IMG/VR virus record: IMGVR_UViG_3300005529_000043
Coordinates: 1-56,427 of that record
Length of the DNA stretch: 56,427 nucleotides
Source: a virus
Taxonomy: Duplodnaviria; Caudoviricetes
Strand: one strand, 5' to 3'
Position 1 is the stretch's first letter. Every line of letters begins with the position of its first letter. The notes beneath the pieces are model-generated. The model did no database searches and had not been told where the DNA came from. It worked only from the letters and a program-made list of their open reading frames with translations. Both the position numbers and the translations under genes were made by a program. Below, piece by piece: positions 1-56,427 of the stretch.

Positions 1-3000
1 AACGTCGACGTCGATCGACTGGAGGGATATGCTGTGCGTGCCCCCGCTCGGCGTCGAGCTAATGCGAACATAAGGCGCGATACTCATACCCTCGGCCGCC
101 GTCGTGGGAACGATGTGAACGAGCGTGTTCGGGCGGCCGGGTGTTGCGATCGTAACCGGCCAGATTGTCGCGCTATCGATGATATGACCTCGGACGGCAT
201 CGTAGGAACCGTCCGTTTTCGCCATGCCGGTGATGAATGTCAGCGCGGCATTGGCGCTCGCCTTCACATAAAGTGTTCTGAGGAGCTTCGGCGACTGAGG
301 GAGGGTGAGCGCGAACGGCATTTCTGCAATGGCCGACCCGGTCCATGTTGCGGGATAATCGCAGTTGATAGTCGCGATCTGTGTCGCCGTTGTATCCGCA
401 TAGCTCGCATACAGCGTTCCATCCCCATGCGACGCGAAGAAGACCTGATCGGATCGGAACTTAGAAGGGTCGAGCCGGTTACTCGTGTTGTTTACGAGCG
501 CAAACGACGGCGAGAGGTCGAACTGATAGTTCTCTACCCCGAGCACTTCGCCCGAGAGATAATGTCGCCGGACCTCGCCGGTAAGGAACTTATAGATGTA
601 AAGTGACTGTGGGAGCCCGCACGAGACCCAGTTGACGCCATCGTTCGCAGGCGTGACGTTGGTATTCCCCTGAAGCGCCTTCCACGTTACGCCGCCGCTC
701 GATACGAGGTTCCCAGCGACATACGCGGTCGTACTGCTCCACGGCGCCACGCCGGAAGCCGACGCCCAGAGATCGACGCTGGATGGGAAATACAGCCAAA
801 GCTCGTACCGGTGCGCCAGCATCCCGAGCGAAGCGCGTTTCGCATTCGCATGCCGCCCCAAGCCGGGAATGTATTCATCAAGGTATTTTCGAACGGCCGT
901 CTGTATTTGCGCCGGAAATGGAACGACGCCGGAACCTTCGGCAAAATAAAGGCCGCTGGCGGAGAGGAAGAAGACGACCTTATTCCACTTCTGAATTGCT
1001 GTCCGGCTAATCGCTCCGATCTGCCGGGTCTCCTCTTCGACGCGTGGCTTACTGGCCTGAAGGATCGTAAGCGTCGCGGAGTCTGTCGTAAAGACCCACA
1101 GCTCTCCCAGGATAACTTCCATACCCGTAATCGGAGCGAACGGGTGCGCCCTCTCGACCTGAAGCGGAGGCCACTCGGTCGGAGCGTTCGGAAGCGAATA
1201 AATGTACTGCGGCGGCTCGTAGTAATTTTTTACCGTCTTCGTCGGCCGCGGAGTAATGCCGCTCGGGTCCGAGTACGCCGGAACGCTGTCGGACGAAACG
1301 GCGATCACCGGGTCCGTAACGGGATAGTCTCCGAGCTTAAAATACTTCCTCACGCCACCCGAGTAGCGGCTGACATAGAGCCGGAGCGTCACAATGTCCG
1401 GCGTCATGCCGCGTGGAAGCACGAAAAACATCCAGTCGGCTTCGTCGGAGTCGTGAGCGATCGCGGCGTTATTGAGCGTAATATCCGAAAGATCGGATTG
1501 ATTACCCTGCCCATCGACATACGCGAAGTGGAACGAAATGGTATTGAGTCCGTCGCCCGGTCCGGTGGAGGGAGCGAAATCGGTGCTTGGCGTTAGGTGA
1601 CTGCTTGGGCTGATACCATTATAGACTTTGCCGTCTAAGTACATTGCAGAGACCGCTGGGCCAGGCGTATCAACCCAGTACGTCGTCTTGGTGTTGCCCA
1701 GGACGAGTTTCGTTTGATAATCGCGAACGCGCTGCGCGGAGAATTGACCGACCTCGTACCCATCGTATTGATCGGGGGTGTTGCCAAAATCAATTCCCGT
1801 ATCCGGAATGTCGTCCGTAAAGACCTGCCCCTGCTTGAGGGAACCGATGTAGCCGTAAGTATGCGGCTCGAAGAGTGGATCGTCAGTGACGTTCTTACTA
1901 TCGTCCGGCTCGCTGTGTGCGGTACGAAAGATGAGGATTTCTTCCGTCGTGCTCCAGTCGATCGGGAACGTAGTCGCATCGAACATCGTGAGCGGCGCGC
2001 CCTTGAACTCGCTCGCGGGGCACATCAGTTTGTACGGCGTAACGTCGCCCGGGAACTTCATAACGGCGGGGTCGCCCCACCCCAGATAACGCGCCGTTGC
2101 ATAGTATGGCGTTTGCGTGGCAAGCGGCGCGGACGAGGTACTCAGGCTTCGGAACTTCGCCTGAAGATCGAAGAAGTCGTCTTTCGACGGGAAGAGCGTT
2201 TGACCGGTCGTGCCCGTATGGACCGTCGTGAATGTGCCGTCGCCATTGCCGATCTGCCAAATTCCAGGCCCAGAGTTATCCGGGTCCCAGGAAGAGAGAT
2301 CGGAGAGGTCGAACCAGATTTGCGGGTTCGTGTTCGGGTTCGCGATCTGGTCCGGGAATGTTAATACGCCCGAGACAAGCCGACCCGCGATCGGAGGAAT
2401 ATACATCCGGTCCTCAACCCACAAGTCCGCCGAGGGCTTGGAGTTCCGATATACGGTATTGCCTTTCGCATCGACGCTCGTGCGGACCGCGACGAAGCGG
2501 TATCCCCACGCGCGGCTCTTCGTGTGGTTGTAGAAGTGCGCGCTTGCCGCATCTTCGGGGACGGCGGGGTCGCCGGCGCCTTTCACCCAGGGCGTCTGCG
2601 GCACAATAGAACTATATTCCGGACCGGTCGCGAGGAAGTAGGGCGCGTCGATTGGAACTTTTAAAACTTGGGGATCGCCCGTGATCGGGTCGGGGATGGA
2701 GCTGAATACGTGGAGCTGCCCACCGCTCGCTCCGTGAGAATCGTAGAGGTGATCGTCGTTATTAAAGACGAGCAGATCGCCCGTTGTCTTTCCAACGAAA
2801 GAGACGGTCAATGGGACCGGCGTAAGGTCCTTGCCAAGCGTCGTGACATTCCACGTCGTTCCGCTCGTGATCGGCGTCAGAACGGACGTGGGCTCGAGAC
2901 TGTACGTCGCAACGTCATAGACGCTGACAATGAGCGACGTATTGAGCTGGCACACGCCGACCGTCGGCGGCGTAGGTGGCGTCGTCGTCGTGTCTCCCGC

Positions 3001-3423
3001 GGTAATCGTAGAACTGAGCGTCGCAGTCCAGGAGGTTTCGGCGGCTTTGTCGACGATCGAAAGCGCGACTGCACCCGTGGCGCCATCCCACCACAGCAGG
3101 ACGTTGTATCGCAGGGTCTTCATCGCGCCCGACGTCACATACTCCACGACGTACTCGCACGTCGCGACGGGAACGCTTCCAGCAGGCATCGGGACGAACC
3201 CCGACTCCGGATTCCACGCCCGCGTAATATCGTACTCTTTGATGCCGGTGCGGAGCGTAAGCTCTCCCTCCGACTCAATGCGAAAATTTCGAAGGTCCGT
3301 AAACCGGCCCTTCGAAATTGTGGAGGTGTTCGAGTCTAAGTCAAGGCCAGCAAGGGACGGGATCGATTCCCTGTGATATTCCTGGCCGACCTTGAGGGTT
3401 CTTGGGTCGAGCGGTGTCGCCAT
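1..3423 (-). CDS. Large virion protein (>1140 aa, runs off left edge), probable tail nozzle/stabilization protein
   Basis: ATG at 3423 overlaps upstream TAA (TAATG); manual translation MATPLDPRTLKVGQEYHRESIPSLAGLDLDSNTSTISKGRFTDLRNFRIESEGELTLRTG...; GLD...N...G.L..R.G N-terminus resembles P22 gp10-like nozzle proteins; absent from ORF track, consistent with no stop in window. Confidence 0.65.
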   Translation of the reverse strand, partial: MATPLDPRTLKVGQEYHRESIPSLAGLDLDSNTSTISKGRFTDLRNFRIESEGELTLRTGIKEYDITRAWNPESGFVPMPAGSVPVATCEYVVEYVTSGAMKTLRYNVLLWWDGATGAVALSIVDKAAETSWTATLSSTITAGDTTTTPPTPPTVGVCQLNTSLIVSVYDVATYSLEPTSVLTPITSGTTWNVTTLGKDLTPVPLTVSFVGKTTGDLLVFNNDDHLYDSHGASGGQLHVFSSIPDPITGDPQVLKVPIDAPYFLATGPEYSSIVPQTPWVKGAGDPAVPEDAASAHFYNHTKSRAWGYRFVAVRTSVDAKGNTVYRNSKPSADLWVEDRMYIPPIAGRLVSGVLTFPDQIANPNTNPQIWFDLSDLSSWDPDNSGPGIWQIGNGDGTFTTVHTGTTGQTLFPSKDDFFDLQAKFRSLSTSSAPLATQTPYYATARYLGWGDPAVMKFPGDVTPYKLMCPASEFKGAPLTMFDATTFPIDWSTTEEILIFRTAHSEPDDSKNVTDDPLFEPHTYGYIGSLKQGQVFTDDIPDTGIDFGNTPDQYDGYEVGQFSAQRVRDYQTKLVLGNTKTTYWVDTPGPAVSAMYLDGKVYNGISPSSHLTPSTDFAPSTGPGDGLNTISFHFAYVDGQGNQSDLSDITLNNAAIAHDSDEADWMFFVLPRGMTPDIVTLRLYVSRYSGGVRKYFKLGDYPVTDPVIAVSSDSVPAYSDPSGITPRPTKTVKNYYEPPQYIYSLPNAPTEWPPLQVERAHPFAPITGMEVILGELWVFTTDSATLTILQASKPRVEEETRQIGAISRTAIQKWNKVVFFLSASGLYFAEGSGVVPFPAQIQTAVRKYLDEYIPGLGRHANAKRASLGMLAHRYELWLYFPSSVDLWASASGVAPWSSTTAYVAGNLVSSGGVTWKALQGNTNVTPANDGVNWVSCGLPQSLYIYKFLTGEVRRHYLSGEVLGVENYQFDLSPSFALVNNTSNRLDPSKFRSDQVFFASHGDGTLYASYADTTATQIATINCDYPATWTGSAIAEMPFALTLPQSPKLLRTLYVKASANAALTFITGMAKTDGSYDAVRGHIIDSATIWPVTIATPGRPNTLVHIVPTTAAEGMSIAPYVRISSTPSGGTHSISLQSIDVDV

Positions 3424-4172
3424 TAAAACAAGCCAGCTAAATTCGGGGGCGGGAGCGTCATCTGTGTGTAGTCGGTCTGGTCGGTCTTCGCGGCGGAAAT
3501 CGCAGCCTGGAACTGGGACATCGCGAGATCGTATTCATCCCGATGAACTTTGAGGCCACCCGGCGAGCCCGCGAAAATTTGAGCTTTCACGTACTCCTTA
3601 ATCCCATGCGTCGCGGCGGTGAAGCAGTCTTCCGGACCGCACGACTGCATTTTGTTCGTCGGATCGGCGCCGTACCCAGCCCACTCGTCTTTGTCCGTCG
3701 GGCTGTACGGATTTAAATACGGCGCATAGTTAATCGTCAAGTAGCCCGTCGAGAGATCGAAGGGATAGACGAGTAGCTCTTTCCGCGGCGTAACTGCGAC
3801 GAAGATTTTACCTTGAAGGTAATCGTTCGACGGTGGAATAGGATCGTTTATAGAGGTGCGATTGCTCGCGGCAACACGGTGCAGGTCCTGATACGCCCGC
3901 ACGAAGACGGTCACGAAATCCGGAGTGTCGGTTGTAAGCGACCAGGTGACTTCGTTGAACTGGCGGAAGCCCGCAGGGAGGTCATAGATGCCGTTCGTAT
4001 TGTTCGCGACCAACCCGATTGTCGCCGTCCTCCAGCACGCAGAGGTTTCCTGCTGAAGGATGAACTGGGCGGTCGACATCCATTGCATCGCAATGACACT
4101 GTTCAACCACGCCACCGGCACAACCTCTTTCGTTTCTGTTCGCGCCTGCATATAAATTTCAAACCACGTCAT
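3423..4172 (-). CDS. Head-tail adaptor/ring-like protein 5
   Basis: N-terminal helices (WLNSVIAMQWMSTAQ), YDLPAGF motif, beta-rich middle, C-terminal helices; position after capsid. Confidence 0.55.
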   Translation of the reverse strand: MTWFEIYMQARTETKEVVPVAWLNSVIAMQWMSTAQFILQQETSACWRTATIGLVANNTNGIYDLPAGFRQFNEVTWSLTTDTPDFVTVFVRAYQDLHRVAASNRTSINDPIPPSNDYLQGKIFVAVTPRKELLVYPFDLSTGYLTINYAPYLNPYSPTDKDEWAGYGADPTNKMQSCGPEDCFTAATHGIKEYVKAQIFAGSPGGLKVHRDEYDLAMSQFQAAISAAKTDQTDYTQMTLPPPNLAGLF

Positions 4173-4181
4173 TTTGGAACG

Positions 4182-4859
4182 TTAGGAAGTGGTGGGAATT
4201 TCTGCGCCGTAGAGCCGGAGAGGCGTGTTGGCGTCTCGGATCGCATTAATCGCGTCGCTTAACGTCTGGAGACCTTTCGAGACATCGCTCGGGTTATCGA
4301 CGAGGAGGTTGTGGCGGAGGCGCGCTAACCGGACCGCTTCCAAAATAACCGGCTGCTCGAAGGTCCACGGAATAATTGCGAAGTGTCCGTTCCCGGGGTC
4401 CGTGATTTCCGTCGTTTCGTCGTCGATGAATTGAAACGTCCAGATGTAGTGAAGCGTAACGCTCATCACCGACTGCGGCCGGAGTTTGAGCACGGTCGTG
4501 TCGATGCGGCACACCGGATTCGCGGCCGTGCCGCCCTGGAACGGATTGTTGGCGACGTTAATGTATTCGCGATGCCCAAGAATGCGCGCAGCTCCCTCTT
4601 TCGCACCGCTTACTTCGACCAGGAGGCCCTTGTAGAAGTCGGTGGGAAGATCGAAAGTCCCTTCGTTGGTCGTCTGCGAAGCCTGGGCGATGGTAACCGA
4701 CTTCGTGTAAAAAGTCTGGTCGGCTCGAAGTGCGATCGGGTAATAAAATTGCAGCGCCTTATTCACCAACTGCTTTGCGGTCGGCTGGTCGAGGCTAACC
4801 GCGGTGGCCGTGTGCTTACAGCGAATAAGCACCTGGTAGATCATGTTGTCGAGAGTCAT
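4182..4859 (-). CDS. Head-tail adaptor/ring-like protein 4
   Basis: MTLDNMIYQV..LVNKALQ..FDLPTDF..IIPWTFEQPVILEA pattern typical of adaptor rings. Confidence 0.6.
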   Translation of the reverse strand: MTLDNMIYQVLIRCKHTATAVSLDQPTAKQLVNKALQFYYPIALRADQTFYTKSVTIAQASQTTNEGTFDLPTDFYKGLLVEVSGAKEGAARILGHREYINVANNPFQGGTAANPVCRIDTTVLKLRPQSVMSVTLHYIWTFQFIDDETTEITDPGNGHFAIIPWTFEQPVILEAVRLARLRHNLLVDNPSDVSKGLQTLSDAINAIRDANTPLRLYGAEIPTTS

Positions 4860-4868
4860 GGGAGCTTT

Positions 4869-5534
4869 TTAGACGGAGCCGGACGACTCGGTGCGAGAAT
4901 TCAGCATTTGGTTATCAAAGAGGCCCTCGTAGAATGCCTTGTTCTGCGTAAGGACCTCCGCGGCCTGCTGCTGCGTGAGGAGGTAAGCTTTCTCTTCGGG
5001 AAGAAGCTGCTCTAAGGTGTATTCAGCGGCAAGTTGATGGATCGCGCTCTCCGACTGATACGGCATCGTGTCGTACGTCGCGTCGGGAATTGTCGAGCCG
5101 AACATCTTCGGCTGACGCGGGTAGTAGCCCAGCGTAATCGTCAGGCCCGAGGGCAGCGTGTTAACTTTCTGGTTCTCGAAGAAAATCGAAGGCGACGTGT
5201 TGGACGCGAGACAATAGGGATTCGTCTTTCGCGTACCGATTTCTTCCGTGTCGATGTACGAGAGAGGATACTCCACCCCATTGTTGACGTACACTGCGTC
5301 GTTGGCGTAGGCCGTGAAGTCGGACGGGAGCGACGCTCCGTCGGCGATAGAAATGTACTTTCTAAAATCCGATTCGTTAGCGATGACGTAGGTCCTCCAG
5401 ACGTAGTCGCGAGCGTACTCTACGTTCGCGTCAATCAGGGCGTCGTCGTATTGAATGTCCTGCGCGAAGGCCATGAGGAGGGTCTTAACTTTCGCGCGAC
5501 GCTGACCCTTGTTATAAAGGCTTTGAGCTGGCAT
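4869..5534 (-). CDS. Head-tail adaptor/ring-like protein 3
   Basis: DDALIDANVEYA..SLPSDF..LGYYPRQP..MPYQSESAIHQLAAE. Confidence 0.6.
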   Translation of the reverse strand: MPAQSLYNKGQRRAKVKTLLMAFAQDIQYDDALIDANVEYARDYVWRTYVIANESDFRKYISIADGASLPSDFTAYANDAVYVNNGVEYPLSYIDTEEIGTRKTNPYCLASNTSPSIFFENQKVNTLPSGLTITLGYYPRQPKMFGSTIPDATYDTMPYQSESAIHQLAAEYTLEQLLPEEKAYLLTQQQAAEVLTQNKAFYEGLFDNQMLNSRTESSGSV

Positions 5535-5546
5535 AGGGCAAGGGAA

Positions 5547-6113
5547 TTAAAGTCGACCGCCGGGGATGAAGTCTTCTGTCATGAGCGCTTTATGCACCCA
5601 GTCGACTCGGATTTCGTCGTAACCTGCGGGCGGCAGGATGGGGAGATCGGCCTGAAAATTTGCAAGTGTGGGCTCCGTCAGAAGCGTAAGGCCGATGGCG
5701 TTCCCCGAGAAGACAACGGTTCCCGAAACGAAGGAATAGAACGCGGCGTCGTCGGAGGTTACGTCCGCCATTTGATAATACATGGCGGGATCGACGGGGA
5801 CGGCCGGGACCCAGAGACTGTCGCCTACGTTCCTTTGAATCGCCGCGCCGAGAACTTTGACGGTGTTGCTTGGTAGTACGGCTCCATTGCTATACGTAGC
5901 GACAGTGATAGCCGTACTGCCAATAGCTTCAAGTTCCTCGGGAGGAATCTCGCGTAAGAGCTGACAACTGATTTCATAAAGGAGGAGCTCGACGTCAGCC
6001 GGGTCCCAGTACGGATTGAACTCTTCGTTCTCCGACGGCGTGCTGAACAGTTCGGCTTCGCGCTCGCGCTGCGCGATCGAGTCTTTGAGGTCCGCCCAAG
6101 TTACTTGCGGCAT
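5547..6113 (-). CDS. Head-tail adaptor/ring-like protein 2
   Basis: Same layout: N-terminal helices, VLPSN, LTEPT..LPPAGYDEIRVDWV. Confidence 0.5.
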   Translation of the reverse strand: MPQVTWADLKDSIAQREREAELFSTPSENEEFNPYWDPADVELLLYEISCQLLREIPPEELEAIGSTAITVATYSNGAVLPSNTVKVLGAAIQRNVGDSLWVPAVPVDPAMYYQMADVTSDDAAFYSFVSGTVVFSGNAIGLTLLTEPTLANFQADLPILPPAGYDEIRVDWVHKALMTEDFIPGGRL

Positions 6114-6704
6114 TTAGGTGAACGAGAGAAGTTTGCGCTGGAACTCTTTATTGAAATAATTCCACCGGTCGACCGCGTCCCGATCTTCCTGCGCCACAAG
6201 CTCGCGGCAGGCGAGCGTTTTAACCAAGTGATAAAAACCATCCGGGAACGGCGTGAGCGTCGCGCCAGAGTTCCCGATCGCCGGCGGGAGGGACCAGTAG
6301 ACCATCGTGTCGGCCGACCCGTACGCCAGCCCCCCTTTGACGTAAATGAAGTTCGGGCCGAAGCTACCGCCGCGTGTGCGAAAGGCATCGCCGATGCCGA
6401 CTGGAACTTTAGGAACGAACTGATACGGGGAATTCTTATATCCGCAGAGGCAGTACCAATAGTCCGAGGGGACGGCCGTGCCGGCGCCGAGCGAGGCGGT
6501 GACGGCAGCCGTTTTGAGTAGGCGTGCTACAATAACGTCCGGCGTATGTGGCGCGTGGATCATCGCGCGGCACAGATCAGCCTGCGCGACGGTCAGCGCT
6601 CGTGCGATGCTGGCGTCCGTATAGAAACGGGCGGAGGTGGAGGCCCCCCGCCCGGCATCGTTCAGCAAATATCGCGCGCGGGAAATTAAGTCCGTATCGA
6701 GCAC
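6114..6704 (-). CDS. Head-tail adaptor/ring-like protein 1
   Basis: LISRARYLLND..FYTDASIARALTVAQ..VPSDY..YWSLPP..FPDGFYHLV. Confidence 0.6.
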   Translation of the reverse strand: MLDTDLISRARYLLNDAGRGASTSARFYTDASIARALTVAQADLCRAMIHAPHTPDVIVARLLKTAAVTASLGAGTAVPSDYWYCLCGYKNSPYQFVPKVPVGIGDAFRTRGGSFGPNFIYVKGGLAYGSADTMVYWSLPPAIGNSGATLTPFPDGFYHLVKTLACRELVAQEDRDAVDRWNYFNKEFQRKLLSFT

Positions 6705-6713
6705 GGCGCGGAA

Positions 6714-7286
6714 TTATTCTTGCGGGAGGTTGACTTCCGGCATGGCGATCGCGCTCACGCCATCTACCGCGTTAACAGCAAGGAGTGGATTCTCGGAGAG
6801 AACTTTTTTACGGGCCTCGATCTCCGTTCGAGCCGCTCGATCGCGACCCAGGCGAGCCAGGTCCCTTGAATCCTCATTCGTCACTTCGAGCAGGTCGAAG
6901 AAGAGGCCGTAGGAGGGGTCGACGATCAGCGCACGGACGATGTCTTCCGACTTGAAGCCATCGCGTACCGCCTGATTCACGTCGGTCCGACACGGGAGCT
7001 TAAAGACATAAATCTTCTCCTCGTGCCCGAACATATTGTCTTTCGTGAGGACCGGCTTCGAGAGCGCCACCTGAATACTTCCGCAGTCCGGCGAAGTGGT
7101 CTCATCCGTGATAGTGCGACCCGAAGGGGCCTGGAACGATTCGCGCTTGACGGTGCTGATCGGAACAATGAGCGCCCGCCGAAACGGAAGGTCGTCGTCC
7201 TGATCGAACTGCGGAGAGGCGAGGGCCGCGGCCTGTTCGCGCGCCGCTTTGGTGACGCGTTTATTGCCGGCTAATTTGCTTGGCAT
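6714..7286 (-). CDS. Hypothetical phage protein
   Basis: 190 aa ORF in late operon directly after capsid gene. Confidence 0.6.
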   Translation of the reverse strand: MPSKLAGNKRVTKAAREQAAALASPQFDQDDDLPFRRALIVPISTVKRESFQAPSGRTITDETTSPDCGSIQVALSKPVLTKDNMFGHEEKIYVFKLPCRTDVNQAVRDGFKSEDIVRALIVDPSYGLFFDLLEVTNEDSRDLARLGRDRAARTEIEARKKVLSENPLLAVNAVDGVSAIAMPEVNLPQE

Positions 7287-7310
7287 AGGGTAACTTTTTA
7301 GTGTGGGGAT

Positions 7311-7353
7311 TAAAAAAGAGGGTGGGCCTCCAGGGACGGAGGCCCAGCACCCT
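7311..7353 (-). terminator. Rho-independent terminator after major capsid gene
   Basis: Minus strand GAGGGTGCTGGGCCTCC-GTCCCT-GGAGGCCCACCCTC-TTTTTT. Confidence 0.8.
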
Positions 7354-7366
7354 CAGAGCGAAGACC

Positions 7367-8581
7367 TTAGTTGGGGTTCTTCAGGATCGCGTGCGAGGTC
7401 GCAAAGCGAGCTTCGACGCCATAGCGCGAGCTGAGCGCGATCGAGTGACCGGCCTGACGCGGGAGCGAGGTGTCTTTCACCTCCATGAAGTTCGGACCGA
7501 ACTGGCGGAGCCAGATGAACTTCGGATCGACGACCAGGATGCCGTGCTTATACGGCGCGACCTCCCAGAACTCCTTCTCGAGCATTACGAGAATCTTGAA
7601 GTTCCCGAAGAGCGTGTACTGGGCGATGTCAATGCCGTAGGCTTGACGGCCCATCTGAAGCACGCGGACCTTGTCCTTTACGAACTGGTTCAAGTCGAGC
7701 GCGGCATCCGGACCGAACAAGCCGATCTTCGTGGAGCTACCCGAATACTTGTTGTTCCAGACGGCCGTGCGAAGGAACGTGTCGAACTTCGACTCCGTAA
7801 GGGAACCCGAGAACGTTTGCACGTTGCCAGGATCGACGGTGTTGATGACGCCACGCGTACCGCGCAGAGTACCAGTAAAGGACCCGTTGACGCTGGCCTG
7901 GGTATATCCAGTCGCAACGAAGTATTGTCCGAAGAGGACGTTGCGCTCCATATCGCAGCGGAACTGCGTGATGGCCGCCTCTTTGTCCATCTGGAACTTA
8001 TTGCCGTAGTACGTCGGCGAGTACATCATTTCCTCGGTGATGTCGACCGAATAGGACGTCGAGGTAATGCTGTTGCTCTTGAAGGTCGGGCGCGTACCGC
8101 GGGCATCCGGGTAGTAGCCGCCTTCCACGAGGATGTTCCCACAGGAGACGAGAGTGTAAGGACCCGTGACCGCAGCGATATTGCTTCCCGTCGGGAAAAG
8201 CATGAGCGTCACCGTGGACGTGGTGCTCGTGCGGCTTACGACTGCGTGCGTGACAAAATACTGTCCGCTGGTAGCCTCGAAGAATGCGTCGCCAACGACG
8301 ACGGTGGGCGAAGAGACGATGACGTTCTCCGTCGGATTGCCTCCGACGATCGAAGCGGTCACGACGTTCGTGCCGTAGTCATACTGTTGTTCCTGCCACT
8401 CGAAGGTCGTTTGGCTGGTTGGCTTCAGCCGGCCTTTGGTCTGGGACAGGAACGAGGTTAAAGGGGAGGACTCACGATCGTAAGTCGTGACGTCTCGGGC
8501 AACTTCACGAATGAGGTCGTTGCCACCGAGAGAAAACGTGCCAACCGTCGACACGCTGGGCGTGCCAATAAAATTAGCCAT
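7367..8581 (-). CDS. Major capsid protein (SU10/DUF5309-like, HK97 fold)
   Basis: 404 aa; SPLTSFL..TTFEWQE, N.ITS..V.IT, DMERNVLFG, RGTRGV motifs; follows scaffold, precedes strong terminator. Confidence 0.85.
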   Translation of the reverse strand: MANFIGTPSVSTVGTFSLGGNDLIREVARDVTTYDRESSPLTSFLSQTKGRLKPTSQTTFEWQEQQYDYGTNVVTASIVGGNPTENVIVSSPTVVVGDAFFEATSGQYFVTHAVVSRTSTTSTVTLMLFPTGSNIAAVTGPYTLVSCGNILVEGGYYPDARGTRPTFKSNSITSTSYSVDITEEMMYSPTYYGNKFQMDKEAAITQFRCDMERNVLFGQYFVATGYTQASVNGSFTGTLRGTRGVINTVDPGNVQTFSGSLTESKFDTFLRTAVWNNKYSGSSTKIGLFGPDAALDLNQFVKDKVRVLQMGRQAYGIDIAQYTLFGNFKILVMLEKEFWEVAPYKHGILVVDPKFIWLRQFGPNFMEVKDTSLPRQAGHSIALSSRYGVEARFATSHAILKNPN

Positions 8582-8644
8582 AGGTGGTAGCTGGGACTAA
8601 GAGAGTTGAATGGCCGGCGCGGGAGGATGCGCCCGCCAAAGGAA

Positions 8645-9910
8645 CTATTGTGCGGAAGCAAGGAGCTCTCCGATCGCGCCGAAGACACCGTCGTCTTCGT
8701 GGACGGCTTCCGAGGGGACGGCGTTCGTCGCCACGGGGCCAGCGCTGATCGGAGGGTTAGGTGCCACGTCCAACTTAGATTGTGCGAGCGTGGGAATTTC
8801 CGGAGCCGCTTTCTTTGCCGTAAATGCGCTCAAGTCTGCCTTGAGGACGATGAGCGACATATCGTTTTCAGAAATCGGATTTTTCGAGAGCCACTCGCGA
8901 TCGGTGACGTTGACTTTTAAGCCAAGCGCCGAAGCCGTGAGCGCCGCGCCCAACTCCTTCTGTTGCTCGGGGGTGAGCGTAGAGGGATCGAACTTACGCT
9001 CGGCAAGAAGATACGTATGAGCGTTTTTAAGAAGCGCCTCGTTCTTTTGCAGCGTGGCCGTCGCCGAAGCGCTGGCTTCGTTGCGTTTACGAGCCTCTTC
9101 CTCTTCGGCCGCACGTTGCTTTGCAGCTTCTTCTTCGCGTTTCGCGCGATCTGCTTCGATCGCGTCCTGGGCCCCTTTCGCGCTGACGTGGTAGAGGTGT
9201 TTCCCATACCATACGTCGTACTCGGGGGTGCCTGGGGTGAGGTCGTCGGGCTGGTCTTGTAGATAGTATTCTACGGAGCCCGGTTGTGGCTTGGAGGGGG
9301 TGGCCGGTGTCACAGGGGCCGGGTTCACACCCAGCGCGGCCTGCGCCGCTTGCAGCGCCTTCTGAGGATCGTTCGTGCGGTTGAGCGTAACCAAATACGC
9401 GCTCGCACCCGGGTCCTTGTCGGCAAGATCGAGCCAGCCTTTCGCCTGCGCGATCGTCTGCTTGTCGGCAGCGACTTTCTCCTTCTCTTTATTTAGTTCA
9501 CCTACCCGCTCGTCGTACTTCGCTTTGAGTAGCGTTCCGCCGATGACCTGATGCCACGGGGCGGTCGAGCCGTCGGGAAGTTTTACGAGCTGGTGCGGAT
9601 CGATCGAGAGGGCCTGAGCCGCCGTCTCGACTTTATTTCCCTTGTCATCGACAACGGAACCGTCCGTCTGTTGGGTGAGCGTTGTGGTTCCCGCGCCTGC
9701 TTCGGGCGTGGTTTGCGATTTCGTCTCTTCGGCCGTCGCGGATTCATTCGAATTTGTCGCGGGCGTTGGTTCAGATTTCGCTGGCACGTTTGCGTCGGTG
9801 CCGGACGCGGTCTTTGCTTCCGGGGCTGGGAGCTTATCGTCGGTGAAACCACCCGACATGAGCTCGCCTATCGCTTGTCCGGGATCGACCTCTTCAAAAA
9901 CATTCTCCAT
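8645..9910 (-). CDS. Capsid scaffolding protein
   Basis: Acidic low-complexity N-terminus, coiled coils, directly upstream of capsid gene. Confidence 0.7.
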   Translation of the reverse strand: MENVFEEVDPGQAIGELMSGGFTDDKLPAPEAKTASGTDANVPAKSEPTPATNSNESATAEETKSQTTPEAGAGTTTLTQQTDGSVVDDKGNKVETAAQALSIDPHQLVKLPDGSTAPWHQVIGGTLLKAKYDERVGELNKEKEKVAADKQTIAQAKGWLDLADKDPGASAYLVTLNRTNDPQKALQAAQAALGVNPAPVTPATPSKPQPGSVEYYLQDQPDDLTPGTPEYDVWYGKHLYHVSAKGAQDAIEADRAKREEEAAKQRAAEEEEARKRNEASASATATLQKNEALLKNAHTYLLAERKFDPSTLTPEQQKELGAALTASALGLKVNVTDREWLSKNPISENDMSLIVLKADLSAFTAKKAAPEIPTLAQSKLDVAPNPPISAGPVATNAVPSEAVHEDDGVFGAIGELLASAQ

Positions 9911-9913
9911 AAA

Positions 9914-10048
9914 GGGGACTACGTGTGGGTGTGGGAGCCTTCATCGCTGCGACGTATCCACGCGGGGGCCGCGGTTTCGACGAAGGCGGGTTGGGGTTAT
10001 ATGTAAGAGCGGCGGAGGAGCGCGACCCCCTCCATAATAAGAGTCCCC
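9914..10048 (-). ncRNA. Structured 5' leader of scaffold/capsid genes
   Basis: GGGGACT/AGTCCCC closing stem ending 3 nt before ATG; inner GCCTTCGTCG/CGATGAAGGC stem (G-U favours minus strand); GGAGG/CCTCC hairpin. Confidence 0.45.
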
Positions 10049-10086
10049 ACAAACTCTACGTTTACGCGCTTGCGCCGCATAAACTT

Positions 10087-10467
10087 TTAAAGCTCCATCA
10101 AGCTATACCCAACGCTGTACGTATAGCTGGAGCCATCCACGTGTGTCACTTGAATTTGGAACCGCGGGGGGACAACGCCGGAGGTCGCCTGCTGGACCGA
10201 TCCCGATGCACTGCTGCACCCCGGTCCAATTACGTACGCATAGGTGCCGGTTGCCGTGACGGCGGTAGGGAGGGCGTTCAACGCAAACCCGTTACCACTG
10301 ATGGGATCGATTCCCAGAATCTGCACTTTCAGGCCGCCGGTTCCGGAGGCCGCAGTGACGTTGAGATAGACGACCATCCCCAGCACCCCGCGAGGATTCG
10401 CCTGGGTCGCGGAGGTCGTCGTTGTCGTGCGGGTAGCGAGCGGAAGGCCGCTTTGTGTGCTAATCAT
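10087..10467 (-). CDS. Small beta-rich virion protein
   Basis: 126 aa, Thr/Gly/Ser-rich, adjacent to portal stop. Confidence 0.6.
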   Translation of the reverse strand: MISTQSGLPLATRTTTTTSATQANPRGVLGMVVYLNVTAASGTGGLKVQILGIDPISGNGFALNALPTAVTATGTYAYVIGPGCSSASGSVQQATSGVVPPRFQIQVTHVDGSSYTYSVGYSLMEL

Positions 10468-12822
10468 TTAACTCGAAGTGCGTTTGATGGACCGGTTTGC
10501 GTTATCTTTGGCGGTTGGGACGCCGGTGCTCGACTTACCCTGATGGCCTCCGCCACCACGATCTCGTTCCCACGAAGGAGTGAGGTCGTTCTGATGCTCC
10601 TGCGCCATATCGAGAATCTCCTGGCGGAGCATTGCATGAAACGCGTTGTCGGACGCGACGGCAAGCGGTTCGGCTTCGACGCCGGCCGCCTGTAAGAGCG
10701 TGGCCTGCGTCGCGGGGCCTTCGGGGAGTTTTCCAGTCAGCGTAATCGATGGCATATTGCGCGCTGCCAAATCCGCGAGACGGCTCTTCACCATCGCCTG
10801 CATGATCTGGACCTCGAGCTTCTTCATGTCGCGCGACTGCTCGAACTGCTGGATTTGCTGCTCCATCTGGTTTTGCGCCTGGAGCCGCGCGTCCCGATTC
10901 TGGATAATCTTCGTCTTGTCTTCGAAATCGATGTCGGACAAATCCAAAATGACTTCGGCCGCATCCATCGCGAGGTCGGGAACCTGACCGAGTAACTGCA
11001 TCAGGCGCGAAAGGCGTGCGTCACGTTCTGTCGGGCTCGCGACCACTTCGCTGACAATGATGTTGAATTTCATGTCCTCAATGGATTTTACTCCGTAATC
11101 GAGGATGGAATGGAACTCCGGATTACTCGCCTCATCCGTCACCATCATCTGAACCCCTGGGTCCAGGAACTGTGAGTAGTAAAGAATATCCTCTGCGACT
11201 TGTTTATTGAAGCGCCGGAGCGCATCGAAGGCGGGGATATTCGCAAGCGACGCTTGCGATCGTAAAAACTGAGCGTTGCGTCCACTTTGTCCGGCGAAAG
11301 CTTCTTGGCCGATCGCATTGGGCCCTCCGAACTGCTGCTCCATGTCTCCGGAGACGATGCCGAAGAGCGTTTGATGGAGCGTGCCGGGTACAGGCGGCGC
11401 TGCGTGGTGGACTACTTCGCTCAAGTTCTTGCCAGCGGCGCGCGCGCCATTCACGAGCAAGACTTGGTTGGGGAGGGTGAGCGTTGCTTTGAGCTGGTCG
11501 TCCGATATTTTTTGTGGTACGGCATCCCGGTCGACAAGGGTAAGCCCCTTTACGCCGGACGCCATTTGGTCGATGAACGACAGGATGCGGTTACGCATGC
11601 GCTGGTCGTCCTTGCCATGCTCGAAGTAGCTCGTTACCTCGCCATCGTAAAACTCTGGGATGTAAAATTTATATGGGTATCGATCGACGGTCGAGGTCGT
11701 GACGCGGAGGAGCTGGTCCCCCACGAAGATAAATTGATCGATCACCGGCAGCGCGACCTGACGCGGAGCGCTGATGCGCGGAACCATTCCATAATACTCG
11801 ACGACGCCGGACTCGTAGTATTGCCGCATAAGCTTATTCGCTTCGTCGGCGGCCTGGTTCGGGGTGTCGTAGTAGTAGGAGGTGCCGCTGTACCCGTCGC
11901 GAATCAGCCACTTGGTGGCAAAGCGACGGCGATAAAATTCGCGCTTAAAAACAAGGGCGCCGTATGCGCGCTTGATAAAGGGATCGAAATACGTCGAGTA
12001 GTTGTCCTTGCGGCCGGCCGGAGCGTGAATCTTCGGGCGGATCATGGTGTATATGCTCTCGTACCCCGTCGCGCCGGTCAGTTGCCCCGACTGCCCCCAA
12101 ATCTCGTCGTGCCATTCGGGGAACTCCGCGGCCAGCGACGCCTTGTCGACGAAGTAGCCGCGCCACAGGTTCGACGTGTTCTGAAGGGAACCGTTCTGCG
12201 CGCTGTGGATGTCCCACATGAATTCCTGGGGGCGGTGCCGGTGCAGCGTGATTTTCCCAAACGGATCGTACGGGTCGAGACCGACACCGCACACGCCAAC
12301 GCCGCCGATGATACCGTCGCGAAAGATTTCGCTTTCGATCGCGTCCCAGTCGTTTGTCTGGGCGACCCATCGGAGGATATGGTTCATCATATCCGCCTTA
12401 CCCTCGGCGAGTTTATTTGCGGGGATCGCTCGCCAGTCGGTGCGCTGGCCCACCTGCTCGCCTAAGAGCGATAGGATGAAGCGCCGCATCACGTTGCTCA
12501 CGTAAGGCTTGCGGCCTTGCGCGATAATTGCTTCCCTGTCTTCGCGAGTCCATTGGTGCGAGAGAAAGAAGTCGACGTTCTCCTGATGGACTTCGGCGCG
12601 GGCTTCAAACCAGAAGCCGTGCAGGACCTCGAAGTTCTGCATTTCGCGGCGGACAGTCGAAGAGAGGTCCTGAGCGAGCCCTTTTAGTTCACTATAGTCC
12701 GGACCGCCATTAAGGGAAACGAGGCCCGCTTCCTCCGCAAGCGACTGGACCAGCCCCGGTTGAGCCTGGGCGGTCTGAAGGTTAAGCTGCTCTTCTTTTT
12801 CGAACGCGCTAAGAACTTGCAC
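10468..12822 (-). CDS. Portal protein (P22-like)
   Basis: 784 aa; DFF..HQW..E..GRKP..N, GIIGGVG, KDDQRMRN, QSGR motifs; C-terminal coiled-coil barrel. Confidence 0.88.
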   Translation of the reverse strand: MQVLSAFEKEEQLNLQTAQAQPGLVQSLAEEAGLVSLNGGPDYSELKGLAQDLSSTVRREMQNFEVLHGFWFEARAEVHQENVDFFLSHQWTREDREAIIAQGRKPYVSNVMRRFILSLLGEQVGQRTDWRAIPANKLAEGKADMMNHILRWVAQTNDWDAIESEIFRDGIIGGVGVCGVGLDPYDPFGKITLHRHRPQEFMWDIHSAQNGSLQNTSNLWRGYFVDKASLAAEFPEWHDEIWGQSGQLTGATGYESIYTMIRPKIHAPAGRKDNYSTYFDPFIKRAYGALVFKREFYRRRFATKWLIRDGYSGTSYYYDTPNQAADEANKLMRQYYESGVVEYYGMVPRISAPRQVALPVIDQFIFVGDQLLRVTTSTVDRYPYKFYIPEFYDGEVTSYFEHGKDDQRMRNRILSFIDQMASGVKGLTLVDRDAVPQKISDDQLKATLTLPNQVLLVNGARAAGKNLSEVVHHAAPPVPGTLHQTLFGIVSGDMEQQFGGPNAIGQEAFAGQSGRNAQFLRSQASLANIPAFDALRRFNKQVAEDILYYSQFLDPGVQMMVTDEASNPEFHSILDYGVKSIEDMKFNIIVSEVVASPTERDARLSRLMQLLGQVPDLAMDAAEVILDLSDIDFEDKTKIIQNRDARLQAQNQMEQQIQQFEQSRDMKKLEVQIMQAMVKSRLADLAARNMPSITLTGKLPEGPATQATLLQAAGVEAEPLAVASDNAFHAMLRQEILDMAQEHQNDLTPSWERDRGGGGHQGKSSTGVPTAKDNANRSIKRTSS

Positions 12823-12883
12823 GCGGAACGTGGGGAGAGGGACGGGCGCGCGAACGCGTCGCGCGAGAGGGGACCGTCGTTAA

Positions 12884-14083
12884 TTAGTCGCCGAACGGCA
12901 GACCGAAGATCGTGTGAGCGCCGGGAGTGGGAACCGGGGACTGTGGCGCAGCAGGGGCGGACGGAGAGACGGGCGTAGCTGCCGAAGGGTCCGCATGCGA
13001 TTTCCAGTCTTCCATCGGGCTCGATGGGGTACGGGATGGATCGCTGTCGTAAGTCGCGGCCGGACCGTTCCAGTAGTCCTGGAACCGCGTGCCGGCGTTC
13101 AAGATCAGACCGAGCCGACTATAACCAGCCTTCGTGTTTTCATCGATCGTGGGGTCCGAGAGTCGCCCGTTGATATAGTTACCGTAAAAATCATGGTTCC
13201 GAACGTCGAAGGGGTTATCCACCTTCACGCCACCCAGCATCTGATTCGTAGCGCTCGTGACGTTAGGCCCGAAGCCGCCGTATTGCGCTTGCAGCAGGAC
13301 CTTGGAGTGAGCGAGATCGAGGCTCTTGTTTGCCGCGTCGAGCTCCGCCTGCTTAGCTTTAATTGCAGCATCGAGCTCTTTCGCCTTCGCAATATCGCCC
13401 TGGTCCAGCGAAGCGGGGTCGATGGCTTTGCGCTGGGCGCTGAGGTCTTTCAGGTCGGCGGAAAGCCGCCCAGAAGTATTCGCCGCCGACTGATACGCCG
13501 CGGCGTCGTTCAACGCCTCATTAGAAACGTCGTCTCCAACGGCGGGGGGCGCCGTTTTAGTAGCGACCTCAGCCTGCTTCAGCTTGTACTCCGCGGCCGC
13601 ATTCTGTCCGCCCCACGCCTCGGAAAGCTGGGTTCCCGTATGCGCGCTCTGAGCCGCAGGCGTTAATTTTGGAACGAACGAAAGGGCTGTGAGATTCGGG
13701 GCGGCCGCATTCGGGTTCCCCATTTCGTCCCCGATGTAGTTGAGCAGGATCGACGCGCGTTCGCGGTCGGCCGGATCGGCGTCCTGATTCAGTGCCGTTT
13801 CTTTCAGCGGCGCAGCGGCGAGCTGGAGCGCTTTGACCGTATCTTCGCGCTGACTTTTGATGTCTTCGTGCGCGAGCGTTAACTTTTTAAGCGCGTCCTC
13901 GTGCTCTTGTTTCGCCTGCTCGAGCGTCCGCTTGTTGGCGAGCGCGTTCGCCTGCTCCGACTCCTCTACTTCGTTGTCGGCCTCTTTTTGAGCCGCCGCC
14001 GCACCCAGCCTAAAAGAGGAAAGAAACGCGTTGGCATTTGCTTCACGCTGGGCGTCGTCCGTTTTAAACGTAAGAAAGGACAT
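12884..14083 (-). CDS. Ala-rich coiled-coil protein, possible ejection/internal virion protein
   Basis: 399 aa helical ORF in late operon. Confidence 0.45.
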   Translation of the reverse strand: MSFLTFKTDDAQREANANAFLSSFRLGAAAAQKEADNEVEESEQANALANKRTLEQAKQEHEDALKKLTLAHEDIKSQREDTVKALQLAAAPLKETALNQDADPADRERASILLNYIGDEMGNPNAAAPNLTALSFVPKLTPAAQSAHTGTQLSEAWGGQNAAAEYKLKQAEVATKTAPPAVGDDVSNEALNDAAAYQSAANTSGRLSADLKDLSAQRKAIDPASLDQGDIAKAKELDAAIKAKQAELDAANKSLDLAHSKVLLQAQYGGFGPNVTSATNQMLGGVKVDNPFDVRNHDFYGNYINGRLSDPTIDENTKAGYSRLGLILNAGTRFQDYWNGPAATYDSDPSRTPSSPMEDWKSHADPSAATPVSPSAPAAPQSPVPTPGAHTIFGLPFGD

Positions 14084-14148
14084 GCAGGGAAGAGAAGGAC
14101 GGGAGGGAAAATTGGAAGCAGACTATCGGCGGTCTGCCAGCGCACTCG

Positions 14149-14221
14149 TAACGGGGACGGGATTCGAACCCGTGACCTTCGGCTTATGAGGCCGACGAGC
14201 TGGCCGCTGCTCTACCCCGCA
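14149..14221 (-). tRNA. tRNA-Met(CAT), initiator-like, no encoded CCA
   Basis: TGCGGGG TA GAGC AGCGGCCA GCTC G TCGGC CTCATAA GCCGA AGGTC ACGGG TTCGAAT CCCGT CCCCGTT A; 1:72 mismatch and overall sequence resemble tRNA-fMet. Confidence 0.9.
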
Positions 14222-14223
14222 AT

Positions 14224-14262
14224 AAAAAAAGCCCACAAAACTCTCTGCGAATTTTGTGGGCT
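14224..14262 (-). terminator. Rho-independent terminator immediately upstream of tRNA-Met
   Basis: AGCCCACAAAA..TTTTGTGGGCT stem followed by T7. Confidence 0.75.
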
Positions 14263-14335
14263 CGAAGAGTCGCGGGTCTGGCCCGCTATCTCTTGCTTAA
14301 ATAATACAACGGCGAATGTTTAAAAATAGTTCGCC

Positions 14336-14593
14336 TCAGTGGTCGCCGATGCTATGCTCGCGAGCGGCGCGATCGATGTTCGCTTTTACTTCGGCAGCCT
14401 TGTCGCCGAGCGCCGCGCGGTTCTTCGGCATTCCGATGTACGACTCGGCGGCGCGGATATGTTCATCCGTATCGATCGGATATTTATGGTCTGCCGGGTC
14501 CGCGAACTTTACGTCGCCATATTTCTTCTCACCTTCATCGGCGCCGTCGTGCCCATGAAGGTCGTGAATCGTGTAACCTTGTTTAGCCGCCAT
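14336..14593 (-). CDS. DUF6582-like small protein
   Basis: FADP..HKYPIDTDEHIRAAESYI signature. Confidence 0.7.
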   Translation of the reverse strand: MAAKQGYTIHDLHGHDGADEGEKKYGDVKFADPADHKYPIDTDEHIRAAESYIGMPKNRAALGDKAAEVKANIDRAAREHSIGDH

Positions 14594-15055
14594 TTATGAC
14601 GCTGCGGGTGTATCGGTGGGAGCAACGGATAGATCGGCCGGGGGAGCGGGCTCGGAGGGGGCCGAGTTCTCAGCCGGAGCCGGTGCGTCGCTCGATGGCG
14701 CGGGGAGATCGGCAGGCGGCGACGCAGGTTCTGCCGGCGAACTCGTCGGATCGCTTGCCGGAGCCGGAGCGACATCGTCGTTCGTCCATTCGGCGATCAC
14801 GCGCGTATTCGAGACTTTCACCATCGTGTTCGTGTCCGTGTCGAGCACTCGTTCCTCGTACTCCTCTACGAGCTGGGCGGACGCCTGTTCGGCTAAACTC
14901 AAAAAGTGCTTGACGGATTTTTCACCCGTCACCGGGTCCGGGACAACAGTTCCCTTCACCATCGCGTCGAACTCGTGGGAGGCGATGACGGAGTTAAGAG
15001 GGTTATAGGTCTGCGACTCGGTCGCGCCGAGCGGGGTGTGGACAATGTAGATCAT
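14594..15055 (-). CDS. Hypothetical protein with Pro/Ala/Ser-rich tail
   Basis: Tightly packed with neighbours in late operon. Confidence 0.6.
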   Translation of the reverse strand: MIYIVHTPLGATESQTYNPLNSVIASHEFDAMVKGTVVPDPVTGEKSVKHFLSLAEQASAQLVEEYEERVLDTDTNTMVKVSNTRVIAEWTNDDVAPAPASDPTSSPAEPASPPADLPAPSSDAPAPAENSAPSEPAPPADLSVAPTDTPAAS

Positions 15056-15264
15056 TCTGGGTCTTGCTTGTTGATAGTGACGCCTTTCTTATTGGCTTTG
15101 AGGACGTAGCGTTTCGTCGTCCCCAGATCGCCCTGCGTCGTATGTGTGATAGCTATTTCTGTGGCGTCTTCGAAAATATATTCGTGACGCCCGATCCTGA
15201 GCCGCACCTGCGCTAAGCGTTTAAACGGCCCATATCGATGCTCGTCCGTAGACAGTCTGCTCAT
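15052..15264 (-). CDS. Small hypothetical protein
   Basis: Fills gap after terminase; ATGA overlap with next gene. Confidence 0.45.
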   Translation of the reverse strand: MSRLSTDEHRYGPFKRLAQVRLRIGRHEYIFEDATEIAITHTTQGDLGTTKRYVLKANKKGVTINKQDPE

Positions 15265-16825
15265 AAATTCTTTCGTAGGCTCCTTCGGCGCGCGGGCTGT
15301 TGTACCCAGCCCCGTAGCTCGACTCCGGCGGCACGTAGTCGGAGCGGCCGGCAGCCATATAGAGATAGCGAAGCGCGTCCGATTCGTCGTCGCCTTCGCC
15401 CGGAGGATATTCCCCCGTGGTCTTTTTCACGTCTTCCGGCCGACGATCGTCATGCTGGAGCTTTCTAATGCTACTCCAGAGAAAATGAAGATCATCGAAA
15501 ATTCGAATCTTCGGTTTCTTCTTGAGCCGCGTGACGACATTGCCGTCCCGATCGCGGTCCTCCTCCTGCTCGTAATGGAATCCTTCCAGGAGTGCCTGCC
15601 ATCCAGCGATTCGGTCGTTGTTGGCTTTTAAGAGGCGGAAGCTCCCGATCTCGTCCTCGGCGTTGTAAATCTCACCGGGTGTGCGATTCCCCTCGAGAGA
15701 ACCGTCCGTTTTCCACATCGAAGGATCGCCGACCGCGACGAGGAACTTATCTAATTCGAATCCCGTCTGGGCGATCCGGTGCGCGATCCCTTCTTTATTC
15801 TGGAGTGGGGAGCGCCGGACCGCACTATAATCCATCCCGACCCATAGGGTGCCATCGAAATCGACGCGAGCGGCGATCGCCGCGCACGGGTGGGCGTAGC
15901 CCTGGTCGACGGCAAGGAATGAGTTCCATTCCTTCGGCATTTCGAACCGCCTGACGAGGTGGACGTCGGGAACGAGGTCGTAGAACTGACCTTCGAAAAC
16001 ATCCCAGTGGCCGTAGAAATAAGCGTCGCGCAGCTTGGGCGGCTTTTTGTACAGCGCGTCCAGGTACTGCGCGGGGAGGGTCGGGTTGTCGATCGGAAGG
16101 GCCTGAATAAAATAGTGCCCTTTACTGACGTACCCCGTCTCCGGATTCTTGCGCGGTTTATCGCGTTTATCCGGGTCTACGAAACGGCGACGTACCCACG
16201 CAGCGCCAACGCCGGTAGGATTTGTAGCGCAAAGTATTGGAGAGTGTTCGATGCCTGGCCAGCGCAAGCGTGTCGCAAGAAAGTCGTACTCAGACTCTTC
16301 AATCTCGGTGACTTCATCAATCGCCGCCATCGCGAACTCGACGGATTTGTACTTATCGGGATCATCTAAATTTCGGAACTGAATAATACCGCCCCCATAC
16401 TCGGGGTAGAGGCGGTATTCGTTGGACTTGCCGTGAAAATACCCGAGCCACTTGGGGAAGTGCCGCTCGATTTCTTTTAGGTGCCGATCCTCGATGGCCT
16501 TATACGTCGAGCAGAAAAGACCAACGCGCACATTCATGTGGCCTTCGGCGGCACGATCGAGAAGGAACTTTACGCAAGCCCAGCGCAGAATCCACGACTT
16601 CCCCGAACCCATACTGCCGCCGTACAGCACGGCGTCGTACATATCCATCGCGCGCAGGAACTCGACCTGCTTCGGAAGGACGATCCGTTCGCCGGGCTTG
16701 ATCTCGTATTTCGTTCCGCCTGAATCGCGAACGAAGAGCGAGATCTTTTTTGTATTGTAGAGCGGCCAGACGAGAGACGCTAAATCAACGTTCGTCTCGC
16801 TGGTCTTCGGATTGAGAATTATCAT
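15221..16825 (-). CDS. terL: Terminase large subunit
   Basis: Walker A GGSMGSGKS, Walker B AAIDEVTE, ATNP motif, nuclease VDQGY..GDPS..DDESDALRY. Confidence 0.95.
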   Translation of the reverse strand: MIILNPKTSETNVDLASLVWPLYNTKKISLFVRDSGGTKYEIKPGERIVLPKQVEFLRAMDMYDAVLYGGSMGSGKSWILRWACVKFLLDRAAEGHMNVRVGLFCSTYKAIEDRHLKEIERHFPKWLGYFHGKSNEYRLYPEYGGGIIQFRNLDDPDKYKSVEFAMAAIDEVTEIEESEYDFLATRLRWPGIEHSPILCATNPTGVGAAWVRRRFVDPDKRDKPRKNPETGYVSKGHYFIQALPIDNPTLPAQYLDALYKKPPKLRDAYFYGHWDVFEGQFYDLVPDVHLVRRFEMPKEWNSFLAVDQGYAHPCAAIAARVDFDGTLWVGMDYSAVRRSPLQNKEGIAHRIAQTGFELDKFLVAVGDPSMWKTDGSLEGNRTPGEIYNAEDEIGSFRLLKANNDRIAGWQALLEGFHYEQEEDRDRDGNVVTRLKKKPKIRIFDDLHFLWSSIRKLQHDDRRPEDVKKTTGEYPPGEGDDESDALRYLYMAAGRSDYVPPESSYGAGYNSPRAEGAYERIYEQTVYGRASIWAV

Positions 16826-17201
16826 CCGGGACGGGTTGTGGGGCGGGAACCGGAGCGCCGACGTCAGGGAGGGCGAAGTTCAGCGTCGGCTTATCTTGCT
16901 TCTTGGGGGCTTCCTGCTGGGCAGCCTTCCCCATCGTAAAGTTGATGTAATCAACTGCGGCCTGGCGCGCGACCTCGGGCTTTACCTTCGAGTCGTCGGC
17001 GATTTCGTAGAGCCGGTCGAAGCAGCGTTTCAGCTTCGTCTTCGAAATCGCGTGCAGCCGCGCCTCCTCGAAAACATCTTCGATGGTTGCGTCGGGGTCC
17101 TTGCGAGGGCGGCCGGGCCCGCGCTTGGGTGGGCCTTCGGGAGAAGGCCCTTCGTCTTCGATCGGCTCCTCGTCAAAGACAGGAGCCTCAGCGTCGCTCA
17201 T
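16785..17201 (-). CDS. Probable terminase small subunit
   Basis: Start re-called at ATG 17201 (TAATG overlap); KRGPGRPRK and MGKAAQ motifs; directly upstream of terL. Confidence 0.6.
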   Translation of the reverse strand: MSDAEAPVFDEEPIEDEGPSPEGPPKRGPGRPRKDPDATIEDVFEEARLHAISKTKLKRCFDRLYEIADDSKVKPEVARQAAVDYINFTMGKAAQQEAPKKQDKPTLNFALPDVGAPVPAPQPVPDDNSQSEDQRDER

Positions 17202-17533
17202 TACGCGGCAACGGAGAAGAGGAGCCACTCGGAGTTTTTGCCGTCGTAGATCAGACCTACGCATCCGGCGCCGGTGGTCGCGACGGTGTTACCCAACAGG
17301 TTAATTTGATTCCCGCTCTTGGAGCTGGAACTTCCCTTGTCGGTAATCGTCATGGCGTTGGAGGTCGTGTTATACAAAATCACGATTTCGCCATCACGGC
17401 CGCTGGCAATACCGTCGATCGAGAATGCGCCCGTCGGACCGCTGATGCGGACGAGCGACTGGTCTGCGCCGTCAATGTCGTGGTTGGCGCCGTTTGCCAG
17501 CGTAATCGTAACTGGCCGAGTTTGAAGTTTCAT
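17201..17533 (-). CDS. Small beta-rich virion/fibre-like protein
   Basis: SIDGIASGRDGEIVILYN..LIYDG...W pattern seen in phage fibre domains. Confidence 0.55.
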   Translation of the reverse strand: MKLQTRPVTITLANGANHDIDGADQSLVRISGPTGAFSIDGIASGRDGEIVILYNTTSNAMTITDKGSSSSKSGNQINLLGNTVATTGAGCVGLIYDGKNSEWLLFSVAA

Positions 17534-17554
17534 TTTGGGAGGAGGAAGGTCGAG

Positions 17555-17773
17555 TTAAGAGTGGACGTTATCTTGAGGATAGCCGAAGTCGCCGTCAGCC
17601 GGCTCGCCAGCGTTGGTGTCTTCGATCGCACTTTGGGCTCCCGGCTCATCGAGCCATTCGGAGGCGCCTCGCGCAACGGTGGGAGCTGAAGCCGATATAT
17701 TGAACGGATCGACAGCTTCCTTGTGGCCGGCCGATTTTGGGACCGACACAGGGACAAGAGGGTCGTTGGACAT
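17555..17773 (-). CDS. Small acidic hypothetical protein
   Basis: ORF in operon orientation. Confidence 0.45.
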   Translation of the reverse strand: MSNDPLVPVSVPKSAGHKEAVDPFNISASAPTVARGASEWLDEPGAQSAIEDTNAGEPADGDFGYPQDNVHS

Positions 17774-17782
17774 GGAAACTTT

Positions 17783-17813
17783 AAAAAGAAAAGGCCCCGT
17801 GAGGGCGGGGCCT
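17783..17813 (-). terminator. Rho-independent terminator
   Basis: AGGCCCCG-CCCTCA-CGGGGCCT-TTTCTTTTT. Confidence 0.7.
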
Positions 17814-17842
17814 GGAAACTATTTCTACGACGAGAAGGGGCT

Positions 17843-18115
17843 TCATCCCGCACCCGAGTTCTTCACCCACGGCGTCCAATAGTAGCTCGGTAGAAGGTCG
17901 TCTACCTTACCATGAAGACCGCCTTCGCGATACCGGCGATGCTCGGTCGCGCGCACGTAGGAGTCATCCCGATAAGCAGAATCGACCCAGTGCATAAGCG
18001 AGTCGTAGGAACTTGGGGCCGACGGACGCGCGTGGTGTGTGCGATGGCCGTGTAGCCGCGGCGACGAAAGAAGCGCGAAGATGAGCAATAAACTGTTCAT
18101 GCTCATCCTTAACAA
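17843..18115 (-). CDS. Small protein with hydrophobic N-terminus
   Basis: Signal/TM-like LLLIFALLS. Confidence 0.4.
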   Translation of the reverse strand: MLRMSMNSLLLIFALLSSPRLHGHRTHHARPSAPSSYDSLMHWVDSAYRDDSYVRATEHRRYREGGLHGKVDDLLPSYYWTPWVKNSGAG

Positions 18116-18138
18116 AAAAAATCGTGCCAGAATTACTA

Positions 18139-18702
18139 TTATTTCACCGGCTCTTTAACCGTCGTCGCAGGCGTATACTGCGGCTGGCCGGACTGTGGGT
18201 CGACCTGGAACTGATCGGGATTGCTGAACGGATCGGCGGCGATGAAGCCGGGGCGCGGCTGGACGCGGGGGGTTCCTGGCTGCGGGCGCTCATCGGCGGG
18301 GAGCGAAGCCATGTCCTGGGCGTGGGCGGCCTCCAGGACGTCGGCGTCCGAATGTAAGCCCTCGCCGAACGGGTGCGTGATGCCGCGGTCGGGATGTCCC
18401 TCGGGGAATTCTTTGACGCCCATACCCTTCACGTCCGCGTTATCCGGATCGTAGTATTCCACGCCGGCGCCAACGGGAAGCTTTTTCTCGTCGTCAGTCA
18501 TGCCGTATCCATCCGTCCCATGCGTGCGCGTGCGTGTGCGTTCGACTTTGGGTTCCGGGGCCGGAGTAAGAACGCCGCCCTGGGGACGGGCTGGAGGGTT
18601 CCCGCCGCCGTCATAAGCTCCAGAGTCTCCGGAGTCGCCGGACGCCGGCATAGAGTTAATGTGGTCGTCGTGAGAGTAGGTCTCGAGTAAAGTACCTGGC
18701 AT
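18139..18702 (-). CDS. Pro/Gly-rich hypothetical protein, first gene of late operon
   Basis: 187 aa ORF next to divergent AT-rich region. Confidence 0.55.
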   Translation of the reverse strand: MPGTLLETYSHDDHINSMPASGDSGDSGAYDGGGNPPARPQGGVLTPAPEPKVERTRTRTHGTDGYGMTDDEKKLPVGAGVEYYDPDNADVKGMGVKEFPEGHPDRGITHPFGEGLHSDADVLEAAHAQDMASLPADERPQPGTPRVQPRPGFIAADPFSNPDQFQVDPQSGQPQYTPATTVKEPVK

Positions 18703-18811
18703 TGGTAAAAGCTATATAGCGGAAAGAGGGGAAGAAAAGGTGGGGGACCGCACGCCTTCGAAGAATCGTGCGTATTAAATATAACCCCAAAACTCACAAA
18801 AAGAGTCCCAT

Positions 18812-18880
18812 ACTCAGGATTTCTCAGAATTCATAAAAAAAATTTGAGTAAGTCGGAACTACGCTGAGTTTGTCTGAGTT
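18812..18880. promoter_or_regulatory. Operator-like ACTCAG-N4-(A/T)CTCAG repeats in divergent promoter region
   Basis: ACTCAGGATTTCTCAG (18812-18827) and CTGAGTTTGTCTGAGT (18864-18879); matching element at 55078-55157. Confidence 0.6.
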
Positions 18881-18992
18881 ATACTCTCCGAATCGACAAT
18901 ATGGGCGTCGGAAACGCCGATCGTCCACAGCGGGACTTCACTTAACTAAAGACTATATGAAGCGCAAATAACCCCTGCCCCAACGACAGCGA

Positions 18993-19349
18993 TTGAATAG
19001 GTACGAGCGTGCAGCTCGAAGCAGGTCGCGGGTCGCTCGGCGGAAGGAAGAGTTGCGAAGGATACGGGCCGCGTTCTATCGCGCCTGCCCGTGCGGCGAA
19101 AGCGATCCTGCCTGCCTCGACTTCCACCACAAGGACCCCAGCCTCAAAGTCGCCCCGATCTCCGACATGATAACCAACTGCGTTTCGACGGAAGCGTTCC
19201 TCGCGGAGCTGAGTAAATGCGTCTGCATTTGCTCGAACTGTCATCGGAAGCACGAAGCGGAAAAGCGGGGATACCGAACGGCCGACTACACACTTAAAAC
19301 CGAATTCGAGTCCGAGAGTTTCGATCACGAAAGCGAGGTGGAAGAGTAA
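18993..19349 (+). CDS. HNH endonuclease
   Basis: CPCGESDPACLDFHH..KCVCICSNCHRKH; an upstream in-frame ATG (18957) is interrupted by TAA at 18969. Confidence 0.8.
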   Translation: MNRYERAARSRSRVARRKEELRRIRAAFYRACPCGESDPACLDFHHKDPSLKVAPISDMITNCVSTEAFLAELSKCVCICSNCHRKHEAEKRGYRTADYTLKTEFESESFDHESEVEE

Positions 19350-19359
19350 CGTTTTTTTT

Positions 19360-19462
19360 GGGCGCCGTAGCTCAGTGGGTTAGAGCGTCCAGGGCCTCTG
19401 AGGGGATGGAATCGCCTCACGCCACTGGAAGGCCGCGGGTTCAAGTCCCGTCGGTGCCCCCA
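19360..19462 (+). ncRNA. tRNA-like RNA A with 32-nt hairpin replacing the anticodon loop
   Basis: Acceptor GGCGCCG/CGGTGCC, D arm GCTC/GAGC, TCCAG/CTGGA stem, T arm GCGGG-TTCAAGT-CCCGT, C73 plus CCA, G-1. Confidence 0.8.
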
Positions 19463-19549
19463 GCCATAAGAAGAACGGAAGTAGTTCACGCCAACTCTCA
19501 CCGGTGTGAGCATCAGTATGCAACACTCAACCCAAGGTCTCTCACCTTG

Positions 19550-19635
19550 GTGCGGGCGCCTGAAGGCAAGGCGAGGCACAGGGTTTTTCTTTCATGTTTC
19601 CCTGTACAAGCGGGTTCGATCCCCGCCGCTCGTGC
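19550..19635 (+). ncRNA. tRNA-like element B
   Basis: GTGCGGGCG/CGCTCGTGC stem, ACAGGG/CCCTGT arm with 16-nt U-rich loop, T arm GCGGG-TTCGATC-CCCGC. Confidence 0.6.
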
Positions 19636-19636
19636 G

Positions 19637-19855
19637 ATGAAAGTTATACGAATTAAGGGCTTAAAGAAGAAGCGGCCGCTCCGGTGGCTCGTGACGATCC
19701 CAGAGAACCCGATGCTAACGAAAGCCATCCAGGCGACGCAGCGGACGGCGTATCGCAGGGGATACTCGCGCAAACAATCGACACAGTTCGCGCTGAACTT
19801 ATTTAGCTCCGAAGTGCGGCGCGCGCTCGGGGCGCTGGAGCCAGCGACCAGCTAA
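19637..19855 (+). CDS. Small basic protein
   Basis: Start re-called at ATG 19637 (MKVIRIKGLKKK); upstream part of track ORF overlaps the tRNA-like RNAs. Confidence 0.5.
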   Translation: MKVIRIKGLKKKRPLRWLVTIPENPMLTKAIQATQRTAYRRGYSRKQSTQFALNLFSSEVRRALGALEPATS

Positions 19856-19920
19856 AGCGTGACGTTCCGGCATACGTCCCAAGCGAAGGCGTGACGACGC
19901 TTCGCTTAAAACGCCGGGTT

Positions 19921-19972
19921 GGGGTGCAGGCGGATGGGCCGGCGCGGGCGAGGTTCGAGTCCTCGGCACCTC
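19921..19972 (+). ncRNA. tRNA-like element C (no anticodon arm)
   Basis: GGGGTGC/GCACCTC, mini D hairpin GGC-GGATGG-GCC, T arm CGAGG-TTCGAGT-CCTCG. Confidence 0.65.
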
Positions 19973-20042
19973 TCTATTTTCTTTGTCAACCGAACCGTTG
20001 ACAAAAGTTCACAAAAACCAAGCTATACATTGACAAGGTCTT

Positions 20043-20252
20043 ATGGAAAAGCGAGCGTTTAAACGGCAGATTTTACGCAACGAGGCGGCGTGCCCCAGGT
20101 GCGGGGAGGTGCTAACGTCGCATAGAGTCACCGTTATGCACCGGTGTGCCTGCGGGAACCTGTTCGTGGGCGGCGGAAAACTCCTGATCGATCGGCATAG
20201 CCACATCGGGCCGTATGTCGAAATGAGTATTTGTAAGGTAGTCCCGGCATGA
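20043..20252 (+). CDS. Small Zn-binding phage protein
   Basis: RNEAACPRCGEVLTS..CACGNLFVGGG. Confidence 0.65.
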   Translation: MEKRAFKRQILRNEAACPRCGEVLTSHRVTVMHRCACGNLFVGGGKLLIDRHSHIGPYVEMSICKVVPA

Positions 20253-20340
20253 TCGCGGTCCTACTTCTCCTTCAATGGTTCCTTCGCCGGCGCGACGAAC
20301 GGGCGCTTGGGAAGAACTACGATTGGTCGGGAATCGACGT

Positions 20341-20919
20341 ATGAAACATCCACTCCTCTGCTTTATTGACCTCGAAACGACGGGGACGAACTTCGAGCGG
20401 CACGCGGTCACGCAGATCAGCGGGACGATCGCGGAGCTTATCGAGGGGAGCGTTGCGCCATCGAAGACCTTCGACTTTTTGGTGAAGTCGTTCGAGGGTG
20501 CGGAGATTTCCGAACAGGCGCTCGAGATCACGGGGAAGACGCGCGAAGACTTAGAGGGACATTCCGATGCCAATGAGGTCTATCGCGACTTCGTGAAAAT
20601 ACTCGGGCGCTATTGCAGCAAGTTCAACAAGACGGAAAAGTTCTGGCTCGTCGGCTACAATGCGCGGTTCGACTACGACTTCCTGCGAAAATTTTTCGAG
20701 CGCCAGGGCGATAAGTATTTCGGTTCGTGGTTCTGGTTCCCGCCGATCGACGTCATGAATATGGCGGCCGAGCGGCTGATGAAGGAACGCCACGCGATGC
20801 TGAACTTCAAGCTGGGAACCGTGGCCGATAAGCTGGGGGTCGAGGTGCCAGAGCGACTTCATGACGCGTCGGTCGACATCGCGCTCACGCGAGCTATCTA
20901 CGACAAACTAAGGCAATAA
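20341..20919 (+). CDS. DnaQ-like DEDDh 3'-5' exonuclease
   Basis: IDLETTG, GYNARFDYDFL, HDASVD motifs; start re-called at ATG 20341. Confidence 0.9.
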   Translation: MKHPLLCFIDLETTGTNFERHAVTQISGTIAELIEGSVAPSKTFDFLVKSFEGAEISEQALEITGKTREDLEGHSDANEVYRDFVKILGRYCSKFNKTEKFWLVGYNARFDYDFLRKFFERQGDKYFGSWFWFPPIDVMNMAAERLMKERHAMLNFKLGTVADKLGVEVPERLHDASVDIALTRAIYDKLRQ

Positions 20920-20923
20920 CCAT

Positions 20924-21427
20924 ATGACAGCACAGTATATCACGACAGCGCTTAAAAGCATTCATCTTTCGAAAGCAGAGTACGATGAGCTCGTAACAAC
21001 GGCACGAACGAGGCTGCGGGAAACAATGTCGGACGTACAGATAACACAGCCACTCGCGGACGGATTCGTTCTTGGCTATTCTATGATCGCCGGCACCGAG
21101 GTCGTGCCGCTGAGATACGCCGATCCGGACCTGATCGCGAGATACTGTGTATTCGAGACTCCGGGCGAGGTTCTGCGAGAGGCGCGGGAGCGCGAAATTC
21201 GCCGCAAAGCCAGCTTGGTGCGGAAGCGGATTTTGAAGGAGGAAGGGTTCGAAGAGTATGAACCCGGCCCGCAAGACCTCGTCTACACGGCCTCGTTTAA
21301 GCGCGGAGAGTGGGCGCCGCTGTGTGGGAGACACGATGGCGTTATTCCCTGGTACGTATTCCCCAGCAGCGCAACACGGGACCGGTTCTTTCGACTCATG
21401 GGGCCGGAACTTAAAGACTTGGTGTGA
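20924..21427 (+). CDS. Hypothetical protein
   Basis: Operon-packed ORF. Confidence 0.55.
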   Translation: MTAQYITTALKSIHLSKAEYDELVTTARTRLRETMSDVQITQPLADGFVLGYSMIAGTEVVPLRYADPDLIARYCVFETPGEVLREAREREIRRKASLVRKRILKEEGFEEYEPGPQDLVYTASFKRGEWAPLCGRHDGVIPWYVFPSSATRDRFFRLMGPELKDLV

Positions 21428-21951
21428 CGGAGGGATTTTATCGCGCGATCTTTTCGCGGAATTCTGTAAAATACTGGGATGAACTTTGCGCGGTCGTCCC
21501 AGACCTCAGACCCAACTTCGGAGTGCCGCAGTCGAAAGAGTGGCACCCGGAAGGCGCCGTCCATATCCATATCTGCAAAGTTATCGATGCGGCCGCGGAA
21601 CCTTTAATTCGAAGTTCCGCGCCGCTCGACCGATGCGATTATACATTCGTACTGGCCGCCCTATTCCACGACATCGGGAAGGCCGCGACGCATGAGTTTA
21701 AAAACGGCATTCACAGCTTCCGCGACCACGAAACGAAGTCCGTCGAGATACTGCAAGACTATCACGGGCTTATCTACGGACTCGGAGTAAAGCGGTGGAG
21801 GCTCGAGGCAATCGTACGGGACCACATGCGCGCCCACAGATATATCGACGGGCGCATGACAAAGCGAAGTAAGCGGCTGGAATTTATCCAGCTCCCGCAT
21901 TACGAGGACCTTCTCAAATTCGCAAAATACGACAGACAAGGAAAGCTTTAA
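21424..21951 (+). CDS. HD-domain phosphohydrolase
   Basis: QSKEWHPEGAVHIH, AALFHDIGK, HE..S, HM, D..G motifs like HD domains of CCA-adding enzymes and Pnkp-associated proteins. Confidence 0.85.
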   Translation: MTEGFYRAIFSRNSVKYWDELCAVVPDLRPNFGVPQSKEWHPEGAVHIHICKVIDAAAEPLIRSSAPLDRCDYTFVLAALFHDIGKAATHEFKNGIHSFRDHETKSVEILQDYHGLIYGLGVKRWRLEAIVRDHMRAHRYIDGRMTKRSKRLEFIQLPHYEDLLKFAKYDRQGKL

Positions 21952-21953
21952 TC

Positions 21954-21966
21954 AACCTAAACGACA
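21954..21966 (+). promoter_or_regulatory. Start-associated motif AACCTAAACGACA (first of about 11 copies)
   Basis: Directly abuts ATG 21967; other copies listed in findings. Confidence 0.8.
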
Positions 21967-22340
21967 ATGGGAAAGAAAAAGACATTATTGACAATAGAGC
22001 CTCTCGGCAACAACATCCCCTACATAGACGATGCGGACCTACGTATCGCCGAGTGGGAGCCGGAGGAGCTGGGTGGGCACTGCGTCAGCATAAGCGACGA
22101 AGGAATTACCATCGGATGCCAGGGGCCCTATTCGTTGCAACAGTGGCGAGGGTGCTCGGCAGAGAACTCGCGCAGAAGAACTACCTCACCAAAGACGCCG
22201 AAGCCAATCTCCGCTACGTATTGCCTATTTTGGTGAAGGCATTTAAGGCGCGCAAAAAAGCGATCGCCGCGTTCGAAAAAGAAATGTCGAAGACCATCGA
22301 TATTCCCGCACGTCCTACCAAGAGGAAGCGTGGAGCCTGA
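21967..22340 (+). pseudogene. Probable single gene split by a frameshift near 22150
   Basis: Protein-like N-half (..TIGCQGPYSLQQW) appears to continue in the -1 frame (VLGRELAQKNYL..). Confidence 0.45.
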
Positions 22341-22800
22341 AGCGATTATCGAAGCCGTGTGTCGTGAGTTCGAGATCACTCCAGAGGTACTCGCGGGGCC
22401 GGACCGGACAGCACGCGTTAGTTCGGCCCGTAGTATCGCAGCGGCGCTGCTGTGCGATAACCTCAACCTCACGTTCAGGCATGTAGGCGAGATATTAAAG
22501 AGGGATCGCTCCACCATCCATACGGCCGTAAAAACCACACGCGCGAAAGCTAAAGCGCAACCCAATTTCGCTGTAACGATGAGCAATATCTTCTCCGATG
22601 CGCGCGACGCACTTCTACCCCCAAAGGGACGCGAGGCGAAGCACGCGCGTCGAGCACGGGAGTTTTTCAGGCTCCTTCGGGAACTACCTCACCTTTCGTG
22701 GGAGCGAAAGGTGGAATTATTAGAAATCGAATTCGACGCCGTCGCTTCCGACGCCGTGCGCGAATTCGCGACGGCCACGCCGGGCCAGACGGCGCACTAA
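22330..22800 (+). CDS. DnaA C-terminal-like HTH protein
   Basis: IIEAVCREFEIT..R..VSSARSIA..VGEILKRDRSTIH. Confidence 0.8.
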   Translation: MEPEAIIEAVCREFEITPEVLAGPDRTARVSSARSIAAALLCDNLNLTFRHVGEILKRDRSTIHTAVKTTRAKAKAQPNFAVTMSNIFSDARDALLPPKGREAKHARRAREFFRLLRELPHLSWERKVELLEIEFDAVASDAVREFATATPGQTAH

Positions 22801-22816
22801 CACAACCACTACTTTA

Positions 22817-23149
22817 ATGCTAAAAACAGTATTCGGGGCCCTGGGCGTCATCGCAGTTCTCCTCGCCCTTACGTGGCTCGCTCAGGGCAATGAGTTTTTT
22901 ATGTACAAAGTCTTTGCGCCGGCTCGGGAGAACGTGCGGCGCGAGGTTTTTGAGAATACGAAGTCATACAACCAGGGGATGGTCCAGCAAATCCGCGGGT
23001 ACATGGCTTCCTACGCGCAGGCGGACTCGTCCCAAAAGGACGCGCTCGCCTCCGTCATCGTCCACGAAACGGCAGACTACGACGAAACAAAGCTTCCCGC
23101 CGACTGCCAGACCTTCATTGCTCAACTTAGACAGAAACAACTCCAATGA
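22817..23149 (+). CDS. Membrane-anchored protein (partner of adjacent lipoprotein)
   Basis: N-terminal TM; ENVRREVFENTKSYNQGM. Confidence 0.65.
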   Translation: MLKTVFGALGVIAVLLALTWLAQGNEFFMYKVFAPARENVRREVFENTKSYNQGMVQQIRGYMASYAQADSSQKDALASVIVHETADYDETKLPADCQTFIAQLRQKQLQ

Positions 23150-23643
23150 AATACGCCTTTATTTTACTACTCGCTATCTTCTGCGCCTCGTGCAGCCGGA
23201 ACTCGTCTTCAGACGACGTTCAGCGCCAGCAACAAGAAAAGCTGTTAGCCGAGGGAACTGCTCAGACCGGAATGCCGGCGATCAAAAACTTCCGGGAGCG
23301 GAAGATGCTGAAGGATATTCTGGAGCTTCGCGACCAGAATGGACTGACGACGTACACGTATCTCTATAACGAGATGCAGGGGAAACTCGTATTTTTCGGG
23401 GAGACGATCGGCTACGGGATTCCTTACGCCACAGAGTACACCAGCCCAGAGAAAGACGCGTACTACACGACAAGTTCAACCGTCCACATCACGCTCCCGC
23501 AGGCCGACCCGAACGGGCTTTTTGCTCCGTCGAGCGCCGAGGGGACGTGGGTGTTACTTAAAAACCCCAACGGTAAAGACGTGCAGCCCGTCTACGTCGA
23601 GCCACGGATCATCGTCAGTCCCTTCCGGCTCGACCTGAACTAA
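23146..23643 (+). CDS. Phage lipoprotein
   Basis: Lipobox-like signal; IGYGIPYATEYTSP..QADPNGLF..YVEP. Confidence 0.7.
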   Translation: MKYAFILLLAIFCASCSRNSSSDDVQRQQQEKLLAEGTAQTGMPAIKNFRERKMLKDILELRDQNGLTTYTYLYNEMQGKLVFFGETIGYGIPYATEYTSPEKDAYYTTSSTVHITLPQADPNGLFAPSSAEGTWVLLKNPNGKDVQPVYVEPRIIVSPFRLDLN

Positions 23644-23790
23644 CCATCACGAATAATTGCGCGAGACATGGGGTGTGAGCCGCACCCCTTGGCACGTCGC
23701 GCTAAAAATTATGGAAATGATACAGGAATTTCTTGGCGGCTTCTTCCTCGGGGTGATCCTTGTGGTGGTAATCCGGTGGAGGGAGATACG

Positions 23791-24000
23791 ATGAAGCCGA
23801 AGCTCCAATACAAAATTAATGGGAAGTGGTACGATGCGCGCGACGTCGCCACCGTCGCGGGCGGCGAGGCGGACGAGGTGAGCTACGCCGTTGTCAATGG
23901 CGACTCTAACCACCACGTCATCGAAGACACGCGCCACGCTTTTTATTGTAACTGCGAAGGGCAGTGTAAGGGACACAAACACGGAGTAATAGTTCCATGA
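23791..24000 (+). CDS. Small Cys/His protein
   Basis: Start re-called at ATG 23791 after GGAGGGAG; FYCNCEGQCKGHKH. Confidence 0.4.
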   Translation: MKPKLQYKINGKWYDARDVATVAGGEADEVSYAVVNGDSNHHVIEDTRHAFYCNCEGQCKGHKHGVIVP

Positions 24001-24368
24001 AAAAGAAAAAGAGAATGCCGCTTATGACCCCGGAGCAGCGATCGTCATTTATCGATGCGCTAAGAAGCGGGAGATATAAACAGGGGCGCGGGATGATGAT
24101 TAGCCTCGACGGCCAGCGGCTTTGCTGCCTCGGCGTCCTTTGCAAAATCAACCACATTGCGCTTGGGAACGTCAACGACTGCGTCAGCGACGAGCGCGCG
24201 AACGCATACGAATACGTGAAGAGCCTCCTGGGCGATGCGTGGTCAGACCTCCTCCACGCGAATGACAAGCAGTCACTTTCTTTTAACGAGATCGCGGACA
24301 TCGTCGAAGGGCCGGCATTCACGCGTGCACTAAGTACCGCGATCCGAGACGACGACGATGACGAGTAA
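23997..24368 (+). CDS. Conserved phage hypothetical protein
   Basis: ALRSGRYKQG..CCLGVLC..ND..SFNEIADI. Confidence 0.65.
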   Translation: MKKKKRMPLMTPEQRSSFIDALRSGRYKQGRGMMISLDGQRLCCLGVLCKINHIALGNVNDCVSDERANAYEYVKSLLGDAWSDLLHANDKQSLSFNEIADIVEGPAFTRALSTAIRDDDDDE

Positions 24369-24379
24369 AATAATTCTAA

Positions 24380-24841
24380 ATGCTCGCACTTCAGCCGATA
24401 ACATTTAAGGACGCGAAAGCCTTTATCGCGGCTCATCACCGTCACCACGCTCCTCCTCGAGGCTGGAAGTTCGGAGTCGGATGCGCGAGCGTCGGCCGAC
24501 TCGTGGGAATCGTAACTGTCGGGCGTCCGGTCGCTCGCCACTACGACGACGGATGGACGCTGGAAGTCACTCGACTCTGCACAGACGGGACCAGAAATGC
24601 CTGCTCATTTCTATATGCGGCGGCGGGAAAAATTACGCGCGCGCTCGGATACAGGCGGCTCATAACCTACACGCTGCCCGAGGAGGGTGGCGCAAGCCTC
24701 AAGGGGGCTGGATGGCGCTTAATCGGCGAGAGAGGCGGCGGGTCCTGGAGCCGTATTCGACGACCGCGAGAAGATAAACACGCGACACAAAAAAAAAGTA
24801 TCTATGGGAACTCCAGCTCGCCGAGGCCGACCGTCGGGTAA
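24380..24841 (+). CDS. XF1762-family protein
   Basis: HHRHH..G..IVTVGRPVAR..LEVTRLCTDGTRNACSFLY..ITYTL..E.GASL. Confidence 0.85.
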   Translation: MLALQPITFKDAKAFIAAHHRHHAPPRGWKFGVGCASVGRLVGIVTVGRPVARHYDDGWTLEVTRLCTDGTRNACSFLYAAAGKITRALGYRRLITYTLPEEGGASLKGAGWRLIGERGGGSWSRIRRPREDKHATQKKSIYGNSSSPRPTVG

Positions 24842-25055
24842 GCTAAAGGACTACCCGCGCAGTCGCGGTCGCACGCAATATCAGTATGCGAATACGCGAG
24901 TGTCGGCGGAGGAATTCGCTAAGACCTTCGGGAACTGGATTCCGAGGCTTTTCACGACGGATCGGGGATGGTCGGGTATGGATATACTCTGGCTCACCCC
25001 CTATTGTACAAAACGCTTTATGAGGAAACTGCGAAAACGGAGGGGCGATGAGTAA
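24804..25055 (+). CDS. Small basic hypothetical protein
   Basis: Operon-packed ORF. Confidence 0.45.
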   Translation: MGTPARRGRPSGKLKDYPRSRGRTQYQYANTRVSAEEFAKTFGNWIPRLFTTDRGWSGMDILWLTPYCTKRFMRKLRKRRGDE

Positions 25056-25187
25056 GCGGGCGAAAAGCGGAGTAATCAAGAAGACTCGCGGCGCCGACGT
25101 CAGGATGGGGAAGGCGAAGCTGCGCGAGTTGAAGCGGATTGAACGCGAAGCCTATCTTCGCGAGGGATGGAGGCAGGTGATAAATTA

Positions 25188-26075
25188 ATGGCAGACATAC
25201 CATATTTCCCCCACGACTTCAACGCGCGGGGAACGAAGAAGCTGAAGAGACTTCGTCGCAAGCACGGACCAGGCGGCTACGGCCGATACTGGATGTTGCT
25301 CGAAATGATGAGGGAATCTCCTCTTTATCGGATCGACTTGCTGGACGAAAATACGCTCGAGGATGTGATCGAGGATTTGGATTTCGCGACCGAAGAGGAC
25401 CTCCGCGGCTTTTTAAAAGAGCTCGTCGATCTCCGACTTATCGAGGTCGACGGCAATATCATTTCGTCCGCCGGCTTCGATGAGCGCATGGCGTGGATGG
25501 ACGCATTCCGACAAGGCAATTCGGAGCGGGCCAAGAAGGCTGCAAAGGCCAGGTGGGGGCGCGCTGGCGGAGAGAATGCTAACGATGCTCGAGCATTGCT
25601 CAAGCATGACGAGCACATGCTAAGCAATGCTACCCACCCACCCACCCACCCACGTACCCACGTACGTACGGACGGGGCCCTTGTGCCTTCGGCACCGGGC
25701 CCGGATCGGGAGACAACGGTTTCTTACAGCCCAGCCCTGGACTACAAATATGGAGTCTGGAGTGAGAGGGACGGCGTGAGGTATTTCCGGCATGAGCGCT
25801 GGGCCTCCATGAGTGAACAGGAGAGGCAGCGATACGTCGCCGATGGGCATGTGGACCCTCGCTATATCAAAGAGGATGGGACAACAAGGAGCTGGCTGCC
25901 GCCGGACCTGGAAGGTCGATCGAGCGACGAGCCAAGCGATGGTTTGAAGAGCGTCATCAGCGCGCGGTTGGGGAATAAGATAATCAACACTTACCCAACC
26001 CCCAAAATAAGTGAATCTTCGCCCCACTCCCATATTGAGATCGAGGAGGAGGTGGAGGAGGGGGACCCGTTTTAA
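25188..26075 (+). CDS. Phage replication initiator (Lin1244/DUF4373-like N-terminus)
   Basis: YFPHDFNAR..L..KHG..GYGRYWMLLE; AKKAAKARW linker; internal iteron-like repeats. Confidence 0.8.
   Translation: MADIPYFPHDFNARGTKKLKRLRRKHGPGGYGRYWMLLEMMRESPLYRIDLLDENTLEDVIEDLDFATEEDLRGFLKELVDLRLIEVDGNIISSAGFDERMAWMDAFRQGNSERAKKAAKARWGRAGGENANDARALLKHDEHMLSNATHPPTHPRTHVRTDGALVPSAPGPDRETTVSYSPALDYKYGVWSERDGVRYFRHERWASMSEQERQRYVADGHVDPRYIKEDGTTRSWLPPDLEGRSSDEPSDGLKSVISARLGNKIINTYPTPKISESSPHSHIEIEEEVEEGDPF
25575..25673. repeat. Iteron-like repeats inside initiator gene (putative origin)
   Basis: Clustered TGCT/AGCA units (ATGCTCGAGCAT, TGCTCAAGCA, TGCTAAGCA) followed by (ACCC)5 and ACGT repeats. Confidence 0.55.
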
Positions 26076-26747
26076 GGAGGGTTTCTGCACAATATAAAAA
26101 CGGGAAAGAATGCTTTTTATATGGAAACCCACTTATACCACGAATTGAAGCGGGTACAGGGAGAACACCATCGTCGGGCGGCGCGCGAGGGGCCCCGAAT
26201 TGAATCGGGGGCGGGCCTTTTTGAAAAAGGATGCTTTTTTTCTGGAAATCGACTTCGTTCCCGTGCCTGAGATCGAAGGACGGTTTCTAATTGAACTCGG
26301 AACTAATCTAAAACCCTCCGGTACGTTACGCCGTAGGTCATAATCGCGCCGTAAGTGTCGTTTTTGGTTCGTTTAACCGACAACACTCTGACTTGTTTTC
26401 ATTGCCGCCGGTCGTATCGCTGTTTTACCTTTCTATTAGATAGTTTTTGTCTTTGTGAAATCGCTGGTTTGTCTATACAGCTAACCGGTTGTCTATGAAA
26501 AAGGTGTGCCAACGCTCGTTTTAGTGCAATTGCCACCGCTGGCAATCATTGGCACGGCATTGGTGAAGGTAGCCCAGTGAGTTCATTTTACAATTCACTT
26601 TCCTTCGGGACAGCTAAGGGTGACAGCCTTAGCGTGTAGAGAGTCAGTCAGTAGGTCAACACCCCGAACCCTCGGCTTTCCGCTAAACCCTGTCCTGATT
26701 GAATGTTCTTTGACAACCGCCGGAGCCTATCGCTCCAAGAACTCACT

Positions 26748-26831
26748 GGGAGTAGCGTCGTGCTACGGTATGCCTATAAAGGCCAATAGGGCCGGGTTTA
26801 CGCCGTAAAGGGTTCAAATCCCTTTACTCTC
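26748..26831 (+). ncRNA. tRNA-like element D (degenerate, long variable arm)
   Basis: GGGAGTA/TACTCTC, CCTAT/ATAGG arm with 8-nt loop, T arm AAGGG-TTCAAAT-CCCTT. Confidence 0.65.
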
Positions 26832-26857
26832 TCAAATTCAACCTAAACGACACACTT

Positions 26858-27145
26858 ATGTATTCACACCGTTTCCAACCCGAGCAATTCCGGGAAGCGG
26901 TCTTACGCCGCTATCCTCGCATTCCATTAGAAGCATTAGATCGAATCGTTGACCGGGAAGCTCAGCGGCCCGTTAACCACTCGCTTTCTCCTGCCTCTTA
27001 CGTTCCCCTCGCAGTCGCAAGTGTACACGGGTTCGTTCGTCATAACTTTACAAATTATGATATACTGCTCGAACGCACTATGCGACACATCGCACGCGAC
27101 AAGGTGCGTCGCGCAGTAGAGAACTATCTTACCGCGTGGAGCTAA
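26858..27145 (+). CDS. DUF2293-like protein
   Basis: YPRIP..VRHNFTNYDILL..AR..V...L..W. Confidence 0.7.
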   Translation: MYSHRFQPEQFREAVLRRYPRIPLEALDRIVDREAQRPVNHSLSPASYVPLAVASVHGFVRHNFTNYDILLERTMRHIARDKVRRAVENYLTAWS

Positions 27146-27261
27146 TATGGAAACACTTCCATACTATACCAAAGACGTTTACGGGGTTCGGAGACATTAT
27201 CTGCGAGACCCCGAACAGGCCCGGCACGTTGTCGCGCTGACGGGGAAAAGACGCCGCTAAA

Positions 27262-27308
27262 AACCCCAAATGGAGATTTTTACGGGGGGTTAACTCCCTC
27301 CGCGGGTT
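27262..27308 (+). ncRNA. Decayed tRNA-like element H
   Basis: AACCC...GGGTT closure and CGGGGGG-TTAACT-CCCTCCG hairpin, same layout as elements E and F. Confidence 0.4.
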
Positions 27309-27336
27309 CACTATTCTTTAAAACCTAAACGACAAC

Positions 27337-28557
27337 ATGGACGAAGAACTACTAACACTGCTCGAATCGGCACCGGCGGTTCTTGAGCCGGATATAGGAA
27401 CGGAGCCGGAAGAAGAAGAGCCGGAACCGTTTTGCTCGTGCGGAAGGTGCGGCGAAGTTATCGAAAAAGAATCTGACGCACACCGCGTTCGCGTTCGTAA
27501 TTCTGGCGAACCATACGAAAACTGGTGTACCGACTGCACGGATTATGCCGCTTTCGACCCGCATCACACGGAGTTATACAGTGACGAGCTGTGGGATGAA
27601 TGCTACTTTTGTTGCGACAACTGCAATGAAATCTATTCGCGAGACTACTATTTCGGCGATGGAATTTGTGAGGATTGCGCTCCGAGGGACGACGACGAAG
27701 AAGACGATTCCCCCTTAAGGGACTACGGCACACGTGCCGAAAAGGTACACGGATTCTACGGCGCTCACCGTGCGAACTGGAGCGGATTATACGAATCCGG
27801 GTATAAGGTTCACGGGGAAACATTGTATTTCGGAATGGAACTCGAAATAGAATGTCTTTCCGACGCCGAGGATTTACGAGCCGCTATCGACCGTATTAAC
27901 GACTTACTCGCGGGATTCGCGATTTTAAAATCCGACGGTTCCCTTACACGTGGGTTTGAGATTGTTACCGCGCCTGCTACGATGCCTGAATTCAAGAAGC
28001 GAACGGCAAAATTTTTCGCCGCGCTTCCCGAACTTTGCAGGCAGTATCACTTGCGTTCGTGGCATACGTCCACGTGCGGTTTGCATGTTCATGTTTCGCG
28101 TAGTGCCTTATCCGAATTGCAAATCGGAAAGATACAGGCGTACATAACTGATCCCGCGTCTTATGCACTGGTTCGAAAGATTGCGGGCCGCGACTCTTCA
28201 CGATGGGCCGGATTCTCGGAAAAGAAGTACCTCAAAGATCGTCCGCTCGAAATGGGACACTCCGCCGAGCGATACACAGCAATTAATCTTTGCAACGCTA
28301 AGACCATTGAGTTCCGACTGTTCAAGGGTACAACCTTAGAGGCGGGAATTTTTCGGAATTTAGAGTTCGTGTTGGCGCTGGCGGAATTCACGTTACCCGG
28401 CGGCGGGATGAGTATTTCTGAATCTCACGGTGGCAGCTCATTTCAAAAGTTTTTGGAGCAAGCCGCCCAACGCAACACCTATCCAAACCTTACACGCTTC
28501 TTGACCGCACGCGGATTTCTTCGCGGTCATAAGCGACACGGGAACATTTTAAAATGA
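27337..28557 (+). CDS. Amidoligase-family (COOH-NH2 ligase) protein with Cys-rich N-terminus
   Basis: FGMELEIE, KSDGSL..GFEIVT, CGLHVHVSR, RY.AIN..TIEFRLF. Confidence 0.88.
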   Translation: MDEELLTLLESAPAVLEPDIGTEPEEEEPEPFCSCGRCGEVIEKESDAHRVRVRNSGEPYENWCTDCTDYAAFDPHHTELYSDELWDECYFCCDNCNEIYSRDYYFGDGICEDCAPRDDDEEDDSPLRDYGTRAEKVHGFYGAHRANWSGLYESGYKVHGETLYFGMELEIECLSDAEDLRAAIDRINDLLAGFAILKSDGSLTRGFEIVTAPATMPEFKKRTAKFFAALPELCRQYHLRSWHTSTCGLHVHVSRSALSELQIGKIQAYITDPASYALVRKIAGRDSSRWAGFSEKKYLKDRPLEMGHSAERYTAINLCNAKTIEFRLFKGTTLEAGIFRNLEFVLALAEFTLPGGGMSISESHGGSSFQKFLEQAAQRNTYPNLTRFLTARGFLRGHKRHGNILK

Positions 28558-28576
28558 ACAGGAGAATCAAGTATAT

Positions 28577-29446
28577 ATGTGTGTAATTGTGGTAAAGAAG
28601 CCAACGGATATTCTCACGAACGCGGATTTCAGACTCTTCGCTCGTGAGAATACAGATGGCTGGGGTTTCGTTTATAATGATGAAAAGGGGACGCACGCAG
28701 TGAAGGGGATGAAACTCCCCCAACTCTTTCAGGCCGCGCCCGTGCTTGAGGGCAAGGAAGCAGTCCTGCATTTTCGTTTGTCAACGCACGGAACGAAAAC
28801 GGAAGAGAATTGTCACCCATTCGAAGTGCTTCCAGGGCTTTACTTCCTGCACAACGGCATTTTGCCTATCGCGTGCAGTAAAGATAAGAAGCGTTCCGAT
28901 ACGTGGCACTTCGCGGAATTAGTGCTAAAGCCGATGTTTGCGGCGATTCCCTCCGCTAAGTTGAGCGACTACATCCGGAGTGGAGCGTTTCGCTATCTAC
29001 TCGAATCCGCAATCGGAGCAACTAACAAAGTTGTGCTCTTTGATTCTTTCGGTCCTGTCATTTTCAATCGGGACAAGTGGAGCGAAAAGACCGGCCCAAA
29101 AGGGTTGCTTATGAGCAACGGCTATCCCTATCTTTTTTCGTTTCGCGACGATCCGTTCGAGGATACGGAATTCCCGTTTGGCGCGAATAAAGCCAAGAAG
29201 TGGAGGTCGGAAGATGAATGGCAATACGAAGCGCCGCCGCTGTCCACGCTAACGCCGGATAGCTTTATCGACTTCTTGGAAGAAATGCCGGAACATCGAC
29301 TTTGTGATCCGTCATGGCTTTTCGAAAACGATATTACTCCGGGGATGATCGAAGACTTCGTCTCTTTCTATCCCGCCGAAAGCGCAAAACTACTGGCTAA
29401 ACTCGCGGAGGAATATCAAACCTACGTTCAGTATTATTATGAATAA
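28577..29446 (+). CDS. Class II (Ntn) glutamine amidotransferase
   Basis: MC start, N.DGWG, HFRLSTHG, NCHPF, HNG, SDT. Confidence 0.9.
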   Translation: MCVIVVKKPTDILTNADFRLFARENTDGWGFVYNDEKGTHAVKGMKLPQLFQAAPVLEGKEAVLHFRLSTHGTKTEENCHPFEVLPGLYFLHNGILPIACSKDKKRSDTWHFAELVLKPMFAAIPSAKLSDYIRSGAFRYLLESAIGATNKVVLFDSFGPVIFNRDKWSEKTGPKGLLMSNGYPYLFSFRDDPFEDTEFPFGANKAKKWRSEDEWQYEAPPLSTLTPDSFIDFLEEMPEHRLCDPSWLFENDITPGMIEDFVSFYPAESAKLLAKLAEEYQTYVQYYYE

Positions 29447-29648
29447 CTGCAAATATCTCGAAAGAAAAGCGGTTCCCGAATCGGCCCTAACGCTCTTCGA
29501 TGGGCCGGGGGGCCGCATATACTTCGTGCGGGAAGACGGGTTCGAATACGAAAAACCGATGCTGTACTTTCGCCTCCCGGACGGAACGATTCGCGCCTTA
29601 TCGCTACTCGGCGAGTTTCGCGCTATGCGAACCGCTCTTTCCAGTTAG
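29439..29648 (+). CDS. Small hypothetical protein
   Basis: Overlaps GATase stop. Confidence 0.5.
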   Translation: MNNCKYLERKAVPESALTLFDGPGGRIYFVREDGFEYEKPMLYFRLPDGTIRALSLLGEFRAMRTALSS

Positions 29649-29662
29649 CACACACAACCCTT

Positions 29663-29714
29663 AACCCTGCCGTGAGACGGTCACACTACGAGAGTTCGAA
29701 TCTCTCGCCGGGTT
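29663..29714 (+). ncRNA. tRNA-like element E (no anticodon arm)
   Basis: AACCCTGC/GCCGGGTT (one mismatch), GTGA-GACGG-TCAC D-like hairpin, GAGAG-TTCGAAT-CTCTC. Confidence 0.65.
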
Positions 29715-29749
29715 CTTATTTCTATTCCCATTAACCGGAGGGACAAACG

Positions 29750-30268
29750 ATGCAACTACCGAGATTAAAGGCGTCCGACATGTATCTTTATGAGGAGCAG
29801 GACGCAACTCATGAGATAGCACAGACATTCCGCTATCTTGCGGAGCCTCAAGAAATCGCGAAGGAGCGCGCCTGCGCTATCGCTCAGGCCGTGAACCGTC
29901 ACGATAACCTGATCCGCGCAGTCACTTGTGTGCTGAACTGTATCGAAGGGCACGAAGAAATCAAGCACCCATTCGAAGACTACGAACCGGAGTCGCTCAG
30001 ACAGTTACAGGACATGGTTCGCGATATTCGGGCAGGGGCAGACGACTTGGAGGATATGAGCGGGAACGTTTCCCAGGCCTCACGAACGAACGATAACAAG
30101 CGAACGATCCGGGAACTAACGGAAGCCTTGGAGGCGGCGGTTCAGCGGCTCGTTAGTTTAGATAGACAGCTACTCGCGGAGCTTGGAATTAAATTCGAGA
30201 ACGATTTAGGAGAGATGATTCGCGGACGCGCCGCACTCGCCAAAGCGAAAGGAGAGCAACATGCTTGA
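29750..30268 (+). CDS. Hypothetical phage protein
   Basis: GGAGG upstream; ends RAALAKAKGE typical of phage early proteins. Confidence 0.6.
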   Translation: MQLPRLKASDMYLYEEQDATHEIAQTFRYLAEPQEIAKERACAIAQAVNRHDNLIRAVTCVLNCIEGHEEIKHPFEDYEPESLRQLQDMVRDIRAGADDLEDMSGNVSQASRTNDNKRTIRELTEALEAAVQRLVSLDRQLLAELGIKFENDLGEMIRGRAALAKAKGEQHA

Positions 30269-30602
30269 CACAACTCGCATCATATCCATCGACCCGGAGA
30301 AACGCAAGCCGTGTGAGGCGTGCTCCGGCACGGGCTGGCTGTTCGCGAGTACGTCGTTTAAGATCGAACGATGCGATGCGTGCGAACAATACACGAACGA
30401 CGCCTACGGTGCATTAGCGTTCGCCGAGGACGTATATATCGAAAGCAAAGGCGAGGTTACCGTTCGCATTTCGGCACAGCTTCAGCGCGGCGAAGCGAGT
30501 AGCTGGTGGTTTTTCGCTAATCCGAAATACGTCTCGGGATTCGTTCTCGCGGTAGCAAAACTGTTCCCGGACTACAATCCCTTATCGGACGAATTCCGCT
30601 AA
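30261..30602 (+). CDS. Hypothetical protein with CxxC pairs
   Basis: CEACSGTG..IERCDAC. Confidence 0.6.
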   Translation: MLDTTRIISIDPEKRKPCEACSGTGWLFASTSFKIERCDACEQYTNDAYGALAFAEDVYIESKGEVTVRISAQLQRGEASSWWFFANPKYVSGFVLAVAKLFPDYNPLSDEFR

Positions 30603-30644
30603 CCCCGTTTGGAACATGCGCCGGTTCGATTCCGGCGCGGGGTT
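30601..30644 (+). ncRNA. tRNA-like element F (44-nt minihelix)
   Basis: AACCCCGT/GCGGGGTT, 11-nt GG-containing linker, GCCGG-TTCGATT-CCGGC. Confidence 0.7.
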
Positions 30645-30665
30645 CTATTTACTATCCTAAACGAC

Positions 30666-31004
30666 ATGAAACTTACGGAACGAGAAACTGCAACCGTGCT
30701 GGCGGCCTTGCGCTACTGGCAGGAAGACTTCGGCATTGCCGGTGGCGCGCTTCGAATGCCGCTCCACTTCAACGACTGCGATCCGCTCACGTCCAAGGAG
30801 ATCGACGACTTGTGTGAGCGCATTAATGTCGTCGAGGGTGATGACGCCGAGGGTATGGAGCGATTCGTACGAGAAATTGCGGACGACGAAACGCGTTGCA
30901 CCTGCGCGGACGAGAGTTACTTCGGGGAAGACCATACCTCGAACTGCGTATTCGCTAATGCCCACGAACTCATTTACGGATATAGACCGGAGGGGAAACC
31001 ATGA
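30666..31004 (+). CDS. Hypothetical phage protein
   Basis: Start re-called at ATG 30666; ATVLAALRYWQ..EIDDLCERIN. Confidence 0.65.
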   Translation: MKLTERETATVLAALRYWQEDFGIAGGALRMPLHFNDCDPLTSKEIDDLCERINVVEGDDAEGMERFVREIADDETRCTCADESYFGEDHTSNCVFANAHELIYGYRPEGKP

Positions 31005-31270
31005 CCCGAACAGAACTCTTACGCCGCTTTCCCGAACTGGGAACCGACGAGCCGCTGAGCGGCGCAGACGTTGTTGACCGGCTCTCCGCGTGGTATAACG
31101 AACTGACAAACGACGATGGCGAGGCCGACTTCGGCTTCGTTCCGTCCCCGGCGCTCGCCGATGCGTGGGAGCGATACCAAGCGGGCCAAGCCGTCTCTCA
31201 GTACGAGCTTCGCCGATTAGACGAGGAACGCGCTTTGTATTACGAGCGAAAGGAGTATGAAGATGACTAA
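31001..31270 (+). CDS. Small acidic protein
   Basis: ATGA overlap, GGAGG upstream. Confidence 0.55.
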   Translation: MTRTELLRRFPELGTDEPLSGADVVDRLSAWYNELTNDDGEADFGFVPSPALADAWERYQAGQAVSQYELRRLDEERALYYERKEYEDD

Positions 31271-31670
31271 GAGGATCATTGTACGCGAGATCGAGGAAAA
31301 CGAAGAATACGAGGTTTCCCAGCGTGTGGAAAGGTATCGGTTCCAATACGACTTTGAGTGTCTTGGACGTTCAACGTGGATCGTATGGGGATGGGATGAA
31401 GGCGCTGGCGATTATACGGACTTCCTCGACACCATTGACGCCGAATACGGCCACATTGAGGACGCCGTGCGCGAATTTTTCAAACTCAACGTGTATGGCG
31501 TTTATAAACAGTTCCGTCGCGGGCGCGGCTATGAGAAGCCCGCGTTCACGGTGCAGGCCGGCAACTACGAGGAGGCATACGAGCAAGCCCTCGCGCATTT
31601 AGGCTACAAAGACCTCGTTGGCGGTGCAATGGTGGGGGATGTAGAAATCGAAATCCAAAAGGAAGGATGA
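31257..31670 (+). CDS. Hypothetical protein
   Basis: Operon-packed, AAGGAG upstream. Confidence 0.55.
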   Translation: MKMTKRIIVREIEENEEYEVSQRVERYRFQYDFECLGRSTWIVWGWDEGAGDYTDFLDTIDAEYGHIEDAVREFFKLNVYGVYKQFRRGRGYEKPAFTVQAGNYEEAYEQALAHLGYKDLVGGAMVGDVEIEIQKEG

Positions 31671-31674
31671 GAAG

Positions 31675-31998
31675 ATGCCTAAATACACCGTACATATCTA
31701 TGCGGTCGCAAGGGTTCCCGTTGAGGTCGAGGCCGAGTCGATGGAGGGGGCCATTAAGAAGGCCGAAGAAAAGACGAACCTCTACGATGTTCTGGATAGC
31801 GAGAAGGCGTCGTTTGCAGAGGAAGTAACGGGCTATCTCGTCGATGTCGAAGGCGACGAGGGGTGCGAAAACTCCCGCTACTTTAATACGGACGACCTTA
31901 CCTCGGTTTCCTTCCGCTTTCTGGGTGGCGAGGGTTCGGCCCCGCTTGCGTTCGCCAACGAAGGCGACGGCGAAAACGAAAGATCGTGGGAATCTTAA
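31675..31998 (+). CDS. Hypothetical phage protein
   Basis: MPKYTVH..VEAES.E.A motif. Confidence 0.6.
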   Translation: MPKYTVHIYAVARVPVEVEAESMEGAIKKAEEKTNLYDVLDSEKASFAEEVTGYLVDVEGDEGCENSRYFNTDDLTSVSFRFLGGEGSAPLAFANEGDGENERSWES

Positions 31999-32006
31999 AT
32001 CCCACC

Positions 32007-32080
32007 GGGAGCGACAGGTTGGTGTCGGTCATGCCGCTAAGCGGGGCCGTGAATGGGGTTCGACTCCCCTCGCTTCCACA
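32007..32080 (+). ncRNA. tRNA-like element G with G3-U70/A73
   Basis: GGGAGCG/CGCTTCC-A, GGGG-TTCGACT-CCCC, internal TCATG/CGTGA and CCGC-TAA-GCGG stems. Confidence 0.65.
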
Positions 32081-32136
32081 AACGACAAACAGACGAGTGT
32101 GCCACCCAAGCCCACTCGTCACAACCAAAAACGACT

Positions 32137-32502
32137 ATGGAGAACAAACCACACGGCGCTCCTCACGCGAGGAGCGTCACGGAATTAGTCCTCATGGCAA
32201 AACGTGAGGACGCGACCGAGCTGGTGCGTCTGCGCCGCCGGTTACTACGCAACGCCAAAGCCCGGCTCCTACGCTGCAACGAGGATTTGGCAATCTTACG
32301 CTCGCGATTTCACCCCGGCGACCTCGTCCACTTCCAACCGGACACGGAAGAGGAATGCCTGGGCGGACGCTACATCAAGATCGACATAGTGCTTCCGACC
32401 GACACCGGATACCCTCGCTACGTTGGCACCGACTATCAAACAGGTGACGAACTAACGATGTCGTGGCGGGAGGCCGAGACGGCGGAGCTTTTAGACGAGT
32501 AA
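32137..32502 (+). CDS. Hypothetical protein
   Basis: Start re-called at ATG 32137 after motif variant AACCAAAAACGACT. Confidence 0.55.
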   Translation: MENKPHGAPHARSVTELVLMAKREDATELVRLRRRLLRNAKARLLRCNEDLAILRSRFHPGDLVHFQPDTEEECLGGRYIKIDIVLPTDTGYPRYVGTDYQTGDELTMSWREAETAELLDE

Positions 32503-32524
32503 CTTTTTAAACCCAAACGACAAT

Positions 32525-32815
32525 ATGACGACGTTAGAGAAGAAGATCGAGCGGGTGACCGCTCAACGCTACAGCATTGCCCGTAACAAGCCGGTCGTCG
32601 TTGGGCTGATCCCCGCGAACCCGGCTCCGGACGCACCGGTGGCTGAGCGCAAGGAACGCCTTTCGATCCGCATTGCACGAACGAAAGAGACGCACTACAT
32701 CGCGCTCGAAGACATTATCAAAAAAGCCTTATTCGAAAATGCGATGGCGGTCGCCGAGGAGAATGTCCGCACGCGGGCGATCCGTCGCAAAGTCAGGAGG
32801 GGGGCGTTGGGATGA
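32525..32815 (+). CDS. Small basic protein
   Basis: Preceded by AACCCAAACGACA. Confidence 0.6.
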   Translation: MTTLEKKIERVTAQRYSIARNKPVVVGLIPANPAPDAPVAERKERLSIRIARTKETHYIALEDIIKKALFENAMAVAEENVRTRAIRRKVRRGALG

Positions 32816-33067
32816 GGTGGCGATTCAAGAATCTAAGCGAGTGGCACCGCTGGTTTGCGTGGTTCCCAGTGCGCCTTGACGACGTGGGCGTAACAGTCTG
32901 GCTTGAATATGTCGAGCGGAGATTCGATGCGTGCGCGAACCGGTATTATAGGGAGGTGACCGCGCGATGACGGAGAGCGAAACAAAAACAGAGTACGAGG
33001 TTCGCTGCTATCATGGGTTTGTGAAGCTGCTCAAAGTAACGACTACGACACGAGAGCTTAAATTCTG

Positions 33068-33250
33068 ATGAAGGCCATAGATATTCGTATATTGCAAGCG
33101 GTGTTCAAGAAGCACAACAAGCTCACGTCCCGCTATTCGTGGGAGCCTCACGAGATTGTGGAGTACGAGCGGCTTATGAAGGAGTTAAATGGAGTGGAGA
33201 CTGTTTATATCGAGGAAGAGGGAACCCATGAGACTTCAGATCGACCTTGA
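33068..33250 (+). CDS. Small hypothetical protein
   Basis: Operon-packed. Confidence 0.4.
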   Translation: MKAIDIRILQAVFKKHNKLTSRYSWEPHEIVEYERLMKELNGVETVYIEEEGTHETSDRP

Positions 33251-33458
33251 ACTGCATATCGACCCGCTGGTGTTGCGTGGAATGCGTGCCGCCGTGCTGG
33301 CCGAATGCGAAAACGCCGCGAGCGCGCACGATCCCCATGTCTCGGAACGAGCGCATGCGTGGTTCGACTTGAGATCGCTGCTTAACCTCGTTGCGCTGAA
33401 GGGGAAAATTCTTCACCCGGAGGCCGACTGGGATGAGCCGCGCTTCGTTGAATTTTAG
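33228..33458 (+). CDS. Small hypothetical protein
   Basis: Start re-called at ATG 33228. Confidence 0.4.
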   Translation: MRLQIDLELHIDPLVLRGMRAAVLAECENAASAHDPHVSERAHAWFDLRSLLNLVALKGKILHPEADWDEPRFVEF

Positions 33459-33464
33459 GAGAGC

Positions 33465-33617
33465 TGTGCGTTGGGCGGAGCGAAAAGGAAGAGACTTCTT
33501 CCTTTCGCCCGCGCATGGACCGGGGCGATCGCGTGTAGAGCGACTGCACGGATCGCCCTCTTTACGCCCGGCAATCCGAACAGACTGTACCGCCTCTCTC
33601 GCCCGGAAGAGAGGCGG
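33465..33617 (+). other. Three consecutive strong hairpins at convergent junction
   Basis: GGGCGGAG/TTTCGCCC with GGAAGA/TCTTCC; GGGCGATC/GATCGCCC with CGTGTAG/CTGCACG; CCGCCTCTC/GAGAGGCGG. Confidence 0.55.
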
Positions 33618-33627
33618 CATTAATCGC

Positions 33628-36600
33628 TCAATGCTCGATCGTAAACTGCACGGCTTTATGTTGACCCTGCGTTTGAAGATCGGCATAATAAATACCGCTT
33701 GGAAGTTTGGAGCAATCGAGTTGGAGGCAGAGGCCCAGTTCAGCCTCGGGAGTGGCATTGTACAGCGTGGCGATTTGCGTTCCCATTTCGTTAACGACAT
33801 CGACTGTTACCTGAATCTGGGCAGGCAAGTCCTCAACGCACACTTTCACGGTTCCTTTGACCGGATTCGGATGCACCGTCACGACCAGGTCCTGCTGCTG
33901 CGGGGAGCCTAATGCGGTCGGTGAGGCCTTTTTATAACCCGCCCCTCCGGAAGTATCGGTAGCCTCCGGAAACGAAATCCCGGTCGAGTACAACTCCTCC
34001 TGGACAAGCTGGCCTTGCGTGGCACTGTCTTTAGTCGCTATGACGGTCACGTAGGCGGTCCCCGATGGCGTCGGAACAAGGGGTGCATAAATATGGTAGC
34101 CCTGACCGGTAATTGTGGTATCCCCCGGATCGAGCCCCGGACAACTATAGTTACCGCTACCCGGATTTCTGCCATAAATGACCGCCGAATCGATCACCTG
34201 AGTGATTTCCCCCGTAGCAGAATCCTTGACTACCATTTTGTAAGAAAAATAGTTGGATGGACTCTCCAGCACGAGCGAAAGCTGCGTCGTATCGACAACG
34301 AGTACTCGGTCCATTTCGAGCGTATCCCCCGATGAGACCGCAAAATAATTCGTTCGAACGGTATCTTGCGTCAGTGGCCACGACACTTGCGTAATTCCGT
34401 TCTCCGAATCGTCAATGGCATATTCCTGAAAGGTTCCAAGAGGCTGGTGTTGCCAAACTGGATTTATCCAATTCCCTGTGGGATTTGGAGGTGGCTGAAT
34501 GACAGACCCTCCGCCGGTCAGATGAAGATAAATCGGTACAGCGCATTGTTCTGCGACCGACAACGGCATTACCTTCAATTCTTTTATCAGTTCCGAAGGC
34601 GCCTGCATTTCAGCTGGAGTTCCCGGCGACGTAACGACCTGTGCAGCGTATAGGCCGTTCTCATCGGCAACCGTGCCTCGGTAAGTCAACACGCCAAGGT
34701 CGGGAGGCACATCGCACTCATAGGGCAGCGATACGTTCCCGAACTGGGCATAGTCTTTAAGCTTGGTCATCCCATTCCATACGGGGGAAACTCCTGGCGA
34801 TGAGGTCTTACATCGGCTCAAGAATTCCTGGTGGACAAATGTGTCCTGATAAATTTCTTCTTTTATTACGGAAGCAGAACCATTGCAAAGAATGTCCTCA
34901 TATCTCAACTGAGGTTGCGGAACGTTGACGTTATTTTTTCCGTCACTGGCGAATGGCTGAAACGAAGTGAGATCGCCCCACACGTTCATCGGATAATACC
35001 ATCCGAGCATTTCCCGAAGAATAGACCTCGTTGCTTGTCCGGGAACCGGAACTTCCCAGGTAATGCCCGGCACTGCAAAATTGGCAGAATTATTCGGTTC
35101 GACGGCGATCATCGGGTGGATGTTTTTACAAGCACCAAACGAAACCTGCGTCGTTAAAAACTTATTGTAGGTTGTCGTTGCCAGTGGATGATCGACATAC
35201 GTGAAATCGATGTCGCTCGACCCGTCCGGATGATCGGCTTCCCAGGCAAAATAGAAGCGTTCGTAAGAATACCCGACATAGCCCGGCGGCTCGTGCGGTG
35301 GATCGAGTTTCGTTTGATCGTACGAAGCGATCGAACACATTCGAAATTGGTCCGTCGCTTTTGAGGGTAGTAGAACGGTATTAACCCCACCGCTATCTAA
35401 AACCTCGAGTGCCGTGACGGTCGTTGCCCCGCTGGTATATGCTACCAGATATCCCTCGCAAGCCGGTGTAATCACCGGAGTCACAAGATTGAAGGAGTTT
35501 TCCCCGACATTCCCGGTAATGTCATGCACTCTCGGCGTAAGATATGGCAGTGCCGTCGCAAGGGTAGCGGTCGTCCATGTCGCATAATTCGAAGATGGAT
35601 CGCTTTTGGCGAACATCACCTTTCGGGTTCCCTTCGTTTGATCGTTTGTAAAATCATCGACAGAGAACACGATCGCAACTTCGCCAGGTCTTGCATCGGG
35701 ATTGTGATCGAAAGCATATTGCGAGACAGAGGCTATGGAAGGATTGTGGCCGTCCTGGGTATGATCGGTGCCAGGATCGTACACGACCTGCGGCGCATAT
35801 AAGCCCGTCCCGGAAATTCCGATCGGGTCCTGCGCTTCATTCTGCGTGCGGCAAAACATGATCTTCCCGTTCTGCTCCCACACCACCCCATAATCGGCAG
35901 TCGAGCCTTTGGGACCAATCTTGGCGATCCGGTGACCGTTATTATATGCCATCCCCGCATAGGGAGTGCGGCCAAGTTCGAGCGAAGTGGCCGGTGCGAT
36001 CCTCAATAAAGTGCCTTCGCCCGGGTCGAGTTCTAATTCGTAGTCCGTCGGACTGGAAGCCTTATCAACGAAGGTCTTTCCCGTGCGAAGATTTGTGATC
36101 GTGTAATACTGAACCCCGCTGCTGGACCAATTTACAGTATTGCCCTGAAAATCCGTCCAATTCGGCTTGAGTACCAAATCGACTATTCTCGCGTCGATAG
36201 CTCCCAAATACTCGATACTATTATTTGGAGCTGTCGGGTCAAACTGTTGGACGGACGCAATCGAACCATTGGGATTATAATTATAGTTGATCGGCCATGT
36301 CCTTCGGTTTGCGATGGTTACATAAATTGCGTCCTGATCGACAGGGTCGCCGGCATCATTCGGATCGTGGAATATACCAACATTATAGTAGAGTGGGCTT
36401 GTGGTGCCGTTATCAAAATTCCCGCTGTGGTGTGTAAAAGGAATAGCCGTTGCATTTGGTGCGGCAAATGGAGTCTGCTGATCGACCTGAAAACTTGTGT
36501 CGATCGTTAGCGGGAACATCGGCTCGCCAGATGGATGCGGACCGTCCTTGCTATAGATATAAGCGTTCCCATTCGAATTTAGAACCTGACCTGAAGCCCA

Positions 36601-39600
36601 GGTTTGATCCGAGGTCAGCGCGGGATGATTCCCGGAGTTAATCTGGGCTTCTGCACTTACAAAATCCGCATAATTGAATGCCGTCACCCACTGCAAAGTT
36701 TTCAGTTCTTGCGCGATCGGCGCAATATCCGCCGTGGAACGCTTTACTCCATCCGATCGATCTTTCATACCGTAGTAGGTTGGAATATGAGTAATCGGAG
36801 CAACGATCCAACCCCCTGGATAAAATAGCGGCGCATGATAGTACCAGGGGCTTGCATATGCATGAACGCTATGTCCAGGAAAATCACCATCGAGAGTCCG
36901 ATCGAAGGCGAGCCAATCAGAAACACCTGGCAACCCGTCTTGCGTAGCGGTATTAGCGGTGACAAGCTGCGAACTGTCGTTGATTGTTGTTGCGAACCAG
37001 GGACCCGCCGCACTCCCATAATTGGTAGTGAGATTGACGTCCGGCACTTTAAACGACGCATCAGGCCAGTAGGTCGTACCGGTATTAACACCGGCATAAT
37101 TTTGGACAGCTTCTATATACTCATCAATCATATTGACGCCATTGGTATTTGTTGCCGTAAGCTGGGTTCCAGCATCGATTAAGATTGTACCAGTGGGAGA
37201 ATTGCCGTTATGATTAGGATAAACCTTAAGATCGCTCAAGGCTGGCACCCAACATTTACTTCCAGCCTGATTCATTACATAACGGTCAGGGAAAGTGGTC
37301 GAAGGATCATGGTTTGCTGTCGTAGCAAAAGGAATTAATCGGTCGGGAGGCAAAAAATTCCACCCTGGAAATTCACTAAAAAGAGGTGAACTATTTGTTG
37401 GTTCGCCGTGTGAAATATCTGAGAACCCGCTATTAATATTATCTTCGAAGTTGTTGCCGCATAGCCCTACGTTTCCGCCTGCGTCGGAACCCATTGGATT
37501 GTAGATTATTCCTTTCGCTCCCCAGGCAATGCCATCCCAGGTCTCTTCCCTGATTTCCCATGGAGTTACCGGTTGATCTTCAAATCTAAAGTAATCAGCT
37601 AAAGATGGCATGCTCGGCTGCCAATAAAAAGGACCTGTCCCGCAAGAGCAACCAGGACTGGAATTCGCCGGAGGAGTCCCGGCGGCCGGGGGTATAACAT
37701 GCTTCGGATCTGGGGGGAAGCAGTAATAATAATAAGAACTACAGCATCCGGACGTATATTTTACCCACGAGCCGACGGAATATTGTTTTGAACTATCATA
37801 GAGAGGGATTGGTGATGGTACAAAACTGCTTAGTTGAGAATAGGATAGGCTGGATGGAATTGAACTATCTGATTTAAGATCGTTATAGAGCGTTGCTCTT
37901 AGGCCATTCTGTCCGTTTTCGATGAGCGGCCAGGCATTATACGGTTGCGCCCCAGCAAATACCGAAGGATAACTAAAATAGGGAACCCATTCTGAAGCGG
38001 GTTTATCCTGTGGATAACACGTTTCAGCCGTCTGCTTGTTTGCAGCGGTTACGCCACGGGATGCAATCTGAAACCGAGCCGTATAGGTAGCGTAATCGTC
38101 ACTATCGCTTGTGCCGCCTAACGTTGTAGCCCCGTAGGTGCCACTTGGATTCGCTGTCGTCACCGAATTGGCTCCATTCCATCCAGTGATACTCAAGCCA
38201 AGTTCCAAAAAACCCGTATGATTTTTTAATTCGGCTGGAATAGCATCCCCGGCGAACAGCATTCCGGCGAAGGGATTGCCGTTAGCATCATCACAACAGT
38301 TAAAGTACGCCGGGTTCCCATTCGCGCCAGTAGGAGTGTTGGAATATGTTGGACCTCCGGTAAAGTAAAAAGGTCTTGGTTTAAAGTCATGATCGGGTCG
38401 CGGATATTGCCCGAACTGAATGCTCTCATTTTGAAATGCAGGGGGCGGAGCGTTTGTCCTTGATTGATCCTCGTAAATGGGACGCCACAAAGCCAAATTA
38501 CTGCCAAGGTTGCTGCCGGCTCCTGTAATAATGGTAAAAAAGTCTTTTTGGACCCCGCCGTTTTGTGGCTTCTTCGAAAATGCGCGGAACTGTTCATTGA
38601 TATATGCAAAACAGCGGAAGAACGGCCAGTCGCCCTCGTTACCGATGTTCAGGCCCAACGCGCCGTTCCATAAGTTTGCCGCATTCGCGTTCGAGTAATA
38701 GGCACTAAAGCTACTAAGCAAGCCATGTGGCAAATTTAAGTTAAATTGGGCAAGATCGAGGTTCCCGCCTGAGCCATCGGGACCCGTATGAGCATTATCG
38801 AAGTATCCGCGATATAAATCGTCCGCCCAGTTCGAACGGATACGAACTCCGCGTACGTAAATGCCGTCGCTTGCCGCCGCTTTTACAAGATTAAACTTTA
38901 TCGGGCAAGCCCCGCTATTAAGATTGTTAGTGTAGTTACTTAATAGCGTTCCGCCGCTAAGTTGTACCTTGATTCGGATTACGGCATATGGTTGAGGTTT
39001 ATAATTAGATAATGGGAATGGCGGACTCAGGCTTCTATTTGGAAATCTCAAGTAATTTAAGTTTTCGGTCGGATGCAATGCAAAATCTCGAGCAGTGTCG
39101 GGCACTGGATTGCTCGCATCGACACCGATATAGTCCAGATAGCTCTGGAAATGCGTTGGGTCCGCGTGCGTGTCGGTATAATTAATGGGAATGATGCTCG
39201 TCCCGGCTACAGGGGCGTTTCCGGTCGTAGGTGTCAACCAATGCGCTCCATCATCCGCTGAGTAGGTGATCGTCGCCGAGCCGCCAGTCGTTTGAAGGTT
39301 GCATAAAAGATTATAGACAGTTGTCGGAGAGGATGGATAATCAGTCGGATCGAGCCGGTAAATGAAGTCGATATAAAAGGTTGTTGCCGGTGTCGGATTT
39401 TCAGGCGAGCCAACCACCCCAATATAGGTTCCTGGATCGAAAATTTCGGTCCCATCAGTATGTTGATTGAAATCCCATAAATAATAAACGTTTGGATCAT
39501 TTGGGCTTAATGGATCGTCGGAGGGATTTTGAATTCCAATATTCGGTCCGGGAGGGTCGATATAATATTCGTTATTGCCTTTTAAAGGATCTCCTGGCGC

Positions 39601-40002
39601 AGCAGTGGCCCAAAATTTAAGAGTGCTTATTCCTGTTGCCGAGGAGGCCAAATCCCACGCTGCGTCGCCATGCTCATTCGAGACGAGATCGCAATCGAGT
39701 TCGGCAAAGAGCGGATTATAGCCACCCGTTGGGGGATTGGCATTCGTTCCCTGCGGAAAAAAATAGTTCAAGTCGACGGAAGGATCAACCGATATACCAT
39801 AAATGCCGGGGGATAGGTTATAGAACATATTGAGCCCGAATTTCGAAAGTTCTGAACCGGCGACGCTCCCATTTAAACAACAGCTATTCAACCCGCCGAG
39901 CGGAAACACCGTGTCGGCCGGGGCCGCTGGCTGTGTTGTCTGAGCATGAAGTGAAACGTTAAGCGCAAGGACGGCGATGATTGAAAGATAAAAGACTTTC
40001 AT
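33628..40002 (-). CDS. 2124-aa secreted protein with T9SS type-A-like C-terminal domain
   Basis: Sec signal (..SLHA-Q); C-terminus VHPNPVKG..VNEMG..LPSGIYY..; CBM5/12-like YDSSKQYSVGSWVKY segment. Confidence 0.75.
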   Translation of the reverse strand: MKVFYLSIIAVLALNVSLHAQTTQPAAPADTVFPLGGLNSCCLNGSVAGSELSKFGLNMFYNLSPGIYGISVDPSVDLNYFFPQGTNANPPTGGYNPLFAELDCDLVSNEHGDAAWDLASSATGISTLKFWATAAPGDPLKGNNEYYIDPPGPNIGIQNPSDDPLSPNDPNVYYLWDFNQHTDGTEIFDPGTYIGVVGSPENPTPATTFYIDFIYRLDPTDYPSSPTTVYNLLCNLQTTGGSATITYSADDGAHWLTPTTGNAPVAGTSIIPINYTDTHADPTHFQSYLDYIGVDASNPVPDTARDFALHPTENLNYLRFPNRSLSPPFPLSNYKPQPYAVIRIKVQLSGGTLLSNYTNNLNSGACPIKFNLVKAAASDGIYVRGVRIRSNWADDLYRGYFDNAHTGPDGSGGNLDLAQFNLNLPHGLLSSFSAYYSNANAANLWNGALGLNIGNEGDWPFFRCFAYINEQFRAFSKKPQNGGVQKDFFTIITGAGSNLGSNLALWRPIYEDQSRTNAPPPAFQNESIQFGQYPRPDHDFKPRPFYFTGGPTYSNTPTGANGNPAYFNCCDDANGNPFAGMLFAGDAIPAELKNHTGFLELGLSITGWNGANSVTTANPSGTYGATTLGGTSDSDDYATYTARFQIASRGVTAANKQTAETCYPQDKPASEWVPYFSYPSVFAGAQPYNAWPLIENGQNGLRATLYNDLKSDSSIPSSLSYSQLSSFVPSPIPLYDSSKQYSVGSWVKYTSGCCSSYYYYCFPPDPKHVIPPAAGTPPANSSPGCSCGTGPFYWQPSMPSLADYFRFEDQPVTPWEIREETWDGIAWGAKGIIYNPMGSDAGGNVGLCGNNFEDNINSGFSDISHGEPTNSSPLFSEFPGWNFLPPDRLIPFATTANHDPSTTFPDRYVMNQAGSKCWVPALSDLKVYPNHNGNSPTGTILIDAGTQLTATNTNGVNMIDEYIEAVQNYAGVNTGTTYWPDASFKVPDVNLTTNYGSAAGPWFATTINDSSQLVTANTATQDGLPGVSDWLAFDRTLDGDFPGHSVHAYASPWYYHAPLFYPGGWIVAPITHIPTYYGMKDRSDGVKRSTADIAPIAQELKTLQWVTAFNYADFVSAEAQINSGNHPALTSDQTWASGQVLNSNGNAYIYSKDGPHPSGEPMFPLTIDTSFQVDQQTPFAAPNATAIPFTHHSGNFDNGTTSPLYYNVGIFHDPNDAGDPVDQDAIYVTIANRRTWPINYNYNPNGSIASVQQFDPTAPNNSIEYLGAIDARIVDLVLKPNWTDFQGNTVNWSSSGVQYYTITNLRTGKTFVDKASSPTDYELELDPGEGTLLRIAPATSLELGRTPYAGMAYNNGHRIAKIGPKGSTADYGVVWEQNGKIMFCRTQNEAQDPIGISGTGLYAPQVVYDPGTDHTQDGHNPSIASVSQYAFDHNPDARPGEVAIVFSVDDFTNDQTKGTRKVMFAKSDPSSNYATWTTATLATALPYLTPRVHDITGNVGENSFNLVTPVITPACEGYLVAYTSGATTVTALEVLDSGGVNTVLLPSKATDQFRMCSIASYDQTKLDPPHEPPGYVGYSYERFYFAWEADHPDGSSDIDFTYVDHPLATTTYNKFLTTQVSFGACKNIHPMIAVEPNNSANFAVPGITWEVPVPGQATRSILREMLGWYYPMNVWGDLTSFQPFASDGKNNVNVPQPQLRYEDILCNGSASVIKEEIYQDTFVHQEFLSRCKTSSPGVSPVWNGMTKLKDYAQFGNVSLPYECDVPPDLGVLTYRGTVADENGLYAAQVVTSPGTPAEMQAPSELIKELKVMPLSVAEQCAVPIYLHLTGGGSVIQPPPNPTGNWINPVWQHQPLGTFQEYAIDDSENGITQVSWPLTQDTVRTNYFAVSSGDTLEMDRVLVVDTTQLSLVLESPSNYFSYKMVVKDSATGEITQVIDSAVIYGRNPGSGNYSCPGLDPGDTTITGQGYHIYAPLVPTPSGTAYVTVIATKDSATQGQLVQEELYSTGISFPEATDTSGGAGYKKASPTALGSPQQQDLVVTVHPNPVKGTVKVCVEDLPAQIQVTVDVVNEMGTQIATLYNATPEAELGLCLQLDCSKLPSGIYYADLQTQGQHKAVQFTIEH

Positions 40003-40060
40003 GGGATCGATGGATTGGAAATGGTGAAAACGAACGAATTTTTAAGACGGAGACAGTGGA

Positions 40061-41890
40061 TCATCGGACGATGACGAGCTTTGTACGCGCATCGTGCGAT
40101 GACCCGTGAATTAAAACTTCATAAACTCCGGAAGAAAGGCTCGGGAAATACATCCGCAGTTGCTCGGCGCCGCCAAGCATTCGAATCGTTCCCGTTTGGA
40201 CAATGCTTCCTAAGAGACTATAAACTTCATAGCTTGCTTCTTCCCCTTCTGGCCAAAAGATCGTGGCCACGCTCCACGTTTGAGCAGGATTCGGCGAAAA
40301 CGAGAGTGCTGTCCCGCCCTGCACTGGTAGATTTACTAAATCCACAAATTGCGGATTTAGGTGTACGGGAATTTGTTTCGAGCCGTATATTAGCCATAAG
40401 GTGCCATTCGGTCCGAAGCTTGGATTCCCCAGTAAAAGATCCTCAAGGCTATCGGAATTCGCGTTTAGCGTATCCCCCAATCCTCCGAAACCGCCATAGA
40501 AAATATCTATCTTGCTATCGAGCGCTTCTCCAGTCACGTAGTAATTTTGGTCAGCGCTGAATTGACTTCCGCCACCAGTATAGAGGACGTCTTTACCCGT
40601 ACCTGTCATGTCACCGGCATTCGTTAGTATACCCGGCCAAATTTCGTAACCTAAAGTTTTGGGCGGTATAATAACGTATACAGCACTATCGATCGTAAGG
40701 CGGTGGGAACCGAAAGTGGGTCCGCCGCGAAAAATAAAAATCCCATTGTCGCTATCGTTCGTCGTCGGAATCCAAGCGGCCAAATCGACAGAGTTATCGC
40801 CTCGTTTCTTTGGCAGGAGGTGCATGACAATCGCGTTATCTGGCTCGAGCAACCACGCATAATCAGAATCTTTCATCACCTTGTTATCTTTTGAAGTCCA
40901 AAAGGTGTCCCTGCCAATAGCGTTCGCAAGTTTCTGGAGCGAGAACGGAGGATCGTTCCCATAAAAATACACATCCCTCTCACGGACACGGTGGAATTGA
41001 ATATTGACTATCAGAAGGTCGTCTCTTCCGGAACCACGAAAATCTCCCTGAAGTGTATAATAATCGTCGTTTAATGGCCCAAAATTTGCCGACGTATCCT
41101 CATACGCCGTGTCTTTCGCTGCAAGTGTGCCGCCACCACTGAACAGAACTAAATACATACTGTCCTGAGATTCTATGGAATCATTAGTGCCATAGCCAAG
41201 AACAATATCATCGACCGTGTCGGAAATAAGCGGGGAAATATAGGCGATAAATCTTGAGCCTCCCGCAACAACTCCATTTCCAATAACATGGGTCTCTAAC
41301 TTCGTTTTGTTTTTAATGTCATAATTTCCATTTGCATCGGCCCAATAGATAACCCAGGAATTCCATTCCAAAATATCGACGCTCGTCTTATTACGAAAAT
41401 GGCCGAACCGCATGTATTGCGGATCGACATCGGGGAGGTTAGCGGTCGCTTTCACTTTCAAGTCGTGCAAATTAAACGTCGGTCCTGTTGCAACGACCTT
41501 CACATTGTCGATCAACATATTCCCCGGAGTGCCGTCCGGCTGCGGGCCGAGATTGTAAATGAAAGTGCCGAGTCCTTCGCCTTGATTTCCCATGATCGTA
41601 TCGATCTCGCCCGGCATGCCGATTTGCGGGAAATAGCAGTCCGAGTCGAGCGATGGGTTTTTAAACGGCGGGTTGCTTTGAGCGCGGGCAGTTACCGGCA
41701 ATGCGGCGGCAAGAGCAGTGACACTCGCCCAAACACATAAAAACGCGAAAAATCGAAATGATTTCACAATACGAAGACCGATAAGAGCTCGGAAGGTTAC
41801 AAAACCTAATGCACAAAAGTAAGGTAAAAATTTGGGACTGTTATGAACTTCGAATCGATCACGGTTCATCGGCGCTCCCGCCAGGAACAT
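40061..41890 (-). CDS. Secreted FG-GAP-like repeat protein with T9SS-like C-terminal domain (likely start GTG 41767)
   Basis: GDFRGSGRDDLL, AGDMTGTGKDVL, LNANSDSLEDLLLG repeats; FSPNPA..YSLLG..LSSGVY..KLVIVR. Confidence 0.75.
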   Translation of the reverse strand: MFLAGAPMNRDRFEVHNSPKFLPYFCALGFVTFRALIGLRIVKSFRFFAFLCVWASVTALAAALPVTARAQSNPPFKNPSLDSDCYFPQIGMPGEIDTIMGNQGEGLGTFIYNLGPQPDGTPGNMLIDNVKVVATGPTFNLHDLKVKATANLPDVDPQYMRFGHFRNKTSVDILEWNSWVIYWADANGNYDIKNKTKLETHVIGNGVVAGGSRFIAYISPLISDTVDDIVLGYGTNDSIESQDSMYLVLFSGGGTLAAKDTAYEDTSANFGPLNDDYYTLQGDFRGSGRDDLLIVNIQFHRVRERDVYFYGNDPPFSLQKLANAIGRDTFWTSKDNKVMKDSDYAWLLEPDNAIVMHLLPKKRGDNSVDLAAWIPTTNDSDNGIFIFRGGPTFGSHRLTIDSAVYVIIPPKTLGYEIWPGILTNAGDMTGTGKDVLYTGGGSQFSADQNYYVTGEALDSKIDIFYGGFGGLGDTLNANSDSLEDLLLGNPSFGPNGTLWLIYGSKQIPVHLNPQFVDLVNLPVQGGTALSFSPNPAQTWSVATIFWPEGEEASYEVYSLLGSIVQTGTIRMLGGAEQLRMYFPSLSSGVYEVLIHGSSHDARTKLVIVR

Positions 41891-42227
41891 CGCATTCAGG
41901 CGTTTAAATGTGAGTCCGATTCAAAGACGTTATATTCTGACGTCTAAAACCCGAAGAAAGTGACGATTGCCGCCGATCCGTGAGAGGATTCATTCGAGTT
42001 ATTAGGTTTTCCTGAATACAGAAGTTCCGTTTGAGTATTAGGTCGCTCGGATATCCAATTCGTCCTGCGATTTTAAGGCTAATCTAAAATAAATATATTT
42101 TGGGCCGCCACTCTTTTTTATTTTTCTATGGACCATATAGCAACACTCATTCTTATGTGGCTGTTTGTGAATTTGGGAATTCCCGCAATGATAATGTGGA
42201 TGAAGACCGACAACGAAAGGATGCTCG

Positions 42228-42704
42228 ATGAAGCCAGACGCAAACGACATAACGATAGCAAATAACATTCGCGCGCTCATTGGTAAGCGCGAGCGTAGCA
42301 AAACGCGGCCCAAGGGCGTCGGAGAAATCGCGACGGATGCCGGCATCGATCCGGTGACATTATGGCGTTATATGAACGCCAAGCGGCGCCCGAGCGAAGA
42401 GCAGCTTATAAAACTCGCGCAAGGCATCGGTTGTCAGCCCTGGCGTTTTCTCGTTGGCGTCGAGCGGCCGAACGAGAAATTTCCCAACATAGAAGTTCCA
42501 CATCTCCGTAAGAAACCTATGTATTCCCGGATCGAAACCGCGATGCGTTCCGACAAGGAGCTGGCACGCTTCTTTGGGGGTATGAATAAAGAGACGTTCG
42601 ATTGGCTCCGGGCCAACATGGAGAAGATTGTCGATTATGTCCAGCGTAAACGACAGCAGGACATCGACGAGGGACGCTTCGATAAAAAGAAGCCGATCTA
42701 TTGA
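42228..42704 (+). CDS. XRE-family HTH regulator
   Basis: EIATDAGIDPVTLWRYMNAKRRPS..LIKLAQGIG. Confidence 0.85.
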   Translation: MKPDANDITIANNIRALIGKRERSKTRPKGVGEIATDAGIDPVTLWRYMNAKRRPSEEQLIKLAQGIGCQPWRFLVGVERPNEKFPNIEVPHLRKKPMYSRIETAMRSDKELARFFGGMNKETFDWLRANMEKIVDYVQRKRQQDIDEGRFDKKKPIY

Positions 42705-42743
42705 CCGGAACCGTTCCGCCTCGCTAACCTAAACGACAAATAC

Positions 42744-43079
42744 ATGATGCATCTGCTTACGCGCCGTTGTATCAACGGCCACCCTTTTGATATTATTGCG
42801 TATGACGACAAAAAAGAAACTCATGAGGACGCATTGCAGGCACTAGAGCGTGAGCGCCGCTCCCACAGCCTACCGCTCGCCTGCCTGTTCTGCGGAACGG
42901 GCGGAATTATTTCCGAGGACTCCGCAACGCCATTCGACGATCCGCAGGACTTCCTTCCATTTATGCGTAAGCGCGTGAGCGAGTTATATGAGGAGAACGT
43001 CGATAATTTAGTTGGGAGCGTTCTCGCGAATGCGCTCGGGCTACCACCGCCGCGCCATCTTCCGCCACCGCGCGTGTGA
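42744..43079 (+). CDS. Hypothetical protein (CxxxH/CxxC)
   Basis: Preceded by AACCTAAACGACA. Confidence 0.6.
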   Translation: MMHLLTRRCINGHPFDIIAYDDKKETHEDALQALERERRSHSLPLACLFCGTGGIISEDSATPFDDPQDFLPFMRKRVSELYEENVDNLVGSVLANALGLPPPRHLPPPRV

Positions 43080-43164
43080 AACGGCCCAAAACGGAGGAAC
43101 TCGGCATCCAGCGCAAGTCGTTCTTTTGTACACGTTCCATCATCCAATTTAGGCCCTTACAATA

Positions 43165-44112
43165 ATGAAAAAAAGATTGTTGATGTCCTTTACCGCGGTT
43201 TTTATTGCTCTTATTTTTTTAGCGATGGGGAAACCGCCGGTCAATCCCCCAACAACTGATCCTCCAATAACCAAGGATCAATTACAGGCGGCGATCGATG
43301 CCAAATTCGCAAAGGCAAGTTTTACTACAACTTTACCAGACGTGGACCTCGAAGGATACCAGCTCCCTGCCAACATGCTTAATAGCTCCCCTTATCTTGT
43401 GGGAAGACTTGTGAACATTGAGGAATCTAATGGAAAGACAAAGATCGATTTGATCGGCGATTTGGATTATCTCATCAACGCAAATAAGCTCAGTAGTTCT
43501 ATGGTTTCCTCTGCTCCATTTTTCAATGACTATGTCACAAAGAGTGTTCACACTAACGTGTCTGCTGTGATGGGAATCGCAGCGAGTCTTAGCGACTCAG
43601 AATCAGTCCACGTTACCTATCAGACAATTCTTAGTTCAACACCTCAGAATCAATTTTTAGATCGAAAACAGTTAGAAGCCGACAACGTTAGTTATGGACT
43701 TCAATCGAAATGGAAAAATCCAAAAATTGTGTATTCTGTTACGGTCAACCGCCTAACGTATCAAAAATTTCGGCAGTTCTCTGGCGGTATTACAGGCTCT
43801 AATCTCATTGTTAATTTAAACGGGGGAATGTACTACAGTGAGGGAACCGAGGTAAACATTTATGAGGTGTATATCACGGTGGCAGATCCCGTTTTTCCTC
43901 AAACTACAATTACAGGTGCAGCGGCAACTACAATTTCTACGACCCCACCTCCACCACCTCCTCCTCCGCCGGACACTGATAATATGACAATAAGCGTCAG
44001 CGATCAATCAGCCCTAACAGTGGGACAAGAAGAAGAAATAAAACCTGACGTTTTGGGAAGAGTTATAAAGGTGGATGAGGTTGCGCGCATTAAATCGCCA
44101 CGCCGACATTAG
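43165..44112 (+). CDS. AT-rich secreted moron-like protein with poly-Pro tract
   Basis: Signal peptide; beta-rich core; TTPPPPPPPPPPD. Confidence 0.7.
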   Translation: MKKRLLMSFTAVFIALIFLAMGKPPVNPPTTDPPITKDQLQAAIDAKFAKASFTTTLPDVDLEGYQLPANMLNSSPYLVGRLVNIEESNGKTKIDLIGDLDYLINANKLSSSMVSSAPFFNDYVTKSVHTNVSAVMGIAASLSDSESVHVTYQTILSSTPQNQFLDRKQLEADNVSYGLQSKWKNPKIVYSVTVNRLTYQKFRQFSGGITGSNLIVNLNGGMYYSEGTEVNIYEVYITVADPVFPQTTITGAAATTISTTPPPPPPPPPDTDNMTISVSDQSALTVGQEEEIKPDVLGRVIKVDEVARIKSPRRH

Positions 44113-44503
44113 TTAGGAGCGTTGGGTGAGGGGAAATATCACAGCCGATTTTTCTCGAGCGAATTTTTTAGTATCATGCCATGTTCGATATTTTGCTGCC
44201 GCTGGCTGGATAGCAGTTTAATCGGTTTCAAACCTACCTAACTGATACAATTGTTTCAATCTTAGGGACTTTCCGAAAGGGAAGTACAACCTGCGAGTCC
44301 GGCTACGGTGGTTTTTGAGCGCCTATCGCGTGAGGCTCTTTGGGATTTTTTCTTTTGGGGTGAGCGGCATAAAAACCGTCAATAATCTCCACACCGAATA
44401 CCCAAAACCGACACTCCATAGGCGCTTTTCTAATAAGTGCGAATTATCTTTACATTCTCACAGGTATAAGCTGTGATTAGGATGTCATCCTAAACGACAG
44501 GAC

Positions 44504-44583
44504 AGGGTGGCGGGGTACGCAGCGGTCGCAGGCTATGTTGGTTGCGAGAAAATTTTGCGATGAGCGCGCCGCCCCGCCACCCT
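44504..44583. repeat. 12-bp perfect inverted repeat enclosing inner stems
   Basis: AGGGTGGCGGGG ... CCCCGCCACCCT with TCGCA/TGCGA inside. Confidence 0.7.
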
Positions 44584-44585
44584 TA

Positions 44586-45398
44586 TTATTCTGCGCTACT
44601 CCTTGCCATGAGCCAGTCCGCATAATCGTAGCCATCCGGTTTACCGGGAAACATATTGCGGATGTTGAGAATTTTGGGCAACGCGCCTGCGTCGCGTAGC
44701 CTGTCCCCGCAGAACTTCGCACCCTTCATCCCGGCTTCATCGAGATCGAATGCGATGAGGATATGCCGGCAGGCAAGTGGAGCGGCCTTTTCTTTACTAA
44801 TCCCGGTGCATCCTCCGGCTGCAAGCCAGATCGTTCCTGGGAAAAAGTGGGACGCGACGATCGCTGTTTTTTCGCTCTCGACGAGGACGATCGTACCCTT
44901 GCGTTTGAGCTGATGGAGGCCGTATAGGACCTGGGAGCCTCCATCTTTGGTGCGTAATAAAAATTCCACATCGCCCGTACGCTCGAATCCGTCGTAGCGC
45001 ATTCTCTTGCCATTGATGATCCGGCCATCCGCGTCCGCCATCCAGTGCGTCACGATCCCGCCCGCCTCCAACCCCACGCGCCACGAGCGCAGCGTCTCGA
45101 TCGACGTCAGCTTCGCGAGGATGAGGCCGAACGAATTAACGGCCGGATCGTTGGCTTCTAAGTATTTCAGGGAACGCTTGATAAGCGGCGAGAGCATTTG
45201 TTCTGCTTCTTCGGCTGGCAACAATTTTTTCACGGGTGGGGCTGCTTCAGCCTCTCCCGTTTTTTCGTATGCGGGGGTAACGGTGTAGCCGCATGCGTGG
45301 CAGTAGCCGCACCCCGCCAATCCGCGAAGGGGGGCGAACCCCCTCCGGGCGTGGCAGTGCGGGCATTCTACTCTTCGGGCTTCGAACTCGTGAGTCAT
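44586..45398 (-). CDS. Primase-like protein (Zn finger + TOPRIM, DUF6371-like)
   Basis: CPHC..CHAC; LYGLH; LVESEKTA; AFDLDEAG; D.AD; start re-called at ATG 45398. Confidence 0.85.
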   Translation of the reverse strand: MTHEFEARRVECPHCHARRGFAPLRGLAGCGYCHACGYTVTPAYEKTGEAEAAPPVKKLLPAEEAEQMLSPLIKRSLKYLEANDPAVNSFGLILAKLTSIETLRSWRVGLEAGGIVTHWMADADGRIINGKRMRYDGFERTGDVEFLLRTKDGGSQVLYGLHQLKRKGTIVLVESEKTAIVASHFFPGTIWLAAGGCTGISKEKAAPLACRHILIAFDLDEAGMKGAKFCGDRLRDAGALPKILNIRNMFPGKPDGYDYADWLMARSSAE

Positions 45399-45763
45399 AT
45401 TCGTTTCTGAGCTGCGCGCGCTTTCGCTCGGTCGCTTCGGTCGTCGTATTTTCCATACGTTTCGTATTCGAGGTCGTAGTGCATGAGTGTCATCGCGCAC
45501 CACAGGACGGAGGCCAGGTGATGCTGACCGTCCTCGGCATCGTGCCGCTGCCCCATCCAGAATTTCCAGGCGTGCCGCATGAGCGCCGCAAAGATGCGCC
45601 CCCACTTCATACCCTTTTCCCAGTTGCGATCGGCGTATTTCCGCGCTCCCATTTCGAATACTTCCCCGAGCTCCATCAGGACGGCCGGGCTCATGAGGTC
45701 GAAGCGGGCCTTCCCGCTGTCGTTCTTCACGCCCTCCGGTGCTTGTTCAACTGCCTTACTCAT
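45395..45763 (-). CDS. dATP/dGTP diphosphohydrolase domain protein (DUF5664-like)
   Basis: GVKNDSGKARFDL..GARKY..NWEKG..RH..HLA. Confidence 0.85.
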   Translation of the reverse strand: MSKAVEQAPEGVKNDSGKARFDLMSPAVLMELGEVFEMGARKYADRNWEKGMKWGRIFAALMRHAWKFWMGQRHDAEDGQHHLASVLWCAMTLMHYDLEYETYGKYDDRSDRAKARAAQKRI

Positions 45764-46125
45764 TCGGAGTCCTCCCAGAGCGATAGCCGTTCCCTCGCAA
45801 TATCGAGTAGCGGGTGATCGATCGCAGCTTTAAACGCACCGTAATGGAACGTTTTAATGCGAAGGGATTCCGCTAAATTATATTCGAGCACAGCACCCCG
45901 AGAGGCGTTCCATCCTGGAAGCGCCACGAGGCCCTCGCAGTCGACGAGGAGCTTTACGTCGTGTTTAAGATATTCTTCCCACGGCAGATCGCGTCTGCCG
46001 CCGAAGTTTTCGGCCGGATTCACGACCTCGTGGCCGCAGCCCCGTAGAACCTTCGCCGCCTCGTTGAAGGCGGGGAAGTTGTAATCGGCGTAGCCCGTCA
46101 TGGGGCCAGCTAAATAGAGCTTCAA
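45760..46125 (-). CDS. DUF4406 / nucleoside deoxyribosyltransferase-like protein
   Basis: YLAGPMTG..NFPAF..VNPAE..LPGW..SRGA..E. Confidence 0.85.
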   Translation of the reverse strand: MKLYLAGPMTGYADYNFPAFNEAAKVLRGCGHEVVNPAENFGGRRDLPWEEYLKHDVKLLVDCEGLVALPGWNASRGAVLEYNLAESLRIKTFHYGAFKAAIDHPLLDIARERLSLWEDSE

Positions 46126-46571
46126 AGTTTTCCCTCCCGTTGTTTTTCGAGATCGTCAAGCTGTTTTAAAAATGCGCGCGCCCGCTCCTTGTCGTGGAGC
46201 GAGAATTTGGAAGAGACGTCGTAGGTCTCGTCCTGGATCATTTCGAGCCAGCCGAACGTCTCGTTGGGATCGGTGAGGAGTTCGTGGTCGCGCGGCACGC
46301 TCTTATTGTGATCGCGGATGAGCTTAGAACGAATATCTAATATCTTTCCCAGCTCGTCAATCAGCTTCACTGCGTCTCGACCGATGAATACTGTCGTGTT
46401 GTACCGGTGATAGAGCGACGTCAGAACCCCCCCCAGCTCTTCGGCTGGAATTTCGGAGTTCGTGCGCGCCGCATGGACCATCGCATTGTACTCTTCGATT
46501 TCGTCGCCGTGCTCCGCGAGTAGCCTGTTTAAACGTTCCGAGTAATCCCGGATGTCGCTTTCGACGCTCAC
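46122..46571 (-). CDS. Hypothetical protein
   Basis: Start re-called at GTG 46571 (GTGA overlap). Confidence 0.55.
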   Translation of the reverse strand: MSVESDIRDYSERLNRLLAEHGDEIEEYNAMVHAARTNSEIPAEELGGVLTSLYHRYNTTVFIGRDAVKLIDELGKILDIRSKLIRDHNKSVPRDHELLTDPNETFGWLEMIQDETYDVSSKFSLHDKERARAFLKQLDDLEKQREGKL

Positions 46572-46912
46572 GCTGTACCTCCGCTCGTCCGGGCGCTGAC
46601 GCCATCGTACTTGAACTTCTTCCAGTCGCGCTGCTTCACCTCGTTCCACGTCTCCTCTAAAATTTCTTCGAGGTCAAACCCGCGTTTGTTACAGTAGTCG
46701 AGAAGAAAGATGACGATGTCGCCGATCGCGTCTTTTTGTTTAAAGCGGTGCTCGATAAGCGTTCCGCGAATACCCTGCTTCGATTTTAACACCGAGTGGG
46801 CGAGCTCGCCGACCTCTTCCACGACTCCTAAGAGCGAGTAGACCGAGTCGAGCGGTTCGAAATTTTCGAGCGTCCACGCGTGGACCTCGTGTTGTAGCTG
46901 TTTTAAATTCAT
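46568..46912 (-). CDS. MazG-like nucleotide pyrophosphohydrolase
   Basis: LGVVEEVGELA..KDAIGDIVIFL. Confidence 0.88.
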   Translation of the reverse strand: MNLKQLQHEVHAWTLENFEPLDSVYSLLGVVEEVGELAHSVLKSKQGIRGTLIEHRFKQKDAIGDIVIFLLDYCNKRGFDLEEILEETWNEVKQRDWKKFKYDGVSARTSGGTA

Positions 46913-46969
46913 TGGCAAATAAAATCCCACGCCCCGGCCGGTGGCAGACCTGGAACGTGAAATAGGGCT

Positions 46970-47902
46970 TTAAGGGATAATCTGGCCTTTGGGCGGTGCG
47001 GCATCCACCTTCTGGGTTCCGACGATCGCGAGCATATAGCCGCTGCGCTTGAAATAGTCGTTGGCTCTGTCAACCGCATCCGCCGACGACTTAGCCCTTG
47101 CGTAGTAGGTGTATTCGGTCCCCGAGTACATTCCTTTCGCATGGATAGCGTACATAGATAGCGGCGCCTGCGTCGCTCCTACACCGCCGTAGTAGCCTCG
47201 GACATCCGCCGCTTCGTCGTAGTCGTCAAAATCGTCGATGTCGAAGACCGGCTCGGGATTGATTCCAATACTCGACTCGATCTTCTGAAGCTTACCGTTG
47301 ATAACCAGTTCGTCCGGCATGCCGACCTTTCGGCGGATGAGGCGTAGATTGCGGCCGACATCCGTGAGCGCCGCCTGCGTCGCATTCACGTCGTCGACGT
47401 GCGCGCGGAAGAGCTCGCCCACCTTCTCGCCGATCGTAAGGCGAGCCGCGTGAGATTGCTCCAGCGGATCGAGGCGCTTATCGATCGATCGCTCGAGCGC
47501 GTCGACTTTATTATTGACGAGCGTCGTGAGGTTCGTCCAGGTCCGCGACGAGTAATGGCGGCTCGTGTTTTCGAGCGCTTCCAGTCGCGACAGGATCGGC
47601 TTGAGCTGGGCGTCGAGCGCCTCCGCGAACGCTTTTACTCCTTCGTCGACCAGGCGCACGCGAGCTTCGGTCGTCAAGCTGCCGATCGGGCCAGGACCGA
47701 AGTCCGCCATTTGGAATTCGCGTTCGAACTCCGTCAGCGTATAGAGCTTTACGATCCCGCTTCCGACGAGTTGAACGAGACAGACGTGGTCCCGCTGCCC
47801 GCTCCAGCGAAACGCCGTTTCGGGGTCCAAATGAATACAGACCGCAAGCTGCCCGGTCTTTGTGTGTTTATAGATCATAAATAGGTTACCAGTCGCGGTC
47901 AC
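46970..47902 (-). CDS. Coiled-coil hypothetical protein
   Basis: 310 aa ORF in operon orientation. Confidence 0.6.
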   Translation of the reverse strand: MTATGNLFMIYKHTKTGQLAVCIHLDPETAFRWSGQRDHVCLVQLVGSGIVKLYTLTEFEREFQMADFGPGPIGSLTTEARVRLVDEGVKAFAEALDAQLKPILSRLEALENTSRHYSSRTWTNLTTLVNNKVDALERSIDKRLDPLEQSHAARLTIGEKVGELFRAHVDDVNATQAALTDVGRNLRLIRRKVGMPDELVINGKLQKIESSIGINPEPVFDIDDFDDYDEAADVRGYYGGVGATQAPLSMYAIHAKGMYSGTEYTYYARAKSSADAVDRANDYFKRSGYMLAIVGTQKVDAAPPKGQIIP

Positions 47903-48171
47903 GAAAAGAGATTGCCCGAGAGGGTGTCTTTGGGCTTCCTCGATATTCGCTTGACGATTGGTTCGGTTGTCTTCTTCTTAGGTTTGTTGGGTTTCTTTTT
48001 CTTTTCGGGTTCCCTCCGCTTCCACCACTGGAACTGCGGGTCGGGGTCGGCCGAAAAAAAGTGCTCGCCTTTCGGGCAGGGACAGGGGTCGCATAGGAAC
48101 ATCGGATAATGGTTGATGTTGATACGCCCCCCGAAGTCCCTACCCGGCTCGCCGCAGCAGGGACAGTTCAT
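47899..48171 (-). CDS. Small Cys-rich basic protein
   Basis: CPCC..CDPCPC. Confidence 0.5.
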   Translation of the reverse strand: MNCPCCGEPGRDFGGRININHYPMFLCDPCPCPKGEHFFSADPDPQFQWWKRREPEKKKKPNKPKKKTTEPIVKRISRKPKDTLSGNLFS

Positions 48172-48281
48172 CTACCAGCCGTACACTACGCGAGCGCTTC
48201 GATACCAGCCGAGAGCCTTTAAAAAAAATCCCGGCCCCGGCATACGCAAGCGCCGTGCAGAAGATACTGGCGACGATCCAC

Positions 48282-48545
48282 TCAATAGTCATGTCCACCC
48301 TCCTCCGGGGCTCGAAGCTCGATCTCCGCGCCGTCGTCGTAAACGGTGATGTGGAGAGTCGTCCCCATGACCCTGATCTTGCTGAGGTCGGACGTCGTTA
48401 GCCGCATCCTGCGGCCGGGCTCTCTGAGTAAGAGCGTTTGCAGTGCCGTCGAGACGAGTAGCGCCGCCTCGCTTTGGATCGGCACGACATAATGTTCCTC
48501 TTCTTCGTCCGGCTGCAACGGTAAGTCGTTGTCGTTTTCTGTCAT
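48282..48545 (-). CDS. Small hypothetical protein
   Basis: Start re-called at ATG 48545 (ATGA overlap). Confidence 0.45.
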   Translation of the reverse strand: MTENDNDLPLQPDEEEEHYVVPIQSEAALLVSTALQTLLLREPGRRMRLTTSDLSKIRVMGTTLHITVYDDGAEIELRAPEEGGHDY

Positions 48546-48829
48546 TGTTGTTGTGAGATAGTTACCGCAAGGCAGTCGATAGTGAAGAGTAGTAGCTTCG
48601 TCACCCAGTCGGGCGGCTTCGTGCTCCACTTACCTCCGGGCTCGAGGTTGCGGCGAAGCACGCTCACAACGCGCGGCACGTCGGCCGCGGGGATGGCTTT
48701 CACCGGCTCGTCGTGGGGCGCGGGGGCTACGCTTGGGCTGCTCGCTGGGCGAGTCTCTGGCGCGTTCGCCACGCTAAGGGTGTTGGGCTCTACCCACTCG
48801 ATTTGCGGTGTGATTTTTCTTCTGGGCAT
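48542..48829 (-). CDS. Small hypothetical protein
   Basis: TAATG overlap with dnaB. Confidence 0.5.
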   Translation of the reverse strand: MPRRKITPQIEWVEPNTLSVANAPETRPASSPSVAPAPHDEPVKAIPAADVPRVVSVLRRNLEPGGKWSTKPPDWVTKLLLFTIDCLAVTISQQQ

Positions 48830-50217
48830 TAGATAAGAGCTCCGCTGATGAATTTAGATAAGCACTTGACGAACCGCACGTCCACCATCACGTTCGCTTC
48901 TCCGTTGCGTTGCTTGGCGACGATAAGCTTGTAAGGCTCCCCCAGCTTGCCGAAGTTTTGGCCGCTCACGGGATTCGGGTTCCACGGGAAGAGAACGACG
49001 TCGGCGTCCTGCTCAATGTTACCGCTCTCGCGCAGGTCGCTTAGCTGCGGTCGCGCAGCTTGCTTCTCCTCGCCTTTCGCTCCGCCGCGGCTTTCGATCC
49101 CGCGGTTGAGCTGGCTGAGCGCGATAACGGGGACGTCGAGTTCTTTCGCGACGGCCTTCAGGCTCCCCGTAATGAATCCCACTTCGCGATCGCGAGAGGG
49201 CTGTCGAACTCCGCACTGCATGAGCTGGAGATAGTCGACGACGAGAAGTTCCACCCCGTATCGGCGCACCATTTCGGTCGCCTTGGACCGGAACTCCATT
49301 GGTGTGATCGCCGGCGTTTCGTCAATATAGATGGGGAGCGCTTCGAGTTGGTCTACGGCTTCGTAGAACCGCGTGAACTCGTCCTGCTCGAACCGGAGCT
49401 TATTGATTAGCTTCGAGTCGATCTCCGACAAGTTCGCGAGCATTCGAACGACGAGGCTGAATGCGCTCATTTCGAGACTAAAGAATCCGACGGGGCTGCG
49501 GTTGAGGGCGGCGGCAAGCGTCTCGTGAATTGCGAGTGCCGTTTTGCCTTGAGAAGGCCGCGCGGCAAGGATAATGAGATCGCTTTTCTGCCACCCGTCC
49601 GTATAAGCGTCCAGGTCGGACAGTCCCGAAGTGATGCCGTAGATGCCGGGGGCGCTCGACTGGGCGTTAAGCCTGGCGCTGGCCGTCTCGAGGGCTTCCG
49701 TCATGGAGAGTATATGCGCCTTACGCTGGCCGGCCGTGCGAAGAGTGAGTAGTTCTTCGCCTTTTGCCTCCAGGAGCGTAAGCGTATCGACCCGTCCACG
49801 CGAAAGCCCCTCTTGCAGGTCCTCGCCAATACGAATCGCCTCGCGGCCAACGTACTTATCGAGAATGATGGCGCAGTGCGCGCCCACGCCTTCGTGACCT
49901 GCAACGGCGCCGGTGAGCTCGATGAGGTACGCGTCGCCGCCCACCGTGTCGAGTTCCCCTTTACGCTCGAGCCGGTTGCGGACGGTGAGGGAATCGACTA
50001 CCTCTCCCTCCGCATACAGCTCCGCCGCAGCAGCATAGATGGTGGCGTGGGACGCGAGGAAGAAAGGGTTCCGCTCGACCGCGCGGGTGCCGATCGTTCG
50101 GATGACCTGTTCCAACGAGTCCCGGCTCGTCATCATCGCGCCCAGGACGCTTTGCTCCGCGCGAGTGTCGTGCGGGGGAAGTCTCGCGGGCGTTGTTTGC
50201 TTGGTCTCTTCGGGCAT
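48829..50217 (-). CDS. dnaB: Replicative DNA helicase
   Basis: PPHD..AEQSVLG, AARPSQGKT, FSLEMS, VDYLQL, LSQLNR, DLRESGNIEQDAD. Confidence 0.97.
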   Translation of the reverse strand: MPEETKQTTPARLPPHDTRAEQSVLGAMMTSRDSLEQVIRTIGTRAVERNPFFLASHATIYAAAAELYAEGEVVDSLTVRNRLERKGELDTVGGDAYLIELTGAVAGHEGVGAHCAIILDKYVGREAIRIGEDLQEGLSRGRVDTLTLLEAKGEELLTLRTAGQRKAHILSMTEALETASARLNAQSSAPGIYGITSGLSDLDAYTDGWQKSDLIILAARPSQGKTALAIHETLAAALNRSPVGFFSLEMSAFSLVVRMLANLSEIDSKLINKLRFEQDEFTRFYEAVDQLEALPIYIDETPAITPMEFRSKATEMVRRYGVELLVVDYLQLMQCGVRQPSRDREVGFITGSLKAVAKELDVPVIALSQLNRGIESRGGAKGEEKQAARPQLSDLRESGNIEQDADVVLFPWNPNPVSGQNFGKLGEPYKLIVAKQRNGEANVMVDVRFVKCLSKFISGALI

Positions 50218-50226
50218 GAAGCGCGC

Positions 50227-50718
50227 TTACATTGTAATTGTGCCAGGCGGCCAGGCTCCAATCCCGATCGGAGCGGGTAGGGGAGTTCCCCACGGATAGG
50301 GGTAGTCCTTCCCGCAACCGAAGCCACAGGCGCACCGGCAATCCTTCTTCGCGAGCTCGAGCCCGAGCTTCGCGAGTATGTCGATGATGCTGTCGTATTG
50401 ACGCTTCACATCTTCGATCTCCTCGCGCCGGGACCCGTTTACGACCTCGACCGTCGTTCCGCCTGGCTCGTCGATGTGGAATTCGAAGGCGAGCCGCGGG
50501 TTACCGAGTCGCACGATCGTTCCGTTGGGAACTACGAGTGTCCTCGACAGGTCAGCATACACCGTCGAATGCCTTTCTTTACCGATAGAATACTCCACAA
50601 AGAAACGCTCGTTATTAATATCGACGTAGGCGCCGTCAAGGAACGATCCGACGATGTCATAAAGCGTGCGCGCGGGCTCTTTCGGCTTTACGCTCTTCAT
50701 GGTCTTTGATTCTGGCAT
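50227..50718 (-). CDS. Hypothetical protein (start uncertain)
   Basis: ORF in operon orientation. Confidence 0.4.
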   Translation of the reverse strand: MPESKTMKSVKPKEPARTLYDIVGSFLDGAYVDINNERFFVEYSIGKERHSTVYADLSRTLVVPNGTIVRLGNPRLAFEFHIDEPGGTTVEVVNGSRREEIEDVKRQYDSIIDILAKLGLELAKKDCRCACGFGCGKDYPYPWGTPLPAPIGIGAWPPGTITM

Positions 50719-50953
50719 AAGCAGCTTCCGCTTCTTGGACCGCCGCTTCGAAGGAAGGGCAGCGTTCATACGTGTTGATGTCGCGATCGCTGGAGGCGAT
50801 GACGCTCCAGGTCCAGCGAGCTTTAACGTGGTCGCACATAACGCTCGCGACGGCGTTGTCCTCTTTATCGAGGCCCTGCCACCGTTCGAAGAGGTGACGT
50901 TCCGCCGCGTGAGCGCCAGGAATGCGCTCCCACCGTAGTAGTGTGTTCTCCAC
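50657..50953 (-). CDS. Hypothetical protein
   Basis: ORF in operon orientation. Confidence 0.45.
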   Translation of the reverse strand: MENTLLRWERIPGAHAAERHLFERWQGLDKEDNAVASVMCDHVKARWTWSVIASSDRDINTYERCPSFEAAVQEAEAAYARIKDHEERKAERARAHAL

Positions 50954-51023
50954 AAATAATTATTTGGGAGAGAGGGCGCAAGCGTAGGTCGTCTGCCTTG
51001 CGCCGTTTCTCGCGTGGGAATGT

Positions 51024-51314
51024 TCAGACGGAGGCGTTCGCGGGAGCCGGGGCGGTCGTGCTTGGCGCTGGCGCTGGGGTCGCGACCGGCGCGGTGGTCG
51101 ACGCCGTGGCCGCGGGGGCGGCCGGCTCCGTTACGGCGATCGGGGAACCCGAGGGCGTGGGGTCGCCCTCTTCGTCGTCGTAGTAGTAGCTGTCATCCTC
51201 TTCTTCGAGGGACTTCCACCACGCTTTGATTTTATCCCAGTTCTTGTCGGCATAAACCGCGCCGGCGACGAGTGCGGCGAGCGCGAAGAGGACTATGACT
51301 TGTGCTGTTGACAT
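51024..51314 (-). CDS. Small membrane protein with Ala/Pro/Thr tail
   Basis: N-terminal TM segment. Confidence 0.55.
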   Translation of the reverse strand: MSTAQVIVLFALAALVAGAVYADKNWDKIKAWWKSLEEEDDSYYYDDEEGDPTPSGSPIAVTEPAAPAATASTTAPVATPAPAPSTTAPAPANASV

Positions 51315-51763
51315 TGTGTTAATTCGTAATTAAGGAGTAAGAGTGCGTCGCAAGTCTTGAGCGTGATCTGTTTCGCGAGTTCGGGATAGAGCGATAAGGC
51401 TCTCTCTTTTAGCTCGCGTTTTCGTTCCTGGCCCTTCGACGTAATGCCGAGTGACTTCTGCCAGACCTGCGGGCGATAATGCGTTAATGGTATTTGGCGC
51501 TCGATAACCGCTCCGCGCAGAAAGCCGTAGCCTCTGCCGAAGTTAAAGAGCCGCTGCCCTTTGAGGGGATCGCCAGGACCGAGCGAGCCGACATGCTCGA
51601 TAACGGCCCGGACGCTCTGCTCGCGGGGCGCGATGCTGTCGATGAGTTTGACCGTGCGGAATTCGTTTTCCGGCATCGGATACAGGCGAATGCCTTCGGA
51701 ATCTTTTACCGCGAATCCTCCGCTGCGGCCGGGATCGATAGCAATGATAATTTCTTCCGGCAC
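51293..51763 (-). CDS. RuvC-like Holliday junction resolvase
   Basis: IAIDPGRSGG, VIEHV, FNFGRGYG, PQVWQK, DALLL; start re-called at GTG 51763. Confidence 0.88.
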   Translation of the reverse strand: MPEEIIIAIDPGRSGGFAVKDSEGIRLYPMPENEFRTVKLIDSIAPREQSVRAVIEHVGSLGPGDPLKGQRLFNFGRGYGFLRGAVIERQIPLTHYRPQVWQKSLGITSKGQERKRELKERALSLYPELAKQITLKTCDALLLLNYELTQCQQHKS

Positions 51764-52142
51764 TACGCTTCCTCGATGTAGGGGAGACGTAGCCGGTGAC
51801 GTTGGGCGATCTCGATAAGGCAGGCTTCGATCTCCGCGTAGAAATCGGCGTCGGGGTTCATCGCGGCGAAGTCGTGGGCCCACTGGAGACTCTCGAGGAG
51901 CTGACCCGAAACGTTACTGAAGTGCTCAGCGACGCGTGGGTAGTGTGTGAGAATCCCCCGGGGACCGCGATCTTCCGGTTCTCCATCGACTCGTCGTATA
52001 GCCGGTCGGGAATCAGAAGGCCGATCGCGCAGCGCGTATCGTTCGCGCCGCGAAGAAAGCAGACGCCCTGCGCCATCCCCGGCTCATTCCGTTCGACGAC
52101 GAAATGACGCCAGACTTGCTCGAAGACGTGTTGGTTAGTCAT
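51763..52142 (-). pseudogene. Frameshifted paralog of the adjacent 52139-52693 gene
   Basis: ..RCAIGLLIPD..MENRKIA then -1 frame GILTHYP..LESLQWAHD..FYAEIEACLIEIAQRHRL, stop at 51763-51765. Confidence 0.75.
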
Positions 52143-52693
52143 ACGGGAACCGTCCTGGGAATAGAAAGACCGAATTGCCGTGAGATTTTGAGGAGAGAGC
52201 GTTCGATCTCCGCGTGGAAATCGGTTCCATCCTGCGCCCAGCGGATCGCCGCGTCGCTATGCGCGCCCTGGAGCGCGGAGAGTAGCTTCGGCGGGATGCG
52301 CGAGAAGTATCTCCAGACGTCCGGGTAACGTTTTACGACCTGCATGATCGGACAACCTTCCATCCATACGTCGTAAAGATCGTCCGGAAGAAGGAGTCCG
52401 ATCGCACACCGCAATCCGCCCTCGCCTCGGTAATTCGAGAAGCCGTTCTCGTTCATACCGCCCGGTTTTCGCTCCAGGACGAAATGTGTCCAGATGCGAT
52501 CGAACGCCATTTGCGGCGTCGGGCCTTGCGGTACGCTCGGCCGTTTCTGCGTGCGGCGAGGCTGGGGGTTGGGACGAAGTGGAAGACGCCTCGTGTCGGC
52601 CGGCGACCCCGCCAGATGGCGGAGCGCACCGGCGAACGGGCGTTGGGTGAGTGGCGCTTTGTTCATTTCAGAACGCGAGGTCGTCTGAGGCAC
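52139..52693 (-). CDS. Conserved phage hypothetical protein
   Basis: Q..FD....H..YRG..GLRCAIGLL..LQGAH motif. Confidence 0.65.
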   Translation of the reverse strand: MPQTTSRSEMNKAPLTQRPFAGALRHLAGSPADTRRLPLRPNPQPRRTQKRPSVPQGPTPQMAFDRIWTHFVLERKPGGMNENGFSNYRGEGGLRCAIGLLLPDDLYDVWMEGCPIMQVVKRYPDVWRYFSRIPPKLLSALQGAHSDAAIRWAQDGTDFHAEIERSLLKISRQFGLSIPRTVPV

Positions 52694-53117
52694 TCGCTAA
52701 CGCCTGCGCCTGGCTGGCGGCGCGTTCCGCCTCTTCGCGTGGAATATAGGTCTGGATTTTGTTCCGGACCTCGCCGTTATACTCTTCGTGGATGATCTTG
52801 ACCTGCGTCGAGCAGTTGAGAATCTCGTCGATCTCGAACTGGCCTGCCTCGTAATCGAGACCGACCGACTGGACGAAGTCTTTGAGACGCCATGCCGTCT
52901 TTTCGTTGGTGAGGAGCACGTTGTCGAAGATCGTCGTTTCGAAATCAGGACCAAAGACTTTCACTTTGACCTTGAGCATCGGGTCGTTCGCTTTCGATTT
53001 CGTGAGCTCCGCACTTACGACGACGCCGTCATAAATTGCGAACTTCTTCCCCTCCAGGAGGGGCAATAGGAAGTTACCCCGCGCTTCCACGGGTGGGTTC
53101 TTATATGTTACTGTCAT
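52668..53117 (-). CDS. DUF669-like single-stranded DNA-binding protein
   Basis: SKANDPMLKV..IFDN..AWRL..HEEYNGEVRNKI; acidic DDLAF tail; next to Sak4. Confidence 0.8.
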   Translation of the reverse strand: MTVTYKNPPVEARGNFLLPLLEGKKFAIYDGVVVSAELTKSKANDPMLKVKVKVFGPDFETTIFDNVLLTNEKTAWRLKDFVQSVGLDYEAGQFEIDEILNCSTQVKIIHEEYNGEVRNKIQTYIPREEAERAASQAQALASASDDLAF

Positions 53118-53127
53118 AGGAATTTAT

Positions 53128-54051
53128 TTAAAGAGCGTTGACCTTGGCCCGGAGCTCTGTATCGAGCTTCGCGACCCAGGTGTCCATTGTGACCGTGGAG
53201 ACTTGGGAATAGTCGTCGGCGTTCACGCTCCGAAGCGCTTTCGCACGACGCTGGTCTTTTTCGGCCGGTGAAATAGTTTCAAGGAGATATTCGAATCTCG
53301 CGACTTGCTCCTGCGAGCACGGGTGGAAGAGCTCCGTAGCGCGCGTGATCGTATCGAAGCCGATCCGCTTGCCGAACTCCTCATAGCTCCACTCGAAGGG
53401 CTGGAGTTGCGGGAACGCTTCCAGGCGCGACTTGATCGGTAACGCCTGGCGTTTCTCGCGGCTAAGCTGTTTGATCTGTAAAATCAAGTGGAGGTCGTGC
53501 ATCGCTTCGATCGGCACGTCCGCGGTTTTACCGGAGCGCTCGCCGCCGACGTATTCGTCCTTCTCGTAGCAGATAAGGAACGTATTCATATCGAGCCGCG
53601 GATGAATCCAGTCGAGTAGCTTTCGGAGCTTACTCAATACCGGCTTCTTCTCGGCGCCATAGGCCGGGTCCTTACCCGTGGCCTTGATAATGTTTTCGCG
53701 CTCTTTCCGAATCTCCAGGTTCAGGAGCTTCGTGAGGGAGTCGATAACTAAGGTCTGATAGGGATGTTCTTCGGTCGCGAGCCCCTCGACCTGGTCGATA
53801 ACGCTGTCTAAGTCGCGACTGCCGTGATCCGGACCGACATACGTTCCGCCGGACTCTTCCAGCAGCTTCATATAATGGCTCAGATCGGCGCCGCCTTCGA
53901 CATCGATATAATAGACCTTCGGGAATTTAAGAGCGGTCCAGGTCTTGCCCACTCCGTACGCTCCGAAGAGGACGACTTTCGGTTTACTGGGACGCGTCTG
54001 GGATGGGGCGATCCCCTTTAGCTTCGAGGCTTTCGTTGTTGCTTTTGCCAA
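53128..54051 (-). CDS. Sak4-like AAA ATPase (single-strand annealing recombinase)
   Basis: LFGAYGVGKT, IDVEGG, TLVIDSLT. Confidence 0.85.
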   Translation of the reverse strand: MAKATTKASKLKGIAPSQTRPSKPKVVLFGAYGVGKTWTALKFPKVYYIDVEGGADLSHYMKLLEESGGTYVGPDHGSRDLDSVIDQVEGLATEEHPYQTLVIDSLTKLLNLEIRKERENIIKATGKDPAYGAEKKPVLSKLRKLLDWIHPRLDMNTFLICYEKDEYVGGERSGKTADVPIEAMHDLHLILQIKQLSREKRQALPIKSRLEAFPQLQPFEWSYEEFGKRIGFDTITRATELFHPCSQEQVARFEYLLETISPAEKDQRRAKALRSVNADDYSQVSTVTMDTWVAKLDTELRAKVNAL

Positions 54052-54055
54052 TTAC

Positions 54056-54289
54056 TCATAGGTTTGGTAATCGTTTCTGATGAGGCACTACCGTTACTTG
54101 CGTAATCTGGTATAGTGCATGCGCGAGTTGCTCCGCGCCAATGAGGCGGCGTTCAAAACTCCAGCACAGGGAATGAAGCGCCATATCGCGCCTTGCGCTC
54201 ACTCGCGCCGCAGCTTCCGCCGCTAAAAACCGCAGTTCCGCGCGGCGTTGCGATCGTCGGCGAAGAAAGAGCTTAGAAATAAAAGTCAC
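54056..54289 (-). CDS. Small hypothetical protein
   Basis: ATGA overlap. Confidence 0.5.
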   Translation of the reverse strand: MTFISKLFLRRRSQRRAELRFLAAEAAARVSARRDMALHSLCWSFERRLIGAEQLAHALYQITQVTVVPHQKRLPNL

Positions 54290-54597
54290 GCATGGAATAA
54301 GCTGAATTGCGTGGAGAAGTTAGGACGTGCGGCCGCGAGCGTTTCCGCCCGCGCCCGAATGTCTCGAGCCCTGTTGAGAAGGCTCTGGCCCCGCTTTCGC
54401 ATCGTCTCGGAGTGTGCCACCATCTCCTCGGCGCTTTGGGCGCAGACAAAGCCCTTCGACGTTCCGACGACGGGATACCCTTCGTCGGCGAGCTCGTTAA
54501 TCGCTCGCACGATCTCTCGCCTCGAAGCCGCCAGCTCACGCTCCAGCGTCTTGATGGATTTAGGAGCGTTGAGTAGCTGTAAAAGGGCGTGCTTCAT
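54286..54597 (-). CDS. Winged HTH protein
   Basis: Start re-called at ATG 54597; SRREIVRAINELADEGYPV..KGF. Confidence 0.7.
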   Translation of the reverse strand: MKHALLQLLNAPKSIKTLERELAASRREIVRAINELADEGYPVVGTSKGFVCAQSAEEMVAHSETMRKRGQSLLNRARDIRARAETLAAARPNFSTQFSLFHA

Positions 54598-54795
54598 AGA
54601 GAGAGACAGAGAGGAGCGCATCGTAAGTTTAGGGACCGTTCCGTAGGCGCCGCTCGCGTGAAGTTCCGTTAAAGTGTGCCGAACCGTTGCGAGGGGTGGC
54701 GGACGAACCGATGCCACGCCTTCCGCGTTACGACCCACGCGGATACGTTTAAACGCATAATCGCTCATGCGGCATGATCGCTCATGCGATTGTAA

Positions 54796-55044
54796 CTATT
54801 CTTTGGGCAGCCTGCCGGTCCTCGTTGCCCACCGGCACACATCGTCCTCCGTGAATCGCGGAGGGCCAAGTGTGCTCCCGTTCGCTACCAACAAGCCATA
54901 GCACTTCTCGTTACGAAGTGTAGAGACTTTGAGCCGGAAGAATGCCGCGATCTCGGCATACGTCACGACTCCGGGGTAGAGCTCCCGCCAGCGTGCGCGA
55001 AAACGCTGCTGGCGAGGTGTGAGAGTTGGGGCAGATTGTGACAT
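54796..55044 (-). CDS. Cro/excisionase-like HTH protein
   Basis: TYAEIAAFFRLKVSTLRN..PRFTEDDV..W; divergent from repressor. Confidence 0.65.
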   Translation of the reverse strand: MSQSAPTLTPRQQRFRARWRELYPGVVTYAEIAAFFRLKVSTLRNEKCYGLLVANGSTLGPPRFTEDDVCRWATRTGRLPKE

Positions 55045-55077
55045 GCAAAAGAGCCTAAAAATCAATTACATTAATAC

Positions 55078-55157
55078 AACTCAGAACCACTCAGGCATAG
55101 TTCGCAAGAATTATGAATTCCTTGATTCTTCTTATTTTTCACGAACTTACCCTGAGC
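55078..55157. promoter_or_regulatory. Immunity-switch operator region
   Basis: AACTCAGAACCACTCAG..TTATGAATTC..CCTGAG between divergent HTH genes. Confidence 0.6.
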
Positions 55158-55205
55158 TACGCGGCGTTACTCTATCCTCACACACCTTCAATCCGACTTT
55201 AACTT

Positions 55206-55631
55206 ATGGAAAAAACATTTGCCGAGTTGCTCTCCCATTGGATGGAAGAGCGGGGCATGGGAAATACAGATCTTGCCCGAGCAGCCTCAGAAGGCCAGCC
55301 GGACGGGTTCGCTATCTCCAATTCTGGCATCAGCCGTATCGTAAAGGCATTCCGGGAAGGTCCCAACAGCAAGGGCGCCATTGTTCACCCACATCCCAAA
55401 ACCAAAGCGCGCTTAATCGCTGCGTTAGGACTCACGAATGAGGAGTTCTATAAAGATGCACCTCGTTTTCGGAGCGCGACACCTCTCGTGGGCACGAAGC
55501 CCGAACCCATAGATATTGAATACGCGCTACGGAATGGCGCAACCTTCGGTGGTATTCCACTGACGGAAGCCGAACGCCGCGCTCTTTTATCTGTCGTCGA
55601 AGTGCTGGGGCAAAGCCGCCGTAGCGGATGA
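55206..55631 (+). CDS. CI-like repressor (XRE HTH)
   Basis: TFAELL..MEERGMGNTDLARA..ISNSGISRI..LIAALG; divergent layout next to integrase. Confidence 0.7.
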   Translation: MEKTFAELLSHWMEERGMGNTDLARAASEGQPDGFAISNSGISRIVKAFREGPNSKGAIVHPHPKTKARLIAALGLTNEEFYKDAPRFRSATPLVGTKPEPIDIEYALRNGATFGGIPLTEAERRALLSVVEVLGQSRRSG

Positions 55632-55857
55632 TTCCCAGACCCTCGCCGTTGTTTTTTATATACCTAAACGACTCTATAACTCGCAGTACCCAAAGCTTCT
55701 GCCATGATAGATTTGCCAAAAACTGACATCCGCGCCTTGCTTGCTCAGGGTGCGGTTGTGTGGGGTCCCGACGGGACGCCTACGCCGCCTTTCCTCCTGG
55801 AGCGACTGGAGGAAAGCCTTCACTACTTTGAGCTTTTTCAACCAATCCTAAACGACA

Positions 55858-56427
55858 ATGGAAAAAAAGAAAAGGAGGACGTCCACCGGAATCAGGCCAC
55901 TCGGTAACGGTGAGTTCCGGGCCCGCAAGGGCGTGGGGCCTCGTGGGCAACAAAAGCAGCTTTACTTTCGCGGGACGATGAACGAGTGCCGCGCATGGTG
56001 GGCTGAAATGACGCGTCGGATCGAAGGCGGTTTGCCGCTCTTCGCGCCGATCGATGGGCTGTCGTGGCCCACGAAACACGCCGACGCCGAGTCCGAGGGT
56101 GACCGTCACATCCACTCCGGGACTACGCTCTACCAACTCGCAGAGGATTACCGCAAGCATCCCGATCTATATGTGTCGCGCGCCCGCTCGACAAAAACCG
56201 AGATCGACTATGCGTTCCGCGTTTTCCTGGACTGGTGCGACCGGAACGGGATTCGTTCCATCGACGAAATGCAGGCGCGTGGGGAAGATTTTTACGCGTG
56301 GATGGTCGGCGCCTTCGGAGAAAAAGAATACGCGATCGTGAACGTGATGAAGCGCGTGAAAAAGCTCTTCAAGTTCGCGCTCGCAAAGCGCCGTCGCGAC
56401 CCCTCGTATTGCTCGCTGCAATTTAAC
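55858..56427 (+). CDS. Probable tyrosine integrase, N-terminal part (runs off right edge)
   Basis: Open from ATG 55858 to end; arm-binding-like N-terminus then core-binding-like TLYQLAEDY..STKTEIDYAFRVFLDW..VKKLFKFA; catalytic domain not in window. Confidence 0.6.
   Translation, partial: MEKKKRRTSTGIRPLGNGEFRARKGVGPRGQQKQLYFRGTMNECRAWWAEMTRRIEGGLPLFAPIDGLSWPTKHADAESEGDRHIHSGTTLYQLAEDYRKHPDLYVSRARSTKTEIDYAFRVFLDWCDRNGIRSIDEMQARGEDFYAWMVGAFGEKEYAIVNVMKRVKKLFKFALAKRRRDPSYCSLQFN

What the first reader, a model, noticed from the sequence alone, without database searches (positions are those of the whole stretch)
19360..32136. Candidate system: operon punctuated by tRNA-like elements coupled to a start-codon motif
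Seen: eight intergenic plus-strand elements (19360, 19550, 19921, 26748, 27262, 29663, 30601, 32007) keep a 7-8 bp acceptor-like stem stacked on a T-arm with a TTCRANY loop (27262 is degenerate). Primary sequences differ while pairing is kept, and the anticodon arm is absent or remodelled. Five (26748, 27262, 29663, 30601, 32007) are followed by the CCTAAACGAC motif or a variant and then an ATG, 21-59 nt after the stem. Known: the acceptor/T-arm domain is what RNase P, RNase Z and CCA-adding enzyme recognise. Inference: the phage may use tRNA mimics as processing or stabilising punctuation that releases mRNAs with a standard leader, or as decoys for tRNA-targeting defences. I know of no described phage system with this coupling.
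Basis: partly seen in the sequence, partly recalled or inferred. Interest (0 to 1): 0.88.

Follow-up and report, generated by a model that had tools for sequence, protein, structure and literature searches.

The report
tRNA-mimic punctuation in a prophage operon
Eight cut-down or remodelled tRNA look-alikes sit between the rightward genes of an integrated phage and probably tell the host's tRNA-trimming enzymes where to cut the long message, a trick known from plant mitochondria but not described for phages.

Summary
Eight plus-strand intergenic elements between 19360 and 32079 keep a tRNA acceptor stem stacked on a T-arm. Their D and anticodon parts are enlarged, degenerate or deleted. A strict pattern finds 6 of them in 12.9 kb, against a mean of 0.019 in 1000 shuffles and 14 non-tRNA hits in the rest of the 3.47-Mb genome.

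They derive from different tRNAs: e1 is His-like (G-1:C73 plus CCA), e2 Gly-like and e8 Ala-like (G3:U70, A73).

New here: all 8 carry C at position 74. So do 46 of 46 mapped tRNA genes of this genome, only 3 of which encode CCA. Background look-alikes have C74 in 4 of 14.

The window lies inside a prophage of about 72 kb integrated in tRNA-Asn.

The CCTAAACGAC box is real and phage-specific: 8 exact copies, all on the plus strand. Five of the 8 stand without any tRNA-like element, so the proposed coupling is loose.

Best reading (0.45): t-element-like cis signals cut by the host tRNA end-maturation machinery. Rivals are decaying tRNA genes, hairpin/promoter cassettes, and trans-acting chargeable mimics.

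I found no relatives and no RNA data, so neither covariation nor RNA ends could be tested. Earlier notes of this scan report similar tRNA top-halves in other phages.

The parts
19360..19463 (+). e1: tRNA-His-like element. It has G-1:C73, a 7-bp acceptor, a normal D arm and T arm, and an encoded CCA. A 32-nt segment replaces the 7-nt anticodon loop.
   Evidence: Rfam tRNA 51.7 bits with a 32-nt insert. ARAGORN calls it only as an 'intron' tRNA with A33. Aligned to the host tRNA-His. Register.
19552..19635 (+). e2: cloverleaf-like element with a Gly-like acceptor and T arm, a 4-bp D-like hairpin and a 6-bp arm closed by a 16-nt loop. N73 is G and N74 is C. The ATG of a 72-aa ORF starts 2 nt after C74.
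   Evidence: Its T arm is identical to host tRNA-Gly(ccc) over 16 nt.
19921..19974 (+). e3: minihelix with a 7-bp acceptor, a 21-nt linker and a 5-bp T arm. It ends in U73-C74.
   Evidence: Sub-threshold Rfam match to mascRNA-menRNA, 20.5 bits against a gathering score of 42.5.
26748..26833 (+). e4: 85-nt tRNA-sized element at the head of the block that follows the 670-nt intergenic region. It ends in U73-C74.
27262..27309 (+). e5: degenerate minihelix (AACCC...GGGTT-C) with T loop GTTAACT. It overlaps the TAA of a 37-codon ORF.
29663..29715 (+). e6: minihelix (AACCC...GGGTT-C) with an internal 5-bp hairpin and a 6-bp T arm.
   Evidence: Its T arm is identical to host tRNA-Ser(gga) over 18 nt.
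30601..30645 (+). e7: 45-nt minihelix whose 3' strand is paired continuously for 13 nt. It starts inside the TAA of the upstream gene.
32007..32079 (+). e8: tRNA-Ala-like element with G3:U70, A73, C74 and weak D and anticodon stems.
   Evidence: ARAGORN tRNA-Leu(aag). Rfam tmRNA ends, 28.5 bits, below the gathering score of 47. Aligned to three host tRNA-Ala genes.
26842..26851 (+). CCTAAACGAC box, 6 nt before the ATG of a DUF2293 gene.
27324..27333 (+). CCTAAACGAC box, 3 nt before the ATG of the amidoligase gene.
30656..30665 (+). CCTAAACGAC box abutting the ATG at 30666.
21956..21965 (+). CCTAAACGAC box with no tRNA-like element, 4 nt after the stop of the HD gene and 1 nt before an ATG.
32126..32135 (+). 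Variant box CAAAAACGAC, 1 nt before the ATG at 32137.
32512..32521 (+). Variant box CCCAAACGAC, 3 nt before the ATG at 32525. No tRNA-like element.
42728..42737 (+). CCTAAACGAC box directly after a stop codon and 6 nt before the ATG at 42744.
44489..44498 (+). CCTAAACGAC box with no ATG nearby.
55663..55672 (+). CCTAAACGAC box with no ATG nearby.
55847..55856 (+). CCTAAACGAC box 1 nt before the ATG at 55858 of the integrase ORF. An ordinary hairpin and a T-rich tract precede it.
14148..14221 (-). Genuine phage tRNA-Met in the leftward late block. It sits in an equivalent intergenic slot and also ends in A73-C74.
14224..14260 (-). Canonical intrinsic terminator (9-bp hairpin followed by T7) just upstream of tRNA-Met. 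It shows what a real terminator of this phage looks like.
   Evidence: Read directly.

Best explanation
The rightward gene block of a roughly 72-kb temperate phage carries eight tRNA-derived cis elements, the counterparts of plant-mitochondrial t-elements. The phage is integrated in tRNA-Asn of a soil bacterium. The elements started as tRNA genes of different kinds (His-, Gly- and Ala-like among them). They have lost decoding ability but keep the 12-13-bp acceptor/T-arm stack, the T loop and the host's N73-C74 gene signature. Inferred mechanism: they are transcribed as part of long plus-strand messages. Host RNase P cuts at their 5' side. The host tRNA 3'-end pathway, whichever enzyme leaves C74 for completion by the CCA enzyme, cuts at their 3' side. 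This splits the transcript into sub-operon mRNAs whose 5' ends lie 1 to about 70 nt before the next start codon, and it releases small stable tRNA-like RNAs. The CCTAAACGAC box is a separate, phage-specific gene-start signal of rightward genes. It often shares the same spacers but does not depend on the tRNA mimics. Shown: the structure, the enrichment, the strand and position, the tRNA ancestry, C74, and the presence of the host enzymes. Inferred: co-transcription, cleavage and its effect.
For: Enrichment is more than 100-fold over shuffles and over the genome background, and it is confined to one strand. All 8 elements are intergenic and co-oriented with their flanking genes. Decay is non-uniform: the acceptor and T arm are kept, while the anticodon arm is abnormal or absent in all 8 and the D arm is missing in the four mini elements e3, e5, e6 and e7. 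The MFE fold shows a terminal helix plus a T hairpin in 6 of 8. C74 is present in 8/8 elements, in 46/46 mapped tRNA genes of the genome, and in 4/14 background look-alikes. Only 3 of the 47 mapped 3' ends encode CCA, so host tRNAs need 3' cutting and CCA completion. The host has type-A RNase P RNA at 172.8 bits and a PolyA_pol/CCA-type enzyme. A real tRNA-Met fills an equivalent slot on the late strand. The elements are not att duplicates: none copies the acceptor strand of a host tRNA, and the real att repeat is a 42-bp piece of tRNA-Asn outside the window. Precedent: t-elements with a conserved T arm direct RNase P/Z cuts at mRNA ends, in some cases upstream of the stop codon (PMC1920247, passages read).
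Against: There are no RNA data: no RNA holder was listed. I found no relative of the phage, so there is no cross-species covariation. Three metagenomes hold near-identical copies with no informative variants. No RNase Z scored over the family cut-off; the best match was 31 bits. An RNase P cut at e5 or e7 would remove part of the upstream TAA. e5-e7 begin with A1:U72, and only 1 of 47 host tRNAs begins with A. The MFE of e3 and e8 does not form the T arm, and the z-scores are modest, -0.8 to -2.6. C74 and the identity relics could be inherited rather than selected.
Confidence: 0.45

Rival explanations
1. The elements are decaying tRNA genes. The phage once carried a dispersed set of real tRNA genes, and these are relics on their way to deletion, with no present function.
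For: Ancestry from His-, Gly- and Ala-type tRNAs is clear. e5 is visibly degenerate and e8 has weak stems. The phage still has one intact tRNA. Other phages carry odd tRNAs with insertions, for example the two in L066. Partial tRNA genes are common in prokaryote genomes (bioRxiv 10.1101/2022.07.05.498093, passages read). With no relatives, selection cannot be demonstrated.
Against: Neutral decay should hit all arms alike. Here the acceptor and T arm stay paired while the middle is lost in all 8. The mini elements are clean internal deletions that keep both acceptor strands in register. C74 is kept in 8/8 against 4/14 in the background. All 8 share one strand and lie between genes in a compact genome.
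Confidence: 0.2
2. The elements are hairpin-plus-promoter cassettes. Each acts simply as a stable stem-loop that terminates or 3'-protects the upstream message. The T-rich tract plus CCTAAACGAC is a promoter or start signal for the next block, like the promoter-stem-loop cassettes of T4-type phages (recalled, not from a call).
For: T-rich tracts with TATTT follow e3, e5, e6 and e7. At about 55.79-55.83 kb an ordinary hairpin occupies the same slot before a T-rich tract and the box. The motif marks only plus-strand genes, which suggests a class-specific signal. Apart from e7, no canonical terminator was flagged in the plus-strand block.
Against: The phage's real terminator is a perfect hairpin followed by T7, and none of the elements looks like that. 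Only the T arm of e7 was flagged (1 of 8), and terminator-like sites are not above shuffles, 21 against 18.6. A terminator needs neither a TTCRANY loop, a 12-13-bp interrupted stack, nor C74. In several places the motif lies 0-4 nt after a stop codon, which leaves no room for a separate promoter.
Confidence: 0.15
3. The elements are trans-acting tRNA mimics. Once excised and given CCA, some can be charged (e1 by HisRS, e8 by AlaRS). They would act as sinks or decoys for host factors or defence toxins that work on the acceptor end or on aminoacyl-tRNA, or as aminoacyl donors.
For: e1 has G-1:C73 plus CCA. e8 has G3:U70 plus A73, with compensatory changes at pairs 4-6 relative to host tRNA-Ala. 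That these identity sets suffice for charging minihelices is recalled textbook knowledge, not from a call. C74 is kept in 8/8. Nearby genes include a DEDD exonuclease that matches both RNase T and PolC-type exonucleases, and an HD/HDIG protein most like the HD domain of the CCA addition/repair enzyme, E 1.5e-9.
Against: The identity relics may simply be inherited. Six of 8 elements show no recognisable identity set. Both neighbouring enzymes fall far below family cut-offs and fit DNA metabolism as well. No defence or counter-defence partner was identified. Decoys for anticodon nucleases are excluded by the missing anticodon loops.
Confidence: 0.12

Closest known systems
t-elements of plant mitochondria (Forner et al. 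2007, PMC1920247; passages read)
   Same: Both are non-decoding tRNA-like structures with a conserved T arm (GGTTCRANYCC; 6 of 8 elements here match it). Both lie next to mRNA ends on the coding strand. Some t-element cuts fall upstream of the stop codon, as a cut at e5 or e7 would here.
   Different: That system is organellar and its RNA ends were mapped experimentally. This one is a bacterial prophage with eight elements in 13 kb and no RNA evidence. The 3' enzyme is unknown, because no RNase Z scored over the cut-off.
tRNA punctuation of animal and fungal mitochondrial transcripts (titles and abstracts listed)
   Same: Polycistronic messages would be split by excision of interspersed tRNA-shaped units.
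   Different: There the units are working tRNAs. Here only the tRNA-Met on the other strand is a working tRNA.
Phage tRNA gene clusters and truncated tRNA remnants (bioRxiv 10.1101/2022.07.05.498093, passages read; T4/T5 clusters recalled)
   Same: tRNA-derived sequences are interspersed with small ORFs in a phage genome.
   Different: None of the eight can decode. They are not repeats of an att site, and they are spread over successive gene blocks rather than forming one cluster.
mascRNA/MEN-beta tRNA-like 3' modules (Rfam RF01684) and gammaherpesvirus tRNA-like units (recalled)
   Same: They are tRNA-like folds used as RNase P/Z processing signals in longer transcripts. e3 and the 3' part of e1 match RF01684 weakly (20.5 and 20.2 bits).
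   Different: The scores are far below the gathering score of 42.5. Those are eukaryotic systems with no homology implied.
tmRNA tRNA-like domain (Rfam RF00023)
   Same: e8 shares the Ala-type acceptor (G3:U70, A73) and T arm.
   Different: The score is 28.5 bits, below the gathering score of 47. e8 is 73 nt with no tag reading frame or pseudoknots, and it aligns better to host tRNA-Ala.

Membership tests
Canonical tRNA (Rfam RF00005 / ARAGORN) | Score at or above the gathering threshold with a full cloverleaf | tested here: not met
   Only e1 passes Rfam (51.7 bits) and only e8 is called by ARAGORN. The other 6 of 8 are not called at default settings.
Canonical tRNA (Rfam RF00005 / ARAGORN) | A 7-nt anticodon loop with U33 and a usable anticodon | tested here: not met
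   e1 has 32 nt in place of the loop, and ARAGORN's 'intron' solution gives A33. e2 has a 16-nt loop. The e8 anticodon stem has two mismatches. e3 and e5-e7 have no anticodon arm.
t-elements (tRNA-like mRNA processing signals) | tRNA-like fold with a conserved T arm and acceptor-like stem, lying next to genes on the coding strand | tested here: met
   Six of 8 match GGTTCRANYCC, the screen used in PMC1920247.
t-elements (tRNA-like mRNA processing signals) | mRNA 5'/3' ends coincide with the element borders, with cleavage by RNase P and a 3' endonuclease | not testable with these tools
   No RNA run was listed. The contigs laid are DNA.
t-elements (tRNA-like mRNA processing signals) | The processing enzymes are present in the host | tested here: inconclusive
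   RNase P RNA is present and a CCA-type enzyme is present. RNase Z was not found over the cut-off in a 98%-complete genome.
att-site tRNA fragments from integration | A near-exact copy of one half of a host tRNA gene, paired with the intact gene at the other end of an element | tested here: not met
   Only generic 14-23-nt D-arm or T-arm matches were found, and no acceptor strand is copied. The real att repeat is the 42-bp 5' half of tRNA-Asn at C4:25107 and C4:97321, outside the window.
Intrinsic terminators | A G+C-rich hairpin directly followed by a run of T | tested here: not met
   One of 8 was flagged (the e7 T arm). Sites in the region number 21 against 18.6 in shuffles. The phage's true terminator has T7.
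tmRNA | A tRNA-like domain plus a tag reading frame and pseudoknots, scoring at or above the gathering threshold | tested here: not met
   e8 scores 28.5 bits, below 47, and spans only 75 nt of a 374-position model. Permuted-tmRNA calls appear only at a lowered ARAGORN threshold, together with 7 other implausible calls.

The most novel reading that the evidence does not exclude
The phage keeps an array of anticodon-less but processable, and partly chargeable, tRNA mimics with His- and Ala-type acceptors and the host C74 signature. They would do double duty: in cis they cut the early transcript into messages, and in trans, once excised and given CCA, they act as sinks or decoys for host factors or defence toxins that act on the tRNA acceptor end or on aminoacyl-tRNA. 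That would be a counter-defence or translation-tuning device with no described counterpart in phages.
Probability: 0.1. Interest if true: 0.85.

Novelty: new variant of a known kind. Interest (0 to 1): 0.6.

Why it matters
tRNA-shaped processing signals are textbook for mitochondria. Six full-text searches found no paper that describes them as a repeated device in a phage operon. This locus offers eight independent, sequence-diverse examples in one transcript block, plus an internal marker: C74, which all tRNA genes of the host share. It would therefore be a compact test bed for how bacterial RNase P and the 3'-end pathway act on mRNAs, and for how phages set mRNA ends without promoters or terminators. 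Earlier unchecked notes of this scan report similar tRNA top-halves at the heads of operons in other phages and viruses. The device may be widespread and overlooked because tRNA finders reject such elements.

Tried and rejected
**Searches for relatives**
- blastn of 26500-32200 against 50,697 phage records: no match.
- Amidoligase and portal proteins against IMG/VR: no relative.
- Portal by tblastn against the phage records: 3 records at 23-24% identity only.
- Amidoligase in 40 related genomes: 0 of 40. Portal in 400 genomes of the phylum: 0 of 400 at E<=1e-10.
- Profile-based loci: 80 from metagenomes (684 kb) and 80 from genomes (991 kb), all at or below 40% identity. Together they gave 3 non-tRNA strict hits: two odd tRNAs in L066 and one likely chance hit in L158. 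None had a cluster or multiple motif copies.
- IMG/VR pattern scan for a T loop followed by the motif: 28 stretches, all coding sequence or ordinary tRNAs with a single motif copy.

**RNA evidence**
- No RNA holder was listed.
- The DNA contigs of three runs are near-identical to the window, so they gave no natural variation.

**Covariance model**
- MAFFT aligned only the 3' halves of the elements, and I could not hand-build an alignment. No model, model search or R-scape-type covariation test was therefore run.

**Other dead ends**
- ARAGORN at a lowered threshold gave 32 tRNA and 8 permuted-tmRNA calls, which is noise.
- A relaxed pattern scan found no further convincing element in the prophage.
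- No 16S gene turned up with a primer-type pattern, so pairing of the motif with rRNA is untested.
- The Protein Atlas gave nothing usable for the 72-aa ORF between e2 and e3. For the 167-aa ORF it gave only phage hypothetical proteins.
- The AACGAC after a host tRNA-Glu was judged a coincidence.
- The ORF before e1 shows an HNH-like motif by eye but has no Pfam hit.

Full report
**Setting.** The window is C4:38870-95296 of a 3.47-Mb, 89-contig soil MAG with about 55% G+C. It lies wholly inside an integrated phage.
- A 42-bp direct repeat, the 5' half of tRNA-Asn up to the anticodon loop, stands at C4:25107 and at the intact tRNA-Asn at C4:97321.
- A tyrosine-integrase ORF starts at window position 55858.
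- The window holds a P22-type portal, a large terminase and a major-head-protein match on the minus strand. It also holds DnaB, a Sak4-like protein and a DUF6371 protein.
- Two prophage-borne proteins (2124 and 609 aa) carry type-IX-secretion sorting domains. The genome has no SusD.

**The rightward block (18.9-33.5 kb).** It encodes:
- an ORF with an HNH-like motif seen by eye (no Pfam hit);
- a DEDD exonuclease, an HD/HDIG protein, a DnaA-C-like HTH protein, an XF1762-family protein and a Lin1244_N replication-type protein;
- a DUF2293 protein, an amidoligase and a class-II amidotransferase-like protein;
- many ORFs with no family.

In the tRNA register the eight elements pair as follows.
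- Acceptor stem: 7/7 in e1, e2, e3, e4, e7 and e8; 6/7 in e6; 4/7 in e5.
- T stem: 5/5 in seven elements and 4/5 in e8.
- T loop: TTCRANY in seven and GTTAACT in e5.

A strict descriptor (5-bp T stem, TTCRANY loop, 7/7 acceptor within 110 nt) finds 6 of the 8 on the plus strand of 19301-32200 and none on the minus strand. In 1000 dinucleotide shuffles the mean was 0.019 and the maximum 1. In the whole genome the descriptor hits 59 places: 39 are ARAGORN genes, and of the other 20, six are these elements.

The elements are not copies of one another. Standard tools see only e1 (Rfam tRNA 51.7 bits, with 32 nt where the 7-nt anticodon loop should be) and e8 (ARAGORN tRNA-Leu(aag) with weak stems; Rfam aligns it to the tmRNA ends at 28.5 bits, below 47). 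Thermodynamic folding gives a terminal helix plus a T hairpin in 6 of 8. It fails for e3 and e8, and the z-scores are modest at -0.8 to -2.6.

**What the elements are.** They are tRNA derivatives of several origins.
- e1 runs parallel to the host tRNA-His through G-1, the D arm, the anticodon stem, the variable region and C73, and it alone encodes CCA.
- e8 shares the T arm and acceptor positions 1-3 and 70-73 (G3:U70, A73) with three host tRNA-Ala genes. Pairs 4-6 are changed on both sides.
- e2 has a tRNA-Gly-like acceptor and T arm, and the T arm of e6 equals that of a host tRNA-Ser.
- e5, e6 and e7 form a structural subgroup (AACCC...GGGTT-C). Their 3' strand is paired, or nearly so, for 13 nt, which is the length of the tRNA-His-type stack.
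- None copies a host acceptor strand, so they are not integration scars.

**A new marker.** In 46 of 46 tRNA genes of this genome whose 3' end I could map, position 74 is C, yet only 3 encode CCA. All eight elements have C74 in the same register. The 14 background look-alikes elsewhere in the genome have it in 4 cases, which is the base frequency.

The elements therefore keep the one gene-level signature that the host's 3'-end pathway seems to need, while everything needed for decoding has gone. The host has type-A RNase P RNA and a CCA-type nucleotidyltransferase. No RNase Z scored over the family cut-off, so the 3' enzyme is unknown.

**The motif.** CCTAAACGAC occurs exactly 8 times in the window, always on the plus strand. 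Elsewhere in the genome I found only scattered 9-mers. Six copies lie 0-6 nt before an ATG that opens an ORF of 89 aa or more, including the amidoligase and the integrase. Variants precede two further starts. None is on the minus strand, although half of the phage genes are.

Only three exact copies follow a tRNA-like element (e4, e5, e7). Several copies lie 0-4 nt after a stop codon. At about 55.8 kb a plain hairpin stands where a tRNA mimic would be. I read the box as an independent start signal of the rightward gene class. Its level of action, translation or transcription, is open. I could not test pairing to 16S rRNA because the MAG lacks that gene.

**Mechanism.** My best reading (0.45) is t-element-like punctuation. 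The elements are co-transcribed, cut by RNase P at +1 and by the C74-leaving activity at the 3' side. This yields sub-operon mRNAs with short leaders; for e2 a cut after C74 would leave one base before the AUG. Plant mitochondria give the precedent, including cuts upstream of stop codons (PMC1920247, passages read).

Four points count against this reading:
- there are no RNA data and no relatives;
- a cut at e5 or e7 would clip the TAA;
- e5-e7 begin with A, which is rare among host tRNAs (1 of 47);
- no RNase Z was found.

The rivals are plain decay (0.2), hairpin/promoter cassettes (0.15) and trans-acting chargeable mimics (0.12). Against the cassette reading, the phage's true terminator is a perfect hairpin followed by T7, and only 1 of 8 elements was flagged as terminator-like. 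The chargeable-mimic reading is suggested by the His and Ala identity sets and by a neighbouring RNase T/PolC-like exonuclease and a CCA-repair-like HD protein.

**Comparative evidence failed.** I found no relative in phage records, IMG/VR, 440 related genomes, JGI metagenomes or the species-genome collection beyond amidoligase homologues at or below 40% identity. Those 160 loci (1.68 Mb) gave 3 non-tRNA strict hits and no cluster. Three metagenomes hold the phage almost unchanged. I could not build a covariance model.

**Literature.** Six searches returned no paper on tRNA-like punctuation of a phage operon. Supplementary files were not consulted.

**Earlier scan notes.** Earlier notes of this scan report tRNA top-halves at operon heads in other phages and viruses, and one case read as a decayed tRNA. 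They are unchecked leads, not evidence.

Noticed in passing
whole genome (G000); window 14148-14221 for the phage tRNA-Met: Every mapped tRNA gene (46 of 46) has C at position 74, but only 3 encode CCA. This points to a lineage-specific 3'-end pathway that leaves N73-C74 for completion. No RNase Z was found over the family cut-off.
   Followed up: partly
outside the window: C4:25107-25148 and C4:97321-97398; integrase ORF from window 55858: The prophage of about 72 kb is bounded by a 42-bp direct repeat that is the 5' half (not the usual 3' part) of tRNA-Asn. The integrase gene is preceded by the CCTAAACGAC box.
   Followed up: partly
window 26076-26747: This 670-nt gene-free region follows the Lin1244_N replication-type gene. 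It holds three TTGTCT(T/A) boxes 20-22 nt apart (26447, 26469, 26489) and a 30-nt direct repeat at 26105 and 26226. It may be an origin or operator region.
   Followed up: no
window 33628-41890 (- strand): A low-G+C island (47-52%) inside the prophage encodes a 2124-aa and a 609-aa protein, each ending in a type-IX-secretion sorting domain. They have no phage family match and look like host-type cargo carried by the phage.
   Followed up: partly
window 20275-21951: A DEDD exonuclease (best solved match RNase T, but equally PolC-like) and an HD/HDIG protein most like the HD domain of the CCA addition/repair enzyme lie just downstream of e1-e3. A link to tRNA 3'-end metabolism is possible but unproven.
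   Followed up: partly
L066:5952-6035 and L066:14352-14458: An unrelated metagenomic phage contig with an amidoligase carries two atypical tRNAs (Rfam 38.4 and 36.9 bits). One has a 27-nt segment in place of the anticodon arm and the other an insertion of about 34 nt in the D loop.
   Followed up: partly
G000 C48:15797-15884: ARAGORN calls an 88-nt tRNA with anticodon TTA (it would read UAA) and a long variable arm, in a locally low-G+C stretch. It may be a suppressor-type tRNA of another mobile element.
   Followed up: no
window 18993-19349 (+): The ORF directly before e1 has an HNH-like motif (CPCG...DFHH...NCHRKH) seen by eye but no Pfam hit. A T8 run separates it from e1.
   Followed up: partly
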